64,000 nt of DNA from Thiohalocapsa sp. PB-PSB1 (GTDB taxonomy: Bacteria; Pseudomonadota; Gammaproteobacteria; Chromatiales; Chromatiaceae), in NCBI GenBank assembly GCA_016745215.1, contig CP050890.1, positions 6,029,455-6,093,454 on the forward strand, read 5' to 3'. The notes beneath the pieces are model-generated. The model did no database searches, had not been told where the DNA came from, and saw nothing but the letters and a program-made list of their open reading frames with translations. Both the position numbers and the translations under genes were made by a program. This document shows, piece by piece, positions 1-64,000 of this stretch (its first letter is position 1; each line of letters opens with the position of its first letter).

Positions 1-188
1 TGTTCCGCTTGCTTTAGGACTGATTTCGAAGGACTGTATATCGACGTGTCTGTTCGTAACCGATTGATCGGACTAACGAATCTAGGTTTGTGCGCCTTTA
101 CTGGGCGAGACATGCGGATTCGACCGAGACAAAGGCGGCGTTCGGCAGGTTCAATAATCGGTCAAGGATTTCTAGGCTTTTGGACACC

Positions 189-2082
189 CTAGGAGGCTGT
201 CCGAAAACGGAGCGAACGGGTACAATCGCCATCCCTCCCGGACAGGTGGGCGTTTAGCGCTCTGCCAAGATCGCAGAGTGGAGCGGCGCACAACGATTAT
301 TGCCCTGTGCCAAGGCAAACGGGGCGCTCGGATACTCCGTTTCCCATTCCGTGCACGGCTGATATGAATTGATAACTAGGGTGATCATGAGCAAGCAGAC
401 CATCCCATTCAAAAAAAGCCCGATCGAACATGATCCGGACATCTTGTCCCCGAGCAATCTATTCGATCTGCTCCCGAAGGATCATGACTGCTATATCTAT
501 AAAGAGATCTTACAGCAACTCGACACGACCGAGGTCGAACGCAAGTACAGTCCTGAAGGACAGCATGCTTACCATCCGAAACTGCTTGTCTCCATCCTGA
601 TCTATGCGTATAGCCACGGAGTATTCAGCGCTCGGGAGATTGAAAGACGCTGCGGCCAAGACCTCGCCTTCATGTATATCTGCGAGATGCATTGCCCGAA
701 TTTTCGCGTATTAAGCGATTTCAGGAAAGACAATTCGGAGTTTTTTCATGATTGTTTCAAACAAACGGTGCGATTGGCGATCGAGCTGAAGCTCGCCTCG
801 TTGGGGCATATCAGTCTCGACGGTTCGAAATTCAAAGCGAACAGCTCCAAACACAAGGCGATGAGCTACAAACGTTTGAAAGAGAAAGAAGCGGAGTTGA
901 CGGCGGAGATCGAGGAGCTGGTCGAGCAGGCGGCACGGTGCGATCGAGAAGAAGACGCAGCTTACCAGGAGCGAACCGGCTACGAGATACCTGAGGACTT
1001 AAAACATAAGGAAAAAAGACTGGAGACTGTCCAAGCGGCCAAGCAAGCGCTGGAGGAACGCGAGGAAGCGCTGAATCCCGGCAAGACGATCGAAGAGAAA
1101 AAACAAATCAGCTTTGCCGACAAAGACGCCAGGATCATGGGCAAGCAAGGCAACTTCGACTACCGTTACAACGCTCAGATCAGTGTGGACAGCGACCATC
1201 AAATCATCGTCGGGCAACACCTGAGCCAACATGCCAACGATAAACAGGAAGTTGCGCCGGCATTGGAAAACGTCCGAGCTGCCACGGACGGACGGTTGCC
1301 GGAGAAAATGAGCGCCGATAACGGCTATCTATCGGGAGACAACCTCGAGGCATTGGAAGACAGTGGAGTGGATTGTTACATCGCGACGAGTAAAGGTGAA
1401 AAAAAGGACGAAACGCCACTGGACGAATCAGCGCGAAAGCTGTTGAAAGCCGATTTCGAATACGATCCGAAGGAAGACTGTTTCACTTGCCCGGGCGGAC
1501 AAATCTTGGTTGTGGTAGGAGAAACGAAAAACGGAGAAAAAACCTACCAAGGTCGCGCTGAAACCTGTGCCGCCTGCCCATACCGATCCCGTTGCTGTCA
1601 ATCGAAAAAGGGAGAAGCCCGTACGATCAACACGGACGACAAAGAACCTCTACGCCAACGAATGAATGCCAAAATGGAACAACAGGAAGCCAAGGACGTT
1701 TATAAAAAACGCAAGAGCATCGTCGAACCGGTTTTCGGTCAGATAAAGAATACGGGTTTTCGCGGTTTCGGTGTGCGCGGGAAAGAAAAAGCGGCCGGGG
1801 AATTCTCGCTGGTTTGCGCGGCGCATAACATCAAGAAAATCAGCAAGGCGATCATCAAGGGGTTTGTGCGCCCGGAATCAGGGAAACTGGTTGCGAATCC
1901 GATCTGATGGACGATCATTTTGCTTGAAGAGACGAAAAACGAGGAATATCGACCATGATATTACTCAAATACCAACCGCCAACGGATGACTGACAAGATA
2001 TCGATTCTTTTACCCTGAATTGGGTAGGTGTTTAAGTCGGCTGTAGAACCTATTCTCGGACAGCCTCCTAGGATAAGCCTGC
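189..2082 (+). mobile_element. IS1182-family insertion sequence. Terminal inverted repeat GGAGGCTGTCCGA(A/G)AA, with CTAG on both flanks.
   Basis: cctaggaggctgtccgaaaa at ~189 and its reverse complement ttctcggacagcctcctagg at ~2063 bracket a single DDE transposase ORF. GC is clearly lower than in the surrounding DNA. Confidence 0.8.
369..1907 (+). CDS. IS1182-family (IS5-like DDE) transposase
   Basis: 512 aa. Motifs SILIYAYSHGVFSAREIERRC...DLAFMYI and KRKSIVEPVFGQIKNTGFRGFGVRGKEKAAGEFSLVCAAHNIKKI are characteristic of IS1182-type transposases. Confidence 0.9.
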   Translation: MITRVIMSKQTIPFKKSPIEHDPDILSPSNLFDLLPKDHDCYIYKEILQQLDTTEVERKYSPEGQHAYHPKLLVSILIYAYSHGVFSAREIERRCGQDLAFMYICEMHCPNFRVLSDFRKDNSEFFHDCFKQTVRLAIELKLASLGHISLDGSKFKANSSKHKAMSYKRLKEKEAELTAEIEELVEQAARCDREEDAAYQERTGYEIPEDLKHKEKRLETVQAAKQALEEREEALNPGKTIEEKKQISFADKDARIMGKQGNFDYRYNAQISVDSDHQIIVGQHLSQHANDKQEVAPALENVRAATDGRLPEKMSADNGYLSGDNLEALEDSGVDCYIATSKGEKKDETPLDESARKLLKADFEYDPKEDCFTCPGGQILVVVGETKNGEKTYQGRAETCAACPYRSRCCQSKKGEARTINTDDKEPLRQRMNAKMEQQEAKDVYKKRKSIVEPVFGQIKNTGFRGFGVRGKEKAAGEFSLVCAAHNIKKISKAIIKGFVRPESGKLVANPI

Positions 2083-2084
2083 CG

Positions 2085-2462
2085 AGGTTCCGGGTGCTAG
2101 CGATGCAGAGGTTTTTGATCTGGATTTGGCAACGGTCGACCGGTTACTGAGCGATGAGCTGGTCGAAGCTGCCCTGAGGGCTGACGACCCAAGGTATCTG
2201 TTTGCGCTCGGACGTGTGGCCATTCCATGGCCGCGAGGAAATCGCCTATGATCTGCTTGCAATAGCTACCGAGGCCGGTTCGGCCCCGGCCCACATGTAC
2301 ATTGCCGACTATTTTGTCGACGCAGACCCACCGAAGGCGCAGGAGCTGTTGCACGCTGCTGTGACCATGGGCTTCGCGCCGGCAGAGAATGCCTGGGATG
2401 CGCTATATGGACAGGACGGCGAACAACCTGCGACAGGCTCTGCCGAGCCCTGGCCGCCCTAA
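2085..2462 (+). pseudogene. Sel1/TPR-like repeat protein remnant, frameshifted and truncated at the IS boundary
   Basis: Two frames read on from each other (...DPRYLFALGRVA / REEIAYDLLAIATEAGSAPAHMYIADYF...ENAWDALYG) and resemble Sel1 repeats. The reading frame begins immediately at the IS right end. Confidence 0.3.
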
Positions 2463-2495
2463 TGGTCATTTCCGGTGCATTGAGCGAGAAATGAT

Positions 2496-3371
2496 ATGAC
2501 CTTCCGAATAATTACCGCATTGCTACCCATCTTGGTCTCGGTTGCCACATTTTCGGTGATGTCAGGGGCTGACGCAGGCGAAACGCTCGTAGCATTTGGT
2601 CACGTAGCCGCGACCTCGCGGCCGTCGCCCCGCGCAGTCGCCAGGCCTCGACCAAGAACGCCGGCCAGGACAGCCCTAGCACATCGGACCTCGGTACAAC
2701 CATCACGGCTAGCTACCTGGCCAGCTCCCATAATGCCGGGGACGGCGAGAGCAGCGCGAGTACCTCGCAAACCCAGCGCCCTGCCGGAACCCTCGCGTCG
2801 AAATACTGCGACACCAACAGCAGCCAACACGTCACGGATCAAGGGACAAGCCGCCGTTCGCTCCAAGCTGACGAAGCCCAAACGATCGCAAAAAGTCGTC
2901 CCGAGGCCAAGCCGCAGACCGGTAAAGCTTCCGGTGCATTCAATGCCTGGGACAAAGCCGATCATCGGCAAGACTCGGCTACAGAAGCGGCTGGAACAGG
3001 GCAAGAGGAAACATCGGAGGCAGCCCTTGAGACAGGGGAGCAATGATCCCGAGCAAAAGAGGCGACTGGCTCGCGGACGAAAGCTGCTGGCCACGGCTCA
3101 GCCGCTCGAGACGCAGTCGTCTCGCCTCCCCAGGCGACCTGCAACGAACAGTCGCAGCGGGAGCAAACGCTCCGGGCATTTGACTGAGCAATGGCGCGCC
3201 GCTAAGAACCGTAACGGCGGGAGAGGAGCAAAGCCAAACACCAACCGATCTGTGACCTCCAGCCAACAGCGTGGAAAGAAGCTGATCAGAGACCAACAGC
3301 TGGCAACGCTCCAAGGTCCTGAGGAGCAAGATCACCACGACAATCGGTGGTCGCTTTACCAAGACCGTTGA
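2496..3371 (+). CDS. hypothetical Pro/Arg-rich protein (possibly spurious)
   Basis: 291-aa ORF with an N-terminal hydrophobic segment, then low-complexity basic sequence. Alternative frames are also open and GC3 is not convincing. Confidence 0.2.
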   Translation: MTFRIITALLPILVSVATFSVMSGADAGETLVAFGHVAATSRPSPRAVARPRPRTPARTALAHRTSVQPSRLATWPAPIMPGTARAARVPRKPSALPEPSRRNTATPTAANTSRIKGQAAVRSKLTKPKRSQKVVPRPSRRPVKLPVHSMPGTKPIIGKTRLQKRLEQGKRKHRRQPLRQGSNDPEQKRRLARGRKLLATAQPLETQSSRLPRRPATNSRSGSKRSGHLTEQWRAAKNRNGGRGAKPNTNRSVTSSQQRGKKLIRDQQLATLQGPEEQDHHDNRWSLYQDR

Positions 3372-3544
3372 GGTAGGCCCGGGCAAGGATCCCGGCCAAT
3401 CGCGGGCGGAGTACGTTCGCTACAAGAATTCACAAGGCAAGGTGATTCGAATCTACAAAGACACCTACGACCGCGCCGGCAAATTCCAACACCGCAAGCC
3501 GTTGTGAGGCGGTCCCGAAGGTCGTCCCAAGTGATGGAGAACCG

Positions 3545-3928
3545 ATGAACATATCTTCTCTCCGCAGGATCTTGGATGGAACTCTGCCCCCCCAGGAACT
3601 GTGTATTATGATTGCGGACGAAGTAGCCCGATACGCTTCTCCACGAAATCCGATCGGAGGTTCGATCCCCATCATGCTCCAGGCAGATGAAGATAGTGTT
3701 CACATCGATTGTCAGGCGATTCGAAGCCTGATCGACGCTTACCTCGGGGGTACCTTGAGCGCCGCTCAGGTTGCATATTTGTGTGATGGGATCCTGCTTT
3801 CCGACCAGTTGGGCTTAGACAGTGAGCTGGTTCGAGAATGTCTCGAAGAGATGACTGATCCGGAGATCAATGGCGAGCTGACAGCGTTGGATGCCATGCA
3901 CATCCGCCAGCGCTGCTCGGAAATCTGA
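3545..3928 (+). CDS. hypothetical small protein
   Basis: 127-aa ORF of non-repetitive composition. No recognisable motif. Confidence 0.4.
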   Translation: MNISSLRRILDGTLPPQELCIMIADEVARYASPRNPIGGSIPIMLQADEDSVHIDCQAIRSLIDAYLGGTLSAAQVAYLCDGILLSDQLGLDSELVRECLEEMTDPEINGELTALDAMHIRQRCSEI

Positions 3929-4006
3929 GCCTGGATTCCCCACCTCGAGATATCCCCGACTCTACGCTGTTCATTGAGCATTCAGGCACCGAGCATATGG
4001 TTCTTT

Positions 4007-4525
4007 TCAGCCAGCCGGCTGCCATTCGTAAAGGATGCTCTCCTGCACCAGGGTGCCGCTGGTGGTATCCAGGCCCCAGGCGATGACGTCGCAGTAGACC
4101 GGGGTCTGTTCCGCCATGAGTAAGATATGGCGTTGGACTGCTTCGGCGTTGAGCAAATCCTGGTCCATGGTGCCGCGGGTGGTATTGAGCCAGGCACGGC
4201 GGTCGTCGAGCCATTGAGGGTCCATCAGCAGCTCCAGCCGGTGTGGGGTCAGGCCGTAGCAGGACAGCGCGCGGTGGCTGGCCGAGATGGCATCATCAAG
4301 GTGGTTGAGCAATTCGGCGTCCGCCTCGGTGGGCCAATAGGTGCGCAGCAACAGGGCGGCCCGGAAGATGTGCTGGACGAAGAAGTTCCACTGGCCCTGG
4401 AGGGCATCGGTTGGCGTGACGCTCTGGTAGAGCACCATAAAGCGCTTGTCGGCCAGCGCGCTCAAGACCTTGGACAGGCCGGAAGGCCTGTGGTAATCGG
4501 CATGTTGGATGTCCGGCCGGCGCAA
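4007..4525 (-). pseudogene. 5'-truncated paralog of the C-terminal domain of the 793-aa protein at 4661..7042
   Basis: Aligns residue by residue with the last ~170 aa of the 793-aa protein: YHRPSGLSKV...QHIFRAALLLRTYW...PVYCDVIAWGLDTTSGT versus YYSPSGLPNV...QHVFRAALLLKTYW...PVYCDVVTWGLDATNGT. Similarity starts at the first codon (TTG start in the track), and a stop lies immediately upstream in frame. Confidence 0.6.
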
Positions 4526-4660
4526 CTTCGTGGCCGATCGCTATGACATGTGTCGGAAGAGGGTTTCAGCGACAGGCGGTTCTCAAGTTGTTGATCTACA
4601 TGATACAACAGTCCCAGGAGATCCGGGAGAGCCGCGGAGACGACGTGCCACTTCTGCAAG

Positions 4661-7042
4661 TCAGCCCCAATGGTCGGAGGGCTGCCGTTCTGCCAAGATG
4701 CTCTTTTCGACCGTGGTACCGTTCGTGGCGTCAAGACCCCAGGTTACGACGTCGCAGTACACTGGCCCCTGCTGTGCGCGGGGCATCACAAGGCTCCGAA
4801 ACGCTTTGGCTTCGAGCAGCGCTTCGTCGACATTTCGGGTACCGCTGATCCAGCCTTGACGCTCTTCTATCCAATCCCTGTTCACCAACAGTTCAAGTGC
4901 GTGGGGGGCCAATCCTTGGCGTAACAGCGCGAAGCGGGTCGCTGCCATGGTATCATCCAACCGCGCGATGAGTAGGTCATCTGCCGCCCTGCCCCAGTAG
5001 GTTTTGAGAAGAAGCGCGGCTCGGAAGACATGCTGGGCAAGGTCGCGCCACTGCGCCTTCAATGCTTCCGCGAGGTTCTTGGCTTTGTAGAGCGCGTAGA
5101 ACTCTTTATCCTCGAGCTCCTTCCATACGTTTGGCAGGCCCGATGGGGAATAGTAGTCAGACTCAGTAATCGCAACGACCTGCAAGTGGTCGCGCAGACG
5201 AATCAAGCTACGCACATAATTCTGAAGCTCGGGCTTCTCCGATGAGTGGATTTGCGCGCTCTCCATTGCGATTTGAAACCGGTTTTCATTAGTTTGATAG
5301 GTAAAATCCGACGCGATATAACCCGACGCCTGGAGATCCTTGGCGATATATCCAATCATCTTCTCCATCTGCCTTTGCTCGTTTTCCAGCGATTTTTCCA
5401 GCGAATCGACCCTGGCGTCAAGTTGACCAATATCGCCTTTTGCCATTTCTAGGAGCGTGCTGTTTTTGTCACGCTCCTCCTCGAGCCTGCTTATCTCGCT
5501 TTCGGCTGCCTCGTCGATTTGCCCGAAGAGGTTGGCATGGAACGCAGTAAGACAGAGCGCCCAATAAAGATTTTCCAGCATATTGCGTATCGCGTTGAGT
5601 AAAAACCCGATATCAAGGGAATGATTGGACTGTATAGCTTGCAAGCCCTGCCGGAGCCTTTCAAGGTTTTCGAAGGCGTTGAGATTCTCCTTATGTGACT
5701 TCTCCAGCCCACTAGCATTATGCTGCCAATTCTCAGCCTGTTGCAGCTGCAAGCGAACTTTCAGTCGCTGGACGGATTCCGAAGCTTTCTCGATATATGA
5801 ACGCAGCGGCAGGGCTTTATCGATCTGATCGGTCATCTCACTCATCCACCGACCCTGTTCCTCGGAAAATTCCTGCTTCTGGTCCGAAACAAGGTGCCTT
5901 TCCGATTTTTGAACTAATTTTTTATATGCCACGTTATGAAAGTGCTCATTCGTCTTCTCATTGATTTTCTGCTCGAGTTGGCGATCAAACCACCATTGAC
6001 CTAACCAAACGAGAATGACGATCAGAACGCCTTCAATCACTGAAATCCAAAACAGCATCCAGAAAGTGACGCCTCTCGCTGTGGCACCAGCCCATAGATC
6101 CTGGACTTCAGCTGTTAATGTTTTATTGGATTCACTGAGTTCTTTGACCTTTTTTCTCTCATTTTCTCTTTCATCATTTGCTTGCTTCTTATCGTTTTCG
6201 AGCTGCTGATTTTGTTCCTTCAAATTGCTGATTTCTGCCTGGAGTTTGCGGATTTCTCCATTCTTTGTTTCAAGATTGCTACGCAGTTGCCCAATGCCAG
6301 CGGAATCCACTTCAGCTGATTTGTCTATTTTCTCATTGTTGTTAGTTTGTTGCTCGTTGTCAGCAGTTGTTGTATCAACAGATTGGGCATCGCTACCTGA
6401 AGTTGGATCATTAGATGGCGCGTCCTGCCCATATGTATCTGGACGTGGACCGCTACTTAACGAATTGACGAATTCCTCCTGGCTAACCAGCTTGCAGTCG
6501 GTAAAGAGTTTCTCAATAAGCTCGATACGCGTACCCAAAAAGCTAGTGAGCGTTTTGAGCTCTGTCTCGTCTGTCTGATAGGTCAGCTTTAAAATGGACA
6601 ACTGAGATCTGATATTCGAAGGCTTATTACCCCAGTTCTCGCTTATGCGGAGTAGCGCATTGTCGCGAAACAAAGTCTGTTGAAGCAGCTCCTGATAACC
6701 GTAACCCCTCTCATCATTTAGGTTGTCCAACCCGCCAGGGGTAATCAAGGTGCACAGCGAGGTTTGTTGGACCAATGCCTGCGCCGCTGCCCACCATTCG
6801 TATTTGGGAGCTCCTCTTTGGCCGAGCAAGAACGCGTCTGGATAGGTAGGCAGGCTTTCTCGGGGAGATTTAAGATTTTCGATGGCCTCTTTATCGATTC
6901 GATAGAAGTGAATGTCATTCTGGGTGTCGAATATTTTAATCTGTGTTTTGGAATATGTGATGTTTGCTGCCCACAACCCGTCTAAAGGCAACAGCAGGAT
7001 CGACAAGAAGACAGACAGGTATCGTAGTCGCAAATACATCAT
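4661..7042 (-). CDS. signal-peptide / single-TM coiled-coil membrane protein with a conserved C-terminal ~170-aa domain
   Basis: 793 aa. N-terminal signal (MMYLRLRYLSVFLSILLLPLDGLWA), K/E/Q-rich coiled-coil, TM VTFWMLFWISVIEGVLIVILVWLGQWWF. GC is markedly lower over ~5.2-6.7 kb than in the C-terminal domain. Confidence 0.6.
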   Translation of the reverse strand: MMYLRLRYLSVFLSILLLPLDGLWAANITYSKTQIKIFDTQNDIHFYRIDKEAIENLKSPRESLPTYPDAFLLGQRGAPKYEWWAAAQALVQQTSLCTLITPGGLDNLNDERGYGYQELLQQTLFRDNALLRISENWGNKPSNIRSQLSILKLTYQTDETELKTLTSFLGTRIELIEKLFTDCKLVSQEEFVNSLSSGPRPDTYGQDAPSNDPTSGSDAQSVDTTTADNEQQTNNNEKIDKSAEVDSAGIGQLRSNLETKNGEIRKLQAEISNLKEQNQQLENDKKQANDERENERKKVKELSESNKTLTAEVQDLWAGATARGVTFWMLFWISVIEGVLIVILVWLGQWWFDRQLEQKINEKTNEHFHNVAYKKLVQKSERHLVSDQKQEFSEEQGRWMSEMTDQIDKALPLRSYIEKASESVQRLKVRLQLQQAENWQHNASGLEKSHKENLNAFENLERLRQGLQAIQSNHSLDIGFLLNAIRNMLENLYWALCLTAFHANLFGQIDEAAESEISRLEEERDKNSTLLEMAKGDIGQLDARVDSLEKSLENEQRQMEKMIGYIAKDLQASGYIASDFTYQTNENRFQIAMESAQIHSSEKPELQNYVRSLIRLRDHLQVVAITESDYYSPSGLPNVWKELEDKEFYALYKAKNLAEALKAQWRDLAQHVFRAALLLKTYWGRAADDLLIARLDDTMAATRFALLRQGLAPHALELLVNRDWIEERQGWISGTRNVDEALLEAKAFRSLVMPRAQQGPVYCDVVTWGLDATNGTTVEKSILAERQPSDHWG

Positions 7043-10000
7043 TTGCTCTCCCCCTTGTCATCAAGCAAATCGGCCTGGCTTTGAGCACACAGCTTGGCCG
7101 CACCGAGGGGCCAGGGCCTGCGATGGTAGGAGAGCGTCGGGATGCTTTGCCGCCCGGTCAGCCTCCAGGTGCGGCCGGCGGTGTTGGTGACCTCGGCCTT
7201 CAGATAACCGGTTTCGTCGAAGTCCAGCTGGATAGTCAATTTGCAGTCCCCCGCGTAGAAGAGGTCCGGAAGCAGGTTGAAGCAGGAGGTGAAGCCATTG
7301 TTGGTCTCAAGGCCGATTTGGACTTCGCTGGCGTCTTGCAGAAAGAACTCGACGCGCTTGCCGGACTCTGGATAGGCGAGAAAGTCCCATTGCTCGGCGC
7401 GGGGCTCATAGCGGACGCCAAAGACGCCGGCGGTCTTCGGCGACTCGATCTCGATGTTGCGCCAGCGGTATTCGCGCTCGACGACGCCGAGCACGACGAC
7501 GCGTTTGAGACTGTCGGCCTCGGCGTTGAAATCGACCCAGTTGGGAATGTCGCCCAAGGTCTTGGCGAGGCGCTCGCGAAAGCCTGGCCACAGCGAGGTA
7601 CGCCCGGACAGGATGACGGTGTCCGGCTGCTGCAGGTCTTTGCCCAAAAAGCGTTCGACCTCGACGCGGGTGACCCGGTCGATGAAGGCGCTGGCATAGG
7701 CACCATCGAGGATGCGCTCGCTCCGCGGTGTCCAGAAAACCTTGCCGGACTCGGTCGCGTCGATCTCGGCGATGCTGCGATACATGCCCCTGGTCTCTTC
7801 GGCCTTGGTCTTGACCAACTGGGCGGCGGTGGCATATTTGCTGGTGAGTTCCAGACGCGGTTTCTTGCCGGCGCTGAGATCGGCCTTGAGCTGGTGGATC
7901 TGCTGGCGCAATTCGTCCATGCGGGTGCTCTCGGCAACGCTCATGGTCTCGCCCTCGTCCTTGACGACGATCCTCGTGAGGTAGCGGTCGCCCAGGTTGG
8001 CATCGAGGTAGGCATGCAGGTCGCGGGCGATGCATTCGTCGAGCAGGTCGCCGGCCTTGGTGACACCGCCGCGGCGCAGCACACGGATGCGCTTGGGCGT
8101 GCGGCCGCCGGCGTCATTGCGGATCCAGTCCACCTCCAAATAGGTCAGGTCCAGGGTGCCGGCACCGATATCGTAGACCAGGATGCGCTCGCGGTCGGGC
8201 ACGACAGAGCCCGACGTGCGCAGGTCATGGGCATGCATCAAATAGTAATAGGCGACGGCGTCGGACTCGCTGATGAAGTGGATATTATCTGGGTAGACGA
8301 TGTTCTCGCCTTGGGCCATGCCGGAAAAGACCTGCTCGACGACCTTGCGCAACTGCTCGACGTGGTTCTGGGTGTAGGTGTTCGGGTGAGTGATATAGAC
8401 GTGGGAGTAGCCAGTGTTTTGCTGCTCCAGAATCGGCGCGATAAAGTGTTGTACCAACCCGTGGTAAGCGCCTTCGATGACGGCATCCAGCGGAGGTGAG
8501 CTGAGGTTCTCTGGCTGATCCGCAAGGTTCGTATAGGGATGCTTGCGGGCATCGATGGGCAGGACCGTATAGCCGGCGGAGATCAGAGCCTTCAGCGATG
8601 AAAAGCACGTATCCGGGTCATTGGTTAACGCAGACAGGATCAACGGCAGATCGAGGAAATCAGGGCTGTCGGGCCTTGTCCGCGCGAGCTTGTCCCGGTC
8701 GTTGCAGACATTGAGTTCGGAGGCCAGGAAGTAGGGATTGCGCTTGCCCGGGTCGTCCCAGCGGCGGTCGATCTTGGTCTCCTTCTCGATGGCGTCCAGG
8801 CGCTTGGGCAAGGGCAACAGCTCGATATTCTGAGGGCCGATGGCATGGGCGACGGCCATGGCCGAGGTGCCGAAATCGATGGCGAGGACATGGCGTGGCG
8901 GCTCGTGGCGCAGCAAACAGATCGCCTGGGCACTGGTCTGGAAGCGCTTCACCGCATTCTTGTCCCTGGGGTCTTTGGCATGGACCTGCCAGTCCACCTC
9001 GACCTCGATTTCCAGACGAAAGTCCCGCCCGGTGATGATGACGAGTTCCAGATCCAGCGTCGCGCTCAGGTCGAGCTGGCGCTCTTCGAGGACCGGACTG
9101 TCTCGCAATGTGCCGGCCGCGCGGGGTTCGCCGCGGCCGTCGAGCAGATTCAGGGCGCCGGGCTCGAGCTGGATGTTGTGGCGATGAGTGACCCTGATCC
9201 TGGCCTGCCAGTCGGCATGACCATGACCGTTGCGACAGGCGTTGCCCAGTCGCACCTTGAACAGATCGTGCTGGCGCATCCCCTCCTGAACGTGGCGGTG
9301 GACCGAGATGGGCCGCTGCCGGCTGCCGATCGGGAAGGGAGCCGACAGGCTGTTGCGCGCCTCGTTCAGCGCCTTGGAGCGCTGAGTCTCGGTATATAGG
9401 ATGACCACGGAGACGTCGGTGCGCTCGGCGGAGCGCTGCACCTCCAGGCGCCATTCGTCGATCTTTTGCCAGCGCGGCTTGTCCCTGGCAGCGGGAACCG
9501 GCAGGGGTAGATCGGCATCTTTTGGTGGCGCGTCTTCGACGGGTTCGGAGTAGAAGATAACGATGCGGTAATTGTCGCGCTCGATGGGATTGGATAATTT
9601 GCGGAAGTCCAGATGCAGATCGACCAGCATCGGCTCTTTGTGGCGCAGATAGAGTTCGAGCTGGCTGTCGCGGTCGTCGCGGTGGACCAGCTCGACGGCG
9701 CCGGACTTGGTTTTTCCCTGGGCATCGTGGACATCGACCCCGAGCAGCCCCCGGACGGTATAGCTATAGCGATGCATTGCGCTGCTTGTCAGCTGGTAGC
9801 TGGCGAAACGGCTGACGGCGCCGGCCTGGTACTCGACCGGTATGAACGGATGGCCGTCGTCGTCGGCCCGCAGATCCATGCACTTTTGGCACAAGTGGGT
9901 GCGCTCGGGGATCAGCTCGACGTCCCAATGGTGTTTGAGGGTGCGCTCGCCGGCGCGGCCGGCGCCGATGTGCACCTTCGCAGGGATGGTCAGCCTGGCG

Positions 10001-12081
10001 TGCTCGACGCCGGCGATTTGCTCCAGATCGACGATTTCGCGGGGGTTGAAGAACAGGGGCAGCTCTTTGCCGGAGGCGACCTTGCGCTCGCTGTAGGCGT
10101 TGTTGGAGGGGCCGCCGATGGCCAACGGGGCATCGTCTCGACGAGGGTCGGCGAAACGGGGCTCGATGTCGGCGGCGGTACCTTCGGCCTGATCGCTCGG
10201 GCGCAATGTGCCGGTGTTCAGGGTGGCCTCGATGTGGCGGAATTCGGCGGTGTAGCTCGGATTGGACCTGGTGTTTTTCAGCAGCAGCATGCCGATGAGT
10301 TCGGCGCGCTGGGTCTGGGTGTCGTTGAAGTCGATCAACAGTCCGTCCGAGGCCAGGTCTTTCATCTGCACGTCCAGGCGCCGGCGCGGCCACAACAGCC
10401 AGAACAGAATCGGGCCAAAGATGATGACGCCGGCCAAGGTCAGGTAGAGCAGCCAGGCGTGCAAGCGCAGTTCCGACTGGTTATCTTCGATGGCATCCTT
10501 CTTTTCGCGGGACAGACGCGCGATGTGCTTGGCGGTAACGATGTCCGGATCGCGCTGGTCTTGCTCGGCTCGCTTGCGCAGGTCAGGCTCCCAGGCTTCG
10601 GCAAGCCGCTCAAGCTCCGCGGTGTCGATGGGTCTTTCCTCGAAGCCCGCTCCATTGTCGGGGAACATCCACTTGGGACTTGGCAACCCGCCCGCGATGT
10701 CCGCGCTATCGGTGTTGAAGTAGCTGAAGCTGGGCTCTGGTTGGATAAGCGCCACCCTGGCAAGGTCGCGGGCGCCAAGGCGGTGGCGATAGGGGTACAG
10801 GGACGGGGTGTTGGTGTTGCCGGGGAACTCCATGACGAAGTGGACTCGATAGCGTAGTTGGGACGGTACCTGGCCTTCGGGATAGTCAAGCTCAGGACCG
10901 CCCTGGCCGCAGTCAACGCGATCGGAGTCTCGCGCCGGTGACTGGCATGGTATCCAGCGCGCGCCGTCTTCGCTCCACTCCATCTGGTCGGGAATTAGGC
11001 GGTAAAGACCGTTTGGGTCGTCGAAGCCGGTGGCGAAGATCGGATTGTTGCCGACGAGACGGACGCCAGCGTCGTCGGTGTTGCCGCGGCGATAGAGAAC
11101 ATCGAGGGTAACTCGTTTTTGCTCGGTACGGGCAAGACCGCTCAAGGCTGGCACCTTGGGCTCGACAGACAGATAGGAGATCAGAAAGCCCTTGCCCCAG
11201 CCGGAGACCTTCTTGTAGGCATCCGGGCGGCAATCGAAGGGTTGCGTGAAGACGCTCCGAACTTCATGAGTCGGCAACACGCAGTCGATAGACTCGGCGC
11301 CGATGTCAAAGACCTTGTTGACCTGCCTGCTCAGCGCTGCATGCTGGTCGAAGCCGTCGTCGGCCGCCGTTGTCTTGGAGCGTTTTTGGATGACCCTGTG
11401 TTCGTCGGAGGCGTTTGCGTCGCTGTTGAAATCGCCGTCGGTGATGCGAACGATGTAGGTATTGTCGACGTCGCTTTGCGGAAGTCCGCCATGTTGAAAA
11501 GCCTCGCCTAGAAAGGGCAGGCTGGCGGCCGTTGCGGCGACTAGTGGCGAATGGCCGCCGAACGCGTCCTTGAGCTGGATTTCGCCGACGGGCGTACCCT
11601 GGACGTCGGTTTGGGTGAAGGATAAATAGGCTTCGGTGGTGGGCAGTATCCAGCTCTTGAGCAGAATGTCGTTGGTCAAAAAGAGATCGTGCTGGCGATA
11701 GGAGGGATAATCGAAGTCCACCCGGAACAGCAGTACCGAGATTTCGTCAGCGGTTGGGTCGTACGTCGGAATGGGCGACGGGGTCTCTGTAAGGACCTTG
11801 TCGATGAATTGACGCATGATCTCCGCCATCGCCCGGTTATTTCCGGTCATGCCCTGCCAAAGGTTATCGACCTTGGCATGCTGCTTGTACACCGAGCCGC
11901 TGGCGTCGAACAGCACAATATAATGGTTTTTGGCCACTGCCAGCGTGGGCCAGGTAAGAGCCAATGCGATGAAGGCGACGGTCAGGGCTCGCCCCTGGCG
12001 GAGCAGCCATTCAAACGCTGCTGGCGTTGTTGTGCCGATCCCGCGCATCCCGGTTCTCCGATCGATCTTTCTGGTTTTCAT
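7039..12081 (-). CDS. giant membrane protein: signal/TM - vWA (MIDAS) - TM - Hsp70/actin-fold ATPase
   Basis: vWA motifs IVLFDASGSV ... RITDGDFNSD. Hsp70-like phosphate-1 LAIDFGTSAMAVA, phosphate-2 VYDIGAGTLDLTY, adenosine motif VILSGRTSLWPGF. The ORF in the track runs to 12567. I place the start at MKTRKIDRR (~12081) to avoid a 467-nt overlap with the upstream gene. Confidence 0.7.
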   Translation of the reverse strand: MKTRKIDRRTGMRGIGTTTPAAFEWLLRQGRALTVAFIALALTWPTLAVAKNHYIVLFDASGSVYKQHAKVDNLWQGMTGNNRAMAEIMRQFIDKVLTETPSPIPTYDPTADEISVLLFRVDFDYPSYRQHDLFLTNDILLKSWILPTTEAYLSFTQTDVQGTPVGEIQLKDAFGGHSPLVAATAASLPFLGEAFQHGGLPQSDVDNTYIVRITDGDFNSDANASDEHRVIQKRSKTTAADDGFDQHAALSRQVNKVFDIGAESIDCVLPTHEVRSVFTQPFDCRPDAYKKVSGWGKGFLISYLSVEPKVPALSGLARTEQKRVTLDVLYRRGNTDDAGVRLVGNNPIFATGFDDPNGLYRLIPDQMEWSEDGARWIPCQSPARDSDRVDCGQGGPELDYPEGQVPSQLRYRVHFVMEFPGNTNTPSLYPYRHRLGARDLARVALIQPEPSFSYFNTDSADIAGGLPSPKWMFPDNGAGFEERPIDTAELERLAEAWEPDLRKRAEQDQRDPDIVTAKHIARLSREKKDAIEDNQSELRLHAWLLYLTLAGVIIFGPILFWLLWPRRRLDVQMKDLASDGLLIDFNDTQTQRAELIGMLLLKNTRSNPSYTAEFRHIEATLNTGTLRPSDQAEGTAADIEPRFADPRRDDAPLAIGGPSNNAYSERKVASGKELPLFFNPREIVDLEQIAGVEHARLTIPAKVHIGAGRAGERTLKHHWDVELIPERTHLCQKCMDLRADDDGHPFIPVEYQAGAVSRFASYQLTSSAMHRYSYTVRGLLGVDVHDAQGKTKSGAVELVHRDDRDSQLELYLRHKEPMLVDLHLDFRKLSNPIERDNYRIVIFYSEPVEDAPPKDADLPLPVPAARDKPRWQKIDEWRLEVQRSAERTDVSVVILYTETQRSKALNEARNSLSAPFPIGSRQRPISVHRHVQEGMRQHDLFKVRLGNACRNGHGHADWQARIRVTHRHNIQLEPGALNLLDGRGEPRAAGTLRDSPVLEERQLDLSATLDLELVIITGRDFRLEIEVEVDWQVHAKDPRDKNAVKRFQTSAQAICLLRHEPPRHVLAIDFGTSAMAVAHAIGPQNIELLPLPKRLDAIEKETKIDRRWDDPGKRNPYFLASELNVCNDRDKLARTRPDSPDFLDLPLILSALTNDPDTCFSSLKALISAGYTVLPIDARKHPYTNLADQPENLSSPPLDAVIEGAYHGLVQHFIAPILEQQNTGYSHVYITHPNTYTQNHVEQLRKVVEQVFSGMAQGENIVYPDNIHFISESDAVAYYYLMHAHDLRTSGSVVPDRERILVYDIGAGTLDLTYLEVDWIRNDAGGRTPKRIRVLRRGGVTKAGDLLDECIARDLHAYLDANLGDRYLTRIVVKDEGETMSVAESTRMDELRQQIHQLKADLSAGKKPRLELTSKYATAAQLVKTKAEETRGMYRSIAEIDATESGKVFWTPRSERILDGAYASAFIDRVTRVEVERFLGKDLQQPDTVILSGRTSLWPGFRERLAKTLGDIPNWVDFNAEADSLKRVVVLGVVEREYRWRNIEIESPKTAGVFGVRYEPRAEQWDFLAYPESGKRVEFFLQDASEVQIGLETNNGFTSCFNLLPDLFYAGDCKLTIQLDFDETGYLKAEVTNTAGRTWRLTGRQSIPTLSYHRRPWPLGAAKLCAQSQADLLDDKGESK

Positions 12082-12100
12082 GCGAATTCGGTCCTGAGCA

Positions 12101-15100
12101 TCAATGCCAGCGCAGCAGTCCCCAAACGACAGCAACAAACTGTTCCAGCCAAGGATCCTGGTCGATGGGCGCCGCCAGGTCGTGGTTGCCGATCCGCCGC
12201 GCAAGGTCGTCCGGGGACTCTTCCGGACCAGCATTGAAACGACGCAGGGCTGGTTGACTGGCGGCCTCGGCCAGCCAGCGCTCGGCGATGCGTTGGAAGG
12301 TGGCCAACGGTGCCTGCTGCTGCTCGCCGAGGACGATCTCCGGGATGGTCTGTCCGGCAAGCCCGCGCACCGACCAGATGGTACGCATGCCGTCATCGCG
12401 TGCTTGCAGGCGGCCAGCAGCCAGGCCCTCCAGCGCAAAGCCGAGCAAGGCTTGGGGGTCGCGGCAGAGAGTGACCAGGGTCGCCGCCAGGGCCACGGGC
12501 TCGCGGTTCTCGGCGTGACAGTAGGCGTGGTAGCCGCGATAGGCGATGCGCTCTTCGTTGAAGACATAGGTCGGCACCAGAACCTCGCCCATCAGCGATG
12601 CGGTGATCGGGGCTGGCCACAGCCGGTTGCTGGGCAGGTGCTCCTCGCAGCTGATGACCCTGACCTCGAGGGCGTCGACTGGATCGAGCCGGACCTGATC
12701 GACATGTGCGGCACCAGCGTATTGATCGATACCCTGGACCAGAAACAGGCCGCGGGCGCCTTGAATCTGCTCGGTGCGCGGACGCTCGGGGCGCAGCTCG
12801 GGCATGTCGGCCAGATCTTGGTCGGCCAGGGTCCAGGTGGCGAAGTCCGGGCTCAGGTCGGTGCCGACCTCGATCAATTCCTCGGCCAGCTTGCCCAAGG
12901 CCTCGGTCTCCGCGGCCAGCCGGTCGGTGGTCCAGGTCAGATCTTGGCTGCCGCGGACCTGAAGGTTGATGTGCAGCTGGATGTCGTCGCGTTCGACGTG
13001 CCAGGCGAGCCGATCGGTGAGCCGATCGCCGAGCTTGGCCAGAAAGCGCTCGGGCAATCGCCCGATTTGCGCCCAATCCAACGGCAGGCGCGGTGAGCGC
13101 GGCGTGCCGCGGCGTATGCCATCAGTGCTGTCGGCATCGCGCAGGATGTCGATCTCGATGCGCAACAAGCCGGTGCGCTCGTCGAGCAGCCGCAGCAGGC
13201 CATCGCCGTCTTGGCCCTCGCCGAGATGCAGATCCCAGTCACCGAGACGACGCAGCAGGGTTTCGGTCTCGGTGATGGCCTGGGTGCTCAGTTCGGCGAC
13301 AGTCTCGGCCTCACGCCGGACCACCGGGGAGTTGGAGTGCCGGACCAGGTGGTCGGCAATCTCGGTGCCCTCGCGCAATCGGCCGGAGAGTTCGCGCAGA
13401 GCGTGGATGCAAATGGCCAAGGCATGGGGCTCGCAGATGTCCTGCCAGCCGTGGTTCAGGGTGTCCAGCAGCCACTTGTCCAGGACCGCCCGAACCAGCT
13501 CGCGCTGCTTTTCGAACAGTTCGTCACGGGCTAGCGGCGAGATGCCGCCGCTGATCTCGGGACCAGCACCATGGCTGAGATTCTGCTGCAGCTTGGTGGC
13601 ATCGGCCAGTGCCGACAAGGCGTTGAAGACCCAGGGGTAGTCGGTACCCTGCGGGCGCGCGTCCAGCCAGGCATGCAGCAGCAGAGCGACGCGCTCGGGC
13701 TTGTGGGCATCGACGCGATAGTCGACAAAGCTTTGCTCGTCCACATCCCAGAGCCGGTTGGCAAGGGTGCGGCGCAGGGTGTCGACGATCAAATAATCAC
13801 GCAACGTGGCCGGGTAGAGATAGTGGGAGGCGGGCTCCATGCGATACAACAGGCAGCGCCCCTGGGCGGCGGTCAGGCGAGCGTTTTCAGCATCCTGGCT
13901 GACAATGTGCCCGCGCAGGCTGCCGCTTTGGTCGCTGGCAACCCAGGTGAAGATGATCTCGGCGGTCTTTGGATAGAGAACCTCCTCGGCACGCCATTCC
14001 TCGCGGGCAGCGGGGCCGACGATCAGCACTCGATCGAACCAGCGCCGCACCGATGGCAGCCCTGGCGCCGGGGATATCGGTTCGCCGCGGCGGGTGGAAA
14101 AGCGGTCCAGTTCGGCAAGCAAAGCACGATGGTTGACCTCGCGCATGGCCCGTTCCTCGGGCAGGATGTCGAGGGTCTGCTGCGCATGGGGTGCCGATAA
14201 GAACAGGTTTGTAGCGCTGTCGCCAAAGCCGCGTTGCTCTAGCAGGTAGCGCAGCAGCCAGCAGAGGTCGAGCAGACCGCCGCTGCCGGTGCCGCCGCCG
14301 CTGCTGGCAGTGAGGATGAGGTCCAAACCGCGGTCGCCGGCGCGGGTAATCAGGTGATCGAGCAGCGGGCCGAGGCGGGCCTCCAGCTCGACGCGGTTCT
14401 CGAGTAGCGCCAGGCGTCCCAGCGGGCGCAGCAGACCAGTACCGCGATGCAGGTCGGGGCGCACGCCGCCGGCGCTCAGGGCGGCGGCATCGAGCCAGGC
14501 ATGAGCTGGCGCAGTGGCGGTGGCCTCGGTGGCGATGATGGGCTCTAGCGGACGCTCCAGCGTGATGCGCTGGTCCGGCTTCAGCCCGACCATGCCAGCC
14601 CTTGGCGATGGGAAGAACAGCTCGTCGGCGGTGTCGATGGCAAGGAAGCGCAGTTGCTCGGGGTCGACGCGCTCTTCACGCTCGGCGAGCAGGCGCTTGG
14701 CATGCACCAGGGCCTGGATGCCGGCATAACCGAGGCCAACGATCAGCGTCGGTCGCATTGACAGCTTTGGATCGGGCGACCTGGCCCGCTCGAGCAGTGG
14801 TGGCAACTCCAGCGGTTGGGGCTTGGGCTTTACGCTGAGCGGCGCCGCGGGAGGGGCCTCGCCGCAGCGTATGAAACGCCCGAACAGCAGATAATAGAGC
14901 GGGTTGAGGATGAGCCAGAGCAACTGCCAGCCGAGGATGCGGGGCAGCACCAAGACCCGGGGGCCGGCGTTGGATAGGCACTCGTGGGTTTGATTGTCGG
15001 TGGTCTTGGCGTCGAGCCGCGCCGGCTCCGGCGCGATCTGCCACCAGCCGGGGCAGAGCGCTTCGACATTGTAGTGCAGCTTGATCGGTTCTTCCTGCAA

Positions 15101-16039
15101 TACCGCGAGGAGCCAGCAGAATTCGCCGTCCTTGAGGCTGAAAGCGGACGGCTGCAATTCCCCCCAGCCGCGTAGCCCCCAACTGCTGGTGATCAGGTAA
15201 TGCTCAGAGACCTTGACCTCGGTGGCCTCGATGCCGGTGATCATGCGCCCGACCTCGGAATAGAGGGCGGTGAGCTGGTCGATCTGGTCAGCATGGAAGC
15301 AATGATCCGGGCTGCTGGCGATGCGGCGCAGCAGTGGCATGTCGGCGGCGCCGATACCGATGGTGATCAACAACAGGTCCGGATCTTGCTTGAGGGCTTC
15401 GGCGTTGGCGACGGCGGGCTCTGCCTCGCTGCCACCGTCACTGAGCAGCAGCACGGCACGCTGCCGCGGCTGGCCGTCCGGATCACCGGCATGCTGTTCC
15501 AGAGACTTACCGGCAACATCCAGGCCGAGGGCGATGTCGGTAGCGCCACCGCGGGCGATGCCCTTAAGAGCCCGGATCAGTCCCTGGCGGCGGTCGGTCA
15601 GCGGACAGACCTCGCGCGCCTCGTGGTCGAACTCGACCACCGAGAAGCGGAAGCTGCCCGGCGTGGTGCGTACTAGATTGATCGCCGCATCGCGCGCTCC
15701 CTGCAGGGCGCTGCCGAGTCCGGAACCCATGCTGCCGGAATGGTCGATGACCAGCACCAGATCCCAAGGCTCGGGCTCGGGCTCGGTCTCGGTTTGCGGT
15801 CGCGGCAGCCCGGTGGCGGAGCAGCCGAGGGTGACGCCGATGATGTCGCCGACGAGGCAGAGGCGGCGCTCTACGGTGCGCACCAGGGGCTGATTGGCCG
15901 GCTGCGGATTGCGCCCCATGAGCCAAAACAGCGCAAGACCCAGCAGCACCCACAATAAGAGAATCAGGCTCAGTATCAATAGCATTGTTCGGTTCCAGGG
16001 CTGACACCAATCCGTCGGTACCGCAGCGGCACCACCCAT
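12101..16039 (-). CDS. giant membrane protein: TM - vWA (MIDAS) - TM - tubulin/FtsZ-like GTPase
   Basis: 1312 aa. vWA motifs LVLVIDHSGSMGS ... LLLSDGGSE. T1-like loop IVGLGYAGIQA. Canonical tubulin/FtsZ signature in ILTASSGGGTGSGGLLDL. Confidence 0.7.
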   Translation of the reverse strand: MGGAAAVPTDWCQPWNRTMLLILSLILLLWVLLGLALFWLMGRNPQPANQPLVRTVERRLCLVGDIIGVTLGCSATGLPRPQTETEPEPEPWDLVLVIDHSGSMGSGLGSALQGARDAAINLVRTTPGSFRFSVVEFDHEAREVCPLTDRRQGLIRALKGIARGGATDIALGLDVAGKSLEQHAGDPDGQPRQRAVLLLSDGGSEAEPAVANAEALKQDPDLLLITIGIGAADMPLLRRIASSPDHCFHADQIDQLTALYSEVGRMITGIEATEVKVSEHYLITSSWGLRGWGELQPSAFSLKDGEFCWLLAVLQEEPIKLHYNVEALCPGWWQIAPEPARLDAKTTDNQTHECLSNAGPRVLVLPRILGWQLLWLILNPLYYLLFGRFIRCGEAPPAAPLSVKPKPQPLELPPLLERARSPDPKLSMRPTLIVGLGYAGIQALVHAKRLLAEREERVDPEQLRFLAIDTADELFFPSPRAGMVGLKPDQRITLERPLEPIIATEATATAPAHAWLDAAALSAGGVRPDLHRGTGLLRPLGRLALLENRVELEARLGPLLDHLITRAGDRGLDLILTASSGGGTGSGGLLDLCWLLRYLLEQRGFGDSATNLFLSAPHAQQTLDILPEERAMREVNHRALLAELDRFSTRRGEPISPAPGLPSVRRWFDRVLIVGPAAREEWRAEEVLYPKTAEIIFTWVASDQSGSLRGHIVSQDAENARLTAAQGRCLLYRMEPASHYLYPATLRDYLIVDTLRRTLANRLWDVDEQSFVDYRVDAHKPERVALLLHAWLDARPQGTDYPWVFNALSALADATKLQQNLSHGAGPEISGGISPLARDELFEKQRELVRAVLDKWLLDTLNHGWQDICEPHALAICIHALRELSGRLREGTEIADHLVRHSNSPVVRREAETVAELSTQAITETETLLRRLGDWDLHLGEGQDGDGLLRLLDERTGLLRIEIDILRDADSTDGIRRGTPRSPRLPLDWAQIGRLPERFLAKLGDRLTDRLAWHVERDDIQLHINLQVRGSQDLTWTTDRLAAETEALGKLAEELIEVGTDLSPDFATWTLADQDLADMPELRPERPRTEQIQGARGLFLVQGIDQYAGAAHVDQVRLDPVDALEVRVISCEEHLPSNRLWPAPITASLMGEVLVPTYVFNEERIAYRGYHAYCHAENREPVALAATLVTLCRDPQALLGFALEGLAAGRLQARDDGMRTIWSVRGLAGQTIPEIVLGEQQQAPLATFQRIAERWLAEAASQPALRRFNAGPEESPDDLARRIGNHDLAAPIDQDPWLEQFVAVVWGLLRWH

Positions 16040-16078
16040 TGGGGGTGGCCACCGGGTTGCAGCACCAAGGCCATGCGC

Positions 16079-19000
16079 TCAATCCTTCGCGAGCCAGGCC
16101 AGATAGTCGGTGAAATGAATGTCCAAAGTGTCGGGCTCCGGAGGAGGCCTCGATGCATCCTCCACCGGCACGGTCAGCGCATGGCTGACGTAGTAGGCGG
16201 CCGCATCGGCCAGCGACTGGCTTTGCAACAGACTGACGCGCTGCTGACCGTTGGCCGCGTGTACGTACCACAGATTATCACTGGGATTACGGCTGACCTG
16301 GCCGTTCTGGTAAAGGCGTGCGAACTGTTGCAGACGCGGTCGGTCTTCCAGGGCGATGCCAAGTACTGGCGGCAAAACCAGGCCATCGCGCCCAATAGCA
16401 TCGGCGAACTTGGCCGCCTCGCGCTGAAGCAGACGATCGGGCCGATGCAGCAGCTGCGCGTCGCGTGCGGCACTTCCTCCCTCGCTGAGTTCAGCCTGCA
16501 ATAACGGCAGGGCTTGCAGCAGGCTGATACGATTGCGATCATGCAATGCAACCACCTTGACCTGCTCGGCGGCGTTGACGGTCAGCTGTCGCAGGGTGCG
16601 AATCAGCTTAGTCTGGAAGGCGTGCAGTTCGGGATCGGCGATGCACTCGAGATCCGGTAGCGTCGCCAACAGGCTGCTACGCTCGCCACGCAACGGGCCT
16701 TTGAGGCTGTTGACAAAGGGCACCAGGGCCTGATCGCTGTCATCCTCGGTGACCGCGCGCAGCATCGATAACACGTGAAAATCGTTGGCGCGGTCGAACA
16801 CCGGCCCGGCCTCCTCGCGCAGATCCTTCTCAAAGCGTTGCAGTTCCGCCAGGCTCGGTCCATAGCGTCGCGCCTTGGCTCCGCGCAGAACCAGGTTGAC
16901 GCCGACCGGGTCGCCACCAAAACCTGGGGCGCTGAGTTCCCAATGGCAGCGCCCGGCGAGCACCGGAACCAGCTTTTCGTCATCGGTATTGAGCCAGCCA
17001 CGCACAAAGCTCGACAGCAAGTCGTCGAGCTTGCGTTCCAGGCTGTCGCGATCGGCCAGGTCGGCACTGGTCAGCGGTGCTAGCAGTGTCCGCGAGCGGC
17101 CTCGCTCCCATTCGATCAACCGATCCAGCACCTGCCCTGAGTCGGTGGAACGCTCGACCAGAATGCCGCCATAGTCGGTGAGCAGAGCGCCATCGCCGAG
17201 CTCTACCAGCAGGCGGCTGCCGAGGAAGAGTTCGATCCAGGTCAGGGCCTGGCGACGGACGGCATCGAACACATTGCCTAGATCGGAAAGCACCGGATTG
17301 GCGCCCCGGTCAACGCATTCGCCCAGGTGCCTGGACATGGTGTTGGCCATGCGTGCAAGGGCGAGCAATCCCAGGGTGCGCTCGCGCAGCTCGCGGTTGG
17401 CATTGGTAATCAACCGCACTCGCATGGCGTTGGCTGCCTCGGTGAGGAGATCGCTGTCCAGGGACAAGCTGTCGAGAGCCTCGCAATGGCCCAGAGCCGC
17501 TTGGCAGAGGGCGGCAACCATGCCTGCTGGATCGACTCCGGAGTCAAGTCCGCAGAGCTTCTCGCCATCGACGGGAAGCGGCTCAAGTGTCGCTCGGCCC
17601 TGGTCGTGCTCTAGTTCCGGGAACAATACCTGTCGGTTGCCGAGCAGATTGATCAAGCGATTGAGCAACAGCTCGCGGAAGAAGCTGCGGGGGAAAACCG
17701 CATCGTGAACGGCGATCTCGGTGTAAAGTTCGCGCCCTTGCTCGGCCCGTCGCCGCACTTCGGCACCCTGGATGGCCTGGAGCTGATAGGTCAGCTCGGT
17801 ACGCCGGGAGCGGTCAAGCAGCAGCATCGCGGCATCGGCTGCTGCCGGCAGATCGTCGGCGTCGAGTCCGTTGCGGCCCGCCCGCATGGGCAGTGCGAAG
17901 ATCGCGTCCTGGGGGCGACGGCTGACCAGGCCATCGAGCGCGCTCGGTTTTATGTCTTTGGCTGTTGTGTCTTTGGCGCCGTCAAGCTGATCGGGGTTGG
18001 CTGCGACAGCAGCCAGACGGTGCTGGAACGGACGGCTGCCGGCGGTTGCCAAGCGGTCGATCTCGGCAAACAATACCGGCGAGTCCAGCGGCACCAAGGT
18101 GCCGCGCTTGGCTTGGCGCTCACCAATGAGCAGACAGTTGAGCTCGACCGCCTGACCGGCATGCTCGTCGTCGGCGACCAGTCTGCGCAACAGGATCAGC
18201 ATGTCGGTCAGCCAACCGGTGCTGACGCCGCCACGCAGGCTGGCGACCAGAAGGATTTGGCGTCGGCGTTGCTCTGGGCGGATCTTGCGCCAATCGTCCA
18301 GCGCTCGGGTCAAACGGTTCAGCAGAGCGCTCCGCCCACCATTGGCGAGATCGTTCAACAGGGCTAATCGGGCAAGCGGCGCCTGGCCTCGAGTGCCATT
18401 CGATAACCGTAGCGCTTCGGCGCCCATATCGACATAAGGGTAAAGGTCGAGCGCCGCCGCCGGGTCATTGCGATCGCGGATGGCCCGTTGCTGTTGCTGG
18501 TGGACGGCGTCGTACAGTGCGCAGGATTCGGTCGGGAGCACGAACACCTGATCGCGCGAGAGCGGGTCGAGACAACCCGGGACTGGCTCGCCAGCACCAT
18601 CGCGCAATTCGTCGCGGGCGACATCCAGCGCCAACAGAACCGGCTGACTGTCGGCATGATTAAAGCTGTCGGCTAGGTTCTGTTTGATCTGTGTCAGAAC
18701 CGCACGGGCCGAACCGCCCAGACCGAGCACTAGTGTTGGAACCCAATCGACGCGCTGGGCATCGGGCGGGAAGCGTAGGGGTAGATTTGGTGGTGGGCGG
18801 TATTCCTTGCGCCATTGTACCGGCGCAAGCTCCGGCGGTGTTGCCGAGGCGCGGAACAGCCAGGCGAGCCAAGTCGCCAGCAGGTAGGCAATGGCCGGCA
18901 GCATCAGCATGAACAGGAACAGCCAGGTGACCACCAACACCTTCGGCATGGCCTCTGTATCCGGCTTGATCCGATAAGGCTCGCCGGACGATGTGGTGTA

Positions 19001-19993
19001 GCGCACCTGCGCGGGCTCATGCAATGTTTTCAGGATGCCGCCCATCTTCGGGTCTAGGGCAGCCTGCCAGGTGTAGGGGCGGGGGAACAGGGTGCCGATG
19101 CGAAACTGTTCCGAATTCTTATCATAGGGCTCGATCCTGATCCGTTCCCGCGTTGCGTCGGTCTTGTCCCCGGGGTCGTCTCCCCAAGACCAGAGAGGCG
19201 CGGCGAGCGGCAGGCTGAGTGCGGCGTTGCGGCCGAGCGCATTGCCCATCCGAGCCGCTACCTCCTGGAACAGCAAGCCGATGGTGCCGGTGGAGGCCGA
19301 GGCCAGGATATACCGGGACGGGTCTTCGGTCAGGCCGAAGAAGCTCTCGGGATCTTCGGCTCCGGTGCCGACTCCGAGCAGGTACAGCTCGTGGCCCGAG
19401 CGTTTCCATCGTGCATCGTAGAACTGGGCCAATGTGGCGGTACTTTCCGCGGCTTCGCCGTCGGTGAGCATGACGACGGTACCAAGCTCGCCGGTGGCTT
19501 CCATCATCGCCAATGCTTCGGTCAGCCCCGCCAGGAACTGGGTTCCGCCGCCGGCATCCGGCCATGGGCGCTGTAGTTGGTATGCCAGCTCGGCCATGTC
19601 CGACGTGAACGGGCTGACGATCTTGGCCTGACTGCCGAACTCCATCAGCCCGATGCGCACTGGAATGCCGCTGCTGGCGAGGTTGCGCTGCATCTCGAAG
19701 ACGGCTTGCCGGGCATCGCTGATGTACATCTGCATCGAGCCCGAGGTGTCAATCAGGAACAATAACGGTGCCTGTTGCCGCACATCCGGCGCGCGGATGC
19801 CCTCAGCGCCGCTGTAGTCGATCCAGAGCTCGGCCGTCTCCCAGGGCAGCACGATGTCGCGCGGGACGGTCACCCGTAAGGGATCATCGGCGGCGGGCTG
19901 AGGCTGGGTCAGCTTCACCCAAAGGGCCATGCCGCCCAAGACCGCCAGTCCGAGGATAACCAACAGCAGCGTTCGCCAGAGGGTCCGCATCAT
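16079..19993 (-). CDS. paralogous giant membrane protein: TM - vWA - TM - tubulin-like domain with degenerate signature
   Basis: 1304 aa with the same architecture. vWA motifs LFLIDTSGSMQ ... VMLTDGEA. T1-like LVLGLGGSARAV. The T4 position reads LVASLRGGVSTGWL instead of GGGTGSG. Confidence 0.6.
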   Translation of the reverse strand: MMRTLWRTLLLVILGLAVLGGMALWVKLTQPQPAADDPLRVTVPRDIVLPWETAELWIDYSGAEGIRAPDVRQQAPLLFLIDTSGSMQMYISDARQAVFEMQRNLASSGIPVRIGLMEFGSQAKIVSPFTSDMAELAYQLQRPWPDAGGGTQFLAGLTEALAMMEATGELGTVVMLTDGEAAESTATLAQFYDARWKRSGHELYLLGVGTGAEDPESFFGLTEDPSRYILASASTGTIGLLFQEVAARMGNALGRNAALSLPLAAPLWSWGDDPGDKTDATRERIRIEPYDKNSEQFRIGTLFPRPYTWQAALDPKMGGILKTLHEPAQVRYTTSSGEPYRIKPDTEAMPKVLVVTWLFLFMLMLPAIAYLLATWLAWLFRASATPPELAPVQWRKEYRPPPNLPLRFPPDAQRVDWVPTLVLGLGGSARAVLTQIKQNLADSFNHADSQPVLLALDVARDELRDGAGEPVPGCLDPLSRDQVFVLPTESCALYDAVHQQQQRAIRDRNDPAAALDLYPYVDMGAEALRLSNGTRGQAPLARLALLNDLANGGRSALLNRLTRALDDWRKIRPEQRRRQILLVASLRGGVSTGWLTDMLILLRRLVADDEHAGQAVELNCLLIGERQAKRGTLVPLDSPVLFAEIDRLATAGSRPFQHRLAAVAANPDQLDGAKDTTAKDIKPSALDGLVSRRPQDAIFALPMRAGRNGLDADDLPAAADAAMLLLDRSRRTELTYQLQAIQGAEVRRRAEQGRELYTEIAVHDAVFPRSFFRELLLNRLINLLGNRQVLFPELEHDQGRATLEPLPVDGEKLCGLDSGVDPAGMVAALCQAALGHCEALDSLSLDSDLLTEAANAMRVRLITNANRELRERTLGLLALARMANTMSRHLGECVDRGANPVLSDLGNVFDAVRRQALTWIELFLGSRLLVELGDGALLTDYGGILVERSTDSGQVLDRLIEWERGRSRTLLAPLTSADLADRDSLERKLDDLLSSFVRGWLNTDDEKLVPVLAGRCHWELSAPGFGGDPVGVNLVLRGAKARRYGPSLAELQRFEKDLREEAGPVFDRANDFHVLSMLRAVTEDDSDQALVPFVNSLKGPLRGERSSLLATLPDLECIADPELHAFQTKLIRTLRQLTVNAAEQVKVVALHDRNRISLLQALPLLQAELSEGGSAARDAQLLHRPDRLLQREAAKFADAIGRDGLVLPPVLGIALEDRPRLQQFARLYQNGQVSRNPSDNLWYVHAANGQQRVSLLQSQSLADAAAYYVSHALTVPVEDASRPPPEPDTLDIHFTDYLAWLAKD

Positions 19994-20026
19994 CTTCCGC
20001 TCTCCTTAAGGTTCAGTTGTCAGCGC

Positions 20027-23000
20027 TCAGCTTCGAGAGCCTAGGAAAGGCCGAAGGTGGTGGGTCATGATCAGTCCGAGGAAGGCGTCCTTCCCTATCA
20101 TCGCGCCGTTGCGACTCTGCTCCAGTTCGACCCGAAAGAGGTGTGGTTGGGCATCATGAAATGCTGCGGCCATCGCTTCCAAGGTCTTGCCCTCAGCGGC
20201 AAGTGCCTCCTCCATCCAGCCCTGCACGCGGCGCAGATCGATCGCGCCGCGGGTTCGGCGGCGGCGATCGTTGCGGTCCATGGTGAAGGTAATCAGTGCG
20301 CGCAGCAGATCTTTCGGGTCATTGTCGTCTTCGGGATCGTTGAGGTAGATCAGCTGTTTGGTGTCCTGCTCGGATACGGGTCCGCAGATCCAAACCTTGC
20401 CGCCGGTGGCAATCGGCTGGCCACGGATCACCCCGACCACCAGGGCCTTGGTGAATATCTCCACGGACTTCGGATCATCGAGCAGGCGGCAGAACTGACC
20501 TGGGATCTCGGGGAAATGCGTATCCCGCGTCTCGACGACCTGGGCATGCTCCATGCGCCAAGCCTCTTGGTCGCATCGGAACAGGTGATAGGTCTCGGCA
20601 CGCCATTCGGGATAGTCCTCGTCGCGCACCCGCAGGTAGTCTGCCCGCATCCGATCTAGGGCGCGGATTTCTCCATAGGGGATGGCGTTATCCGCCATCA
20701 GCACGGCAAGCACGTTGCGGTCCCTGAAACGATTGACTCCGTTGGTATCGGTGAGGTTGTGTGTGATCTTGCCGGACATATTGGCATCGCCGGCCATGGC
20801 GTTGTAGACGTCGTCGAAGGCGTCATCGCCATCGCGGTCCCGATTCCAGCTATCGCCATGCAGCAGCAGCAGCTTGCGGCTATCGGACGTGGGCCGTTGA
20901 TCGAGAAAGTTGCTGGTCACCGAGCGCAGTCGATCGGCAAGCGAGGTCACCGGGTCGCGCTTGTCATCGCGCAGCCACTTCAGGTAGCGCGCCATGCCCT
21001 CGAATTCCTTGACGCGCTTACCGATCCGTGTCGACAATGCGTGGTTGAGGGTTTTGGGGAAATCGCGGGCGGCGAGCAGGTCGCGTTCAGGCCAGCCTTC
21101 CAGCGCTAGATCCTGCGGGCGTTGTCCGGGCTTCCAGGTCAACTTGAGGAGCAGGTCGTCGACGAACGACTTCTCGGTCTGCGGGTCGAGCAGGCAGCGC
21201 TTGCGCAGGAAGTCCCGATAGCCATCCATATCGACAGTATTTTTGACGCCCATGGAAGCCGATCGGTGCTGGGTCTGGCGATCAAGGCGCTCTGCGATCT
21301 CGCTGCCCTCGTCAGTGGCCTCCTGGACCACCCGCAACAGCCCTTGCTGCCAATCCTGGATGCCGTTGAGCCAGCTGGTGACATGTTGATCGGCGACCTT
21401 GAGCATCTCCTGGATGAATTCGACCAATTGGCCGCGCTGCAGCCACTGGTTGACCTCGTTGGCAGCGTTCAGGTACGCCTCTTCGGTGTCCGCGAGCTGA
21501 CCTTTCCAGCCCAGAAGCTTCTTTTCTAATTCCACCAGTGCAACGCGGGCGTCCTTTTCCTCATTGCGCGCTCCTTCCAGCCCAGCGCGATCGTCAGCGA
21601 CGATCTGTTCCAGTGTATTGCGCAGTTCTGACATCAGCTTGCCAAGCTCATTGATGATCCGATTCGTCTTGCCCAGCGCCATCTCGCGGGCCTGTTGCTT
21701 GCCTAGGTACTTGCGGACACTATCATCGATGGAGGTTTGGATGCGCTCGACGATCAACGGGCGGATCAACGCCACCGATGCCTTGAAGCCACCGATGCCG
21801 TCGCCATCGTAGTCACGACGCCGCAGGGCGACCTCGGCCTGTACTCGCTCTTTGGAATCGTCGAATTCTTCCTTGACATCGCGAACGGTCTGAATGTCTT
21901 CGAAGATGTCGGCAAACAGGCGGCTGGCCGCCATCTCCTTGTCCTCGCCGATGGGGCGGCCAAACACGCCCAGCGGATTCGCGAAGCCGAGCATATCATT
22001 GACGATGAACGAGGGATTCATCTGATCCGATAGATCCTGGCGCTCCTTTTCGGTGTCGGGCTCTTTCAGGATGCGGAACAGTGCGAACAACTCGGTGGAA
22101 AGGATGTCTTCCGCATCCCGGCGACGATCGTCCGCTGAGCCTGCGAGCAGTACCTGGGTATCGGTATCGCGCGGCAGGAGCCCGTTGGCGACATCCAATG
22201 CGGCATCGAGCACGAACTGACGCTCATAGAGGCGAGTTGGGATAAAGATGCGGTGGGAGTTGAACGAGGTAGCGGCTCCCTCCCTGGCGTTGATCCATTG
22301 GCGAAAGATTTCGTCGCCGGCGGAATCGTCCAACAGCAGGTTCAACCCGTCGGCGATTTCGGAAAAATAGGACTTGCGTCCGTCGGCACTCTTGCACTCG
22401 CGGTTGTAAAAGACCAGATTGTCGAACAATTTGTCGGTCAGGCTGACGCGGGTCGAGGAATCATAGTCGACCGAGAAGCGGATGCCGTCCTCTTGCTCAC
22501 TGATCCGACCGCGATATTCGGTCTCGACGGGTGCCTGGAACCGCTCCAGCTCGCGTATCACGGCGTAGGCCCGGGCACCATCGATGTCGACGTCCTTGTA
22601 GGCGTCCGGCAATACCGCCGCGCCGATGATGCGGAAGCGAAGCCCCATCTGCTCGGCCACCAGCCGGGCGAGCAATGCCAGATCCATGTAGAGTCCGGCG
22701 CCGGTGCCGCCGGCGACCGAGCCAATGATCCAGATCGGCAATTCGCCATCGGCGTGCCCGCAATTCTCCATCGCATAGCGCAGCATGCTGACGACGCGCT
22801 GCTTATTCAGAAAGGCACCCATCCGCGCGAACTGCCGATGCTGTCCGGCACCGCGCACCAGGTTGAAGTCAGCATTGGACAGGTTTTCCTGGAATAGGTC
22901 GGCGCGATACCAGCGCGCCATCTCGGCCATGGTTTGTGGGTCGCGGGCGACCTTGCGGGTATAGTCGGCAAAGGTGCCGGGGGGGTCGTCCTGGAGCTGC

Positions 23001-23218
23001 AGATATTCGTTGCCTTCGATCGCCGTCGCCGAACCCTCGCCGCCCAGGCGCGCGCCCTTGTTCTTGCGATGGTCGTCGGCTTCGGTGTCGATCAACCGAA
23101 ACTGCAGGGTAGGTGGGATCGAGCCCGATGTGGCATAAACCTTGTCTTTCAGACGGGCGAGTACCTCGTCTCCAGTTCCACCGATGCCGATAAACAGACT
23201 GCGCATGCCGTTCTCCAA
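20027..23218 (-). CDS. standalone large tubulin/FtsZ-like GTPase
   Basis: 1063 aa. N-terminal LFIGIGGTGDEV (T1-like) and IIGSVAGGTGAGLYMDLALL, matching [SAG]GGTG[SA]G, about 160 aa downstream. Confidence 0.7.
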   Translation of the reverse strand: MENGMRSLFIGIGGTGDEVLARLKDKVYATSGSIPPTLQFRLIDTEADDHRKNKGARLGGEGSATAIEGNEYLQLQDDPPGTFADYTRKVARDPQTMAEMARWYRADLFQENLSNADFNLVRGAGQHRQFARMGAFLNKQRVVSMLRYAMENCGHADGELPIWIIGSVAGGTGAGLYMDLALLARLVAEQMGLRFRIIGAAVLPDAYKDVDIDGARAYAVIRELERFQAPVETEYRGRISEQEDGIRFSVDYDSSTRVSLTDKLFDNLVFYNRECKSADGRKSYFSEIADGLNLLLDDSAGDEIFRQWINAREGAATSFNSHRIFIPTRLYERQFVLDAALDVANGLLPRDTDTQVLLAGSADDRRRDAEDILSTELFALFRILKEPDTEKERQDLSDQMNPSFIVNDMLGFANPLGVFGRPIGEDKEMAASRLFADIFEDIQTVRDVKEEFDDSKERVQAEVALRRRDYDGDGIGGFKASVALIRPLIVERIQTSIDDSVRKYLGKQQAREMALGKTNRIINELGKLMSELRNTLEQIVADDRAGLEGARNEEKDARVALVELEKKLLGWKGQLADTEEAYLNAANEVNQWLQRGQLVEFIQEMLKVADQHVTSWLNGIQDWQQGLLRVVQEATDEGSEIAERLDRQTQHRSASMGVKNTVDMDGYRDFLRKRCLLDPQTEKSFVDDLLLKLTWKPGQRPQDLALEGWPERDLLAARDFPKTLNHALSTRIGKRVKEFEGMARYLKWLRDDKRDPVTSLADRLRSVTSNFLDQRPTSDSRKLLLLHGDSWNRDRDGDDAFDDVYNAMAGDANMSGKITHNLTDTNGVNRFRDRNVLAVLMADNAIPYGEIRALDRMRADYLRVRDEDYPEWRAETYHLFRCDQEAWRMEHAQVVETRDTHFPEIPGQFCRLLDDPKSVEIFTKALVVGVIRGQPIATGGKVWICGPVSEQDTKQLIYLNDPEDDNDPKDLLRALITFTMDRNDRRRRTRGAIDLRRVQGWMEEALAAEGKTLEAMAAAFHDAQPHLFRVELEQSRNGAMIGKDAFLGLIMTHHLRPFLGSRS

Positions 23219-23283
23219 ATGTCGCGATTAACCTGCTTGTTGTAATAAAATTACTAGGCTGGCGCTGTTGCCAGCTCCGGGAT

Positions 23284-25554
23284 TTAGCTCTTGCCGACGA
23301 ATAATACAAAGTCGGCAGACTGGCCTTCGGGAAGGCCTTGAATGCTGTGACGCGCCCGCTGCGTTGCAGAATCGTTGGTTGCCTCGAGACGACGTGTAGC
23401 GACGCCCTTTTTCGCGCCATGGGGACGATAGCGCACAACGACGGCCACCTTGTTGCCAGGGCGGCGAAGGCGCCGGATTCGGAACTTCTCCATCGACCAG
23501 ATATCGCCATCGGCCAAGGTGACCAGCCGTGGATCGGTAACGATGCGAGCGCCCTTGAGTGGCCAAACCTTCTGGCTTGCCGCCGGGCTACGTGGCACCG
23601 AAAACACCAGCCGAGGCTCGCGCTTGAATCGCTTGTCGCTGCGCTCGATCAGCCACCGCTCGCCGTAAAACCACCAGAGTAGGGCGGCCAAGAGCAACAG
23701 CACCAACAGCACAGCAGCCCAGATCAGCAGTACCCAAGGGCTCTCCGTGACCTGCAACTCGGGACCGACCCAAAGGTCGCCGGTCTCTGCGATGCCGGCA
23801 TAATTCATACCGGCACGCCAAGGGTCTGCGGTGGTCGGCTCAATCAGCAGACGGACGCCCGCGGTGTTGCCCCACAGTAGATCCCAGCGGGTCCGCCCGA
23901 AGTCCAGTGTCATGCTGGCGTCGAGCCCTGGATTGCCGGCGGCCAAGTCGGTCATGGGGATCTCCGCATCGCTGTCGCTGCCGACTGCGTACCAGCCGAC
24001 CCGAAGGCCTGCGCCAGCCTGCAGCACATCGGCAACCGGCAATTCGGTCCCGGTGTGCCCATGGCGAAAACGCAGATCAATGGGCACATTGGTCGCGCCT
24101 TGCCAGAGCCGGATCGGGTCTTCAAAGGATGGGGCCGCGAAGTAGGCCTGGATCGGTGTAGCGTTGTCGACCCGGATCATGTCCTCGCTCTGGTAGACGA
24201 CGTGCTCACTCTGGTTGTTGGCCTTGGTTGTACCGGTCAGCTTGATGCTGTAATCGCCTGCGACGTCGAAGCGCAGTGGATTTTGGCTAACAACGGCACC
24301 TGGACGGCCGGCGTATTGCATCGGCACCGGTCGAACAACGCCGTTGGGATCGGTCATCTTTGCCTTGAAGACCACCTGAGGCAGGTTAGCCTGCGGCACG
24401 AACAGGCCATTGGCACCACGACCTTCCAATTCATAACCGAGCTGGACGTCGTCGTATTGCTTGACCGAGCGTACCGGCGCCACCAGACGAGCCTGCGCGA
24501 AGATCGGCAGCGGCTGCACATTATAGGGTGCGCCACCCGTGCGTAGCTGGTATTTGCCAGGGGCGGGATAGGGAAGGCGGATCGCGGCGGATAATTTGGC
24601 GCGGTCTGTCGTCGGCAATCTGTTCCCATCCGGGTCAAGGACGTTGATGCGGTTGTCGGGCAGATAGGGCTGCTGGTAGTCGATGTAGAAATTCAGGCCT
24701 TTGAGATAGGCTGGCGCCGTATAGAAGTCGGTGATACCAGGGGTGGTCGCGATACCCGGAGCGATGATTTCCTTTAGATAGTCGGCAATGACGTCGACCG
24801 CATCCTCGTCACTCCGGATCAGGTAAGCACCGCCCTCGCCGTCCTGATCCGGGGTGGCAGCGCGGCGCCAGATATCACCCCACGCGTTCTCCCAGTAATT
24901 TGAAGCATCATTGAATCCAAACACAAAAAATTTGGAGAACGTGGCATCCTGTTTGATACGTCGCGTCCAAGTTTCGATCTCAGAACGCTGAACTCCATTC
25001 GCTCCTTTGGCCGATGGCATGCCATCCGTAACCATGACAACGATACGCTCGCGCTGACCCATTTCAGCGCCTGGACCCAAAGCCGGCGGATTGTCCCGGA
25101 ACCATTCTACCTCCCGCTGTGCAAGGGCCAAGGCCTTACCGATGTCGGTGTCGCCGCGAAAGACCGGCTTGATCGGTTCGAAAGCAGCTTGAATCTTGGT
25201 GAAAGCGCCACTTGCATCCTGACCGCGCGGTACTGCTGGGATCTCTTTCCGGGACACCGTAATCTGAACCCTGGACTTCTGATAGCGGGCATTGCGACCT
25301 CCGAATTCAATCACCGACAGGCGATTGACATATCCATTCCTGGCGGAACTCAACAGGTGTTCACCGAGTGCCTTGATTGCTTCGATACGCTTACCGGAAG
25401 GATCGTTCGCGGTGCTGCCGGCGGCCCCGGCGCCCATCATACTCCCGGATTGATCGATAACAAAAACCAGATCGGTGCCCCTGGGTACGGTGGTCGTCCC
25501 GAGGGCCGGCATCGCGATGAACAAGAAGATAACGAGCAGGGTTGGCAATCGCAT
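23284..25554 (-). CDS. secreted vWA-domain protein with C-terminal TM anchor
   Basis: Signal peptide MRLPTLLVIFLFIAMPALG. vWA motifs LVFVIDQSGSMMG ... VVMVTDGMPS. C-terminal TM VLLIWAAVLLVLLLLAALLWWF. The ORF in the track starts further upstream (25629). Confidence 0.7.
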   Translation of the reverse strand: MRLPTLLVIFLFIAMPALGTTTVPRGTDLVFVIDQSGSMMGAGAAGSTANDPSGKRIEAIKALGEHLLSSARNGYVNRLSVIEFGGRNARYQKSRVQITVSRKEIPAVPRGQDASGAFTKIQAAFEPIKPVFRGDTDIGKALALAQREVEWFRDNPPALGPGAEMGQRERIVVMVTDGMPSAKGANGVQRSEIETWTRRIKQDATFSKFFVFGFNDASNYWENAWGDIWRRAATPDQDGEGGAYLIRSDEDAVDVIADYLKEIIAPGIATTPGITDFYTAPAYLKGLNFYIDYQQPYLPDNRINVLDPDGNRLPTTDRAKLSAAIRLPYPAPGKYQLRTGGAPYNVQPLPIFAQARLVAPVRSVKQYDDVQLGYELEGRGANGLFVPQANLPQVVFKAKMTDPNGVVRPVPMQYAGRPGAVVSQNPLRFDVAGDYSIKLTGTTKANNQSEHVVYQSEDMIRVDNATPIQAYFAAPSFEDPIRLWQGATNVPIDLRFRHGHTGTELPVADVLQAGAGLRVGWYAVGSDSDAEIPMTDLAAGNPGLDASMTLDFGRTRWDLLWGNTAGVRLLIEPTTADPWRAGMNYAGIAETGDLWVGPELQVTESPWVLLIWAAVLLVLLLLAALLWWFYGERWLIERSDKRFKREPRLVFSVPRSPAASQKVWPLKGARIVTDPRLVTLADGDIWSMEKFRIRRLRRPGNKVAVVVRYRPHGAKKGVATRRLEATNDSATQRARHSIQGLPEGQSADFVLFVGKS

Positions 25555-25567
25555 GTTCGGATCCCTG

Positions 25568-28500
25568 TTATGATGGCGGGCGCTCGGCCAGATATTGCCG
25601 ATAGGCGCTGCCGATGGACAGCGACGCATCGGGATTGATCAGCTGGGATTTGATCTTGTTGATGGGGCCGCTGAGCGGCTCGATCTGTTCCAACTGGGCA
25701 AGCAGCTCTTGTCGCGGCTCTTCGAGTAGCCCTGCGTGCAACTGCTCGAACGTTTTGATCTGAGCCTGGATTATTTTGTAATGATCGCGTAAGGCCTTCA
25801 GGTCAGTTGGTACCTGATGGCCTGCCGCCAGCCACAGATGACCTTCGTCGGATGCGGACCAAGCATTGATCAGCCCTGACCAGCGGGCACTCTCCCTTGC
25901 CCGCGGCAACTCCCAATCGATCAACGGAATCGCGTGCTCGATCTGCCGCACCCATGAACTGAGTAGATCGATGAAACCGGCCCAGGGTCGCGTCTCGGTA
26001 TGCAACGGAAAAAGTCGGCCGAAGCGGCTGCTGAACGCGGACCATGCGGCCTCCAGATCCTCCCAAGCATCGATGCCTTCTTGTCGGCGTCGAATGGCGT
26101 CGGGCCAAGCCCGCGCGACGCGGATGGCAGGCGCCAGGCGATCAAGTCCGCGCTGCAGTTCTGCCAGTTCGGGGCGCAGGTCCGCGTCCCAAGGGTCGCG
26201 TCGATCGAGATCGCGCAGGGTTCGCTCGACTCCTACCGCTACATCGAGCATCTGCATGGTTTTTTTATCGATCAGGCCGGTCTTGAGCAGTCCCTCGATT
26301 TCTCGATGCAGCTGCACGACCTCGATGTTGCCGTCGGCAAGACGCTTGTCGATGCGAGCGTGTTCGGCGCGCAGCAATCCAGTCACATGGTCGACCGGCG
26401 TTTCCGCGCGACCAGACCAAACCCGCGCCCGCAACTCGTCGGGCAACTGAGCCCACAAGCGCCGGATGTGAAAGTAGTTGTAGGCAGAGCGCGAAAGGTG
26501 TTCGAGTAGACGTCCTAGAAGCGGCTCATCCTCTGGCCTGGGATACCCTTCGATATCCTCGACCAGCGAGGCGTCGTGGAAGCAGTCCAATAAGCTGGCC
26601 AGATAGGATTCGTCTGGAAAGCGTAGCCTGACGATTTTGGCATCGACCGGCTCCGGCATACTGACCATATTGCGCAACAGTTTGAGATAGCGTGTCCGTG
26701 GCTCCGGGTGTCGATGGACCATCAACACATCTTGGAACTCACGGTACAGGGCGAGCCAGTCTTCGTCATCGGCACGCCTGTGGAGCAGGCGTTCGGTCTG
26801 CACCGTTGCCGTCAACTGACGCTGCCCTTCGCGGCCCAGGCAGACGGGGGTATCCGGATGTGCAAGTATCCGCTCTGTCTTTGGCCAGTCCGCGTTCAGG
26901 CATGCACGTTGCACGGCCAGGCCGATCTGGAGCGGCTTCAGGCGCGGCTTGAGCCGATTGGCCTCGACCGGATGCAGCTGCTTGATTGCAAGACCTTCGG
27001 CCAGTGCCTGGACTCGCGCATCTAGGGTGTCGATCAGGTTCTGTTGCGGAAGCGGGAACAGGCTGAACTGCTTCTCGACCTCGGTAAGCTCCTGATCGGC
27101 CTGCGCGATCGCCCGGCGACGAAGGTCGGCCTGGATGCCTTCCAACCGGGCCTGATCGATCTCGATCAGATGGGCATCGTCTGACGGCTGCTCGCTGGCA
27201 AGCTCCATCAGATGTTTTGCGAAGCAGGCAAAGTCAGGGTGCCCTTCGCGTGGGCGGATGCGCTGACGCAAGCCTTCAACGAACTGGCGACCCCGCAGGC
27301 TTAGAAGATAATGCTGTCGGACCTCGTTGCTGGCCTTGTCGAGTTCTTCGGACAGCACGGACTTGAACTCACCCTGCTGAATTGCGCTCAGGATGCGATC
27401 GTCGAGGCTCGCCTGTCGGGCCTTGACCCGGAGTTTGTCAGCGGCATCCGATGTACAGCCATCAAGCGCCGTCAAAGCGGCAGCCGGCTTCGCCTCTGCA
27501 ATCAGCTGCTCGGCCTGGTCGAGGGCCGATAGCTCCTGCTTCAATGCGTCCATTTGATCACGACAGCGCGCATACCCTGGGGAAGCCCCCCAGGCATCGG
27601 TGAGCGCGTTGAGATCGATCTCGACCTTTCGAAGTCGCTCATCGCGCAGGACGAGGGTGTCGCCATCTTGCTGCCAGGCTTTCAGGCTCGACGCGATTTG
27701 GTTCAGGTGTCGGGCATCTTCTTGCAGTGCTCGCAGGGCATCCAATCCGACGTCATACAGCCGCGACAGATGGGGGTGCGCGTCGAGTTCCCGCTTCAGC
27801 GACGGGTAGTCTTGGAAACCGGCCTGCAGCGTAACGATCCATTCCTGGATCTGTGTTTCGATCTTTTTCCTCAGGTTATGCTCTTGTCTGTCCCAGTCGG
27901 CCAGGCCCGGTAACGGACCGAGCTGATCGAGCCATTGGCCGCGCAAGTCGATCATGCATTGCAGAGACTCTCCAAAGTTCTTGTCATCGGACCCGCAGGC
28001 GCCGTCCAACGCGGTCCGACTGAGCCGCTCCAACGATTTTTCCCAAGCATGTAGTTCCGCGTTGCTGCCGTAGGTCTTCATGCCACCCAGGATATCCTCG
28101 ACCTGTTGTGGGGTTACAAAGGAGCCTAAACTCAGCTCATGCAGTTCAAGAGGTGACCAGGGAAAGCGAGGCCGTCCGTCAAATTCGTAGGTGTCGAACT
28201 TCTCCAATATTGCGTTGAAATGCTTCCTCCAACGCCGAAACTGCTGCAGCTCCCCGCGCGCTTCGATGACCGCTTGATCCTGCTCGTTGGATTGCACCAT
28301 AGTCGCGAGTTCGTCCACGGACCGCGCGACAGCATCCCAGGCATCCGTGGTTTTTTGGGAACGGGCGCGCTCCAAATGGGCCGCTAGTTCCAGTTGAGCT
28401 GCATCTGCGATCCAGCTCTTTAGCTTGTTCGTATCGGACGGAAGCATGCGGCCTTGCAGGCCGTTCAGCACGTCGATGAAGAATGCCCTGTGTCTGGCCA

Positions 28501-28918
28501 AAAACTCCGAGCCATGAACGCCTTGGCCAGAGCTCAAATAGTTACCGAAACGCTTGACGAGCACATTGGCAAAGTCAGTCGCCCGTGCCCGAGCATGAGG
28601 AACGGCGACAATCGCCCGAAGCTCGGTTTGCCAGCGCTCATCGTCTGGATTGATCAGTTCCCGAAAGAGGGCGCCTGATGCTTGCCGATCCTGACTCAAA
28701 TGCCGGCCTCGCAACGTCTCAACGCGCATCAGTTCATCAGCGCTGGTCGGTCGTATCGCAGACAAGACGGCCACCGCGTCATCGCGACGCATGTCATGGG
28801 CCTCGCCCAGTATCTCTTCTAGGCGTGAAATGATGTGGTCGGATGACACATCCACTGACAATCCAATGGCTGGCAACAGCTCAGGCGGGACTGTAAGATC
28901 TCGACTATCGTTCGACAT
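25568..28918 (-). CDS. large (1116 aa) predominantly alpha-helical hypothetical protein
   Basis: Long ORF with genic composition and no motif I recognise. Its stop overlaps the next start by ~15 nt. Confidence 0.6.
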   Translation of the reverse strand: MSNDSRDLTVPPELLPAIGLSVDVSSDHIISRLEEILGEAHDMRRDDAVAVLSAIRPTSADELMRVETLRGRHLSQDRQASGALFRELINPDDERWQTELRAIVAVPHARARATDFANVLVKRFGNYLSSGQGVHGSEFLARHRAFFIDVLNGLQGRMLPSDTNKLKSWIADAAQLELAAHLERARSQKTTDAWDAVARSVDELATMVQSNEQDQAVIEARGELQQFRRWRKHFNAILEKFDTYEFDGRPRFPWSPLELHELSLGSFVTPQQVEDILGGMKTYGSNAELHAWEKSLERLSRTALDGACGSDDKNFGESLQCMIDLRGQWLDQLGPLPGLADWDRQEHNLRKKIETQIQEWIVTLQAGFQDYPSLKRELDAHPHLSRLYDVGLDALRALQEDARHLNQIASSLKAWQQDGDTLVLRDERLRKVEIDLNALTDAWGASPGYARCRDQMDALKQELSALDQAEQLIAEAKPAAALTALDGCTSDAADKLRVKARQASLDDRILSAIQQGEFKSVLSEELDKASNEVRQHYLLSLRGRQFVEGLRQRIRPREGHPDFACFAKHLMELASEQPSDDAHLIEIDQARLEGIQADLRRRAIAQADQELTEVEKQFSLFPLPQQNLIDTLDARVQALAEGLAIKQLHPVEANRLKPRLKPLQIGLAVQRACLNADWPKTERILAHPDTPVCLGREGQRQLTATVQTERLLHRRADDEDWLALYREFQDVLMVHRHPEPRTRYLKLLRNMVSMPEPVDAKIVRLRFPDESYLASLLDCFHDASLVEDIEGYPRPEDEPLLGRLLEHLSRSAYNYFHIRRLWAQLPDELRARVWSGRAETPVDHVTGLLRAEHARIDKRLADGNIEVVQLHREIEGLLKTGLIDKKTMQMLDVAVGVERTLRDLDRRDPWDADLRPELAELQRGLDRLAPAIRVARAWPDAIRRRQEGIDAWEDLEAAWSAFSSRFGRLFPLHTETRPWAGFIDLLSSWVRQIEHAIPLIDWELPRARESARWSGLINAWSASDEGHLWLAAGHQVPTDLKALRDHYKIIQAQIKTFEQLHAGLLEEPRQELLAQLEQIEPLSGPINKIKSQLINPDASLSIGSAYRQYLAERPPS

Positions 28919-29104
28919 ACTTGTCGAGGCCCAAATTAAACTGCCAGAAACGCCACGTATGATGGTGCGAGCTGGGTGCAGCAGCGCCGAATCTGCCGAA
29001 AGCTCTGGTCGCGTGACGTCCGGGTTATTGAAGTAAGCATGATAGAAGCGGAACTACCATGTAGGCATGAACTACTACATAAGAACCGAAGCTTCATAGA
29101 AGTC

Positions 29105-30136
29105 TCAGCGTACCCACACGAAGGGTCCAGGGATAATCAAATACCCACCGGTACCATCCGGGCTGGGAACATGAATGCTCAAATTGTAGAGCCCTGGTGG
29201 GCCAACAAGATCAAGTTGTCCCTCGGCGCGACTCCCGTTTTGGACCAGCGCGGCTGGAACGGCGCCTTGCGGTGGCCGATCGGTAGCCAAATCCGTCTGG
29301 ACGATGGAGGTCGGGAGCGGCTTGCCAGACACAGGATACAAGCTTGTTCGCAAACGCGCCCCAACCGAGGCCTCCTCTGGGATGGGTTTATCCGCAAATG
29401 CGTAGGCGTTGGCGAAAAGCTGCGTGCATTTACGCATTTGGTTTCGGCTAATGCTCGCATCAGCACCTTCTGCACAACCAACCCCCAGGTGTGTGCTATT
29501 TGCGGCCAGGATGTTGCGGCGATGCCCAGGGCTTTCCATCCACATCTGGTTGAATTCGGCAGCTAGTGCGTCATCAGGGATGGACTGAGAGCTATACTCG
29601 GCGACGTTTTCGGAGGTCAAGCCGAACAGCGTCCGGTGCAGTCGCGCTACACGCTGCGCCGGGCCATCGCCATCGGGTGAGTCATGGGACAGGTAGGTCC
29701 GTTCCAGCATGTCCCGGCTGTGCCGTACCGCAATCTCGGCAAGATTGATCTCGTCTAGAAGTTCCGTAAGCGAACGTGAGGCGCGTTCGCCATTCGTCAG
29801 CACAAAAATCTGCTCCGCAACCTGCTGCATGGAGGCTGACATCTGCGCGTATTCGTCTTTGACCCAACGCTCCTCGGAGAGCATGGCCGATGCCGATGCT
29901 AGACTGGCAGGAGGAGCGGGCGGCACGATCACCTGAGGCTGTGATGGCGACGGGGAGGTCCACAAATCATCCGGCTGCGGAACTGCCGCTTGCTCGGCCG
30001 ATGGGCCGAGACCAAATCCGTAATGCAGTAAGAGTAGCAGCGGGGGGCGCAGCAAATAGAATGCTGTGATGAGGATCACAAGCAGAAGCAAAAATACGAA
30101 CAGATCTGAACGTTGATTATCCGTAGACGCATTCAT
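29105..30136 (-). CDS. membrane-anchored CAP/SCP (PR-1-like) domain protein
   Basis: N-terminal TM. Pro-rich linker. CAP motifs VLTNGERASRSL...AVRHSRDMLERTYLSHD...MWMESPGHRRNILAANSTHLGVGC. Confidence 0.65.
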   Translation of the reverse strand: MNASTDNQRSDLFVFLLLLVILITAFYLLRPPLLLLLHYGFGLGPSAEQAAVPQPDDLWTSPSPSQPQVIVPPAPPASLASASAMLSEERWVKDEYAQMSASMQQVAEQIFVLTNGERASRSLTELLDEINLAEIAVRHSRDMLERTYLSHDSPDGDGPAQRVARLHRTLFGLTSENVAEYSSQSIPDDALAAEFNQMWMESPGHRRNILAANSTHLGVGCAEGADASISRNQMRKCTQLFANAYAFADKPIPEEASVGARLRTSLYPVSGKPLPTSIVQTDLATDRPPQGAVPAALVQNGSRAEGQLDLVGPPGLYNLSIHVPSPDGTGGYLIIPGPFVWVR

Positions 30137-30705
30137 TTCTGACGCTCCTGCAGCGCAAATGTCAGCGAGGCGATCCTTAAGATCTGCGACAGGCCTACGT
30201 CCTTGAGGTTCAGACCATGGGCGGTTACTTGGGTGTACAATCCGGTACCTTTCACGTATTGTTCGGTCTCGCAGTCACCTGACTGAGATAGCATCCTCAG
30301 AAAACCGCAAGGCGCTGATCTGGAAAACAAATGCAGCATGGCATGGTCACCCTTGAACTGCCTGAACGGCTCAGGCCTGAAACCGAACAGATCGAACCGA
30401 ACAGGTCGAATTCCCTAGTCGCATGCAACTTGTCATCACAAAGATCCAGGTGCAGTTCCGCCTCGAGGGGTGTTTCGAAGTTCATCGTTATTGAATGACC
30501 TTCTTACGACTATGGATGTGATTATGTACGATGATTACGGTTATTGCAATTTTGGGTGAGAATGAGTCGTTTGCGGTATAGCGTTTGCCCCGGCCCTTCG
30601 GTGGGCAAAACGCGCATGGGCAAAGTCGCGAAAGATATTCGTGAAGCCATACGTTGGCCCAAGAGATAACGGAATTGGGTCGGCGACCTCTGGTCTGAGA
30701 TTGGT

Positions 30706-30757
30706 GGTTAGCTGAAATTTCCTGACTCTCGATCTGGCGATAAACCAGGTAGGAGCC
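30706..30757. repeat. direct-repeat copy 1 of a ~50-bp motif in the AT-rich intergenic region
   Basis: ctgaaatttcctgactctcg...ccaggtaggagc. A second copy lies ~490 bp away at ~31195-31243 (ctgaagtttcctgattctcg...ccaggtaggggc). Confidence 0.5.
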
Positions 30758-31417
30758 TTCTCAACAGGTGTTGCTCGGATCCGTGTTTGGTGACAATGAA
30801 TTTGACTGGTCAGCGGTAACTATAGATTTTCAGAAAATGACTCTGGCATACAGACCCAAAATGATCTTTCAAAATCAACGAATCGCGATTATGTAGATCC
30901 AAGACTATATCTTGGCCGCTTGCAGAAAGCTAAAGCGATTTCTGTCGAGAAACGTACCATCTGGCTATATGGCTTGTCTGCTCGTCCACCTTCTTTGTCA
31001 CGGCAACCCGCCCCTAGAGCGACCATGGGTGGGTTGTCGAACTGTGAAGGCGAACGAGAATCCGACGCCAGTTGGTATGTTTCTCTCCGGCAATCGCATA
31101 AGACGTCGAACACGCCAAACAGGCGCCTGAAAAAGTCGTTTATTGGATCGAGCAGCATGGTCATGGTTTGAACATAATGCAGGGTCAGAGTACCAGTCTG
31201 AAGTTTCCTGATTCTCGGGCTGGGTGGCGGGCCAGGTAGGGGCATTATTATTCGGGTTTGCTTGCGCCTGCGCAAACCAGCGTAAACATGCCACCACCAA
31301 GTAACTGTCCTCCTTGCGATTTTCAGAAATCAGAAAACTTCAGTATTAGTAATTATGGACGCGAAAACGCTGCCAGAGACGGTCCAGACCATTAGCGCCA
31401 CCGCCTTGGCGCCTCGC

Positions 31418-32584
31418 TCAACCACCATGTTCACCATGAGGAGAGTCGCCCTGGTTCCGGTCCGGATCTTCGTTGATCCTAGGAACCGAAGCGTTGAATC
31501 CAACTTGCGCCGTTGGTTGCGTCGGCGGGCCGAGCAAAGTCGCCAGAAAAGCCTGGTCTGAGATCGCAGAGCGGGTATCCGGTCCATTCAAGGATTCTTT
31601 TAGTGCGTCGGCATACTTGTCCTTGAGCTCAAGAATGTACACATCCTCGAGCTCGGCCCGTTGGGCACGTTCTAGGGCATCTTCGATAGTCGTCAGCCGA
31701 TCTTTCGGCTGCAACTCTGCCTTCCTGGTCTCGAAGGCTACCGCAAGCGCATCCATCGCCTCTTGCCACGGCCGGGAGTAGAAGTTCTCCAGCAGCCGCA
31801 TGTCCAGGAATCGGGCAACATCGCGCACCTTGTAGGGGGCATAGGTCTGGTCGACTTCCAGCAGCCGATCTGTCTTGCTACGATCAAGTATACCTCCCTC
31901 CCCAAATACCTTATCGCGGAGCCGCCGAAGATGATCGGTCAGCTCTGTGCTGGGTTCGATGAGGACGCTGACTCTATCGATTTTGACGCCTGGTACGGTT
32001 GCATGCTGATGGACATGCGTCTCCAGTCCGTTTTTGACGAGCGTAAGGGCGCGATCGAAGATACGGTCTACGAGGCCGCGTTCGACATGGGAAGCGTCTT
32101 CTAGTAAGCGATCGCTGGTCAGCCCGGTAAAATATTCTCGGGTCGTCGCGACGACTCTGGCGCGTAGGCTCGCAACCGGATCCTTACTGCCATTCCAGAA
32201 TTGCTCCGCATCCGTGACGCGCCACTCCAAGGTCAAACGGCAATCCACATCGTTACCGTCCGCAAGGCGGTATGTCTCTGAGTCGGCAGAAATCTCCAGC
32301 GTCCGCTGGCGCATCTCGACAAAGATGAACAGCATACGATCAGCGTCTTGCGCAGCGACGTGAATCGACGGACGATCAGTGGTCAAAGCGGCGACGAAGA
32401 CAGGTGCATCGCCGACGACCTCCATGACGATAATGTGCCGGTCCGCGTCCGCGCGCGGCACCGGCGGCAGCGCGCGCCGGAAGGTCGGCAGCCGGCGCTT
32501 GATGCTGTATTCCGCCTCAGAGTAGACCTCCGACCGGTAGGTCTCGGTAGCGCGCAGTTTTTGCAGCCAGTCTTCAAGCAACAT
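31418..32584 (-). CDS. hypothetical protein with SPFH/band-7-like core
   Basis: 388 aa. The segment DVDCRLTLEWRVTDAEQFW...SLRARVVATTREYFTGLTSDRLLE...GVKIDRVSVLIEPSTEL follows the SPFH consensus pattern. Confidence 0.4.
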   Translation of the reverse strand: MLLEDWLQKLRATETYRSEVYSEAEYSIKRRLPTFRRALPPVPRADADRHIIVMEVVGDAPVFVAALTTDRPSIHVAAQDADRMLFIFVEMRQRTLEISADSETYRLADGNDVDCRLTLEWRVTDAEQFWNGSKDPVASLRARVVATTREYFTGLTSDRLLEDASHVERGLVDRIFDRALTLVKNGLETHVHQHATVPGVKIDRVSVLIEPSTELTDHLRRLRDKVFGEGGILDRSKTDRLLEVDQTYAPYKVRDVARFLDMRLLENFYSRPWQEAMDALAVAFETRKAELQPKDRLTTIEDALERAQRAELEDVYILELKDKYADALKESLNGPDTRSAISDQAFLATLLGPPTQPTAQVGFNASVPRINEDPDRNQGDSPHGEHGG

Positions 32585-32638
32585 GGCAAACCTCTCGGAC
32601 AGTTCAGGGATTAGGGAAGATGTCGGTATTTGGCAACG

Positions 32639-33799
32639 TCAATCCGGCGTCAATAATTCGCGGTAGGATCGGCAAGGTATATTGGATTGAGCATCTCCGC
32701 CACGGCTGGATGCACGCCTCTGTGCGGCCCGATCTCGTAGCCGATCCCAGCGCTCGATATGAAAGCGCAAGCGATCGCGCCGCTGGCCTAGATAGCGCAT
32801 CTGCAATGCAAGAAAAAACTGCCGGTAAGGGTCGAACAGCGCCGGTCGCTCCTGGTCCAGCAGAGCCAACGCACGTTCGGCCCAGCCTTTGACCTTTTCC
32901 GTGGTTTGTTCTTGTACGATCACATGCAATGGCAGGCGTGAGTCGTCCCATAGGGTGCCGACCAGCTCCACCGCAGCCGAGCGCATGTCTTCGCTGTCGA
33001 CGGCATCCTCGATTCGTAAAAATTCAAGCGTGAGCAAAGCAGACAACAGGCGTAGCGGAGCGTCTCTGTCGGGCTCGATCCAAAGCAGCAACGCCCTGAG
33101 GCCACGCTTTGGATCGGCGTCAAAGATTCGGCGGAACAGCTCTGTGATCGGCAACAATAGCAACCACATCCACTCGGTAGTCGTCGTCACCTCGATCAAG
33201 TGCAGCGCAGCGTCGCTTCGCACACTGTTGTAGCGCCAGGTCAGTGCACCTAACGCCACCCTTATAAGAACCGGGTTGTCAGACTTGGCCCAATGGCGGA
33301 TTAGGGCGAGGATGTCGGCTTCGCACCGCCCCGCTATCAAGGTCTCAGCCAGTGCGATGGCAGCCGAGTCCATGCAGTCGGCATTGTTGGAATTGACCCA
33401 AGGCAGAAGAATTCGAGCCTTGAGGTCGGCGAACGGCAACTGCTTTGCCAGTACGCTTACGGCAAGAGCCGCGAAGTATCTTGGCTCACGCTCGCCGCCG
33501 CAGCCCATTTGGCACAGGTAGTCATATAACCTCGGCAGTCGATCGTACAGGGCGGGCAGGTTCAGCAGACCAAGTGCCGCCGATCGTTCTTTCTCTGTTG
33601 CGAAACCAAGAGACTGAACTTGCGTAACCCCATGCTCGGTGTTTCGCGATACCTCAATGATGTTGGCGCCAGTACGCGCAAGTGCGTGGAAATCGCCGCC
33701 TTGTTGTTGTGAATCTGCTTCGTTTTTGCCGTCTTTGCGCAACAGCGAGGCTGGGACATCAATTACCAAGCGGTCGGTTTCGTCATCTCTCGCCGTCAT
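32639..33799 (-). CDS. hypothetical helical-repeat (HEAT/ARM-like) protein
   Basis: 386-aa ORF. Its stop overlaps the next start. Confidence 0.45.
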   Translation of the reverse strand: MTARDDETDRLVIDVPASLLRKDGKNEADSQQQGGDFHALARTGANIIEVSRNTEHGVTQVQSLGFATEKERSAALGLLNLPALYDRLPRLYDYLCQMGCGGEREPRYFAALAVSVLAKQLPFADLKARILLPWVNSNNADCMDSAAIALAETLIAGRCEADILALIRHWAKSDNPVLIRVALGALTWRYNSVRSDAALHLIEVTTTTEWMWLLLLPITELFRRIFDADPKRGLRALLLWIEPDRDAPLRLLSALLTLEFLRIEDAVDSEDMRSAAVELVGTLWDDSRLPLHVIVQEQTTEKVKGWAERALALLDQERPALFDPYRQFFLALQMRYLGQRRDRLRFHIERWDRLRDRAAQRRASSRGGDAQSNIPCRSYRELLTPD

Positions 33800-34548
33800 T
33801 CCGGGCTGCTCCTGTCATCGGAGGTTTGATCACTTGCAGGATCGAGCAGCTTTTCGAAATCACGAGCGACCCCGACCAGGTAGGTCCGATTCATCTCTTG
33901 GAACAGCGCGGTCGCCAGCACGTTGCCGCGTTCTAGAGGGTTCAAATCGTTGAAGAACCAGTCGCTTACATTCTCGGCATTGTCGCTCGACAGCGGATGC
34001 TCCGTTGATGTCTGCCCGACGTTCTGCCGCGCGGGCGATGCCGCAGCACGAAACTCGGCGTATTCTGCCTCGCGGGAATCGCGGTTTTTCTTGCAGGCTT
34101 CCGACCAACGCGGAAACCATTCGTCGTATTTCGGTTTGCTCTCGCTGGCCAACCAGTCCCAGAGCTGAGGAACCCGATCGCGACTCTCGCAGTAGGAGAT
34201 CAACTCACGAAGGATACCGAAAAAACGATCCGTCTCCTTGAGCAGTTTGTGGACATCGTCAAAGTGCTCGAAGCAATAGGTGCGCAGGGCTTCCTCGTTA
34301 TGGAATGCACTGGAGAAGCACTCCAGCAAGACTGCTCTTGGGGACTCCTGGCCTCGACGTCTTGCGTCTCGGATCTTCGCTTCTTCGTCGTCAGTTTTCT
34401 CAGCGCGAGGGGTTGTTGAGGCTTCTGCGGATTGATCTGGTGGAGTCTTACTGGCCCTGGCGGTATCCGGGTCTTGTGCGTCAGCAGCGACTGTCTCAGC
34501 AACACTGTCGGGAGCCTCGGTGGATGTCTCTTCGAGATCGTTGGTCAT
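33796..34548 (-). CDS. acidic protein carrying a ~60-aa helical module homologous to the C-terminus of the upstream nucleosidase-like protein
   Basis: RAVLLECFSSAFHNEEALRTYCFEHFDDVHKLLKETDRFFGILRELISYCESRDRVPQLWDWL aligns with the upstream protein's C-terminal module. Start MTNDLEET forms an ATGA overlap with the upstream stop. The ORF in the track extends to 34767. Confidence 0.6.
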   Translation of the reverse strand: MTNDLEETSTEAPDSVAETVAADAQDPDTARASKTPPDQSAEASTTPRAEKTDDEEAKIRDARRRGQESPRAVLLECFSSAFHNEEALRTYCFEHFDDVHKLLKETDRFFGILRELISYCESRDRVPQLWDWLASESKPKYDEWFPRWSEACKKNRDSREAEYAEFRAAASPARQNVGQTSTEHPLSSDNAENVSDWFFNDLNPLERGNVLATALFQEMNRTYLVGVARDFEKLLDPASDQTSDDRSSPE

Positions 34549-35582
34549 CGGCCCATCTCTTGATATTTGGCGACGCAAGCATAGCTGCGCATTTGCAGCA
34601 GTTGCCATAGGGCGTCGGTCTGCGCCCGAGCAAGAACGTAGCCGATCAATTCGCGGGTGATGTGCGGCCGGCGGTCTATCTCGCGCAGGTTGCGATACAC
34701 CTCGGGGAAGTGCTCGAAGCAGAAGGCTCGCAGCTCGTCCTCGGTCGTCAATACGGTATCGATACACTCGAACAGAAGTTGCCGTTCCGATCGCCCATTC
34801 CCTCGTTGGGCTTGCTGATCATTGACTTCGGACTCCCCGTTACCGGATGACATGGGCATAAAGGACATCGCATGGACAACAAAGCCTGCCGCATTGCGCG
34901 CTGCGATCATCTGACGGGTATCCTTGTCCACCGCCTTGTTGCCATCGGCAAAGTCGCAGATAGCCTTGACGACGATCCAGTCCACCTTGGCGTCCGTGCA
35001 TGCGACATAGAGCCCGGCGCCCTCCATCTCGCCACCGATGATGTCGGGGGAGAATTGCAACAGCTGCGCGCGGTAGGCGCTGTTGTCCACCAACTTCTCA
35101 CCCGAAAGCATCAGGCCGAAATCGATGCGCGCCTCGTCCTGCGGCCAGGTCAAGGCGGCGTTGCGCAGGGCGTTGATCAGGCGGGTCGAGGCATGGGGGC
35201 GGTCGCCCCGCGCGACTTGCTGGCGTTCGCCGATCCGCTGCGCCTCGTAGAGCAACAATTGCAGCGATACCAGCAGGTCGCCGATCTGCTGCTTACCCTC
35301 GTCGACGCCAAAGGCGATACCGGCGAGGACGACCGCGGCCGGTGAGAGCGCCGCGATGGCTTTCTGTACGCTCACCAGCGAAGAACCGAGCCCCAAGGCG
35401 CCCATCTCGCAGAGCACGAGCATGGCGTGCCGGTCGGCGACATGGCCCAGGTCATGGTAGACTCGATCACCCGCCGGAACAGGTTGGGCCGGTTGCCCGC
35501 TGTGCTGCGCGAAGGCGCTGAGCATAGCGCGACTCTCCACCTCGGTGGCGGTAACGATCAGAATATCGGTCTGTGGCGACAT
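34545..35582 (-). CDS. purine-nucleoside-phosphorylase / MTA-SAH-nucleosidase-family enzyme with C-terminal effector-associated-type helical domain
   Basis: MSPQTDILIVTATEVESRAM ... IIGGEMEGAGLYVAC is the PNP/UDP-phosphorylase family hallmark. C-terminal module LLFECIDTVLTTEDELRAFCFEHFPEVYRNLREIDRRPHITRELIGYVLARAQTDALWQLL. The ORF in the track extends to 35948. Confidence 0.7.
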   Translation of the reverse strand: MSPQTDILIVTATEVESRAMLSAFAQHSGQPAQPVPAGDRVYHDLGHVADRHAMLVLCEMGALGLGSSLVSVQKAIAALSPAAVVLAGIAFGVDEGKQQIGDLLVSLQLLLYEAQRIGERQQVARGDRPHASTRLINALRNAALTWPQDEARIDFGLMLSGEKLVDNSAYRAQLLQFSPDIIGGEMEGAGLYVACTDAKVDWIVVKAICDFADGNKAVDKDTRQMIAARNAAGFVVHAMSFMPMSSGNGESEVNDQQAQRGNGRSERQLLFECIDTVLTTEDELRAFCFEHFPEVYRNLREIDRRPHITRELIGYVLARAQTDALWQLLQMRSYACVAKYQEMGR

Positions 35583-36712
35583 GGCACTCTCCAGGTCAGG
35601 ACGGGATGATGATCTTGGGCACTCGCAAGCACCGCTGCGGTTGTTTGTGTAGAGGGCGGCATTAGCGCCATCTGGAGAACCGACAGCACGAGCCACATAG
35701 CCCCTAGTCCGGCTCCCAATAGTAGACCTGTGCCCGCGCAGCGTCGTCGCGACATACGGAGCGCGCGGCGTTCCAGCGCTAGCCAGACGATAAGCCCGAT
35801 TCCGAGCAGACCGACCAGCCCCCACAACGTGGCCATGATCGCGCCGACCAATGCCACAGCCACCAGGCGCACGAGGTCGCCGACAGTCATTGCCCCGGTA
35901 TTGCCGGGGCGCGGGGCGATTATCGCAAGGTGCGCGATCAGGCCGCACTGGAGGAGCAGCAGTCCCACCGCGCTCGTGCCGTTGGCAATCATCGGTTGCC
36001 AGAACATCAGCACAAAGAAGCCCATTACCCAGGCACCGGAGAAGGTCAACTCTGCCGACGCCTTGGACCGATCTTGAACCTGCTCCAACAGTGCGGCCAT
36101 CGTGATGGCCAATAGGAACCAGGCACAGATGATGAAACCGCGCACGCCGAACTCGGCCACCAGCGGTTCATTGGCTGATGGCTCCGGGACCAGCAGCCAG
36201 GCGTTCGGATGTGCCAGCAGCATGCCCCAGAGATACAGCAGGGGCAGGGTCAGCAACAGCCGCGGCCAAGCCGCCTGGCGGTGCACCAGAAACAACAGCA
36301 GCATTGCCCCGCAGATGAAGATGCGCATCACCTGCCAGAAGCCTGCGTCGCCGGTGGCGAGGAATGCGCTGAATAGGTTCTGCCAAAGGTGTTCGCCCGG
36401 GGCGTAGACTGCCGCCCGTCCGCCAGTGTACAGCCAATACTCGAACAAATGCAGGAACAGATACACGGCCATCACCACCAGTGCCACATGGCTGGCTGCC
36501 GCGACTGGTACCCGGTTGATCCGCAGCAACAGGTACAGGCCGTAGTGCAGACTGATGTAGAACACCTGGGTCTCGATTACCGCGAGCGGCGTGACCCGCG
36601 TGTAACCGTCGAGGGGGAAGCGCGCCAGATCCAATGCGAAGCGCAGCGACAGCAGTATTACGAAGGTCGCGTAGTCGGTGACTACCGGCGGTAATCGTCG
36701 AGGCTCGGCCAT
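35558..36712 (-). CDS. polytopic integral membrane protein (about 10 TM)
   Basis: 384 aa with many hydrophobic helices. Its 3' end overlaps the start of the nucleosidase-like gene by ~25 nt. Confidence 0.6.
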   Translation of the reverse strand: MAEPRRLPPVVTDYATFVILLSLRFALDLARFPLDGYTRVTPLAVIETQVFYISLHYGLYLLLRINRVPVAAASHVALVVMAVYLFLHLFEYWLYTGGRAAVYAPGEHLWQNLFSAFLATGDAGFWQVMRIFICGAMLLLFLVHRQAAWPRLLLTLPLLYLWGMLLAHPNAWLLVPEPSANEPLVAEFGVRGFIICAWFLLAITMAALLEQVQDRSKASAELTFSGAWVMGFFVLMFWQPMIANGTSAVGLLLLQCGLIAHLAIIAPRPGNTGAMTVGDLVRLVAVALVGAIMATLWGLVGLLGIGLIVWLALERRALRMSRRRCAGTGLLLGAGLGAMWLVLSVLQMALMPPSTQTTAAVLASAQDHHPVLTWRVPCRHRPIF

Positions 36713-38991
36713 TGGACTTTCGCTTGTAAGCTGATGCGTTTGTCGTCTGATTGCCAGGTGTCGATCCGCAATAGCTCCAGCAGGGGTACTATATATTGGT
36801 CGTCAGCGCTATTCCCATTGCCAACGAACGTGCGCCACAAACCCTGCGCAAATTCCAGAACATTGGATTTATCCGAGGCATTGCCTTGGCTGAAGGTAGC
36901 AGAGTCGTCACTCTGGCTGAGTCCATCTAAGGTAGTGGTTGCGTCTATACGGGATTCTGAAGATTCATGCCGCGGGATTGGCCTTGATGAGGGATGGCGA
37001 GACAGCCGCACACAAACAATAGCACCTTCGAACGGCGCAAACCCACCTCGGCGTACACACCGCCCCGACCCTTGGAGAATGCCTATCTCGGCACTTGCTC
37101 CAACTGCGTTTTGCACGACAACTACATTAACCATATCTTTATCTGTCTTCAATTGCCCGAGCAGCTCTTCACTATCAATGCCAGCCCTTTTGGTCATCTC
37201 GGTAGCCGGAGCCATATCCTGCCGATAGGCATCGACGGCCTGCTCGAAAGCAGCCAGGTTTTGCGCCGTTGGACGCTGTTTCAGTGCCTGATAAACCGCC
37301 TTTAATTTCTTGTGCGCGTCTGATTCGAACTGGAGCACGGCAGTTTCAATGATGCTTGCGAGATCTTCTTTGCGCTCGTTCGGGTAGCGCGTGCGGAAAT
37401 TTCCCAGCAGCTGCCGAAGCTTATCCATGCCCGCGCGATCCAGTGAACCGACCCGCTCGGTCGTAGTCCGCAGTTTTTGCAATGCCTCTTGCTGCTCCAG
37501 CGCACGCACTTGCGCCTCAATATCGGCCAAATACGGGTTCCGCGGCAGGCTGTTATCCGCTTCATCAAGCCGCAGCCAGGCATAGCGCTCCCGAAGAGCC
37601 TGGGAGGTATCTGCGGCACCCACCCACTGCGCCACCTGTTGATAAAGACGATCTGAGGCGGCCAAAAACCTGTCGTTATCACTGGAATTCAGCAATTGCG
37701 GCATGGCTACGAGGGCAAGTAGATCCGCATTGAGACGATTGGTATCTTTAACATCGGTTTCGCTCGACGCCAGCTTCCCGTCAATCACCGCCAAACGCGA
37801 GCGGTATAGGTTGATCAGGGTTGCGCTACGCGCTGTGAGGTCTATACAGACCTGTTCGTCGGGATCTCGTTTACGCAGCTCGTCCGCACGTTGCAGCAAC
37901 GTACGCGTATCATCGAGACGGGTTTGCGAATTGTCAAAATCCTGCGACCAGGCGATGCAAGCCTTCTCAAGCTGTGTGTGGCGCCAAACACGTGGAACAA
38001 GCAAGATGCCCGTGGCGACGACCAAGGCCAAACCGATCCCCAACCATAGCTTGAGCTTGTTCGCTTTGCGTTGTTTAGGGTCGCCGATTGTGATTGGTTT
38101 TTGCGCTGAAGTTTGATCCACGGGCGTAGCCGCGGGCGCGGGTGCAGGTGTCTGTGCGGAGGGGATTTCCAGGGAGCGAGATGTCCAATTCGCGTCCCAA
38201 CAGCCGTTGATCAACTTGGCTGTATTGAGCCGATCTTCGCGTAAGCTCGTGCTCGCCGCTCCTCGATCAGATATCGAGAGTGTTGAGCCACGGGCGATGT
38301 CGATCCGCTCTTGGAAGATCTGCTTGAGTCTAAATGGTCCGCAAACACAGGAGGTCGATCCTCGCCGCTGATGGGGTAAACTCAGGAGCAGCAGCTCATA
38401 GAACTGAGGAGGGATCTCTGCGGGCAACCGAATGGGCGGTATGCCTTGCCAAATCTCGGCAAGTTGGAGGCGCCAAGGTTCCGATATCTGCGATACATCC
38501 TTGTCTTGATCCGGCTGGTCAAGCTCAGGTTCATTTGCCCCGAATTGATCGAAGTCCGGCAGGGCTGTCGCTGAGAATTCCGCGGCGTTTTTCACCAGAT
38601 GCGGCAGTCGGAAAGGGTTGAAGTCGAGCGCCTGCCATTGCTCCGCGGTCAGCAGCACCGCGTGTCCGGTGCGCGAGACCCGTCCGCCAGAGGCCCAGTT
38701 GAAGTAGACCCGGCAGATCAGATGTATGTAGCGCAGTCCATCGAAATCGGGCGAATCGGTCAGCGGCAGGCTGATGACGCCGACCTCGTCTCGCCAATCG
38801 CCATTCTGCCAGTCGCGGCAGCGTTCCCGAACGCGCTCGAAATCCGGCTCTGCCTCTTCCGCTGATTGCACCCATTTCGGCAGCCACTCATCGAGCCACT
38901 CCTTCAACGGGCTCGCGGCGGCAGGGAAGATACGGCTCTCGTTGACCTGACGCAGCTCGCCGAACAGATAGTGTAGGTAGCTGTTGGGCAT
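36682..38991 (-). CDS. hypothetical single-TM protein (769 aa)
   Basis: Central TM LWLGIGLALVVATGILLV. The C-terminal half is a long helical region. Overlaps neighbours on both sides. Confidence 0.55.
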   Translation of the reverse strand: MPNSYLHYLFGELRQVNESRIFPAAASPLKEWLDEWLPKWVQSAEEAEPDFERVRERCRDWQNGDWRDEVGVISLPLTDSPDFDGLRYIHLICRVYFNWASGGRVSRTGHAVLLTAEQWQALDFNPFRLPHLVKNAAEFSATALPDFDQFGANEPELDQPDQDKDVSQISEPWRLQLAEIWQGIPPIRLPAEIPPQFYELLLLSLPHQRRGSTSCVCGPFRLKQIFQERIDIARGSTLSISDRGAASTSLREDRLNTAKLINGCWDANWTSRSLEIPSAQTPAPAPAATPVDQTSAQKPITIGDPKQRKANKLKLWLGIGLALVVATGILLVPRVWRHTQLEKACIAWSQDFDNSQTRLDDTRTLLQRADELRKRDPDEQVCIDLTARSATLINLYRSRLAVIDGKLASSETDVKDTNRLNADLLALVAMPQLLNSSDNDRFLAASDRLYQQVAQWVGAADTSQALRERYAWLRLDEADNSLPRNPYLADIEAQVRALEQQEALQKLRTTTERVGSLDRAGMDKLRQLLGNFRTRYPNERKEDLASIIETAVLQFESDAHKKLKAVYQALKQRPTAQNLAAFEQAVDAYRQDMAPATEMTKRAGIDSEELLGQLKTDKDMVNVVVVQNAVGASAEIGILQGSGRCVRRGGFAPFEGAIVCVRLSRHPSSRPIPRHESSESRIDATTTLDGLSQSDDSATFSQGNASDKSNVLEFAQGLWRTFVGNGNSADDQYIVPLLELLRIDTWQSDDKRISLQAKVQWPSLDDYRR

Positions 38992-41456
38992 TATTGTCTC
39001 CCGGCGGACGGTGGGTCCGGTGGTGTCAGATCCTTCGGATCGAACGGCAGCGGCGGCAACTCAAGCCCCTTTAAGCGCGCGCTGGCCGTTGCATTGCTCA
39101 GCCCTGATGTTGCAACGTTAAGCAGCGCGTGGACCGAGCTGTTGGCAAGCGTCGTACTTTGGCCGGAGGTTTCATTGCTGATGTGCAGTTCGACAGGGTT
39201 GCCCGGTTCCCACCAGAGGCTGTCCACCGCCAAGCGTGGCAAAAAACCCGAGTAGGACGAGTTGGCCATGATCTGACCGCCAATGATCAGAGTCAGAGTA
39301 CCCGACGGCTTGACAGAGTTTTTGTAGTAGCAGGTCTCGGGATTGTATGAGCTGCCGCAGTCGTAGGGCCGTCGATCGATTCGAATGAATGGCTCGGCGT
39401 CCTTGATCGAGACCTTGATGCCGTCCAGCCGATAGGTTCGGCTCAGTTGCTGATGCCAATACATGAATTGTTCGGCCCTATCCCAGTAGACTGGCGAGTG
39501 ATTGGACACTTCCACCTGTCGTTCTCGTGCATGTTTGAGGTAGGTTTCTACGCTTTGGACCAGCTCAGGAGTCACGCTCGCAGGGCCGTCGAGCCGACTC
39601 AGGTCCTGGTAGAGCTTGTTCGCTTCCTCGAAATCCCAGCGATCTCCGGCCTTGGTCAGATCGGCACAGAATTCCGGGCGCAATGTCTCTTCGGTACAGA
39701 TTAAACAAGCCTGAGCCAGAGACTCGAACTGGGCGTCTCGCTGATCCGGATTCTGCTTGGCGATGCGCTGGTATTGATCAAAAAGTAGATCGCATCGGCC
39801 ACGATCATCTGCAGCAAGTCCTGCCGCGAGCTGGGTCCGATCGACGCCAATGCCGGCAACTTGCAGCGCCTTCAGAACGGTCAGATAGGACTCGACTTGT
39901 TTTGTGGCTAATGCCTCGGGGATGCCTTGCGTTTTCGCCAGTCGCCAGATCGCGTCGATGGCCTGGACCAGAAACTCTGCTCGCGCAGGGCCGTAGTCCA
40001 CTAATAGGCGCATGACATCGCCCGCACCTTCCGGAAGCTGCTCGAAACGCTCGCGGGTGGACTGAATCCGCGTGGCCAAGTCCTGCCATTCGCGGTCTCG
40101 CTCGGCGAGCTTGTCCATCATCACACTGAAGTCGCTTTGGCGTCGGAGCAGCGTGAACAGGTCCGCAGTTTCCGCCTGCAAATTCTCTAACCTATTTTCG
40201 AGGGTTTGCAGCGTGAAGCGGCGCTCGATCAACCAGGCCTGCCGCGCTTCCACTAAGTCAGGAAAATTGCCGAATGGGATAGGCCGGTCTGCAAGAAAAG
40301 CGAATGGATGGCCGATGCTCAATGCCTGCCGCGCCTGCTCAAGAACGGTCGTGGCCTGAACCGATCCGGCTTGCTGATCATAGGCCGCAGCCTGCTCCTT
40401 GACCGCATCAATGGTGCGTCGGTCCCGATCGATTCCCACGAGCACGATGATGGCGAGCAGCACAACGCCCAAGGCATAGGGCGCGGCCTTGAGTGCTGCA
40501 ACCTTGACTTCTTGCTGCTGTTGCATGCGTATCGCGGCATACATGCCGGTTTCCAAGGTTTCGGCGACACCAAGTGGCATCCAGTCCGCGAACCGATTGA
40601 TGACGAAGGCGGGCTCGCCCTCAGGGCCGGATTTCTGCTTTGGTGCGGCGCCGAGTGCTGCCACGTAGCACACCCGAACACAGGATCTTCGGCGGCTGGC
40701 CAGGAGCACATCTGCCAGTGTCCCCGCATTTTGACGATACAGAAAGTCACGAAAGACTTCCTTACCCTGCTTGATTGCCTCGGCACTGCGATTGTTGAGC
40801 TGCTCGATCTCTTCTTTGATTTCGGATGACGAATTTCCGGCGTACAGCAGATCTGCCTTGGTGACGACGATGACAATGGGCCAGCCTGGTCGGGATTCCG
40901 TAAAGGCTTGATAGGCACGCTGAATCGCTTCGCCTTGCCCCTGGTGGCGCCCAGCGGACAGATCGTCTTGATCTGGGCCACGATGCAGGCTGGCATCGAA
41001 AAACAGATACAAGCAGTCGCTGCGCTTGATGTGCTCCTGGAGTTGAAGCTGTGCGTCCTCCATCTTCTGGATGGCAGCGAGCTCGCCTGTATAGTCGAAG
41101 GTCGTACAATCGAACGGTTGCTTACCAGCAAACTCAAGCGCAAGGTGAATTCGCAGCCATTCGTTGTGCTGTGTCTTTGGGACATAAGCTTCGTCCCGCA
41201 GCAGATCGATGCGCGAGAGTCCGCGGTCATCGACCGGGTGCGAGAAAAAAGATACTTCCCCTTTGAGAAGCTTCTCGGTAACACCGAGCGCACGGCCGGA
41301 AATACCGGATCGTAAGCGGCCGAAACGGGAGGCCAGCAAGGCCGTGGTCAGAAAGGTGCTCTTGCCGGATGCCTGGTAGCCGAGGAAAGTTGCCTTGATC
41401 TCGCGTGTTAAAGGCTTGGCTGGTTCGGATGCGAGTGTTGCAGAGTCTCTGGTCAT
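38991..41456 (-). CDS. membrane-anchored P-loop GTPase (821 aa)
   Basis: G1 FLGYQASGKSTF, G3 DYTGE, G4 VVTKADL. TM YALGVVLLAIIVLVGI. A ~470-aa C-terminal helical region. Confidence 0.65.
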   Translation of the reverse strand: MTRDSATLASEPAKPLTREIKATFLGYQASGKSTFLTTALLASRFGRLRSGISGRALGVTEKLLKGEVSFFSHPVDDRGLSRIDLLRDEAYVPKTQHNEWLRIHLALEFAGKQPFDCTTFDYTGELAAIQKMEDAQLQLQEHIKRSDCLYLFFDASLHRGPDQDDLSAGRHQGQGEAIQRAYQAFTESRPGWPIVIVVTKADLLYAGNSSSEIKEEIEQLNNRSAEAIKQGKEVFRDFLYRQNAGTLADVLLASRRRSCVRVCYVAALGAAPKQKSGPEGEPAFVINRFADWMPLGVAETLETGMYAAIRMQQQQEVKVAALKAAPYALGVVLLAIIVLVGIDRDRRTIDAVKEQAAAYDQQAGSVQATTVLEQARQALSIGHPFAFLADRPIPFGNFPDLVEARQAWLIERRFTLQTLENRLENLQAETADLFTLLRRQSDFSVMMDKLAERDREWQDLATRIQSTRERFEQLPEGAGDVMRLLVDYGPARAEFLVQAIDAIWRLAKTQGIPEALATKQVESYLTVLKALQVAGIGVDRTQLAAGLAADDRGRCDLLFDQYQRIAKQNPDQRDAQFESLAQACLICTEETLRPEFCADLTKAGDRWDFEEANKLYQDLSRLDGPASVTPELVQSVETYLKHARERQVEVSNHSPVYWDRAEQFMYWHQQLSRTYRLDGIKVSIKDAEPFIRIDRRPYDCGSSYNPETCYYKNSVKPSGTLTLIIGGQIMANSSYSGFLPRLAVDSLWWEPGNPVELHISNETSGQSTTLANSSVHALLNVATSGLSNATASARLKGLELPPLPFDPKDLTPPDPPSAGRQ

Positions 41457-41569
41457 CAGTGCTGATCCTTGATGTTTCCGTTAGCAGTGGCAGTCAGCCG
41501 TTTGGGTTTCACAAATACATCAAACTTTAACTGTAGCTGTCAAGGAAGATGTCGCAGAAATCAGGCTGC

Positions 41570-41899
41570 CTACCGCGTGGCCTCCTCCTCTGTTTTCGCG
41601 AGATACCCTGGGTTGAGCAGGATGATATTGGGCCGACGCCAATCACGGGTGGACCTGCACCAACGCTCCGGGTGTCGATTTCGGGCGGCGGCGTAGAGCT
41701 GCTCGCGCTGCGCAAGGATCGCGGCATCCTCGCTGCAGTGGTATTGGCCGGGAGTGACGAACTTCAAGGCGCTGTGGTGGTGGACCTCGTTATACCAATG
41801 CACGAACGTCTGCACCCATGCGCGTGCCATATCCAGGCTCTTGACGCATCTTCCTGGCAAAGATGTAAACATTCGGCCTACCATCTCTCGAAAAATCAA
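41570..41899 (-). pseudogene. C-terminal fragment of an integrase-core (rve, IS3/IS481-like) transposase
   Basis: 109 aa containing AWVQTFVHWYNEVHHHSALKFVTPGQYH. No upstream catalytic domain is present. Confidence 0.6.
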
Positions 41900-42129
41900 C
41901 GAGTCAGCGTCTCGCGGAAACGTCGATGCAAGGGATAAACCCGTAAGTCCTTGATGGTAGCCCTTTCAAGGTGCGCAAAAACAACACTATGAATCAGTCT
42001 CTTAGCGTCAAGGGTTCGCAGGCATCCGCAGCCGCTTGCCAGCTTTTCGGAAAGCAAACACGGCAGAATCATGTAGTTGCAATCGTACACGTATCAACAT
42101 CTTGAAAGGGCTGACCTTAATGCCCCGTA

Positions 42130-42680
42130 GGTATCTTGATGGGTGCTGACTTAAAAAAATGTAAGGATTCACCGCAGAGACACAGAGGGGCCAAGGCGCC
42201 TCGCCCGCAAGCGGACCTTTACTAGGGGGCTGTCCGAGAATGAAAATAAGACACAAGATATAGAGTGCACAACTTGATTGTAGGCGCTATATGTTGTGCG
42301 TGCTCTGAGTTCTCGGACAGCCTCCTAGCCATGGGAACCGGTCGGCATAGGAGCCCGCTTGCGGGCAATCCGGCAAATGATGCCAGCGGATCGGACGCGC
42401 GCGCTGCGCCTCTCCCGGGAGAAAGGCTGTAGGCCACTGTCTTCTCGACAAATGAACTGAAGATCCCCCAGGATGCAACCCGCCCAACGCGACTTGAACG
42501 GGATCGGGATCGAAAAAACACATCCTCAGGGCGTGAGAAACCTGACATTGATTGGGCGGACGTTTGCTGGGCGCTGCCTTCGAAGAATATGAATCAGGCT
42601 TCTTTCTGGTTGAATAGCGGAACATTCTTCAACAGGCAGTACCCCCTTGATGTCGATCCAAACTCCAGGACGATAAGGCA
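42130..42680. repeat. copy A of a dispersed ~0.3-0.5 kb repeat family (interrupted by a MITE)
   Basis: Shares gattcaccgcagag..gcccgcaagcggacc..ggagcccgcttgcgggc..ggcaaatgatgccagcgga..ctgtcttctcga..cgcgacttga..gggatcgggatcgaaa..gggcgtgagaaacctga..gctgccttc..gaatatgaatca..ctggttgaatagc with the copies at ~56975 and ~63190. Confidence 0.65.
42222..42330. mobile_element. ~105-bp MITE carrying the IS1182-type terminal inverted repeat
   Basis: ggggctgtccgagaa ... ttctcggacagcctcctag with a short AT-rich core. It is absent from repeat copy B at the orthologous position. Confidence 0.7.
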
Positions 42681-42785
42681 TCCCTTGCCGGCTGCTGCGA
42701 CCGCAATAGCCAGGCCCCAAGCCGAACGGCGGAGTCGGAATTCCAGAGGGCTATGACGTCGGCATCGAGCCGCCGTCGAGCAATG

Positions 42786-42925
42786 GGGCCTTGTTCATAA
42801 CTCCGACCAACTGACGAGCGGGTGCATTGGCTTTTCCATAAAGCATTGGTTTTAAAGTAAAAATACTGGAGCGTTCGAGGCTAACCTTAGGTCTTGGCCG
42901 AGCTTATGAACAAGGCCAGCAATGG
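42786..42925. mobile_element. ~140-bp MITE inserted at the 3' end of patatin copy 1
   Basis: Inverted ends ggccttgttcataa / ttatgaacaaggcc flanked by agcaatgg on both sides. The intact paralog at ~48180 reads straight through (gagcaatggacgcagctcgg). Confidence 0.7.
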
Positions 42926-43707
42926 ACACAGCTCGGCAAGGGCTTCTTGCATCGCCTGTTCGCCGATTTGGATCAGTTCTTCGGCGCGGTTGAACTCGCC
43001 GGGGAAAATGTGGCCGACCCGCGGGGTGACGGTCAGGTCGGCGGGGTGAGCGGCGTTTTGATGGACCGAGAGTTGCCACAATACCAGCGCGCTGGAGGAA
43101 AGGGCAATGGCCAATAGGCTTGGCTCTTCGGCCCATTCGCGCAGGCCCCGCAGCAGATGCCAGCGGCGCATGAAGCCCGGGATGGCAGCCCAGATGCGCC
43201 CACGCAGGCTGCGCCGTTCGGCCTCGGGCAGCAGATGGTCGCGCAAACCGACGCTGTTGGCGACGCCCTTGAAGTCGGCGGTGACGTCGACGCCGAGAAC
43301 AACCTGGGCGCCCAGTGCTCGGGCCGCGGCGACCGGGACATTGGCCACCAGTCCGCCGTCGATCAGCAGTCGTTCGCCGTTGCGGACCGGGGCAAAGACG
43401 GTCGGCAGGGAGATGGATGCGCGCACGGCGGTGACCAGGTCGCCATCGCTGGCAACCCATGCCTCCCCATCGATGAGGTCCGTTGCCACCGCCGCGAAGG
43501 GCAGAGGCAGATCCTGGATCTCTTGCCGGTCGAAGTGGCGGCGTAGTTCTCGCTCGATGGAGCGGCCTACCAGTATGCTATTGCCGCCGAGTCGAAAATC
43601 GGTGAGTTTCAGGGCGCGGCGCCAGTTCAGGTTGCGGGCCAGGTCTTCGAGCAGATCCAGCTTGCCGGCGGCATAGGCAGCGCCCACCAAGGCCCCCATG
43701 GAGGTGC
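42887..43707 (-). pseudogene. patatin-like phospholipase, disrupted copy
   Basis: ~98% nucleotide identity to 48137-48962. Retains GTSMGA but lacks the GGGxxG oxyanion region, which is replaced by repeat-derived MSFSWVSFSW. The C-terminal 10 aa are altered by the MITE. Confidence 0.65.
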
Positions 43708-44030
43708 CGCTGACGACGGCACCAAGAAAAGCACCAAGAAAAGGAGCACCAAGAAAAGAGCACCAAGAAAAGGACACCCAAGAAAAGGACACCCACTCTC
43801 AGAGAGCACCAAGAAAAGGACACCCACTCTCAGAGCACCAAGAAAAGGACACCCACTCTCAGAGCACCAAGAAAAGGACACCCACTCTCAGGAGCACCAA
43901 GAAAGAGCACCAAGAAAAGGACACCCAAGAAAAGGACACCCAAGAAAAGGACACCCAAGAAAAGGACACCCAAGGACAAGAAAAGGACACCCACTCTCAG
44001 CACCACCCACTCTCAGACGCTGTATGAAAA
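43707..44030. repeat. tandem repeat block (31-bp agcaccaagaaaaggacacccactctcagag units and 15-bp aagaaaaggacaccc units)
   Basis: Directly visible periodicity. The plus-strand ORF here (KDTQEKDTQ...) is a translation artefact. Confidence 0.75.
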
Positions 44031-45003
44031 CTATTTTCTTTAATGTTCGACCTAAACAACGCAATAAATTCGAATAGTCTACTCATAAGCTATTTGATTA
44101 TTACAAATTTGACGGAGCAATAAACGTGACGATGCAAGATAGACCTGTGACTCACTTGATCTCGGTTCTCTTTCATAATCTTTACTCAGTCGACGAGACC
44201 GGCCAAGCCAAGCAAATGTGCGCTCCACGACCCAGCGACGCGGCAATACATGAAAACCTTTCTTTCTTTTCTGCCTCTTTACAATCTCGAGGGTGCAATT
44301 AAATTCAGATAATACCCAATTAAAAAGCTCTTTGCCCATATAGCCGCAATCAGCCCAAATATGCTTTACACTCTGCAGGAGCACGAATAGACGCGTGAGA
44401 ATTTCACGAGCTGCTTTTCCGTCATACACATTAGCTGCATGCACGTAGACGACAAGCAGGCAACCTATTGTATCAACGACGATATGTCGCTTCCGGCCCT
44501 TGACAAGCTTACCACCATCGAAGCCGGATTCGACCGATGACTCCGGTGTCCCTTTGACACTTTGGCTATCAATGATGGCGCCACTTGGATCGGGATTTCG
44601 GCCTTTCATTTGGCGCAAACGCGCCCGTAGCTCTGCATTGATTTGCTCCAGCAAACCACTGTGTGTCCACTTGTTATAGTAGTAATTGACAAGGGTGTAA
44701 GGAGGAAAATCTTTCGGTAAATAACGCCAAGGGCAGCCTGTCTTATTCAAATAGAAAATGGCATTCAGAATCTCGCGTAGATTCGAATCACGGCGGCGCC
44801 CTGTCTTATACGGGTCAAGTTCGTTCAAGACTTGCTCGATGATTGCCCATTCTTCGTCTGACAGGTCACTTGGATAGCGTACAGGTGTATGAACATTATC
44901 TGAAGTCATCTTGATTTCTCCGAATAAAAAAGGGAAAATCGTATTAAATCGTTTAGTTTTTCAGATTTTTTAGACGCCAAATCAGTGGTTTAGTTCCCAT
45001 ACA
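44020..45003. mobile_element. IS5-family insertion sequence
   Basis: Imperfect terminal inverted repeat acgctgtatg / catacagtct, flanked by ctcag on both sides. Inserted into one of the 31-bp repeat units. AT-rich relative to host DNA. Confidence 0.65.
44079..44909 (-). CDS. IS5-family DDE transposase
   Basis: 276 aa. DEEWAIIEQVL..., NKTGCPWRYLPKDFPPY, WVVERTFAWLGRSRRLSKDYE. Confidence 0.85.
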   Translation of the reverse strand: MTSDNVHTPVRYPSDLSDEEWAIIEQVLNELDPYKTGRRRDSNLREILNAIFYLNKTGCPWRYLPKDFPPYTLVNYYYNKWTHSGLLEQINAELRARLRQMKGRNPDPSGAIIDSQSVKGTPESSVESGFDGGKLVKGRKRHIVVDTIGCLLVVYVHAANVYDGKAAREILTRLFVLLQSVKHIWADCGYMGKELFNWVLSEFNCTLEIVKRQKRKKGFHVLPRRWVVERTFAWLGRSRRLSKDYEREPRSSESQVYLASSRLLLRQICNNQIAYE

Positions 45004-45024
45004 GTCTCTCAGCACCAAAGCACA

Positions 45025-45185
45025 AGAACAAGAAAAGGACACCCACTCTCCGCCCCGCCCACTCTCCGCCCCGCCGAAATGTGGGTATCCTGTACCGCGC
45101 TCTGTACCGCGCTGTATCCTGTACCGCGCTGTACCGCGTGTACCGCGCTCGCTGTACCGCGCTCGCTGTACCGCGCTCGTTAAGC
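45025..45185. repeat. partial copy of the AAAAGGACACCCACTCT-seeded unit plus a CTGTACCGCG minisatellite
   Basis: aaaaggacacccactctccgccccgcc...gaaatgtgggtatcctgtaccgcgctctgtaccgcgctg... Confidence 0.7.
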
Positions 45186-45278
45186 AGCGTCTCTGGTTAG
45201 TGGTCCCTGCGGTAGTCATCGCCATAGGCACTGTCATTGGTGCGATAGTTTCTCTTTTCGGTAAATGAAACTTCCTAG

Positions 45279-45381
45279 GAGGCTGTCCGAGAATGAAAAT
45301 AAGACACAAGATATAGAGTGCACAACTCGATTGTAGGCTCTACATATTGTGCGTGCTCTGAGTTCTCGGACAGCCTCCTAG
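45279..45381. mobile_element. second ~105-bp MITE with the IS1182-type terminal inverted repeat
   Basis: cctaggaggctgtccgagaatgaaaataagacacaagatatagagtgcacaact...ttctcggacagcctcctag. Near-identical to the MITE at 42222-42330. Confidence 0.75.
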
Positions 45382-45406
45382 TGGACCCTGATCGGGCATT
45401 ATTCGT

Positions 45407-46000
45407 CTACTCGCCAAGCCAGAGATATGGTCCAGCATATGCCCCGATTTGATCTGTCAGGCTTTTCGCGCTGTTAGCGGTAATACTACGCAGCGACTCA
45501 GGGCCAAAAGCGGATTTACATGCCGGCCCAGAACTGCCAGCAGGCACGATAGAGGTTGGGCCGGCACCGGGGAAGCTGGCGAAGATCGGCGCATCGGGAT
45601 GAGCGTGGAAGGCCTTGTCGATGGCGCAATCGTAGGGTCCGATGCTTGCCAGCACGACGCGCAACTCTTCCACCGCGGTCTGATGGCCAATAACGACGGC
45701 ACCAATACGCCACCATCGCGGGTAAACGGCAAGGCACCCTTGATCAGCGTAATACGCTCGGCGATGCATTCTCCCCGCGCACCCCATGGTGGTGAAAGAA
45801 CGTCCGCAGGGTGATCTCACGCGCGCGCTTCGCTTCACCCAACGAGGGCCAGTTGCGCAGGAAGTCGTAGGCCCACGCGTCGATCGTCTCCGGACCCTGT
45901 TCGAGCACCATCGCCTCGCGCCGACTGGCCGGCAGCGCCTGCAAGCACACATCATGCTTGCGGTCCGCCCTATCGATCCCGACTTTTGCCGTAAACTCAT
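45407..46000 (-). pseudogene. degraded, frameshifted gene remnant (possibly transposase-related)
   Basis: Two minus-strand frames each carry protein-like stretches (WAYDFLRNWPSLGEAKRAREITLRTFFHHHGV ; IFASFPGAGPTSIVPAGSSGPACKSAF). Neither frame is intact. Confidence 0.25.
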
Positions 46001-46084
46001 CGCATAAATTTCAATCGTGCGAGATGATGGTTACCTTGCGTATGATGGACTTTGTCGCTGTGGTTTCAATCGTTGTCGATTCAT

Positions 46085-46245
46085 ACCTGCCGGTCCGCGT
46101 TTTGCCGAACGGCGTTAGCGAGTTGTGAACAACACAGATCATGTCCCCTCGCAGCAGCGCTCAGGTTGTTTCCGAGCCGTCTCTTGACTGCAAGCCGGCC
46201 GCGGCAAAGCGCACCCCGAGACGCCGCAATGTTGCTTTCTAGAAA
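46085..46245. repeat. displaced copy of the 5' upstream region of the patatin gene
   Basis: ~160 bp (gcgttttgccgaacggc...catgtcccctcgcagcagcgctcaggttgtttccgagccgtctcttgactgcaagccggccgcggcaaagcgcaccccgagacgccgcaatgttgctttc), near-identical to 49215-49385 upstream of intact patatin. Confidence 0.7.
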
Positions 46246-46860
46246 AGGACACCCACTCTCCGCCCCGCCGAAATGTGGGTGTCCTGTACCGCGCTCTCTG
46301 TACCGCGCTCTGTACCGCGCTTGGTGTCCTGTACCGCGCTTGTACCGCGCTGTACCGCTCGTACTGTACCGCTCCGGTGTCCTGTACCGCTCCTGTACCG
46401 CTCTCTCTGTACCGCTCTCTGGTTTTTGCTGTCCCTGTTTTTCGCAGTTTTTCGCAGAACACAAATCATAAACCCCTCTCGTGCCCCCTCTCGCGCTCTG
46501 CAACGATTCGGCCTCCTCTAGAAAAGGACACCCACTCTCCGCCCCGCCGAAATGTGGGTGTCCTGTACCGCGCTGTACCGCGGCTTGGTGTCCTGTACCG
46601 CGGCTTCTGTACCGCGGCTTGTACCGCGCTGTACCGCGCTCTGTACCGCGCTCTGTACCGCGCTTGGTGTCCTGTACCGCGCCTATACCGCGCTGTACCG
46701 CTCGTACTGTACCGCTCCGGTGTCCTGTACCGCTCCTGTACCGCTCTCTCTGTACCGCTCTCTGGTTTTTGCTGTCCCTGTTTTTCGCAGTTTTTCGCAG
46801 AACACAAATCATAAACCCCTCTCGTGCCCCCTCTCGCGCTCTGCAACGATTCGGCCTGGC
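46240..46860. repeat. two tandem ~300-bp units, each with an internal CTGTACCGCG(CT) minisatellite and a ggacaccc..gggtgtcc hairpin
   Basis: Unit 1 ~46240-46520 and unit 2 ~46518-46860. Both begin ctagaaaaggacacccactctccgccccgccgaaatgtgggtgtcctgtaccgcg and end ...ctctcgcgctctgcaacgattcggcct. Confidence 0.8.
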
Positions 46861-46906
46861 CTCTGTTAAACTAAGATTCCGCATTTCAGTAATTCGGAGA
46901 TTACGC

Positions 46907-47173
46907 ATGAGAGACACCTTGATCGTTTCCAGTCGCGGCCAGGTGACGCTGCCGGCGGCAGTGCGCCGCCGGCTCGGCATCGCGCCGGGCGACGTATTGA
47001 TCGTCGAGGATCGAGCCGGGGAGTTGGTATTGAAGCCTGCCGCGGTGCTGGAGATCGAGCACTATAGTGATGAGCAGATCGCAGCTTGGGATCGTGAGGA
47101 CGCGCTAAGCGCCGACGAACGTGCGTCTGTCGAGACTTGGTTCCGGACCGAGGCCGGAACCGGAACCAGGTAG
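46907..47173 (+). CDS. AbrB/MazE-fold antitoxin (VapB-like)
   Basis: MRDTLIVSSRGQVTLPAAVRRRLGIAPGDVLIVEDRAGELVLKP is the SpoVT/AbrB swapped-hairpin signature. The stop overlaps the next start as taGTG. Confidence 0.7.
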   Translation: MRDTLIVSSRGQVTLPAAVRRRLGIAPGDVLIVEDRAGELVLKPAAVLEIEHYSDEQIAAWDREDALSADERASVETWFRTEAGTGTR

Positions 47174-47632
47174 TGGCGGCGGGTGAGGTCCGACTATTTC
47201 TGGATGCTAATGTGCTATTCACGGCGGCGCACTGCCGACGGCAAGGCGGCTCTGCTGATCGACTTGGCGCGGCGGGGCCACTGGAACGGGATGACATCCG
47301 CGTTTGCCTTAGAAGAGGCGCGACGGAATCTCGAGCGCAAGTATCCTGACCGGTTGGAGGCCCTTGATCGGCTGCTTGGTGCACTTTCCATTGTCGCGGC
47401 ATCAGGCCCTGGGCCTTGCGCGTTAGCCCTGCCCGAGAAGGATCAGCCGATCTTCGCCGCCGCGCTGCAGTCTGGCGCGACCCACCTGCTGACGGGCGAC
47501 ATGCGCCACTTCGGACGCTTTATGAACGATCCGGGACGGACCGAGGGTATCGTCATCCAGCCTGTGGCGGAGTTCTTGGACGGCCCTGCGGTCCCGATAG
47601 CACTCGCCAATGATGCCAAGTCCTTCGATTGA
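47173..47632 (+). pseudogene. PIN-domain (VapC-like) toxin with an internal frameshift
   Basis: Frame A: VAAGEVRLFLDANVLFTAAH (PIN N-terminus with catalytic Asp). Frame B continues GKAALLIDLARRGHW...ALEEARRNLE...LLTGDMRHFGRF. The frames switch at ~47230. Confidence 0.6.
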
Positions 47633-47842
47633 TCAAGCGTAGGCGCGGCCACGCCGTCTCAGCGCCGCACCCCACTGCGCTCCCGGCGGATGACGAAGAT
47701 GCCGGCCAGGATCAGCGCGTAGGGCGGATGCCCGATAGGGCGATTCGTCATTTCACCGTCCAAAGTCTGGCGGAATCCGTCCATGGTTCCGCCCTACGCG
47801 CTCCTTCCTCAAGAGAAACTTGGCTGCGCCGGGATTTCGGTG

Positions 47843-48118
47843 ACAGTTTACTAAATAGTGCCTGAAAGAAAAGTCGCTTTAATGTTCTGAAACAATAATT
47901 TAGAAATACCCCCATGTTCGAAGATTGCGCGGAACCCAAGATCATTGGGGATAGATACGGCGCGGATGAGAATTGCTCTCATTCACTCGATTCATCCTCT
48001 GTTCATCATCTCCGAATCAATGAAAAACGGTATTGGCGACAATGCGGCCAATGCCGATTTGGCGAAATAAACTGAGTTTTCGTTCAGGCACTATTTAGTG
48101 GATTTAGTAAACTGTCAC
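47843..48118. mobile_element. ~275-bp AT-rich MITE
   Basis: tgacagtttactaaatagtgcctgaa at the left end. Its reverse complement (with a 7-nt insertion) lies at the right end, 48083-48118. Sits exactly at the downstream edge of the patatin duplication. Confidence 0.6.
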
Positions 48119-48134
48119 CGTAACTGCCAGAGGG

Positions 48135-49193
48135 CTATGACGTCGGCATCGAGCCGCCGTCGAGCAATGGACGCAGCTCGGCAAGGGCTTCTTGCATCGC
48201 CTGTTCGCCGATTTGGATCAGTTCTTCGGCGCGGTTGAACTCGCCGGGGAAAATGTGGCCGACCCGCGGGGTGACGGTCAGGTCGGCGGGGTGAGCGGCG
48301 TTTTGATGGACCGAGAGTTGCCGTAATACCAGCGCGCTGGAGGAAAGGGCAATGGCCAATAGGCTTGGCTCTTCGGCCCATTCGCGCAGGCCCCGCAGCA
48401 GATGCCAGCGGCGCATGAAGCCCGGGATGGCAGCCCAGATGCGCCCACGCAGGCTGCGCCGTTCGGCCTCGGGCAGCAGATGGTCGCGCAAACCGACGCT
48501 GTTGGCGACGCCCTTGAAGTCGGCGGTGACGTCGACGCCGAGAACAACCTGGGCGCCCAGTGCTCGGGCCGCGGCGACCGGGACATTGGCCACCAGTCCG
48601 CCGTCGATCAGCAGTCGTTCGCCGTTGCGGACCGGGGCAAAGACGGTCGGCAGGGAGATGGATGCGCGCACGGCGGTGACCAGGTCGCCATCGCTGGCAA
48701 CCCATGCCTCCCCATCGATGAGGTCCGTTGCCACCGCCGCGAAGGGCAGAGGCAGATCCTGGATCTCTTGCCGGTCGAAGTGGCGGCGCAGTGCTCGCTC
48801 GATGGAGCGGCCTACCAGTATGCTATTGCCGCCGAGTCGAAAATCGGTGAGTTTCAGGGCGCGGCGCCAGTTCAGGTTGCGGGCCAGGTCTTCGAGCAGA
48901 TCCAGCTTGCCGGCGGCATAGGCAGCGCCCACCAAGGCCCCCATGGAGGTGCCGCTGACGACGGCGGGTTTGAGTCCCTCGCGCTCCAGCACATGCAGCA
49001 GGCCGATGTGGGCCAGGCCCAGGGCTGCGCCGCCGCCCAGGGCGAGACCGAGACGCGGCTGCGGCGGGGTGTTCGACAATGCGGCCGATGGGGGGCTTTG
49101 CTCGGTCATCTTTGCCGCCTGGGTTGCCTGTTGCGGCTGTGCTGCCTGTTGTCGTCGCTGCCCGCATTGTGCTTGTGTAATCTGATTGCGCAA
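48135..49193 (-). CDS. patatin-like phospholipase (intact copy)
   Basis: GLALGGGAALGLAHIGLLHVLE (oxyanion hole), GTSMGA (nucleophile elbow), LIDGGLVANVP (catalytic Asp). The start is probably at MTEQSPP (~49112). Confidence 0.85.
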   Translation of the reverse strand: MRNQITQAQCGQRRQQAAQPQQATQAAKMTEQSPPSAALSNTPPQPRLGLALGGGAALGLAHIGLLHVLEREGLKPAVVSGTSMGALVGAAYAAGKLDLLEDLARNLNWRRALKLTDFRLGGNSILVGRSIERALRRHFDRQEIQDLPLPFAAVATDLIDGEAWVASDGDLVTAVRASISLPTVFAPVRNGERLLIDGGLVANVPVAAARALGAQVVLGVDVTADFKGVANSVGLRDHLLPEAERRSLRGRIWAAIPGFMRRWHLLRGLREWAEEPSLLAIALSSSALVLRQLSVHQNAAHPADLTVTPRVGHIFPGEFNRAEELIQIGEQAMQEALAELRPLLDGGSMPTS

Positions 49194-49304
49194 GATTTCA
49201 ATTGCTGTCGAGTCATTCCTGGTCGTCTCCGTTTTGCTGAACGGTGCTGGCGAGTTGGCGAGTTGTTCGTGAACAACGCGATTGATGTCCCCTCGCAGCA
49301 GCGC

Positions 49305-50123
49305 TCAGGTTGTTTCCGAGCCGTCTCTTGGCTGCAAGCCGGCCGCGGCAAAGCGCACCCCGAGACGCCGCAATGTTGCTTTCCCCCGAACGTTGAGATC
49401 GCTGACGAATTGGAATTGCTGGCGTGGGTCGATCGGGTAGGCTTTGACGCGATAGTGCGAGCCCCAGGGCTTTTCCTGCAGGATGACGACGATCGGCTTG
49501 TCCAACTGTAAGTATGCGCTGGCTAGGACAACGTCGTACAGCCGGTCTTTGACTTGTGTGGCATCGTGGTCCGGTTGCAGGTAGAAATCCGCGACGCATT
49601 GCAGGTTGGTGCTGCCATCGTTTGCGTTGGCGATGAGTTCGGTCCACAGCTTGGCGTGCGGGATGAACACGACCGTATCGTCCGGGGTGACGATTTCGAT
49701 GGTGCGCATGCCGATGTGCTTGACCTCGCCGTAGGTGTCGTTGATGTCGATCCAATCCCCGGGCCGGTAGGGCATCTCGTTGACCGCGACGATACCCGCG
49801 ATGATGCTGCTGACATAGTCTTTGAGGGCAAAGCCGATGGCCAGACCCGCGGCGCCCAATACGGCCAGGATATTCTGCGAGGTGGGTGCGATCTGCTGCA
49901 AAATCAGCACCAGCGCAACGGCGATAATCAGCAGGCGCAGCAAGGGGATGCTGGCGAGCAGATAGAGTCGGCGCTGGCCGTGCAGTTTGTCGGCAAGCCA
50001 AACGAGCAATTTGCGGCTTGCCATGCTCAGGACGATGGCACCGCCGACGATCAGCGCAAGTACGATCAGCGCAGATGCGGTGATGGATTCAAGAAGTCGG
50101 ACGATGGTTTCGCTGTCTTGCAT
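49305..50123 (-). CDS. MscS-family mechanosensitive channel
   Basis: Three N-terminal TM, then GDWIDINDTYGEVKHIGMRTIEIVTPDDTVVFIPHAKL, typical of the MscS beta-domain. Confidence 0.8.
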   Translation of the reverse strand: MQDSETIVRLLESITASALIVLALIVGGAIVLSMASRKLLVWLADKLHGQRRLYLLASIPLLRLLIIAVALVLILQQIAPTSQNILAVLGAAGLAIGFALKDYVSSIIAGIVAVNEMPYRPGDWIDINDTYGEVKHIGMRTIEIVTPDDTVVFIPHAKLWTELIANANDGSTNLQCVADFYLQPDHDATQVKDRLYDVVLASAYLQLDKPIVVILQEKPWGSHYRVKAYPIDPRQQFQFVSDLNVRGKATLRRLGVRFAAAGLQPRDGSETT

Positions 50124-50194
50124 GTTCAGAAGGCTTATCTGGGTGGGGCTTATCTGGGGAGCTTATCTGGGAAAAGACATCCGGGAATCGCTGA

Positions 50195-50525
50195 TGCCGA
50201 GGGCTAGTGGAGCGGTACAGAAATCCCGAGGCGGTTCGTTGTCGTTGTCGTAATCGTAGTCGTTATCGAGCATTCGGCTAAGACGATTATGACAACGACA
50301 ACGACAACGATAACGATAACGATAACGATAACGACCGGAGACTGTCTTGGAACATCTGCACCGAGGCACTAGTGGAGCGGTACAGAAATCCCGAGGCGGT
50401 TCGTTGTCGTTGTCGTAATCGTAGTCGTTATCGAGCATTCGGCTAAGACGATTATGACAACGACAACGACAACGACAACGATAACGACCGGAGACTGTCT
50501 TGGAACATCTGCACCAAGGCACTAG
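50195..50525. repeat. two tandem ~165-bp hairpin-forming (REP-like) repeat units
   Basis: Each unit contains cgttgtcgttgtcgtaatcgtagtcgttatcgagcattcggctaagacgattatgacaacgacaacgacaacg, a ~21-bp stem with 1 mismatch. (GATAAC)n / (GACAAC)n hexamer runs vary between units. Confidence 0.8.
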
Positions 50526-50564
50526 GAATGATCGATGCCCATGTTCACTGCACGGGATCGGTGT

Positions 50565-51791
50565 TCAGGGCTGATCGTCGATCAAATAGCCGCGACTGCC
50601 CAGCCACTCGCGCACCACCACATAGCCCAGCGGTGCCACTCGCCAAATAGTTTCCGTGCGGTCAATCAGCCCTAGATGTTCCAGCCGCAACAGGTTGGCG
50701 CCGAGCATCATGCGGGCATCCGGCAGGAGTTCGGCCAACAGGTCTTGGGACAATCCATTATGCAGCAGCAATGCGTGCAACAGATGGGTCAGCTCGTCTT
50801 CGGTGGTTGGCGATAATTCCGGCTCGCGGTGCTCGGCAGTCCACCAAAGGGTAACTTCATCGGCTGGCTCGGATGCTTCGATTGCATCCGCATTGGCGGA
50901 TGCGACTTCTGGGGTCGCGGCATCGGGCTCGGTGCGGAATCCAGTACGCCAGTAGTTCCAGGCGATGCCGAGATTGCCTCGGCAATGCGCGGCCAGGCGC
51001 TTTAACAGGGCACTGACCGGCGGATCTGGGGCGGCATCGGAATCGGCAGAGCACAGGATGTCGTCGCCAGTCTTTGCATTGCGCACGCGAATGCGGCGCC
51101 CCATTGGATCGTGCAGAGCATATTGGAAGTACGCTGCCAGCCGATCTCCGTCAAATGCCTGCAAGGTGTAAATCTGCGACTGGGGTATCGGCCATATCCG
51201 TTGCAGGAAGGCCCAGGCCCAGCTGTCGCAGCCGATCAGGCCGCGTCCCAGGCAGCCACTGGCGGCGAGATCGAGAAAGCGGCGAATCAGCACGAGACCG
51301 TCGCCATGGCGCAGGAAACAATGCTCCAAATGCGGCAATACCCATGCGTCCCGCGGCAGGTTGGCATCTTCAAGCCAAGCTGGATCGTCGGCCAGAATGT
51401 GTTCGCTGGCAGGCGGGGCGATCAGATGCCAGCCGTGGCTTGCGGCCCAGAATTCCAGAACCTCAGCGTGTCCGCCGTAGGGTGGCCCGACCAGGAACCG
51501 AGGCATCTTTGCTGCATCATCGGCCTTTGCCCATTCTGCAAATTGGATGGTCAGAGCATCGGCGGCGCGGCGCCAATCGATCGGCGGCGCCAGGTGTGCA
51601 AGTCGTGCCTCGGGCAGGTTGCGCAGATCCTCCAACGCCATTGCGGGCGGTTGCGGGGCGGATTCCGACCGGAACAGACGCCGGAGCGCATGCATTCGCT
51701 TGGTCGCGACTTCCTGCACTGGCGTCGGCGGCAATGCAAATTCTGCCAATGGCACGATGTGCCACAGCGGCTTGTTCGGCGCGGCTGACAT
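50565..51791 (-). CDS. hypothetical protein (408 aa)
   Basis: Long ORF with host-like composition and no motif I recognise. Confidence 0.5.
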   Translation of the reverse strand: MSAAPNKPLWHIVPLAEFALPPTPVQEVATKRMHALRRLFRSESAPQPPAMALEDLRNLPEARLAHLAPPIDWRRAADALTIQFAEWAKADDAAKMPRFLVGPPYGGHAEVLEFWAASHGWHLIAPPASEHILADDPAWLEDANLPRDAWVLPHLEHCFLRHGDGLVLIRRFLDLAASGCLGRGLIGCDSWAWAFLQRIWPIPQSQIYTLQAFDGDRLAAYFQYALHDPMGRRIRVRNAKTGDDILCSADSDAAPDPPVSALLKRLAAHCRGNLGIAWNYWRTGFRTEPDAATPEVASANADAIEASEPADEVTLWWTAEHREPELSPTTEDELTHLLHALLLHNGLSQDLLAELLPDARMMLGANLLRLEHLGLIDRTETIWRVAPLGYVVVREWLGSRGYLIDDQP

Positions 51792-52016
51792 GTGCGCAGT
51801 GTTACCTTAGCCGTGGCGATGTCAATGCTGTTCTGCTCGTAAACTCGGGAGATAACTCGGGAGATAGAGCAAATTGCGAGACGGTAAAGATGAAGTTTCT
51901 CATGCCTTGATGTCGATCAACCCTAGCAGCCGGCGCGAATCGGCACCCGCCTAGCGGGTCAGCACCTCCTACATGGCCGCCACCATGGTGCAGAAAACAT
52001 GGCCACTGTCGACGCT

Positions 52017-52796
52017 TCACCCAGCTCCGAACAAGTCCTTGAGCAACTGGAGCGTGGTCTGCCGCCCGAGTTCGCCGATCGCGGTGGTGAGCGGGATTTC
52101 CTTGGGGCAAACGCGCACACAGTTTTGCGCATTGCCGCAGTCGCTGAGGCCGCCGTCGGACATGATGGCGTGCAGACGCTCCGCCTTGTCGGTGCGACCC
52201 GTTGGGTGCGCATTCATCAACCGTACCTGCGCCAGCGGTGCTGGACCGACAAAGGACTTGTCGTCACCAGCGCCGTTGCTGAACTGAGGGCAGGCCGCCA
52301 TGCAGCAGCCGCAGCTCATGCAGCGGCTGTATAGGTAATTGGCCGCCCAGTCCTTTGGAGACAGGCGCGGGGCGCGCTCGTGATTGTCCCAGGGACCATC
52401 GATCCGCACCCAGGCTTTGACGCGTTTGAGATTGTTCAACAAGCGCGTGCGGTCCACCATCAGATCGCGCACCACCGGAAACTTGGGCAATGGCTGCAAT
52501 TCGATCGGTTGGTCCAGATCGGCGATCAAGGCGGAGCAGGAGGGCTTCGGCCGGCCATTGATGAGCATGGCGCAGGAGCCGCAGACTTCTTCCATACAGT
52601 TGTGCTCGAATGCCACCGGATCTACCCGCTGGCCATCGCTGGTGATCGGGTGCTCGCGCAGGGCGTGTAAGATGGACACGACATTGTCATCGGCATGCAC
52701 CGGCAATCTGAAATGCTGCCAATAGGGCTTGCTGGTTGGCGTGTCCTGGCGGAGGATGCGCAATTCGACAGTCTTTGATGCAGCAACTTCGTTCAT
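52017..52796 (-). CDS. sdhB: succinate dehydrogenase / fumarate reductase iron-sulfur subunit
   Basis: Cys clusters CGSCAMLINGRP..C and CMSCGCCMAACP...C..C (2Fe-2S, 4Fe-4S, 3Fe-4S ligands). Confidence 0.85.
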   Translation of the reverse strand: MNEVAASKTVELRILRQDTPTSKPYWQHFRLPVHADDNVVSILHALREHPITSDGQRVDPVAFEHNCMEEVCGSCAMLINGRPKPSCSALIADLDQPIELQPLPKFPVVRDLMVDRTRLLNNLKRVKAWVRIDGPWDNHERAPRLSPKDWAANYLYSRCMSCGCCMAACPQFSNGAGDDKSFVGPAPLAQVRLMNAHPTGRTDKAERLHAIMSDGGLSDCGNAQNCVRVCPKEIPLTTAIGELGRQTTLQLLKDLFGAG

Positions 52797-52805
52797 AACA
52801 GACCC

Positions 52806-54692
52806 CTATCGATAATCGCGCGGCTGTTCCGGCTCCAACAGGCTCAGATCCACTGGTTCCAGGCGGATGCGCGGTCCGGATGGACTCTGTTCGGCAATGG
52901 TGGTCTTGAGCCAATTGGCATTCTTGGCCTTCCATTGCTCTCGATAGGCCTCGAATTCCGGATCGCCGGGGAATTTTCCTTCTGGAATTGGGCGCGAAAA
53001 TTCCGGTTTGTGATGGGCGCCACGACATTCGTCGCGCGCGCGGGCGCTGGCTGCCATGACCTCGGCCAGCTTGATCATGTCGAACACCTGGCGCGCATAC
53101 GCCAGGCTCTGATTGGCCCAGGCGCTGTTTTCCGACAGATCGAGCCGTGCGAAGCGTTGTTCCAGTTCCGCCAATTCGTCCAATGCCGCGTCTAACTCCG
53201 CGTTGTCGCGCACAACGCCGACCTTGGCCGTCATCAGGGCACCGAGCTCTTGGTGCAGCCGGTAGGGATTTTGATCGCCGTCCGATTCCATGAAACGTTG
53301 ATTGATGCCGGACTGGCGGGCAACCTCGGCATCGAATGGCTCTGCCGGCAGAGCCTCGCTGTCGAGCGACAGCCCGGCCAAATAAGCGGCCACCGCCTCG
53401 CTGGCCACGCGCCCCGAGTAAGATGCGGACAATAACGAGTTTGCCCCGAGCCGATTGGCGCCATGATAGGCATAGTCGCATTCGCCGCAGGCGTAGAGGC
53501 CGGGGATATTGGTGGCATGGTTGCGTGGGCTACCCGGTCGGATGCCGCCGTTGTTCGGGTCCTTTTCGAAGTCGACCCAGAGCCCACCCATGGCGTAATG
53601 CGCGGCCGGGAAGATCTCCATCGGCTGGTCCAGCGGATCGGTGCCGGCGAACTTGCGATAGATCGACAGGATGGCGCCAAGCCGGGTGGAGACGAAATCG
53701 CGATCCAGATGGGTCAAATCCAGGTAGACGCGGTCGTCGCCATCAATGCCCAATCCCATTTCTCGGGTGACCTTCCAGATGGCCCGGGAGGCGATGTCGC
53801 GCGCCACTGTATTGCCATAGCTCGGATACCATTCCTCCAGAAAATAAAAGCGTTCGGACTCTGGGATCTGCTTTGGCTCGCGTGGGTCGCCGGGGTTTTT
53901 CGGTACCCAGATGCGGCCACCCTCGCCGCGCGCCGCCTCTGACATCAACCGGGTTTTGTCCTCGCCGAGCATCGCGGTGGGATGGAACTGGAAGAATTCG
54001 CCATTGGCGAACAGGGCGCCTTGCTGGTAAACGCGGCTGGCCGCGGCACCGGTCGAATTGGTGGAGCAGGTGGTCTTGGGGGTGTAGATCTGGCCCAGTC
54101 CGCCGCTGGCCAATACCACGGCATCGGCGCGGAACGCGCGGACCTCCAGGCTGCGCAGATCCATCGCGACAATGCCCCGGCAGATGCCGTCGGCATCCTT
54201 GACGATGGACAGGAATTCCCACCATTCGTGCTTCTCGACCTTGCCTTCGGTCTCCATTCGACGCACCTGCTGATCGACGCCGTACATGAGTTGTTGGCCG
54301 GTGCTGGCGCCGGCAAAACAGGTGCGTTTGTTCTTGACGCCGCCGAACAGACGCTGATCCAGCAGTCCCTCCGGCGTGCGCGAGAAGGTCACACCCATAC
54401 GCTCGAAGGTGTGGATCAGGCCCGGCGCATCGTCGCACATGGATTTGACCGGCGGTTGGTTGGCCATATAGCTGCCGCCCTTGATCGTATCGACAAAGTG
54501 TTGCCAGACGCTGTCGTGCTGACCCTTCATGTCCAGCACCGCGTTGATGCCGCCCTGTGCGCAGACCGAATGTGAGCGCATCACCTCGAATAACGAAAAC
54601 AGGGTGACCCGGTGCCCGGTGGCGGCCAGACCCAGTGTTGCCCAGAGGCCGCCGAGACCGCCGCCGATGACGATGACGTGATGTCCGCTCAT
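52806..54692 (-). CDS. sdhA: succinate dehydrogenase / fumarate reductase flavoprotein subunit
   Basis: VIVIGGGLGGLWATLGLA FAD fold, RSHSVCAQGGINA, FHPTAM, EAARGEGG. Confidence 0.9.
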   Translation of the reverse strand: MSGHHVIVIGGGLGGLWATLGLAATGHRVTLFSLFEVMRSHSVCAQGGINAVLDMKGQHDSVWQHFVDTIKGGSYMANQPPVKSMCDDAPGLIHTFERMGVTFSRTPEGLLDQRLFGGVKNKRTCFAGASTGQQLMYGVDQQVRRMETEGKVEKHEWWEFLSIVKDADGICRGIVAMDLRSLEVRAFRADAVVLASGGLGQIYTPKTTCSTNSTGAAASRVYQQGALFANGEFFQFHPTAMLGEDKTRLMSEAARGEGGRIWVPKNPGDPREPKQIPESERFYFLEEWYPSYGNTVARDIASRAIWKVTREMGLGIDGDDRVYLDLTHLDRDFVSTRLGAILSIYRKFAGTDPLDQPMEIFPAAHYAMGGLWVDFEKDPNNGGIRPGSPRNHATNIPGLYACGECDYAYHGANRLGANSLLSASYSGRVASEAVAAYLAGLSLDSEALPAEPFDAEVARQSGINQRFMESDGDQNPYRLHQELGALMTAKVGVVRDNAELDAALDELAELEQRFARLDLSENSAWANQSLAYARQVFDMIKLAEVMAASARARDECRGAHHKPEFSRPIPEGKFPGDPEFEAYREQWKAKNANWLKTTIAEQSPSGPRIRLEPVDLSLLEPEQPRDYR

Positions 54693-55372
54693 GTTGCACT
54701 CCCCGCCAAACTTGCGCTGAAGCCATCCGCCAACCCGGGCGCGGTCAGGTATCCGATCAGGCCATGCACGCCGAGCGCCATCAGCAGCAGCCCGAAGCCG
54801 ACGCAGAACCAGGCGAAGCGCTGCTGTGCCTGGGCGCTGGTGGTCAGCCCCCAGACGATGGCCGCGGTGGACAAGCCGTTGGCCAGGTGGAAGACCGCTA
54901 GCAGCAATCCGGTCAGGTACAGCGCGAAGATCGGCGGTTGGGATAAGGCCATCTGCATATGGCCGAACAGGTCGGCGCGAATGGTCGGATCAATGATGCC
55001 GCTGATCCGCGTCAGGCTCACATGCATCAGCAGGAACAGCAACAGCCCAACCCCTGAGATGCGTTGCAGCAGGTACATGCCGTTGCGCATATAGCGATAG
55101 CGCAGCGGATCGGCGCGGCCTTTGGCGATGATCGCGAGCCCGTACAGGGCATGAAACAGCAAGGGCAGTGCGATGAACAGAATCTCGATCACGGGTAGAT
55201 AGTTGAGATCCTGCAATGCACCGACTACTTTTTCGTTAAAGTGCTCAGCGCCCAGTCGCGATTGCGAGTTCTCCCATAGGTGGAACACCAGGAAGGCCCC
55301 GATCGGCAGCAGCCCAAACAAAGAGTGTACGCGACGTAACAGGAAGTGAGGATTTTCGATGGAAGCTGACAT
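54689..55372 (-). CDS. sdhC: di-heme cytochrome b membrane anchor (type-B SQR/QFR, single large subunit)
   Basis: 227 aa, 5 predicted TM with conserved His. Overlaps the sdhA start. Gene order C-A-B as in Bacillus/Wolinella-type enzymes. Confidence 0.65.
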   Translation of the reverse strand: MSASIENPHFLLRRVHSLFGLLPIGAFLVFHLWENSQSRLGAEHFNEKVVGALQDLNYLPVIEILFIALPLLFHALYGLAIIAKGRADPLRYRYMRNGMYLLQRISGVGLLLFLLMHVSLTRISGIIDPTIRADLFGHMQMALSQPPIFALYLTGLLLAVFHLANGLSTAAIVWGLTTSAQAQQRFAWFCVGFGLLLMALGVHGLIGYLTAPGLADGFSASLAGSAT

Positions 55373-55654
55373 GATGATTCACCAACAACATTCTTTATTC
55401 AGAATAGCCTGACCATGGGCAAAGAGTTGTGATACTGATCAGCTTATTGGAATATTCGAAAATTGCCAACATTGGTGCAGGCAATCACAGGCTTGTGGCT
55501 TGGCGCCGCAAGGGCAAACAAACGATGCGGCTCGGCAGATATTCAGCAGCGCATTGCGGCGCACCAGAATCGCCGTACGCATGCCGGACTCGCCAGCAGC
55601 GCGCGTCTGTGGCAGGATCGATTCCCCAACCAATCACCTGGAGATAGCATCGCC

Positions 55655-56857
55655 ATGCGACTCGGAATCGATCGATTGCTCGCCGAGGGCGAGCTGCGCA
55701 GGCCGTTACAGGGTCGGCGCATCGCGCTGCTCGGACATTCTGCTTCCGTCAACCATGTCGGGCGCCACTCGCTGGATGCGCTGATGTCCTTGGGCGGACT
55801 CGACATCACCGCCGCTTTTGGCCCGCAGCACGGCATGCGCGGCGACAAACAGGACAACATGGTCGAATCCGACGATTATACCGATCCACTGCATGGCATC
55901 CCGGTGTACAGTCTGTACGGCGACGTGCGCTCCCCCACCGATGCGATGCTCGACAGCTTCGATGTGTTGCTGGTGGACCTGCAGGATATCGGCACTCGTA
56001 TTTACACCTATGTCACCACGCTCGCCTATGTGCTGGAGGCCTGTGCGGCGCACGGCAAGGCGGTGTGGGTGCTGGATCGGCCCAATCCCGCCGGGCGTCC
56101 GATCGAGGGCAGCATTCTGGAGCCTGGCTGGGAGAGCTTTGTCGGCGCTGGCCCGCTGATGATGCGACATGGACTGACCCTGGGGGAATTGGCCCGGTGG
56201 TTCGTCGCGGTCAAGGGGCTCGACCTGGAATACGAGGTAATCGCGATGCAGGACTATGACCCACAGAGCGCCCCTGGCTATGGCTGGCCGCGCGATGAGA
56301 TTGCCTGGGTCAACCCGAGCCCGAATGCGTCGAGTTTGAACATGGCTCGTTGTTTCCCCGGCAGCGTGTTGCTGGAGGGCACCACCCTGTCCGAGGGCCG
56401 CGGCACCACGGTGCCGCTCGAACTGTTCGGCGCGCCGCGGATCGACATTTGCCTGCTGATGCAGCGCATGGAATCGCTGCAAGCCGACTGGATGCAGGGC
56501 GCTCTGGTGCGCTGCTGCGGCTTTGAGCCGACTTTCCACAAGCATCAGGGCCAGCTCTGTCATGGCATCCAGCTGCACACCGACAGCGTTCATTATCAGC
56601 ATATGCGATTCAGGCCCTATCGCCTGATTGCGTTGTTTTTGAAGAGTCTGCGCCTGGAATACCCGGATTATCCCATCTGGCGCGACTTTCCCTATGAATA
56701 CGAGACAGAGCGCCTGGCAATCGACTTGCTCACCGGCGGTACGTTCTTGCGCGAATGGGTCGACGACGCCGCGGCAGAGCCGGCCGATCTGGATGATCGA
56801 CTGCGCCCGGACGAGGCGCTTTGGCAGGAACAGCGGCGTGCTTTCCTGCTCTATTGA
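55655..56857 (+). CDS. DUF1343 family protein (NamZ/YbbC-like exo-beta-N-acetylmuramidase)
   Basis: RIALLGHSASV..., GPQHGMRGD, VLLVDLQDIGTRIYTYVTTL, LDRPNP. Start placed at MRLGIDRLL after a GGAGA ribosome-binding site. The ORF in the track begins at 55463. Confidence 0.75.
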   Translation: MRLGIDRLLAEGELRRPLQGRRIALLGHSASVNHVGRHSLDALMSLGGLDITAAFGPQHGMRGDKQDNMVESDDYTDPLHGIPVYSLYGDVRSPTDAMLDSFDVLLVDLQDIGTRIYTYVTTLAYVLEACAAHGKAVWVLDRPNPAGRPIEGSILEPGWESFVGAGPLMMRHGLTLGELARWFVAVKGLDLEYEVIAMQDYDPQSAPGYGWPRDEIAWVNPSPNASSLNMARCFPGSVLLEGTTLSEGRGTTVPLELFGAPRIDICLLMQRMESLQADWMQGALVRCCGFEPTFHKHQGQLCHGIQLHTDSVHYQHMRFRPYRLIALFLKSLRLEYPDYPIWRDFPYEYETERLAIDLLTGGTFLREWVDDAAAEPADLDDRLRPDEALWQEQRRAFLLY

Positions 56858-56974
56858 GCCTGTGCACGTATTCGCGGCAACCTGCAGAGAATGATTTTCA
56901 CCGCGAAGCGCGAAGAAGAAAAGATCGACATTTCAATTTCTTCGGCGCCTTCGCATCAGGTTCTGCCTGCAAAG

Positions 56975-57300
56975 AATGTCAGGATTCACCGCAGAGCGCG
57001 AGAGGGGTCAAGGCGCCCCGCCCGCAAGCGGACCTTGACCAGCCGTGGGAGCCGTTCGGCGTAGGAGCCCGCTTAGGGCGACCCGGCAAATGATGCCAGC
57101 GGAGCGGACGCAAGCGCCACGTCTTTCCCTGGAGTCAGGCTATAGGCCGCTGTCTTCTCGATAAATGCACTGCAAGATAACCCAGGGTGCAACCCGCCCA
57201 GCGCGACTTGATCGGAATCGGAATCGGGATCGGGATCGAAACGACATGACATCAGGGCGCGAGAAACCTGATGTTGAATGGGTGGATAACAGCGGAAACG
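56975..57300. repeat. copy B of the dispersed repeat family (no MITE)
   Basis: gtcaggattcaccgcagagcgcgagaggggtcaaggcgccccgcccgcaagcggacc...ggagcccgctta...ggcaaatgatgccagcggagcgg...ctgtcttctcgataaatg...cgcgacttgatcggaatcggaatcgggatcgggatcgaaa...gggcgcgagaaacctga. Confidence 0.65.
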
Positions 57301-57603
57301 CTAGCGGCACATCCGCACCGCTGCACCGGGTAACGACTTTCACGGTCTCTGGAGCCTGGGAGCAGGCTGTCGAAATCTGCCGTCTCACTAAAACAAGCGC
57401 TTTCCGGTTGATGGATGCTTAGTCGGCGTCGGGGTCGGCGTCAAGGTCGGAATGAGGGATTGGTATCGAGCTGGCTGCTTCGATCGATGAGCGGATTCGA
57501 TTCCGATTCCGATAGCGACCCCGACACCGATGAGGCTTCCCCAGTGCGTTCGATGAAGCAATCCAAGACCCGGAATCGGTTTGGCATCAAAACTCAGGAC
57601 ATT

Positions 57604-57770
57604 TCGACAGCCTAGTGCCTCGGTGCAGATGTTCCAAGACAGCCTCCGGTCGTTATCGTTGTCGTTGTCGTTGTCATAATCGTCTTAGCCGAATGCTCGA
57701 TAACGACTACGATTACGACAACGACAACGACAACGAACCGCCTCGGGATTTCTGTACCGCTCCACTAGCC
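57604..57770. repeat. third copy of the hairpin (REP-like) repeat, inverted relative to 50195-50525
   Basis: Reverse complement of the unit: ...ggtcgttatcgttgtcgttgtcgttgtcataatcgtcttagccgaatgctcgataacgactacgattacgacaacgacaacgacaacgaaccgcctcgggatttctgtaccgctccactag. Confidence 0.8.
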
Positions 57771-57843
57771 TGGGAGCCAGTTGCGTCAGTCACGCGGTGC
57801 GACAAATTTCGAGTCAATGGCCCTGCCCCGCGGGCCGGAAACA

Positions 57844-59301
57844 TCAGGGCGGAGCCCAAGCGTCGATCGACAGGGATTTGCCGTTCAGGGTCAGCAGGCC
57901 CTCGCCCAGGGTGATCGCGACCGACAGGCGTCCGCGCTCCGCCTCCAGCCAGCCGTCGCCAAGTAATCCGAGCAGCGATGCCTGTGCTGCCGCCATGACC
58001 TCCTCCTCCAGCCCGCTGGGCAGGGGTTCGGCGGGTTCGCCGCGATAGCGCAATTCACGCTGAATCCGCCGGCGTTGCGCGTCGATCAGCAATTGCAATA
58101 CCAACGCCTGCGGCAGCGAGATCTGCGCCTCGCCGGACAGGCGTCGTGACCAAAATGCCGATGGTTCCGCAACCGCTCCGGCAGCGCCGGACAGTTGTAC
58201 ATGGCCGCTTGCGTTCAGCATGCCATTCGGTGTCCTGAGTTCCAGGCGCTGCAGCGTCAGCCGCGGATCGGCCGACGCCAGATCGGGCAGTGACTTGCTC
58301 AGCAATTCACCGAGTGCCAGCCCACGCAGGGACTCCGGCAGGTTGCGAGCGCCGAGCTGGCGCTGTGCGTCGAGCAGCGCCGTCAGGGCCGGCGCATCGA
58401 TGCCGGAGGCGACCAACTGCAATTGCGATGGTGCAAAATTGGCGTGGTCAATGCTCAAGCGCTCGATGCGCAATGTTGCCTCGGCGCTTGCCTGGCTGGC
58501 GTCGATCGCGGTTGTTACATCCAGCGACAGGCCGGCAAGCTCCAATGACGGTCGCCTTGCTGTTGCATCCAGATGCAGACTGTCCAGCCTGAATTCCAGC
58601 GCGCCCTGGCTCGCATGCTCGGGTAAGTCGCGCAGCCGCAGGCGCCAGCCCAAGCCCTCGAACATCAGCCTTTTGCCGTTTGTATCTATTGCCTCCAACA
58701 GCCCCAGCTCACCCTGTCCATGCCAGCCTGTTTGGCCGTCGAAAAGCCGCAGCTTACCCTGTCCATTGACCAGATGCAGGTTGCCGACATTGCCGGAATA
58801 GGCGATGTCCGGTAAGCGCAGCTCGATGGCCAACGCACCACCGAGTTCGAATGTGGAATCGATCAGCAGCGGCGGCAGCCGCCGCGGAGCATCGATGACC
58901 GTGGCGCGAGCACGTGCAACGGCCAGCACCGGTGGCCAGCGCCATGGCGAGCCGCCGCCGGGTCCGTGATCCATGCGGGTTGCGATCTGCAGCCGCGCTG
59001 GCTGAGCCTCGCCCGATGTGGGTGGTCCAATCACCAGCAATGCTCTGGACTGGAACCAGTCGCGCCGATAGTCATCGCGCGTCACCCGATAGCCAGCATT
59101 GATCAGCTCATCAACAGCGGCTCGATAGAGCTGCTCGATGCGAAAACCAAGCAGCCAGGGAAGCAGCAGGGGCAGGAACAGCACGAGCACCAGCACGACG
59201 ACAGCTAGGACGGCGATGGGGGATCGCATCACCAGGCCGCGATCCCTGCGCAGACGGTTGGGCATGGGTTCAGTGACGCCGCCTTGCCGGCGAGCGCTCA
59301 T
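57844..59301 (-). CDS. YdgA-like (DUF945) inner-membrane-anchored protein
   Basis: 485 aa with an N-terminal TM and a periplasmic beta-rich region. Its start overlaps the bphP stop. Confidence 0.4.
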   Translation of the reverse strand: MSARRQGGVTEPMPNRLRRDRGLVMRSPIAVLAVVVLVLVLFLPLLLPWLLGFRIEQLYRAAVDELINAGYRVTRDDYRRDWFQSRALLVIGPPTSGEAQPARLQIATRMDHGPGGGSPWRWPPVLAVARARATVIDAPRRLPPLLIDSTFELGGALAIELRLPDIAYSGNVGNLHLVNGQGKLRLFDGQTGWHGQGELGLLEAIDTNGKRLMFEGLGWRLRLRDLPEHASQGALEFRLDSLHLDATARRPSLELAGLSLDVTTAIDASQASAEATLRIERLSIDHANFAPSQLQLVASGIDAPALTALLDAQRQLGARNLPESLRGLALGELLSKSLPDLASADPRLTLQRLELRTPNGMLNASGHVQLSGAAGAVAEPSAFWSRRLSGEAQISLPQALVLQLLIDAQRRRIQRELRYRGEPAEPLPSGLEEEVMAAAQASLLGLLGDGWLEAERGRLSVAITLGEGLLTLNGKSLSIDAWAPP

Positions 59302-61456
59302 ACCAGATCAGATGCTCCAACAATTCGGCGATGCGCGAGACCGAGGCCTGCACACCGTCGAGCATATCGGGTACGCGTTCCAGGTCGACGCCATCGGCGA
59401 TTTCCAATGCTGCGAGCTGGGCGTTGTGCACCAAGCCGGAGAATAGGTTGCAATAGAGCAGGTCTTCTTCGGACTCCAGCGGTACAGCCATCGCCTTATG
59501 TGGCTCGAAGACCTGGGACTGGAAGCGGGAGCGGGCAGCATCTGCTTGCCGCCGCTGGCGCATATCGGTCAGCAGCAGCACAAAGCCGAGCGCTTCGCCG
59601 GGTGCCGATAGCACCGGGTCGGCGCGCACCAGAAAGGATCTCTCCTCCAGCGCGGCCAGCTGTATCGTGACCTCGCCACGCCATGGGCGATGTGTGCGAC
59701 GCAATTCGCCGAGCTGCAGCCGGACCTCGGCGGCCGGTTGCAATACCTGGGCAAAGTCATCCAAAGTACGCGGCGTCGGGCCGGAACAAGGCAGCAGCCG
59801 CTCAAAGGCGGGGTTCATGATCAGTAGATTGCCGGCGTGGTCGGCAACCGCGGTCGGTTGCTCGGAGTCCTGAACCTGAGCCTGCACCCGATTGAGCTGC
59901 TGCTGCGCGATCAACACACGTACCGCACGAAACTGCTGAATGACGTCTGCCACCGACTCCCCGATCAACCGCGCCGTGGTGCGCTCTGCCGCGGACCAGG
60001 GTTGCGATGTGCCCTCGACCAGCTGATGCCATTTCGAAAACGAGCTGCGCGGCGAGAGCTGGGATGGATCATCGCTTGTCTCCACCGGCTTGAATGGATT
60101 GCCACCCCAGGTCAGTGTGCGCACCTGCTCCGGCCGCAGCCAGATCAAATAATCGCCCGATTGTCCGGACAGGGGAACTGCCAGTATGCCTGCCACTGTA
60201 TCGCGAAGAGGCTCCAGATGCGGCGCATGGTCGCCGAGGCAGTTGCAGGCAATGACATTTTGTCGCGGCAGCGAATCGAGCCAACGGCCGATGGCGCGCA
60301 AGTGCGATGAGGATGGCACCTCGCCACCAGTCCAGGATTCACCTTCCAGCAGCAATGCCGCCCCGCTGGCCTGGACCGGTTGTAGCAGTGATTGCGGGCT
60401 CTCGAATAACGCCGGCTTCCAATCGCCATCGCGGGAAATCGCCTCGATCATACGCTGCTCCAGACGCCGCACCAACAATTCGGCACGGCTCTGTACGAGG
60501 CTCTCGAGTGCGGCGATCCGCGTCGCCACCACCTCGCCAAGCAATTCGCACTCGGCGCGCACCTGATAAGGCACAAAACGCGGTGTGGAATGATGGCAGG
60601 CAATCAAGCCCCACAGGCGGTCGCCGGCGACCAGTGAGATCACCAGAGTAGCGCTGACGCCCATGTTTTTCAGATACTGGGTATGAATCGGCGATGGACT
60701 GCGCAGTGCGCACAACGACATATCGAGCTCTTCGCCGGTCAACGGTGAGCAGCGTGGCTCGATCGGAACAGGAGCATGACCGACATCCACCAGCAACCGC
60801 ACACGGTTGCGTTCATAGAGCTTGCGTGCGATCTGCGGGATGTCCGAGGCTGGATAGCGAATGCCGAGGAAGGGTTCCAGATGTGCCTCCCGCTGCTCGG
60901 CAAGTACCTGTCCATGACCATCCTCGTCGAAGCGATAGACCATGACTCGATCATAGCCGGAGATTTCCTTGAACACGCGGGCGGTCTCATCGCAAAGCTG
61001 GCGCAGTGATGACGCATCCATCAGCTGTCGCAGCGAGGTGTCGATGCCTTGTACCAGAGCGCGATGTGGCTGTGCCTGTTCCAGTTCGATGACCAGCCCG
61101 GCAGCGCAGGATGGGCGGTGCAGCAGGCCATCGAAGGCCTGCTCCGGTGCGCCCAGGGTGCAGCGAAATGCCACGGGTAAACGATCCAATCGGCCACCAA
61201 GGTGCATGCGGACGCGTTGTTCGAGCTGCGCTGAGATGCTTGCTAACCTGCTGCCGCAGGGCGCGTGGCCGAGACCGAGCAAATCGGCACTGTTCGTGCT
61301 GGCTTGCACGACTGACAAATCCGGCTCGCGTACCACCAGCAAAGCGCCATGCGGCTGGATCGAGCCGGCCAGGTGAATCTGCTCGCGCTCGCAGTTGCTC
61401 GGATCTGCCTCGCCGAACGCTGGAATTGATCGCAGGTGATTCGATAGGGTATTCAA
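59270..61456 (-). CDS. bphP: bacteriophytochrome (PAS-GAF-PHY) with a non-kinase C-terminal output region
   Basis: SNCEREQIHLAGSIQPHGALLVV (biliverdin Cys + PAS), ASDIPQIARKLY, SPIHTQYLKNMGVSATLVISL. No H-box or HATPase motifs in the last ~220 aa. Confidence 0.8.
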   Translation of the reverse strand: MNTLSNHLRSIPAFGEADPSNCEREQIHLAGSIQPHGALLVVREPDLSVVQASTNSADLLGLGHAPCGSRLASISAQLEQRVRMHLGGRLDRLPVAFRCTLGAPEQAFDGLLHRPSCAAGLVIELEQAQPHRALVQGIDTSLRQLMDASSLRQLCDETARVFKEISGYDRVMVYRFDEDGHGQVLAEQREAHLEPFLGIRYPASDIPQIARKLYERNRVRLLVDVGHAPVPIEPRCSPLTGEELDMSLCALRSPSPIHTQYLKNMGVSATLVISLVAGDRLWGLIACHHSTPRFVPYQVRAECELLGEVVATRIAALESLVQSRAELLVRRLEQRMIEAISRDGDWKPALFESPQSLLQPVQASGAALLLEGESWTGGEVPSSSHLRAIGRWLDSLPRQNVIACNCLGDHAPHLEPLRDTVAGILAVPLSGQSGDYLIWLRPEQVRTLTWGGNPFKPVETSDDPSQLSPRSSFSKWHQLVEGTSQPWSAAERTTARLIGESVADVIQQFRAVRVLIAQQQLNRVQAQVQDSEQPTAVADHAGNLLIMNPAFERLLPCSGPTPRTLDDFAQVLQPAAEVRLQLGELRRTHRPWRGEVTIQLAALEERSFLVRADPVLSAPGEALGFVLLLTDMRQRRQADAARSRFQSQVFEPHKAMAVPLESEEDLLYCNLFSGLVHNAQLAALEIADGVDLERVPDMLDGVQASVSRIAELLEHLIWYERSPARRRH

Positions 61457-62919
61457 AATGCAGTCCGACGCGATTGCAACCCTGCTGGCCGCTCCCCGAG
61501 CGATGACCGATCGAGGCTGGAGGAAGGCCGCGACGGCTGGTTTGCGCTCGCAGGCGAAGCATGCTCGAGGCCGTAGCGACGCAGCTTGGTGTGCAGGCTT
61601 TGTCGGCTCAGGCCGAGCAATTGTGCCGCGGCGGTGCGATTGCCAGCGGTCTTGCGCAATGCGGTCTCGATGTAATGCCGCTCGACCAGGGCAATGGTCT
61701 CGTCCACCACGGCGCGCAATGGCGCTTCACCCACGCGTGCGGCATGCGCATTGACCAATGTGCCCAAGGTTGCGGTCGCTGGGGTCGGTGATGCATGCCA
61801 ACCGATATTGCGTATCAGCACGGCGATCTGGCGTGGAGCCTCGTCGCGATCGCCCACCGCCGATAATTCCACTTCGGTCTCGCTGCCCAGGGTACCGCGA
61901 ATCAGCGTGGAGAAAAGCTGCAAGCGCCCGAATCGCTCCACATTGGCTGACAGCAAGTTCAGATCCGTTGCGCGTCGTCCCAGCCACTGGCCCAGGGATT
62001 GTCCGATCAAGCTGTCTCGGCTGCCTTCCTGGGTCATTTCCACAAAGGCCGCGTTGACGTTCAGCAGGATACCCTCGCGATCGATGGTAACCAAGCCATC
62101 CGGCCAGCGTTCGATCAGGTCGGCAAAGGCCGCAGAGTCGGCAGTCTGCGTTGGTACCGGCTGTTCGGCGGCTGCCACGATCCGCAATTGTAGCGGCGCG
62201 GGCACCGGCCCGGACGGGATCGACGATGCACGCACCAGCCAGGGGCCGGATCGGTCGCCGATGTGTTGCAGCAATCCGTTCGACATCCCGTGTTTTTGCG
62301 CACGCATGACGATGTCATTCAGTGTCCTGCGGTCGGCATCCGCCAACAGCGCTATGAGGTCAATGGCGCGCGTATCCTGGGCATTCTCGCTTGCCGCTCC
62401 CAATAATCGGGCTGCTGGAGGATTGATTTCAACAATGCGCAGGGTTTCTGGCGTGAGTGTCAGCAGCGCGTCCTGTGCGGAATCCAGCAGCATGCGGTAG
62501 CGAGTCTCGACCGCGCGCAATTTCCAGTAATCCTGCTCCAATACGTGCTGTGCATCCAACAAACGCGTTTGCAGTTGGGTCACAGCGTGCGGTTGCCTGC
62601 CGACCGCAACCAGTCCGCCCGTATCGCCGAGCCGTACCGTGGTGTACTCCAGCGGCAATACCAAACCACTCGGAAAACGCTGTGCCACCTGACCGATGCC
62701 GGAGACCCCGCCGCGGCGTGCGTGCTCGACCAGCCGTCCGATCCCGGAGCGTTCGTGGTCGCGCACGGTGTCGGCCCAAGGCTGCCCTATCCAGTCAGAG
62801 ATCGCCTCGCCTGCGATGCTTGGACCTGCCACTGCTTGCTGAATCACACCGGCGTGATCGAGGATCAGGGTAATATCAGGTTCGGCGCTGTTTGGATCGA
62901 TCATAGACTGCCTCGGCAA
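61453..62919 (-). CDS. ppsR: PpsR/CrtJ-family photosynthesis gene repressor (PAS domains + Fis-type HTH)
   Basis: C-terminal TAAAQLLGLSRQSLHTKLRRYGL, preceded by PAS-like segments. Overlaps the bphP start (ATGA-type coupling). Confidence 0.8.
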   Translation of the reverse strand: MPRQSMIDPNSAEPDITLILDHAGVIQQAVAGPSIAGEAISDWIGQPWADTVRDHERSGIGRLVEHARRGGVSGIGQVAQRFPSGLVLPLEYTTVRLGDTGGLVAVGRQPHAVTQLQTRLLDAQHVLEQDYWKLRAVETRYRMLLDSAQDALLTLTPETLRIVEINPPAARLLGAASENAQDTRAIDLIALLADADRRTLNDIVMRAQKHGMSNGLLQHIGDRSGPWLVRASSIPSGPVPAPLQLRIVAAAEQPVPTQTADSAAFADLIERWPDGLVTIDREGILLNVNAAFVEMTQEGSRDSLIGQSLGQWLGRRATDLNLLSANVERFGRLQLFSTLIRGTLGSETEVELSAVGDRDEAPRQIAVLIRNIGWHASPTPATATLGTLVNAHAARVGEAPLRAVVDETIALVERHYIETALRKTAGNRTAAAQLLGLSRQSLHTKLRRYGLEHASPASANQPSRPSSSLDRSSLGERPAGLQSRRTAF

Positions 62920-63189
62920 TGGCGCCGGTTGTTCGCGCTGGCCGTCACCAGGCGCATGATGTCTGAATTCTGTGGTTTATGGTTTGACAACGGATTTCCC
63001 GATTCTATCAAACTGCCGCACGCTAAGTGGTGGTTCATGAATAACCTATACAACGCTATCCAGACATCGGCGGAGTGCAATCGGGGTCGGGGTCGCTATC
63101 GGAATCGGAATCGAGAGAGAAAACGCCCTATGCCATTCGGTCATGAGAAGCTCGACGTAGAGCGTGCGGCCATCGAGCCTGTCGGCTAG

Positions 63190-63360
63190 GCCATAGCGCG
63201 ACTTGCATCAGGTTTGGGATCGGGATCGAAAAGACATGACATCAGGGCGTGAGAAACCTGAAAGTTTGCTGGGCAGCTATTTTCTGAGCGCTGCCTTCAT
63301 AGAATATGAATCAAACTTCATTCTGGTTGAATAGCTGAACATTCTACGCAGGCAGCACCG
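63190..63360. repeat. copy C (partial) of the dispersed repeat family
   Basis: gcgcgacttgcatcaggtttgggatcgggatcgaaaagacatgacatcagggcgtgagaaacctgaaagtttgctgggcagc...gctgccttcatagaatatgaatcaaacttcattctggttgaatagc. Confidence 0.65.
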
Positions 63361-63779
63361 GTTTTTTCGACATACTTTTTTAGCTTCAGAGTGATGCTGC
63401 AAAATTGCCGCCCGTGCTGGACGATGGTGCGGCACGGAAACGGTTTGCTGCCGGTTCGGATCTCAGGATCTGCGCTTGTAGTAAAGGGTATTTTTGTGCA
63501 AATGTCTCAGGATCTGTCCGCGTTTACTGGTTGCTGTTTTTCATCATCCCTATTCTTCGACGGAAGGTCTCCGAACGCTTGCATTGGATTCTATTTCAAT
63601 TAAAATTCATATGGTTATCGAGATCCAGAGGATCAGAGGTCAGAGATACAGCGCATGCAGTCCTTACAAGGGAAAATGTCGCAATCATTCGATGCATCCC
63701 TTCGCATGTTGTTCTCTATCCGATCTGTAGGCTAGGGATTGCCGATAGCAGGCAAATACCCAACCTCGAGGATAGAAAT

Positions 63780-64000
63780 ATGCGTCAAAACCAATCGAAG
63801 GTACCGGCGTTGTTCGCCGCGATCATCTGCGCCTTTTCCATCAATGTGCAGGCAGATGATGGCAAGATCATCTCCAGCGCCATTTGCCAAGCCATGACGC
63901 CCAACGGCGCCGAGCACCTGCGGCACCTGGGCTCGAGTCTGCAAGCCGTCGGGGCCGATGTGACTGTGATTTGCCCGATTGTGCGTGACAGCATGGGCGG
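63780..64000 (+). CDS. secreted protein, 5' partial (runs off the window)
   Basis: MRQNQSKVPALFAAIICAFSINVQADDGK... begins with a signal peptide. No stop within the window. Confidence 0.5.
   Translation, partial: MRQNQSKVPALFAAIICAFSINVQADDGKIISSAICQAMTPNGAEHLRHLGSSLQAVGADVTVICPIVRDSMG

Follow-up and report, generated by a model that had tools for sequence, protein, structure and literature searches.

Why does a tubulin-like domain that is otherwise well conserved carry RGGVSTG at its T4 loop when the paralog encoded next to it carries the canonical GGGTGSG? The question arises from gene B, which lies in the window analyzed here, a 64,000-nucleotide stretch of the Thiohalocapsa sp. PB-PSB1 genome (GCA_016745215.1 CP050890.1:6029455-6093454). 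The original prediction suggested that B is a candidate pseudo-GTPase working as a pair with its neighbor, gene A, following the logic of alpha- and beta-tubulin. We find that the unusual box is authentic and that the loss of its Thr is conserved, and we propose a different partner for B.

Table 1. Features of the operon, in window coordinates.
Feature	Position	Strand	Basis or remark
Gene E, 793 aa, TM and coiled-coil; last gene, 4-base overlap with D	4661..7042	minus	
Gene D, 1669 aa, vWA-like (DASGS), TM, cytoplasmic Hsp70/actin-like ATPase region	7039..12048	minus	Accessory
Gene A, vWA-TM-tubulin-like paralog, 1312 aa	12101..16039	minus	Tubulin_2 E 2.7e-18, 66.8 bits
A, canonical T4 GGGTGSG, G581 to G587	14279..14299	minus	T1 of A is GLGYAG
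Gene B, vWA-TM-tubulin-like protein, 1304 aa, non-canonical T4 box	16079..19993	minus	ORF and translation
B, two-domain tubulin/FtsZ-like fold, ~aa 417-805	17579..18745	minus	Structure model
B, T4-equivalent loop RGGVSTG, aa 587-593 (R587 to G593)	18215..18235	minus	hhalign to A and C boxes
B, T2-equivalent LDVARDE, aa 456-462	18608..18628	minus	Val/Leu in B where A (IDTADE) and C (IDTEAD) have Thr
B, T1-equivalent loop GLGGSA, aa 424-429	18707..18724	minus	Orthologs GLGxxG
B, second TM segment, ~aa 352-380, between vWA and tubulin-like parts	18854..18940	minus	Hydropathy scan
B, vWA domain, aa 77-234, MIDAS DTSGS, predicted periplasmic	19292..19765	minus	Pfam, MIDAS motif, flanking TM segments
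Gene C, soluble stand-alone tubulin-like protein, 1059 aa	20027..23206	minus	Tubulin_2 E 1.3e-30, 107.3 bits
C, T4 AGGTGAG	22694..22714	minus	Nearly invariant
C, T1 GIGGTG	23171..23188	minus	Nearly invariant
Gene V, membrane protein, 781 aa	23284..25629	minus	Periplasmic vWA (MIDAS DQSGS), beta-rich region, TM, short cytoplasmic tail
Gene X, ~1100 aa, first large gene of the core	25568..28918	minus	Conserved position
CAP/SCP (PF00188) protein, 343 aa, N-terminal TM anchor, first array gene	29105..30136	minus	Conserved upstream gene

The variant T4 loop of gene B

The reading frame of gene B is intact over 1304 codons. B and A have a common layout in which an N-terminal transmembrane (TM) segment precedes a vWA domain whose DxSxS MIDAS is intact, and then come the tubulin-like domain and approximately 500 C-terminal residues. 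In both proteins the vWA domain is predicted to be periplasmic and is connected across the membrane to the cytoplasmic part; a second TM segment is flagged in B, and in A the hydropathy scan flagged the N-terminal segment only. The structure model of B is confident and displays a complete two-domain tubulin/FtsZ fold composed of a Rossmann-like GTPase domain, the core helix H7 and a C-terminal domain. Pfam matches VWA and VWA_2 in B, and the Tubulin_2 match, at 24.0 bits, falls under the 27-bit gathering threshold of PF13809, the profile of the FtsZl1 family, which has diverged furthest of all branches of the tubulin/FtsZ superfamily. Whereas T6-H7 was undetected by sequence in FtsZl1 (PMC2875224), the model of B aligns with 275 of 342 CetZ residues.

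BLASTP of the A and B tubulin-like domains returned no alignment. Profile comparison with hhalign relates the two domains at 98.8% (E 1.4e-16) and the whole cytoplasmic parts at 99.4% over 749 columns, bearing out the matching architecture noted in the original prediction; the B-C comparison gives 94.4%, and A-C 95.5 and 96.7%. A profile of the B domain also pulls out proteins that score 63-174 bits against Tubulin_2. By these profile comparisons, B is a homolog of bona fide FtsZl1/Tubulin_2 members despite its sub-threshold Pfam score. In the profile alignment, each residue of RGGVSTG in B shares a column with its counterpart in GGGTGSG (A) and AGGTGAG (C); both boxes were thus read correctly at the outset, and the true T4 loop does not lie elsewhere. 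The names of the T2, T3 and T7 loops follow motif order and the secondary structure of the model rather than residue-level structural superposition, and for T2 in B a weak alignment to E. coli FtsZ as well. In the tubulin/FtsZ superfamily, one or more acidic catalytic residues of T7 act on the nucleotide of the adjoining subunit. The H7-kink-H8 segment, placed by the model's secondary structure, reads LLLDRSRRTE in B and LLLDxSAG[D/N] in C and is variable in A, and an acidic residue is kept in B on the putative H7 helix (AADA).

Is the sequence of the loop authentic? A sequencing or assembly error, or a decaying pseudogene, might explain why two changes in the box, G-to-S and A-to-T, occur in this organism only among the B orthologs examined; relative to the orthologs, they correspond to G>A transitions at the first position of two codons (GGC GCC to AGC ACC, window 18218-18223) without a frameshift. 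However, the same bases are present in two assemblies from different data sources. The NCBI MAG contig DQHX01000036.1 is identical to the window across 23,939 bp, and a 7.95-Mb JGI metagenome contig, in which B also reads RGGVSTG, aligns across 23,180 bp with a single 3-bp gap and 0 mismatches. The matching MAG and JGI contigs rule out an assembly artefact. Given also the intact 1304-codon frame, the loss of Thr in all B orthologs and the independent appearance of the G-to-S change in L019 (GGISGGW) and P0180 (GGVSGGW), error or decay is scarcely credible as an explanation of the box.

The degeneracy is conserved. The T4 Thr is present in 0 of 20 B orthologs, its place being taken by Val in 15, Ile in 4 and Leu in 1; the consensus is GG[V/I/L][G/T/S]xGW, with an invariant Gly at box positions 3 and 7 and the first Gly of the box gone family-wide. 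Because none of the 20 has Thr, the orthologs speak against the strain-specific change that the original prediction had considered, as far as the replacement of Thr by Val, Ile or Leu and the loss of the first Gly are concerned; the G-to-S and A-to-T changes, by comparison, are indeed confined to this strain. T2 is DV or DL, with no Thr, in the window copy and each of the 17 orthologs compared (18/18). T1 retains GxGxxG (GLGxxGR) in 18 of 20, and its last Gly is gone only in the window copy and P0001, both of which read GLGGSA. Among 17 orthologs with 32-73% identity to B, only six have a precomputed PF13809 match.

The tubulin-like domain is nevertheless the most conserved region of B, with a mean pairwise identity of 58% as opposed to 44% for the vWA domain; in matched loci the values are 58% for B, 53% for A and 63% for C. 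Such sequence conservation indicates that the domain is under strong purifying selection. Together, the conserved T4 change, the placement of the loop and purifying selection fit a maintained non-catalytic or variant subunit, and to this extent B stands as a candidate pseudo-GTPase, although the extreme degeneracy of the window copy is partly strain-specific. Among near relatives of the B-type, L018 has Ile and L020 has Thr, both being approximately 59% identical to the same query. Because Thr, Val and Ile interchange among such close relatives, the T4 Thr position in B-type proteins may simply be unconstrained rather than selected for inactivity.

Three paralogs in a membrane-spanning operon

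Gene B belongs to a rare, membrane-spanning operon with a core of CAP, X, a vWA protein, C, B and A, to which D and E are optional additions. In two distant relatives, P0098 and P0037, CAP/SCP is fused to vWA and Tubulin_2. The position of V is conserved in the related places whose sequence extends that far, and X has no Pfam match and no TM segment. D aligns with the DnaK nucleotide-binding domain (hhalign 73.7%, E 2.9e-5) and is absent from four related places (L004, L011, L012 and the P0017 contig). The DxSxS MIDAS occurs in four operon proteins, with Pfam vWA matches in V, B and A and the motif only in D. Across the eight operon genes we found no Pfam GTPase match and no convincing Walker A motif, the two sporadic pattern matches lying in the A vWA domain and the C C-terminal region, and no operon protein has a Pfam FNIII match. 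On the same strand, at 38991-41456, is a DO-GTPase2 match (27.6 bits, cut-off 27), separated from the operon by two unrelated genes; the cluster around it has PNP_UDP_1 plus an EAD7 effector and looks like the GAP1-N1 type.

The original prediction counted two tubulin-like paralogs and overlooked C, which is directly upstream of B, so that three stand in a row. In each of 13 related places the genes follow the order C-B-A, separated by approximately 10-260 bases (33-39 in the window). In C orthologs Thr is present in 35 of 35 and the exact AGGTGAG in 34 of 35; in A orthologs Thr is kept in 16 of 19, and the A-type T4 of other clades is fully degenerate (SDAETSG, ADAEGSG), more so than that of B. 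B-type and A-type proteins form separate lineages by BLASTP.

Could A, as the active subunit, and B, as the inactive one, nonetheless form an obligate heterodimer like that of alpha- and beta-tubulin and serve as the functional unit of the system? Their whole architecture is common, as the 749 aligned columns attest, their genes are 39 bases apart, they co-occur in all 13 places of the clade that reach far enough, and in this clade GGGTGSG is present in A and not in B. A wider, simpler five-gene version of the operon is commoner, however, and it pairs a B-type gene with a stand-alone canonical gene, without an A-type gene in 12 of 14 loci. Moreover, the degenerate A-type boxes of other clades mean that active and inactive roles are not fixed, and of the three paralogs only C has nearly invariant motifs. 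The tubulin analogy is itself imprecise, as alpha- and beta-tubulin both have GGGTGSG; in these proteins, as in BtubA/B and Asgard AtubA/B, T4 is canonical in both subunits, which differ instead in the T7 loop. In the present locus the asymmetry is in T4 and T2, and there are three paralogs, two of them membrane-anchored. We therefore regard an obligate A-B heterodimer as unlikely.

In the 14 metagenome loci, a stand-alone gene reading [S/A]AGGTGAG is directly upstream of the B-type fused gene in every case, and only two of the loci have an A-type gene. The sequences thus favor C rather than A as the conserved partner of B, in place of the A-B pair first suggested. Among metagenome copies, Thr is present in 46 of 47 unique stand-alone sequences, while the unique fused copies comprise 14 with a hydrophobic residue, 4 with Thr and 3 with another residue. 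A search of 1.84 billion cluster representatives with the B-domain profile gave 397 matches. In the best 150 of these, the Thr position is hydrophobic in 101, of which 84 have a MIDAS upstream, and is Thr or Ser in 42, of which 26 are N-terminal stand-alone domains, these counts not being independent because the profile derives from B and the sequences are related; Pfam confirmed the architectures in six sampled sequences. Many distant vWA-fused relatives share GGVGSGW as a stable signature. The sequences follow a family rule, that vWA-fused copies usually lack the T4 Thr and stand-alone copies keep it.

One might instead suppose that A, B and C do not co-assemble at all, A and B being independent transmembrane receptors with different vWA specificities and the motif differences unrelated drift. 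Identity between the A and B vWA domains is only approximately 23%, and T4 varies freely among fused copies. Yet the strict C-B(-A) order with short gaps holds in all loci, and the full cytoplasmic architecture is common to the three proteins. Characterized members of the tubulin superfamily, furthermore, act as polymers or dimers. Independent receptors are accordingly a very improbable account of the locus.

A proposed role for the variant subunit

We propose, at a probability of about one half, that B is a hydrolysis-deficient membrane anchor, nucleator or cap that co-assembles with C and, in this clade, also with A. GTP hydrolysis would have been lost in B as in FtsZ T108A. B is probably hydrolysis-deficient by analogy with FtsZ T108A, which has no GTPase activity and still assembles, forming static rings (bioRxiv 10.1101/079533); the GTPase activity of both FtsZ G105S and T108A is markedly reduced (PMC3618327). 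These changes, known as ftsZ84 and ftsZ3, respectively, affect the same positions of GGGTG[S/T]G that are altered in B, the first Gly and the Thr, but they are laboratory point mutations of a division protein, whereas the variant in B occurs naturally, is conserved, belongs to a very distant subfamily and comes with extra T2 changes. Nucleotide might still be bound by B through the backbone amides of its glycine-rich loops. The membrane-anchored, non-dynamic B would contact the soluble, GTP-hydrolyzing C through tubulin-type interfaces, a co-assembly with C or A that we infer from gene order and homology only. Events on the periplasmic vWA/CAP side could thereby be coupled to cytoplasmic polymer assembly, with membrane remodeling or an anti-invader response as candidate purposes.

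Because the T1 and T4 glycine pattern and the acidic residue of the putative H7 helix are kept, B could still bind, and perhaps hydrolyze, nucleotide. In its strong form, this would make B a working NTPase with GG[V/I/L]GxGW as an alternative signature, in which the backbone amides of the loop suffice and Thr is dispensable. The two invariant box glycines, the prevalence of GxGxxG in T1, the standing of the tubulin-like domain as B's most conserved part and the stability of GGVGSGW would all accord with such an enzyme. It is nonetheless improbable, given the effects of T108A and G105S in FtsZ, the additional loss of the T2 Thr and the first Gly of the box, the tolerance of the window copy and a few others for further changes (G to S; T1 G to A), and the fact that stand-alone paralogs in the same operons are never without Thr.

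Returning to B as a hydrolysis-deficient subunit, a bolder and rather doubtful extension is that these operons encode an undescribed transmembrane cytoskeletal device, in which a periplasmic vWA receptor and CAP protein are joined to a hydrolysis-dead tubulin-like domain that templates, nucleates or caps the GTP-dependent polymerization of a soluble canonical paralog. If so, an extracytoplasmic binding event would directly drive a tubulin-family polymer to assemble in the cytoplasm. The device would then be the bacterial counterpart of receptor-templated polymerization or of gamma-tubulin-type nucleation, and its signature would be a fused copy without the T4 Thr beside a stand-alone copy with it.

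Relation to known systems and significance

The C-B-A system belongs to the uncharacterized FtsZl1/vWA kind. FtsZl1 proteins (PF13809) are predicted to act at membranes and are encoded in vWA-containing operons (Makarova & Koonin 2010, PMC2875224); in the literature searched, we found no characterized member. Here, likewise, the Tubulin_2 cut-off is exceeded by A and C, to which profile comparison relates B as a homolog, both the FtsZl1 proteins and those described here have large C-terminal regions past the tubulin-like domain, and there is linkage to vWA proteins with intact MIDAS and TM segments. In contrast to the FtsZl1 operons, a single polypeptide unites the vWA and tubulin-like domains, three paralogs stand in fixed order with a conserved T4 Thr loss in one, and P-loop GTPase, kinase and OmpA genes are absent from the operon. 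Such a fusion or paralog pattern was not found in the main text of PMC2875224, which mentions only one TM-fused member, from an archaeon.

Tubulin and vWA components are combined in the GAP1-N2 DO-GTPase conflict systems, other variants of which include HSP70 (Kaur et al. 2020, PMC7159879). The systems described come from Firmicutes and Actinobacteria; the vWA domain of their vWA proteins is extracellular, and the Firmicutes version has two tubulin paralogs. The operon described here resembles them in its tubulin-domain and extracytoplasmic vWA proteins, in the Hsp70-like ATPase region of D and in the DO-GTPase2-match gene approximately 9 kb upstream. It differs in lacking DO-GTPase and GAP1 genes as well as any Pfam FNIII match, in that the nearby DO-GTPase cluster is apparently not the tubulin-linked type, and in its origin from Chromatiaceae-like Gammaproteobacteria. 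The FtsZ of Nitrosopumilus maritimus is another natural member of the tubulin superfamily whose T4 box is degenerate (AGKAGSA) and whose gene has been retained, and it formed no filaments in yeast even with the box restored (PMC3684127); unlike B, it is a soluble FtsZ homolog outside any multi-paralog membrane operon.

Finally, many proteins whose sole annotation is "vWA domain-containing protein" contain a tubulin fold missed by Pfam. The locus can be regarded as a natural experiment, since one operon holds C with nearly invariant loops, A with a canonical box in this clade, and B without the T4 and T2 Thr yet strongly conserved. The Thr rule for fused and stand-alone copies leads to the hypothesis that labor is divided, with one subunit as the GTPase engine and hydrolysis-dead subunits as membrane adaptors. 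If the model is true, the direct fusion of a receptor domain to an assembly domain of the tubulin family would be without precedent.

Gene content and surroundings of the operon

What kind of locus holds the altered tubulin-like paralog? Eight large genes, CAP, X, V, C, B, A, D and E, lie in one row on the minus strand (see the table). Three of them are neighbouring tubulin-like paralogs: A and B are vWA-TM-tubulin-like fusions, and C is a soluble stand-alone protein. The original prediction set A and B side by side as an active/inactive pair; a canonical A and an altered B hold, but the pair as a unit is not supported. C, the third paralog in the row, had gone unmentioned. V, B and D share a layout of N-terminal TM, vWA or vWA-like domain, second TM and cytoplasmic part, according to hydropathy and MIDAS (DxSxS) motifs, and their vWA or vWA-like domains are presumably periplasmic. 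A has the same domain order, but hydropathy flagged its N-terminal TM only.

Features of the window (coordinates in window nucleotides)
Feature	Position	Strand	Details
Transposase	369-1907	plus	IS-type DDE
E	4661-7042	minus	
D	7039-12048	minus	1669 aa; vWA-like MIDAS, TM, Hsp70/actin-like region
A	12101-16039	minus	Pfam VWA and Tubulin_2, E 2.7e-18
T4 box of A	14279-14299		GGGTGSG, aa 581-587
B	16079-19993	minus	Pfam VWA and sub-threshold Tubulin_2, 24.0 bits (cut-off 27)
T4 box of B	18215-18235		RGGVSTG, aa 587-593
C	20027-23206	minus	Pfam Tubulin_2 alone, E 1.3e-30; T1 GIGGTG, T4 AGGTGAG
V	23284-25629	minus	vWA membrane protein
X	25568-28918	minus	about 1100 aa; no Pfam match; no TM segment
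CAP	29105-30136	minus	CAP-domain protein; TM anchor (hydropathy)
Band_7 gene	31418-32584		between operon and DO-GTPase cluster
DNA_alkylation gene	32639-33799		between operon and DO-GTPase cluster
Second EAD7 protein	33796-34767	minus	Pfam
PNP_UDP_1 and EAD7 protein	34545-35948	minus	Pfam
Gene without Pfam match	35558-36712	minus	
Gene without Pfam match	36682-38991	minus	
DO-GTPase2 (PF19993)	38991-41456	minus	27.6 bits, cut-off 27
Transposase	44079-44909	minus	IS-type DDE

The N-terminal vWA-like MIDAS of D is DASGS. DFGTS, DIGAGTLD and SGRTSLWPGF, motifs of the Hsp70/actin type that are invariant in six orthologs, lie in its cytoplasmic part, which hhalign matched to the DnaK nucleotide-binding domain at 73.7% probability (E 2.9e-5); Pfam and PDB sequence searches missed this ATPase region. 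One operon thus has vWA fused to both tubulin-like and actin/Hsp70-like NTPases. None of the eight operon proteins has a convincing Walker A motif. PDB sequence searches with C or D returned nothing, and the 60 matches listed for the B profile were vWA structures only, because vWA columns were part of that profile. NCBIfam gave weak generic vWA matches only, PADLOC assigned none of six operon proteins (X, V, C, B, A and D) to a defence system, and the 64,000-nt window has no tRNA or Rfam match.

The locus is of the FtsZl1/vWA kind, with A and C as members of Pfam Tubulin_2 (FtsZl1) and B as a homolog below threshold. In contrast to DO-GTPase/GAP1-N2 systems as defined, the operon contains no GTPase, GAP1 or FNIII component and is therefore not a member. 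About 9 kb upstream, likewise on the minus strand, is a DO-GTPase-type cluster (33796-41456). The surroundings look like a defence island, and this setting, in a single genome, mildly favours a conflict reading. The region has an IS-type DDE transposase gene on either side. Two stretches, 1-2000 and 42001-44000, are of atypical base composition (AT skew about 0.21), and the matching NCBI MAG contig ends near these positions, where repeats probably broke that assembly.

The T4 box of B and its conservation

BLASTP aligned B with A only over the vWA and TM part, so the tubulin-like domains called for profile-profile comparison (hhalign), built on ortholog alignments of A, B and C. For the tubulin-like domain alone the probabilities were 98.8% for B-A (E 1.4e-16), 94.4% for B-C and 95.5% for A-C; for the whole cytoplasmic part they were 99.4% over 749 columns (B-A) and 96.7% over 717 columns (A-C). 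GGGTGSG of A and AGGTGAG of C share exact columns with RGGVSTG of B, and a misplaced T4 loop was rejected on the agreement of three profile alignments. Between the C-family profile and E. coli FtsZ hhalign gave a non-significant 1.4% probability although T1, T2 and T4 matched as expected, and this alignment was consequently used for naming the loops alone.

Could RGGVSTG be an assembly error? DQHX01000036.1, a contig from the Chromatiaceae MAG GCA_003525925.1, is identical to the window over 23,939 bp. In JGI metagenome 3300066691, a 7.95-Mb contig that also encodes RGGVSTG aligns along 23,180 bp without a mismatch and with a single 3-bp gap. As two assemblies concur, an error was rejected. 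That gap is the sole difference, an indel at the 3' end of C (20027-20076) that makes C 1059 aa in one and 1058 aa in the other. Relative to the orthologs' GGC GCC, the window copy of B reads AGC ACC, two point transitions and no frameshift. The predicted change of box from A to B is thus real: it is read in both ORFs, in aligned columns and in concordant assemblies.

B is rare, with only 17 homologs (32-73% identity) among 5.8 billion proteins and only 2 loci in a genome scan for its relatives; related loci added two sequences. A canonical box in the orthologs, which the original prediction named as counter-evidence, was not found: the T4 threonine is present in 0 of the 20 sequences, the position being Val in 15, Ile in four and Leu in one. 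The family box is x-G-G-[V/I/L]-[G/T/S]-x-G-W, and the window copy overstates the change common to the family. The first canonical glycine is retained in only 4/20. Ser for Gly at position 5 occurs in the window copy only, and the last T1 glycine is missing from just two sequences, the window copy and its nearest relative. The G-to-S change recurs independently in the related locus L019 (GGISGGW) and protein P0180 (GGVSGGW). The putative T2 loop is LD[V/L]ARDE in B, IDTADE in A and IDTEAD in C; with V/L where A and C have T, B has lost a second hydroxyl residue.

The tubulin-like domain of B is not decaying. It is the protein's most conserved region: mean pairwise identity is 58% there, 44% in the vWA domain and 35-40% in the C-terminal parts. 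At matched loci its conservation equals that of the corresponding domain of A (53%) and comes close to that of C (63%). In its secondary structure S4-T4-H4 spans aa 577-605, and aa 712-752 form an H7-kink-H8 segment; the kink, which we infer to be the T7 loop, reads LLLDRSRRTE in B, LLLDxSAG[D/N] in C and is variable in A, and its Arg-Arg pair is found in most B orthologs. C orthologs have the T4 threonine in 35/35 sequences and a near-invariant GIGGTGD. A orthologs have it in 16/19, the exceptions being one GGGVASG and, in the two most distant, GGGGG-G and GSGSG-G. Pfam misses the tubulin fold in 11/17 B orthologs, and P0003, P0005 and P0015 bear only the public names 'vWA domain-containing protein', 'YegL' or 'hypothetical protein'.

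Gene order and the fused and stand-alone copies

The order C-B-A is invariant wherever the sequence extends far enough: in related loci L001-L012, on the P0017 contig and in both assemblies of the source organism. CAP, X and V precede the three paralogs in these places, and D and E follow them in most, being absent from four. Among the named sources of relatives are Ca. Thiosymbion oneisti, Ca. Kentrum and Chromatiaceae MAGs. The locus of the distant relative P0139 has CAP, X, vWA, a stand-alone Tubulin_2 gene and one vWA-Tubulin_2 gene, with unrelated genes after them.

Searching the B-domain profile against 1.84 billion cluster representatives gave 397 proteins at E <= 1e-3, of which 149 passed a limit of 1e-10 and 20 one of 1e-30. 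Among the best 150 of these 397, the T4 threonine position is hydrophobic in 101, 84 of them with an upstream MIDAS, and Thr or Ser in 42, 26 of them with the domain N-terminal. A naive Fisher test gives p = 6e-15, a descriptive value only, because the sequences are related and the ranking favours B. Pfam bears out the architectures in six samples, GGVGSGW marking vWA plus Tubulin_2 and GGTGSGM stand-alone Tubulin_2. In P0098 and P0037 (~2270-2300 aa), CAP, a PD40 beta-propeller, vWA and Tubulin_2 occupy one chain (confirmed by Pfam for P0098, which also has CarboxypepD_reg), and this fusion gives the separate CAP gene of the operon a functional link with the vWA-tubulin proteins.

A metagenome scan for the wider family yielded 78 loci. 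A stand-alone gene with [S/A]AGGTGAG lies 12-246 bases upstream of the fused gene in 14/14 loci with enough upstream sequence; the fused gene has GG[V/I]GxGW in 13 of these and Thr in one, and a second fused gene occurs in only two. By BLASTP the GW-type genes are B-type (100-128 bits to B versus 45-51 to A). P0038, P0040 and the second fused genes score 121-149 bits to A and are A-type, with a fully degenerate T4 (SDAETSG, ADAEGSG or AEAEASG). In L025, L032 and L033 the A-type paralog has no glycine box (SDAETSG, ADAEYSG) and the B-type retains GG[V/T]GSGW, the reverse of the window's contrast. These wider-family loci make the B-type gene and the canonical stand-alone gene the conserved core and the A-type an optional addition, a second fused paralog. 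Clades differ in which of the fused paralogs looks dead, and the stand-alone paralog is the only one that always keeps the motif. A as the fixed partner of B is accordingly not borne out, given a second fused gene in 2/14 loci and a stand-alone gene in 14/14. Of the pseudo-GTPase-partner proposal, B as a conserved non-canonical subunit stands, but its conserved partner is C rather than A, and the analogy to alpha/beta-tubulin is a loose one. In the literature searched we found no description of a vWA-TM-tubulin fusion, of a fixed order of tubulin-like paralogs, or of the rule that fused copies are without the T4 threonine and the stand-alone copy has it.

A possible membrane-fixed partner of C

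Changes in the same box have been studied in FtsZ. E. coli FtsZ T108A, altered at the same threonine, has no GTPase activity and still forms rings on membranes, which are static (10.1101/079533). GTPase activity is markedly lower in G105S and T108A, and in B. subtilis T111A it is ten-fold lower with an unchanged critical concentration (PMC3618327). A natural FtsZ with AGKAGSA forms no filaments (PMC3684127). Membrane remodelling was proposed for FtsZl1/vWA systems by Makarova and Koonin (PMC2875224), and Kaur et al. placed sets of tubulin, vWA and HSP70 in GTPase-centred conflict systems (PMC7159879).

Beyond the observed fold, motif states, conservation, gene order and architecture rule, we propose, at roughly even odds (about 0.5), that B is hydrolysis-deficient yet assembly-competent and serves polymers of soluble C as a membrane-fixed anchor, nucleator or cap. 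B would not hydrolyse GTP and would retain assembly, and its glycine-rich loops may allow it to bind nucleotide all the same; C would hydrolyse GTP and make the polymers. In the window's clade A would be a second anchor, and input to the system would come from the CAP protein and from the vWA domains on the periplasmic side.

Follow-up and report, generated by a model that had tools for sequence, protein, structure and literature searches.

The 64,000-nucleotide stretch of the Thiohalocapsa sp. PB-PSB1 genome analyzed here (the window) contains seven contiguous genes, G1 to G7, all of which lie on the minus strand together with the features described below. G1 (38991..41456) encodes an 821-aa protein predicted to be a membrane-anchored TRAFAC GTPase of DO-GTPase-like type, G2 (36682..38991) a 769-aa single-pass membrane protein without an assigned fold, and G3 (35558..36712) a 384-aa polytopic membrane protein. 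G4 (gene A; 34545..35582) encodes a 345-aa putative nucleosidase effector of the PNPase/MTAN fold, in which a PNP_UDP_1 catalytic domain (aa 7-237, 34872..35564; Pfam E 1.5e-13) is followed by a C-terminal EAD7 module (aa 270-333, 34584..34775; Pfam). The 250-aa product of G5 (gene B; 33796..34548), a predicted adaptor, carries a second EAD7 (aa 74-136, 34141..34329) and a conserved C-terminal motif identified by alignment (aa ~184-235, 33844..33999). G6 (32639..33799) encodes a 386-aa HEAT-like alpha-solenoid protein, and G7 (31418..32584), the final gene of the cassette, a 388-aa SPFH/Band-7-like protein.

Overlapping starts and stops link G1 through G6. The overlap of the G2 start with the G1 stop is a single nucleotide, and G3 shares 31 nt with G2 and 25 nt with G4, the stop of G3 lying over the start of G4. 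G4, which contains the motif GGEMEGAG, runs from an ATG at 35582 to a stop at 34545, and G5 from an ATG at 34548 to a stop at 33796. The G4 stop and G5 start form an ATGA overlap (...GGCCGATGACC...), as do the G5 stop and the G6 start at 33799 (...GGAATGACG...), in agreement with the gene limits and ATGA coupling given in a preliminary description of this DNA.

The EAD7 module of G4 and G5

The same description had noticed a helical module shared by the products of genes A and B, and this was borne out by BLASTP, which aligned residues 240-343 of G4 with residues 44-144 of G5 (37/104 identities, E 4e-17). A Pfam search of the module region in both proteins returned EAD7 (PF19960) alone, with no detectable sequence or profile homology to the Death superfamily. 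The G4 copy scored 61.8 bits (E 5e-17) against a cut-off of 32; the G5 copy lies slightly under that cut-off at 27.7 bits (E 2.3e-6) and is tied to the G4 module by the BLASTP match and by a custom profile (E 7e-35). When the whole window was scanned in six frames with the EAD7 profile, these two copies alone were recovered (E 7e-35 and 7e-33), the third-ranked match having an E of 1.5.

EAD7 comprises approximately 65 residues in six helices and is found at the C-terminus of G4 and behind a disordered N-terminal tail in G5. Its AlphaFold model (pLDDT 94) matches the CARD, PYD, DED, and DD folds, the bacterial structures 8ss1 and 9frr among them, and Death-fold-only regulators such as ICEBERG and cPOP1 are among its structural neighbors. 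Foldseek with the lower-confidence model of G5 gave CARD matches just at E 2-10.

The EAD7 profile matched 838 cluster representatives out of 1.84 billion, and the long members were fused to TIR, trypsin, PNPase, FGE-sulfatase, STAND/nSTAND1, CHAT, SIR2, Roc-COR, or EAD11 domains. EAD7 occurs rarely and only in architectures of conflict type, so that the concern raised initially, that the module might be a generic abundant domain, was not borne out. EAD7 was defined by Kaur et al. 2020 (PMC7159879) and placed by them among those EADs that "primarily recruit other effectors". Because the module is one of these EADs, the initial interpretation of it as a homotypic effector-recruitment domain described by the Aravind group holds, with binding between the two copies being predicted.

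Within the window the two copies are 40% identical, whereas the G4 copy is 64-67% identical to its own type in orthologues, and each copy is nearer to its orthologues than to its neighbor. In the window, as in loci L002, L006, L014, and L016, the effector-type copies group apart from the core-type ones. In L015, however, the adjacent copies are 77% identical to one another and at most 45% identical to any other EAD7, and in L019 the effector carries a partner-type EAD7; one effector clade has the partner-type module including the subsequent YxxYYPxW helix. The tendency of adjacent EAD copies to be closest relatives, reported by Kaur et al. 2020, is seen here in L015 and partly in L019, but not in the window or the other four loci.

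Distribution of the quartet and the membrane trio

The G4-G7 block was found to be kept in seven further lineages. It accompanies G1-G3 in L002 (a Lamprocystis MAG) and L006, and stands without any NTPase in L014, L015, L016, and L019. The flanks of the quartet vary between genomes, and in L015 and L019 it adjoins the mobile-element genes ParA/ParB/KorA/RadC. G4-G7 is an autonomous cassette for which an NTPase is not essential. This qualifies the link drawn at the outset to NTPase-centered systems: the EADs were published for NTP-dependent systems (Kaur et al. 2020), but four loci hold the same four-gene cassette with no NTPase.

The first protein of the trio, G1, consists of a GTPase domain (approximately aa 20-313), one transmembrane segment (aa 324-342), and a C-terminal region of about 480 residues. 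Its match to Pfam DO-GTPase2 is borderline (27.6 bits against a cut-off of 27, E 2.9e-6), and homologues P0011 (21 bits) and P0014 (26.1 bits for DO-GTPase1) lie under the Pfam cut-off. The protein carries a Walker A motif GYQASGKST, a Walker B motif DYTGE with a glutamate, and TKAD, and residues G26-T34, D121, G124, E125, and T199-A201 are invariant in six homologues. G2 has a strongly conserved N-terminal domain of about 300 residues followed by a transmembrane segment (aa 315-333). It had no match in Pfam, NCBIfam, or PADLOC and no sequence relative in the PDB, and comparison with G1 by hhalign gave a probability of 0.7%, with no detectable paralogy; its orthologues are 35-50% identical and always come after G1. 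A hydropathy scan of G3 indicated approximately six to seven hydrophobic segments, and no family match was obtained in Pfam, NCBIfam, or PADLOC. G3 orthologues in L002, L006, and L007 are 55-67% identical, and G1, G2, and G3 are kept together in these loci.

Since the trio and the quartet are each found alone, the trio in L007-L009, their cooperation is just suggested by the operon fusion. It is possible, if on balance doubtful, that they are independent systems that became chance neighbors in a variable island, in which case the GTPase would be unrelated to the EAD7 pair. The separate occurrences are what such an arrangement would give, and the whole-window scan identified no EAD7 or other domain common to G1-G3 and G4-G7. 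It is argued against by the 25-nt overlap of G3 with G4, and by the finding that three lineages, at 50-70% identity and with unrelated flanks, keep all seven genes syntenic, contiguous, and in unchanged order.

The core proteins and the nucleosidase

G5 begins with a disordered acidic N-terminus, which is followed by EAD7 (pLDDT 72-85 in the AF2 model), a long helix with the motif YxEWFPRW, and the C-terminal helical motif HPLS..(V/I)..WFF..L....VL..ALF.G.NR. An alignment of ten homologues showed residues H184, P185, L186, W197, F198, L202, L211, A214, F216, and R221 of this motif to be invariant, and a profile of the C-terminal segment recovers about 40 of the 150 top-ranked EAD7 representatives. 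In six cluster representatives (P0228, P0179, P0174, P0214, P0197, and P0249) a G5-like and a G6-like protein are fused colinearly, and in the fused homologues the motif runs straight into the HEAT-like region. These fusions in other lineages indicate that EAD7 belongs to the core protein and that G5 is the head of the core scaffold, encoded here as a separate gene. The preliminary description had taken G5 for a neighboring scaffold; it does carry the module, but its relationship to the fused proteins identifies it as the N-terminal portion, split off, of an EAD7-HEAT-like protein rather than a scaffold standing on its own.

The remainder of that protein, G6, matches Pfam DNA_alkylation, a family of HEAT-like repeats (E 7e-7), gives weak profile matches to the AP-2 beta solenoid, and has orthologues in all of the related loci. 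G7, which in these loci invariably comes after the G6-like gene, partially matches Pfam Band_7 (27.4 bits against a cut-off of 23.6, over profile positions 36-126 of 176). A PDB search with G7 gave no sequence relative; six of ten members of its family match Band_7, and no other family.

An alternative role for G5 would be that of a decoy or inhibitor, whose EAD7 caps that of G4 and keeps the nucleosidase monomeric and inactive until a trigger removes G5, in the manner of an antitoxin. Such a protein might be likened to CARD-only and PYD-only proteins or to the DtcB "buffer" of Detocs, and the presence of ICEBERG and cPOP1 among the structural neighbors of EAD7 is in keeping with it. G5 lacks an enzymatic domain and is translationally coupled immediately behind a toxin-like gene, and because immune PNP domains are toxic in isolation (10.1101/2023.01.24.525353), a cognate restraint would be expected. 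We nonetheless consider this role unlikely, as the six fusions to the HEAT-like protein and the conserved C-terminal motif continuing into it better fit an adaptor arm than a capping protein; the decoy and adaptor roles are, moreover, compatible.

The protein paired with the core is exchanged between loci. A PNPase is the partner in all eight loci with split G5 and G6, and other partners were found beside fused cores only: Trypsin_2-EAD7 with Trypco1 in L020, TIR-TCAD9-APH-EAD7 in L021, and WD40-TCAD9-EAD7 in L022 and L023, where EAD7 was recognized by the custom profile. No obvious toxic domain is seen in the WD40-TCAD9 partner, so that the effector need not in every case be the protein tagged with EAD7.

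In the window the partner is the nucleosidase G4. Its best solved relatives are MTA/SAH nucleosidases (E down to 2.4e-9), and in an alignment with the MTAN structure 3eei the EME of G4 corresponds to the EME of that chain and ICDFAD to VSDSAD. Among close homologues, GGEMEG is kept in 119 of 120, and ICD[FW]ADG in each of the 16 inspected. When all seven proteins were searched with PADLOC, the PNP domain of G4 was recognized, as "Effector PN-superfamily" and PDC-M60C, whereas the remaining six proteins gave no match. The PADLOC CBASS PN-effector model matched G4 with E 4.6e-15 over aa 158-233; the PNP domain scored 53 bits with this model and 67 bits with that of MtnN. Hundreds of PNP domains that are 55-63% identical to that of G4 are fused to TIR, NACHT, AAA_16, TPR, or EAD1, and STAND fusions are also found among those closest to it. 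PNPases are a recurrent nucleotide-directed effector (Kaur et al. 2020; PMC7159879), and ATP nucleosidase activity has been demonstrated for related PNP domains of immune systems (10.1101/2023.01.24.525353).

The PNPase might instead act as a signal generator, with another component using its base or phosphoribosyl product as second messenger, rather than as a depleting toxin. Kaur et al. 2020 (PMC7159879) proposed this for PNPase domains in VMAP systems, and here the HEAT-like and SPFH-like proteins, having no obvious enzymatic role, could respond downstream; the WD40-TCAD9 protein that takes the same position in some loci is likewise of signaling type. It appears improbable, however, as those immune PNP domains that have been characterized experimentally consume ATP/dATP and are toxic by themselves (10.1101/2023.01.24.525353), EAD7 is among the effector-recruiting EADs of Kaur et al. 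2020 (PMC7159879), and Pfam and PADLOC revealed no recognizable nucleotide sensor (SLATT, SAVED, CARF, or cNMP-binding) in the cassette. The explanation that G4 is nothing more than a housekeeping MTA/SAH nucleosidase, with an incidental generic helical domain, was raised at the outset and is consistent with its best solved relatives and best NCBIfam model. It is effectively refuted, since G4 lies far under the cut-off of every housekeeping NCBIfam equivalog (67.2 bits against 169 for the MtnN model NF004079; 27.8 against 73.8 for TIGR01704), its cassette has flanks that differ from genome to genome and sometimes include ParA/ParB elements, its nearest PNP domains occur in fusions with TIR, NACHT, STAND, and EAD domains, and its helical segment is the rare EAD7.

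A proposed role for the cassette and its relation to known systems

The above considerations suggest that G4-G7 is probably an EAD-coupled conflict cassette, most likely an abortive-infection system directed against phage or mobile elements, with an EAD7-docked nucleosidase as effector. The constant core would be the EAD7-HEAT-like protein, here split into G5 and G6 at the ATGA junction, together with the SPFH-like G7, which may multimerize into a platform. G4, a PNPase/MTAN-fold N-glycosidase with intact catalytic motifs, would be the effector, and since the EAD7 modules of G4 and G5 are predicted to bind each other, the enzyme would be docked on the core. Most likely, then, EAD7 serves to attach a putatively toxic nucleosidase to a scaffold protein, as part of a bacterial conflict system that is rare. 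The HEAT-like/SPFH core would sense a trigger; in this genome G1-G3 might also sense or gate, with the DO-GTPase-like GTPase as a switch. Clustering or release by way of EAD7 would then make the nucleosidase active. Its most likely substrate would be ATP/dATP, by analogy with what was shown for Cap17 and DtcC, and cleavage of such adenine nucleotides would cause the infected cell to cease growth.

The closest precedent is the EAD coupling described by Kaur, Burroughs, Iyer & Aravind 2020 (eLife), in which the same EAD7 occurs, with one copy on a non-enzymatic core and one on an enzyme encoded by the adjacent gene. The PNPase, TIR, trypsin, and TCAD9 partners are common to both, as is the combination of one core with exchangeable EAD-tagged proteins. 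The cores of that study are VMAP, iSTAND, Ubl, GAP1, TRADD-N, and STAND-FGS, whereas the core here is EAD7-HEAT-like plus SPFH-like, of which we found no description in the main texts of the two studies searched. The docking principle has already been published, and the scaffold and gene set appear undescribed. We tentatively suggest, at somewhat less than even confidence, that G5/G6 and G7 represent an undescribed NTPase-independent core, a Death-fold (EAD7)-HEAT-like scaffold and its SPFH-like partner, that takes exchangeable EAD7 partners (an ATP-nucleosidase-like PNPase, trypsin with Trypco1, a TIR-kinase, or a WD40-kinase) and was captured in purple sulfur bacteria by a GAP1-less membrane GTPase trio.

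With the DO-GTPase/GAP1 systems of Kaur et al. 2020, G1 shares a predicted TRAFAC GTPase domain with a Walker B glutamate, the borderline DO-GTPase2 match, a membrane anchor, and other transmembrane proteins alongside, and EAD-coupled PNPase effectors are known for the GAP1-N1 type. It differs in that GAP1 (N1, N2, M, or C) was not found at Pfam E <= 0.1 in G2, any other cassette protein, or the L007 homologues, although a very divergent GAP1 might escape such a search. The cassette proteins likewise had no Pfam match to GASH, FNIII, or GAAD, with neither a second GTPase paralogue among them nor a zinc ribbon detectable in G1. Furthermore, EAD1 is on GAP1 in those systems, whereas here EAD7 is on the HEAT-like protein.

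G4 resembles MtnN in its fold, in the catalytic motif (EME ... SD/CD), and in the PDB entries that match its sequence best. From MtnN it is set apart by a score more than 100 bits under the equivalog cut-off, the additional EAD7, the mobile context, and relatives fused to immune domains. It shares the PNP_UDP_1 fold, an acidic catalytic motif, and a multi-gene defense-type operon with Cap17 of CBASS and DtcC of Detocs (Rousset et al. 2023), and NLR/Avs-type and TIR domains occur as fusion partners in close relatives of G4. G4 also matches the PADLOC CBASS "PN-superfamily effector" model, an indirect pointer, as are its fused relatives, to possible membership of the Cap17 clade. Activation would differ, as Cap17 is coupled to a cyclic-nucleotide sensor and DtcC to a phospho-receiver, whereas G4 would use a Death-fold-like adaptor.

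In this last respect EAD7 resembles the bDLDs (Kaur et al. 2021) and the CARD-like domains of bacterial gasdermin and CARD-NLR systems (Wein et al. 2023), being a six-helix bundle that is terminal on effectors and presumed to pair homotypically. If the proposed reading is true, these four genes would provide a minimal bacterial counterpart to the assembly of effectors nucleated by Death folds, in which a nucleotide-depleting enzyme replaces the caspase.

Homology and fold of the shared domain

The preliminary description had proposed that a nucleosidase-like protein and the product of the next gene share a helical module. The two proteins, G4 (345 residues; minus strand, ATG at 35582 and stop at 34545) and G5 (250 residues; minus strand, ATG at 34548 and stop at 33796), were found by BLASTP to align with an E value of 4e-17 and 37 identities in 104 positions, residues 240-343 of G4 lying on residues 44-144 of G5. 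When a profile of the module was scanned over all six frames of the 64-kb window, exactly two copies were returned (E 7e-35 and 7e-33) and no third, the next match having an E value of 1.5. The module is present in both proteins at these coordinates, far beyond chance. The coupling by ATGA overlaps that had been described was likewise found, both at the G4/G5 junction and between G5 and G6, which starts at 33799.

Pfam identified the module as EAD7 (PF19960, "Effector-associated domain 7") at residues 270-333 of G4 (E 5e-17) and at residues 74-136 of G5 (E 2.3e-6; 27.7 bits, slightly below the 32-bit cut-off). Kaur et al. 2020 (PMC7159879) described EADs as small non-enzymatic domains that occur once on a core component and once more on an effector whose gene lies next to it, and proposed that homotypic contacts between them couple core and effector; they counted EAD7 with the EADs that recruit effectors, and PNPase with the nucleotide-directed effectors that recur. 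With Pfam naming EAD7 and that study, which defined it, listing both domains, the earlier interpretation as a homotypic recruitment domain, of the kind analyzed by the Aravind group, proved correct.

As proposed beforehand, the module was used in a wider search, in which an EAD7 profile built from 15 sequences was run against 1.84 billion cluster representatives. It matched 838 proteins at E ≤ 1e-3, of which 68 also reached E ≤ 1e-10. Pfam named EAD7 in 42 of the 53 long matches, and the other domains found on long matches were TIR, Trypsin_2, FGE-sulfatase, nSTAND1, TCAD9, AAA_16, WD40, LRR-Roc-COR, CHAT, SIR2, PNP_UDP_1 and EAD11. Judged by these sequence matches, EAD7 is a rare, conflict-specific domain, and a generic HTH-like domain was rejected on account of the Pfam assignment and of the small size and conflict-specific nature of the family.

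An AlphaFold2 model of the G4 EAD7, made with the 15-sequence alignment, had six helices (pLDDT 94.4, pTM 0.82), and a Death-like six-helix bundle is thereby predicted with very high confidence. Kaur et al. 2021 stated, in general terms only, that most EADs show "structural parallels" to the Death-like superfamily; a Pfam search detected no Death-family homology of EAD7 at the sequence level. The model of full-length G5 (pLDDT 61) was of low confidence outside EAD7, and its Foldseek matches to CARD proteins were not significant. No EAD7-like fold was found at a meaningful E value in the viral structure library, and there is therefore no candidate phage decoy.

Effector-type and core-type EAD7s form separate orthologous groups in most loci; the G4 copy is 40% identical to that of G5 and 64-67% identical to copies of its own type, and the G5 copy is 51% identical to copies of its type. 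There are two exceptions. In L015, a related locus in another genome, the neighboring EAD7s are 77% identical to each other and at most 45% identical to any other copy, and a PNPase clade (L015, L019 and the proteins P0021, P0023 and P0024) carries a core-type EAD7 with the helix that follows it. The effector's adaptor therefore appears to have been replaced or converted by that of its partner at least once, as would be expected if both EAD7s must match. We think it likely that G4 is a nucleosidase docked through EAD7 on a HEAT-like/SPFH-like platform and activated by a trigger.

Extent, distribution and surroundings of the locus

G4 and G5 belong to a run of seven tightly packed minus-strand genes with start/stop overlaps. 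The first three form a membrane trio, comprising G1 (821 residues, a P-loop GTPase with one transmembrane segment), G2 (769 residues, one transmembrane segment and no recognizable domain) and G3 (384 residues, polytopic). G4 (PNPase-EAD7), G5 (EAD7 adaptor), G6 and G7 form a quartet. L002, from a Lamprocystis MAG, and L006 keep all seven genes in order at 50-70% identity between unrelated flanks, and the unit was therefore delimited as 41456..31418.

The trio is also found in L007-L009 (G1 49%, G2 35% and G3 55% identical), where a zinc-ribbon membrane protein, Trypco1, a trypsin and a STAND-like ATPase take the place of G4-G7. L014, L015, L016 and L019 have the quartet and no GTPase, with identities of 47-57% for G4, about 26% over full length for G5, about 37% for G6 and about 33% for G7; the quartet is therefore an autonomous cassette. 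The EAD coupling in the preliminary description stands; an NTPase at the center, as in the conflict systems for which it said such domains were proposed, is not required. Functional independence of trio and quartet, which are found apart in these seven loci and together in L002 and L006, is possible though rather unlikely, and a docked nucleosidase that the trio may gate in this genome is the reading we retain.

A G6 search of 185,579 GTDB species representatives gave one match, the Lamprocystis locus already known, and a metagenome scan with a G6 alignment gave 2 loci. No G6 relatives were found on PLSDB plasmids; the PNP relatives on plasmids were fused to HNH or NACHT and unrelated to the cassette. 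The L015 and L019 quartets adjoin ParA/ParB/KorA/RadC mobile-element genes. A promoter/terminator scan gave sites no more numerous than in shuffled sequence. Following the trio in L007 (17434-22232) are genes for a 413-residue zinc-ribbon/multi-transmembrane protein, Trypco1, a 457-residue trypsin whose C-terminal region is P-loop-like, and a 1021-residue protein with a transmembrane segment and an AAA_16, STAND-like ATPase; no EAD7 was found in these four genes.

In G1, the motifs GYQASGKST, DYTGE and TKAD are invariant in six homologues. The Pfam match to DO-GTPase2 is borderline (27.6 versus a cut-off of 27), and one homologue matches DO-GTPase1 instead. A 60% identical copy of the GTPase domain (residues 20-313; window 40518-41399) lies within P0013 (L010, 10001-13855), a 1284-residue protein that ends in FGE-sulfatase (FGS) and whose gene directly follows genes for VMAP-C/caspase and a MoxR-like AAA_5. 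By this placement the GTPase domain is itself a mobile module, which VMAP ternary systems also use, and it belongs to the same effector- and domain-sharing network.

Downstream of the cassette, a run of giant minus-strand genes spans 4661-28918 of the window. Two encode vWA+Tubulin_2 proteins (12101-16039, 1312 residues; 16079-19993, 1304 residues), one a Tubulin_2 protein (20027-23218, 1063 residues) and one a vWA protein (23284-25629, 781 residues); three lack a real Pfam match (7039-12567, 1842 residues; 4661-7042, 793 residues, with only weak coiled-coil-type matches below cut-off; 25568-28918, 1116 residues). The run resembles the tubulin/vWA theme of GAP1-N2 DO-GTPase systems, which Kaur et al. 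2020 (PMC7159879) describe as confined to Firmicutes and Actinobacteria; here it stands in a Chromatiaceae genome, with no GAP1 seen. The tubulin/vWA genes were rejected as cassette members, the flanks of L002 and L006 being unrelated. Between this run and the cassette are a minus-strand gene (29105-30136) for a 343-residue protein that has a CAP (cysteine-rich secretory protein family) domain, a proline-rich linker and a hydrophobic N-terminus, and an ORF-poor gap of 1.3 kb (30137-31417); the GC content of the 30001-32000 block is 0.518, against 0.57-0.61 nearby. Transposase genes bracket the variable region, namely a DDE_Tnp_1_6 element (369-1907, plus strand), an rve fragment (41570-41899, minus strand) directly upstream of G1 and an IS4/5-family DDE transposase (44079-44909, minus strand), adjoined by a gene for a patatin-like phospholipase (42887-43792, minus strand). 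Beyond about 52 kb, ordinary genes of metabolism and signaling begin (fumarate reductase/succinate dehydrogenase flavoprotein, phytochrome, Fis-family regulator).

The core proteins and the nucleosidase

An alignment of 10 homologues divides G5 into a disordered acidic N-terminus, EAD7, a YxEWFPRW helix and a conserved C-terminal segment with the motif HPLS...WFF..L....VL..ALF.G.NR. A profile of this last segment matched about 40 of the 150 top EAD7 representatives, and six of the matches (P0228, P0179, P0174, P0214, P0197 and P0249; 570-760 residues) run on colinearly into sequence like that of G6. G5 and G6 are thus two parts of a single EAD7-HEAT-like protein that has been split; eight loci keep the split, which is therefore not a sequencing artefact. 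This protein provides the "core component" called for by the EAD principle. G6 (386 residues) is HEAT-like, matching Pfam DNA_alkylation (E 7e-7), and G7 (388 residues) is SPFH/Band-7-like, six of its 10 orthologues matching Band_7 and no other family.

A G7-like gene follows the fused core each time, and the EAD7-tagged gene upstream differs between loci. The partner is Trypco1 plus Trypsin_2-EAD7 in L020, TIR-TCAD9-APH-EAD7 in L021 and a WD40-TCAD9 protein in L022 and L023; the cluster representative of the last, P0177, has a C-terminal EAD7 by our custom profile and none by Pfam at E ≤ 1e-4. Between the Trypsin_2-EAD7 and fused EAD7-HEAT-like genes of L020 are a 39-residue EAD7 fragment (4947-5066) and a 114-residue fragment resembling the C-terminal third of the SPFH-like protein (5375-5719), which look like scars from an earlier copy of the cassette, left behind when it recombined or its effector was exchanged. 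G5, encoded next to the effector and elsewhere fused to a G6-like region, could alternatively be an inhibitory cap; we regard this as improbable, and it would be compatible with a nucleosidase docked on the platform.

The PNP_UDP_1 domain of G4 occupies residues 7-237, and its best solved relatives are MTA/SAH nucleosidases. Alignment to one such chain placed EME on EME and the Asp of ICDFAD on the Asp of VSDSAD; we take this Glu and Asp to correspond to Glu174 and Asp197 of E. coli MtnN. The GGEMEG motif is kept in 119 of 120 close homologues and ICD[FW]ADG in all 16 inspected. Hundreds of PNP domains 55-63% identical to that of G4 are fused to EAD7, EAD1, TIR, NACHT, AAA_16/STAND or TPR. Outside the EAD7 group, the nearest PNP domains (P0025-P0028; 58-63% identity) lack EAD7 and have instead Pfam PF20690, which may be another adaptor in the same position.

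PADLOC recognized no protein of the cassette except through the PNP domain of G4, which matched the models for the CBASS "PN-superfamily effector" and PDC-M60C; a PDC-M60 system was rejected, as no other gene of the locus matches. Rousset et al. (10.1101/2023.01.24.525353) showed that immune PNP domains, namely Cap17, DtcC and versions from fungi and sponges, are toxic and release adenine from ATP/dATP by cleavage, and by analogy G4 may do the same. That the PNPase instead generates a signal seems to us slightly less probable even than the inhibitory cap. A housekeeping MtnN, the possibility that would have undone the preliminary description, was rejected with near certainty, since G4 scores 67 bits where the equivalog cut-off is 169, and also falls short of all other housekeeping equivalogs.

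Proposed mechanism and relation to known systems

The proposed mechanism builds on the observed homology, domain identities, synteny, fusions, partner swapping and predicted fold. The EAD7-HEAT-like protein (G5 with G6) and the SPFH-like G7 would form a constant platform, on which G4 would be docked by EAD7-EAD7 contact. The repeat protein or the platform would sense a trigger, a step that the membrane GTPase trio may gate in this genome, and the changed assembly state would render the nucleosidase active. We infer that depletion of adenine nucleotides would then arrest the cell.

Support for homotypic EAD docking of effectors comes almost entirely from comparative genomics, and the locus offers a compact test case of four genes, or seven with the trio. 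The plausible activity of G4, adenine release from ATP, is easily assayed, and the split and fused core forms and swapped partners are natural controls. The system is rare and its practical value modest.

We found no description of the EAD7-HEAT-like/SPFH-like core, of its NTPase-independent four-gene form and split and fused variants, or of its link to a membrane trio that is DO-GTPase-like and has no GAP1; the complete source tables of Kaur et al. may already list them. The supplement text of Kaur et al. 2020 makes no mention of EAD7, DO-GTPase2 or Chromatiaceae, and no relevant literature was found on SPFH together with anti-phage defense. The finding is an instance of a published principle, EAD coupling, with a published domain family.

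The locus resembles the DO-GTPase/GAP1 systems through the GTPase of G1 only. Pfam detected no GAP1, GASH, FNIII or GAAD in the cassette, and there is no second GTPase; G2 was rejected as a second GTPase in degenerate form (hhalign probability 0.7%) and is probably not a GAP1 either (no Pfam match and no PDB sequence relative). The locus was therefore not assigned to those systems. If EAD7-EAD7 binding and the activation of the nucleosidase hold true, the CARD/PYD logic of animal inflammasomes would extend to a bacterial nucleotide-depletion effector.
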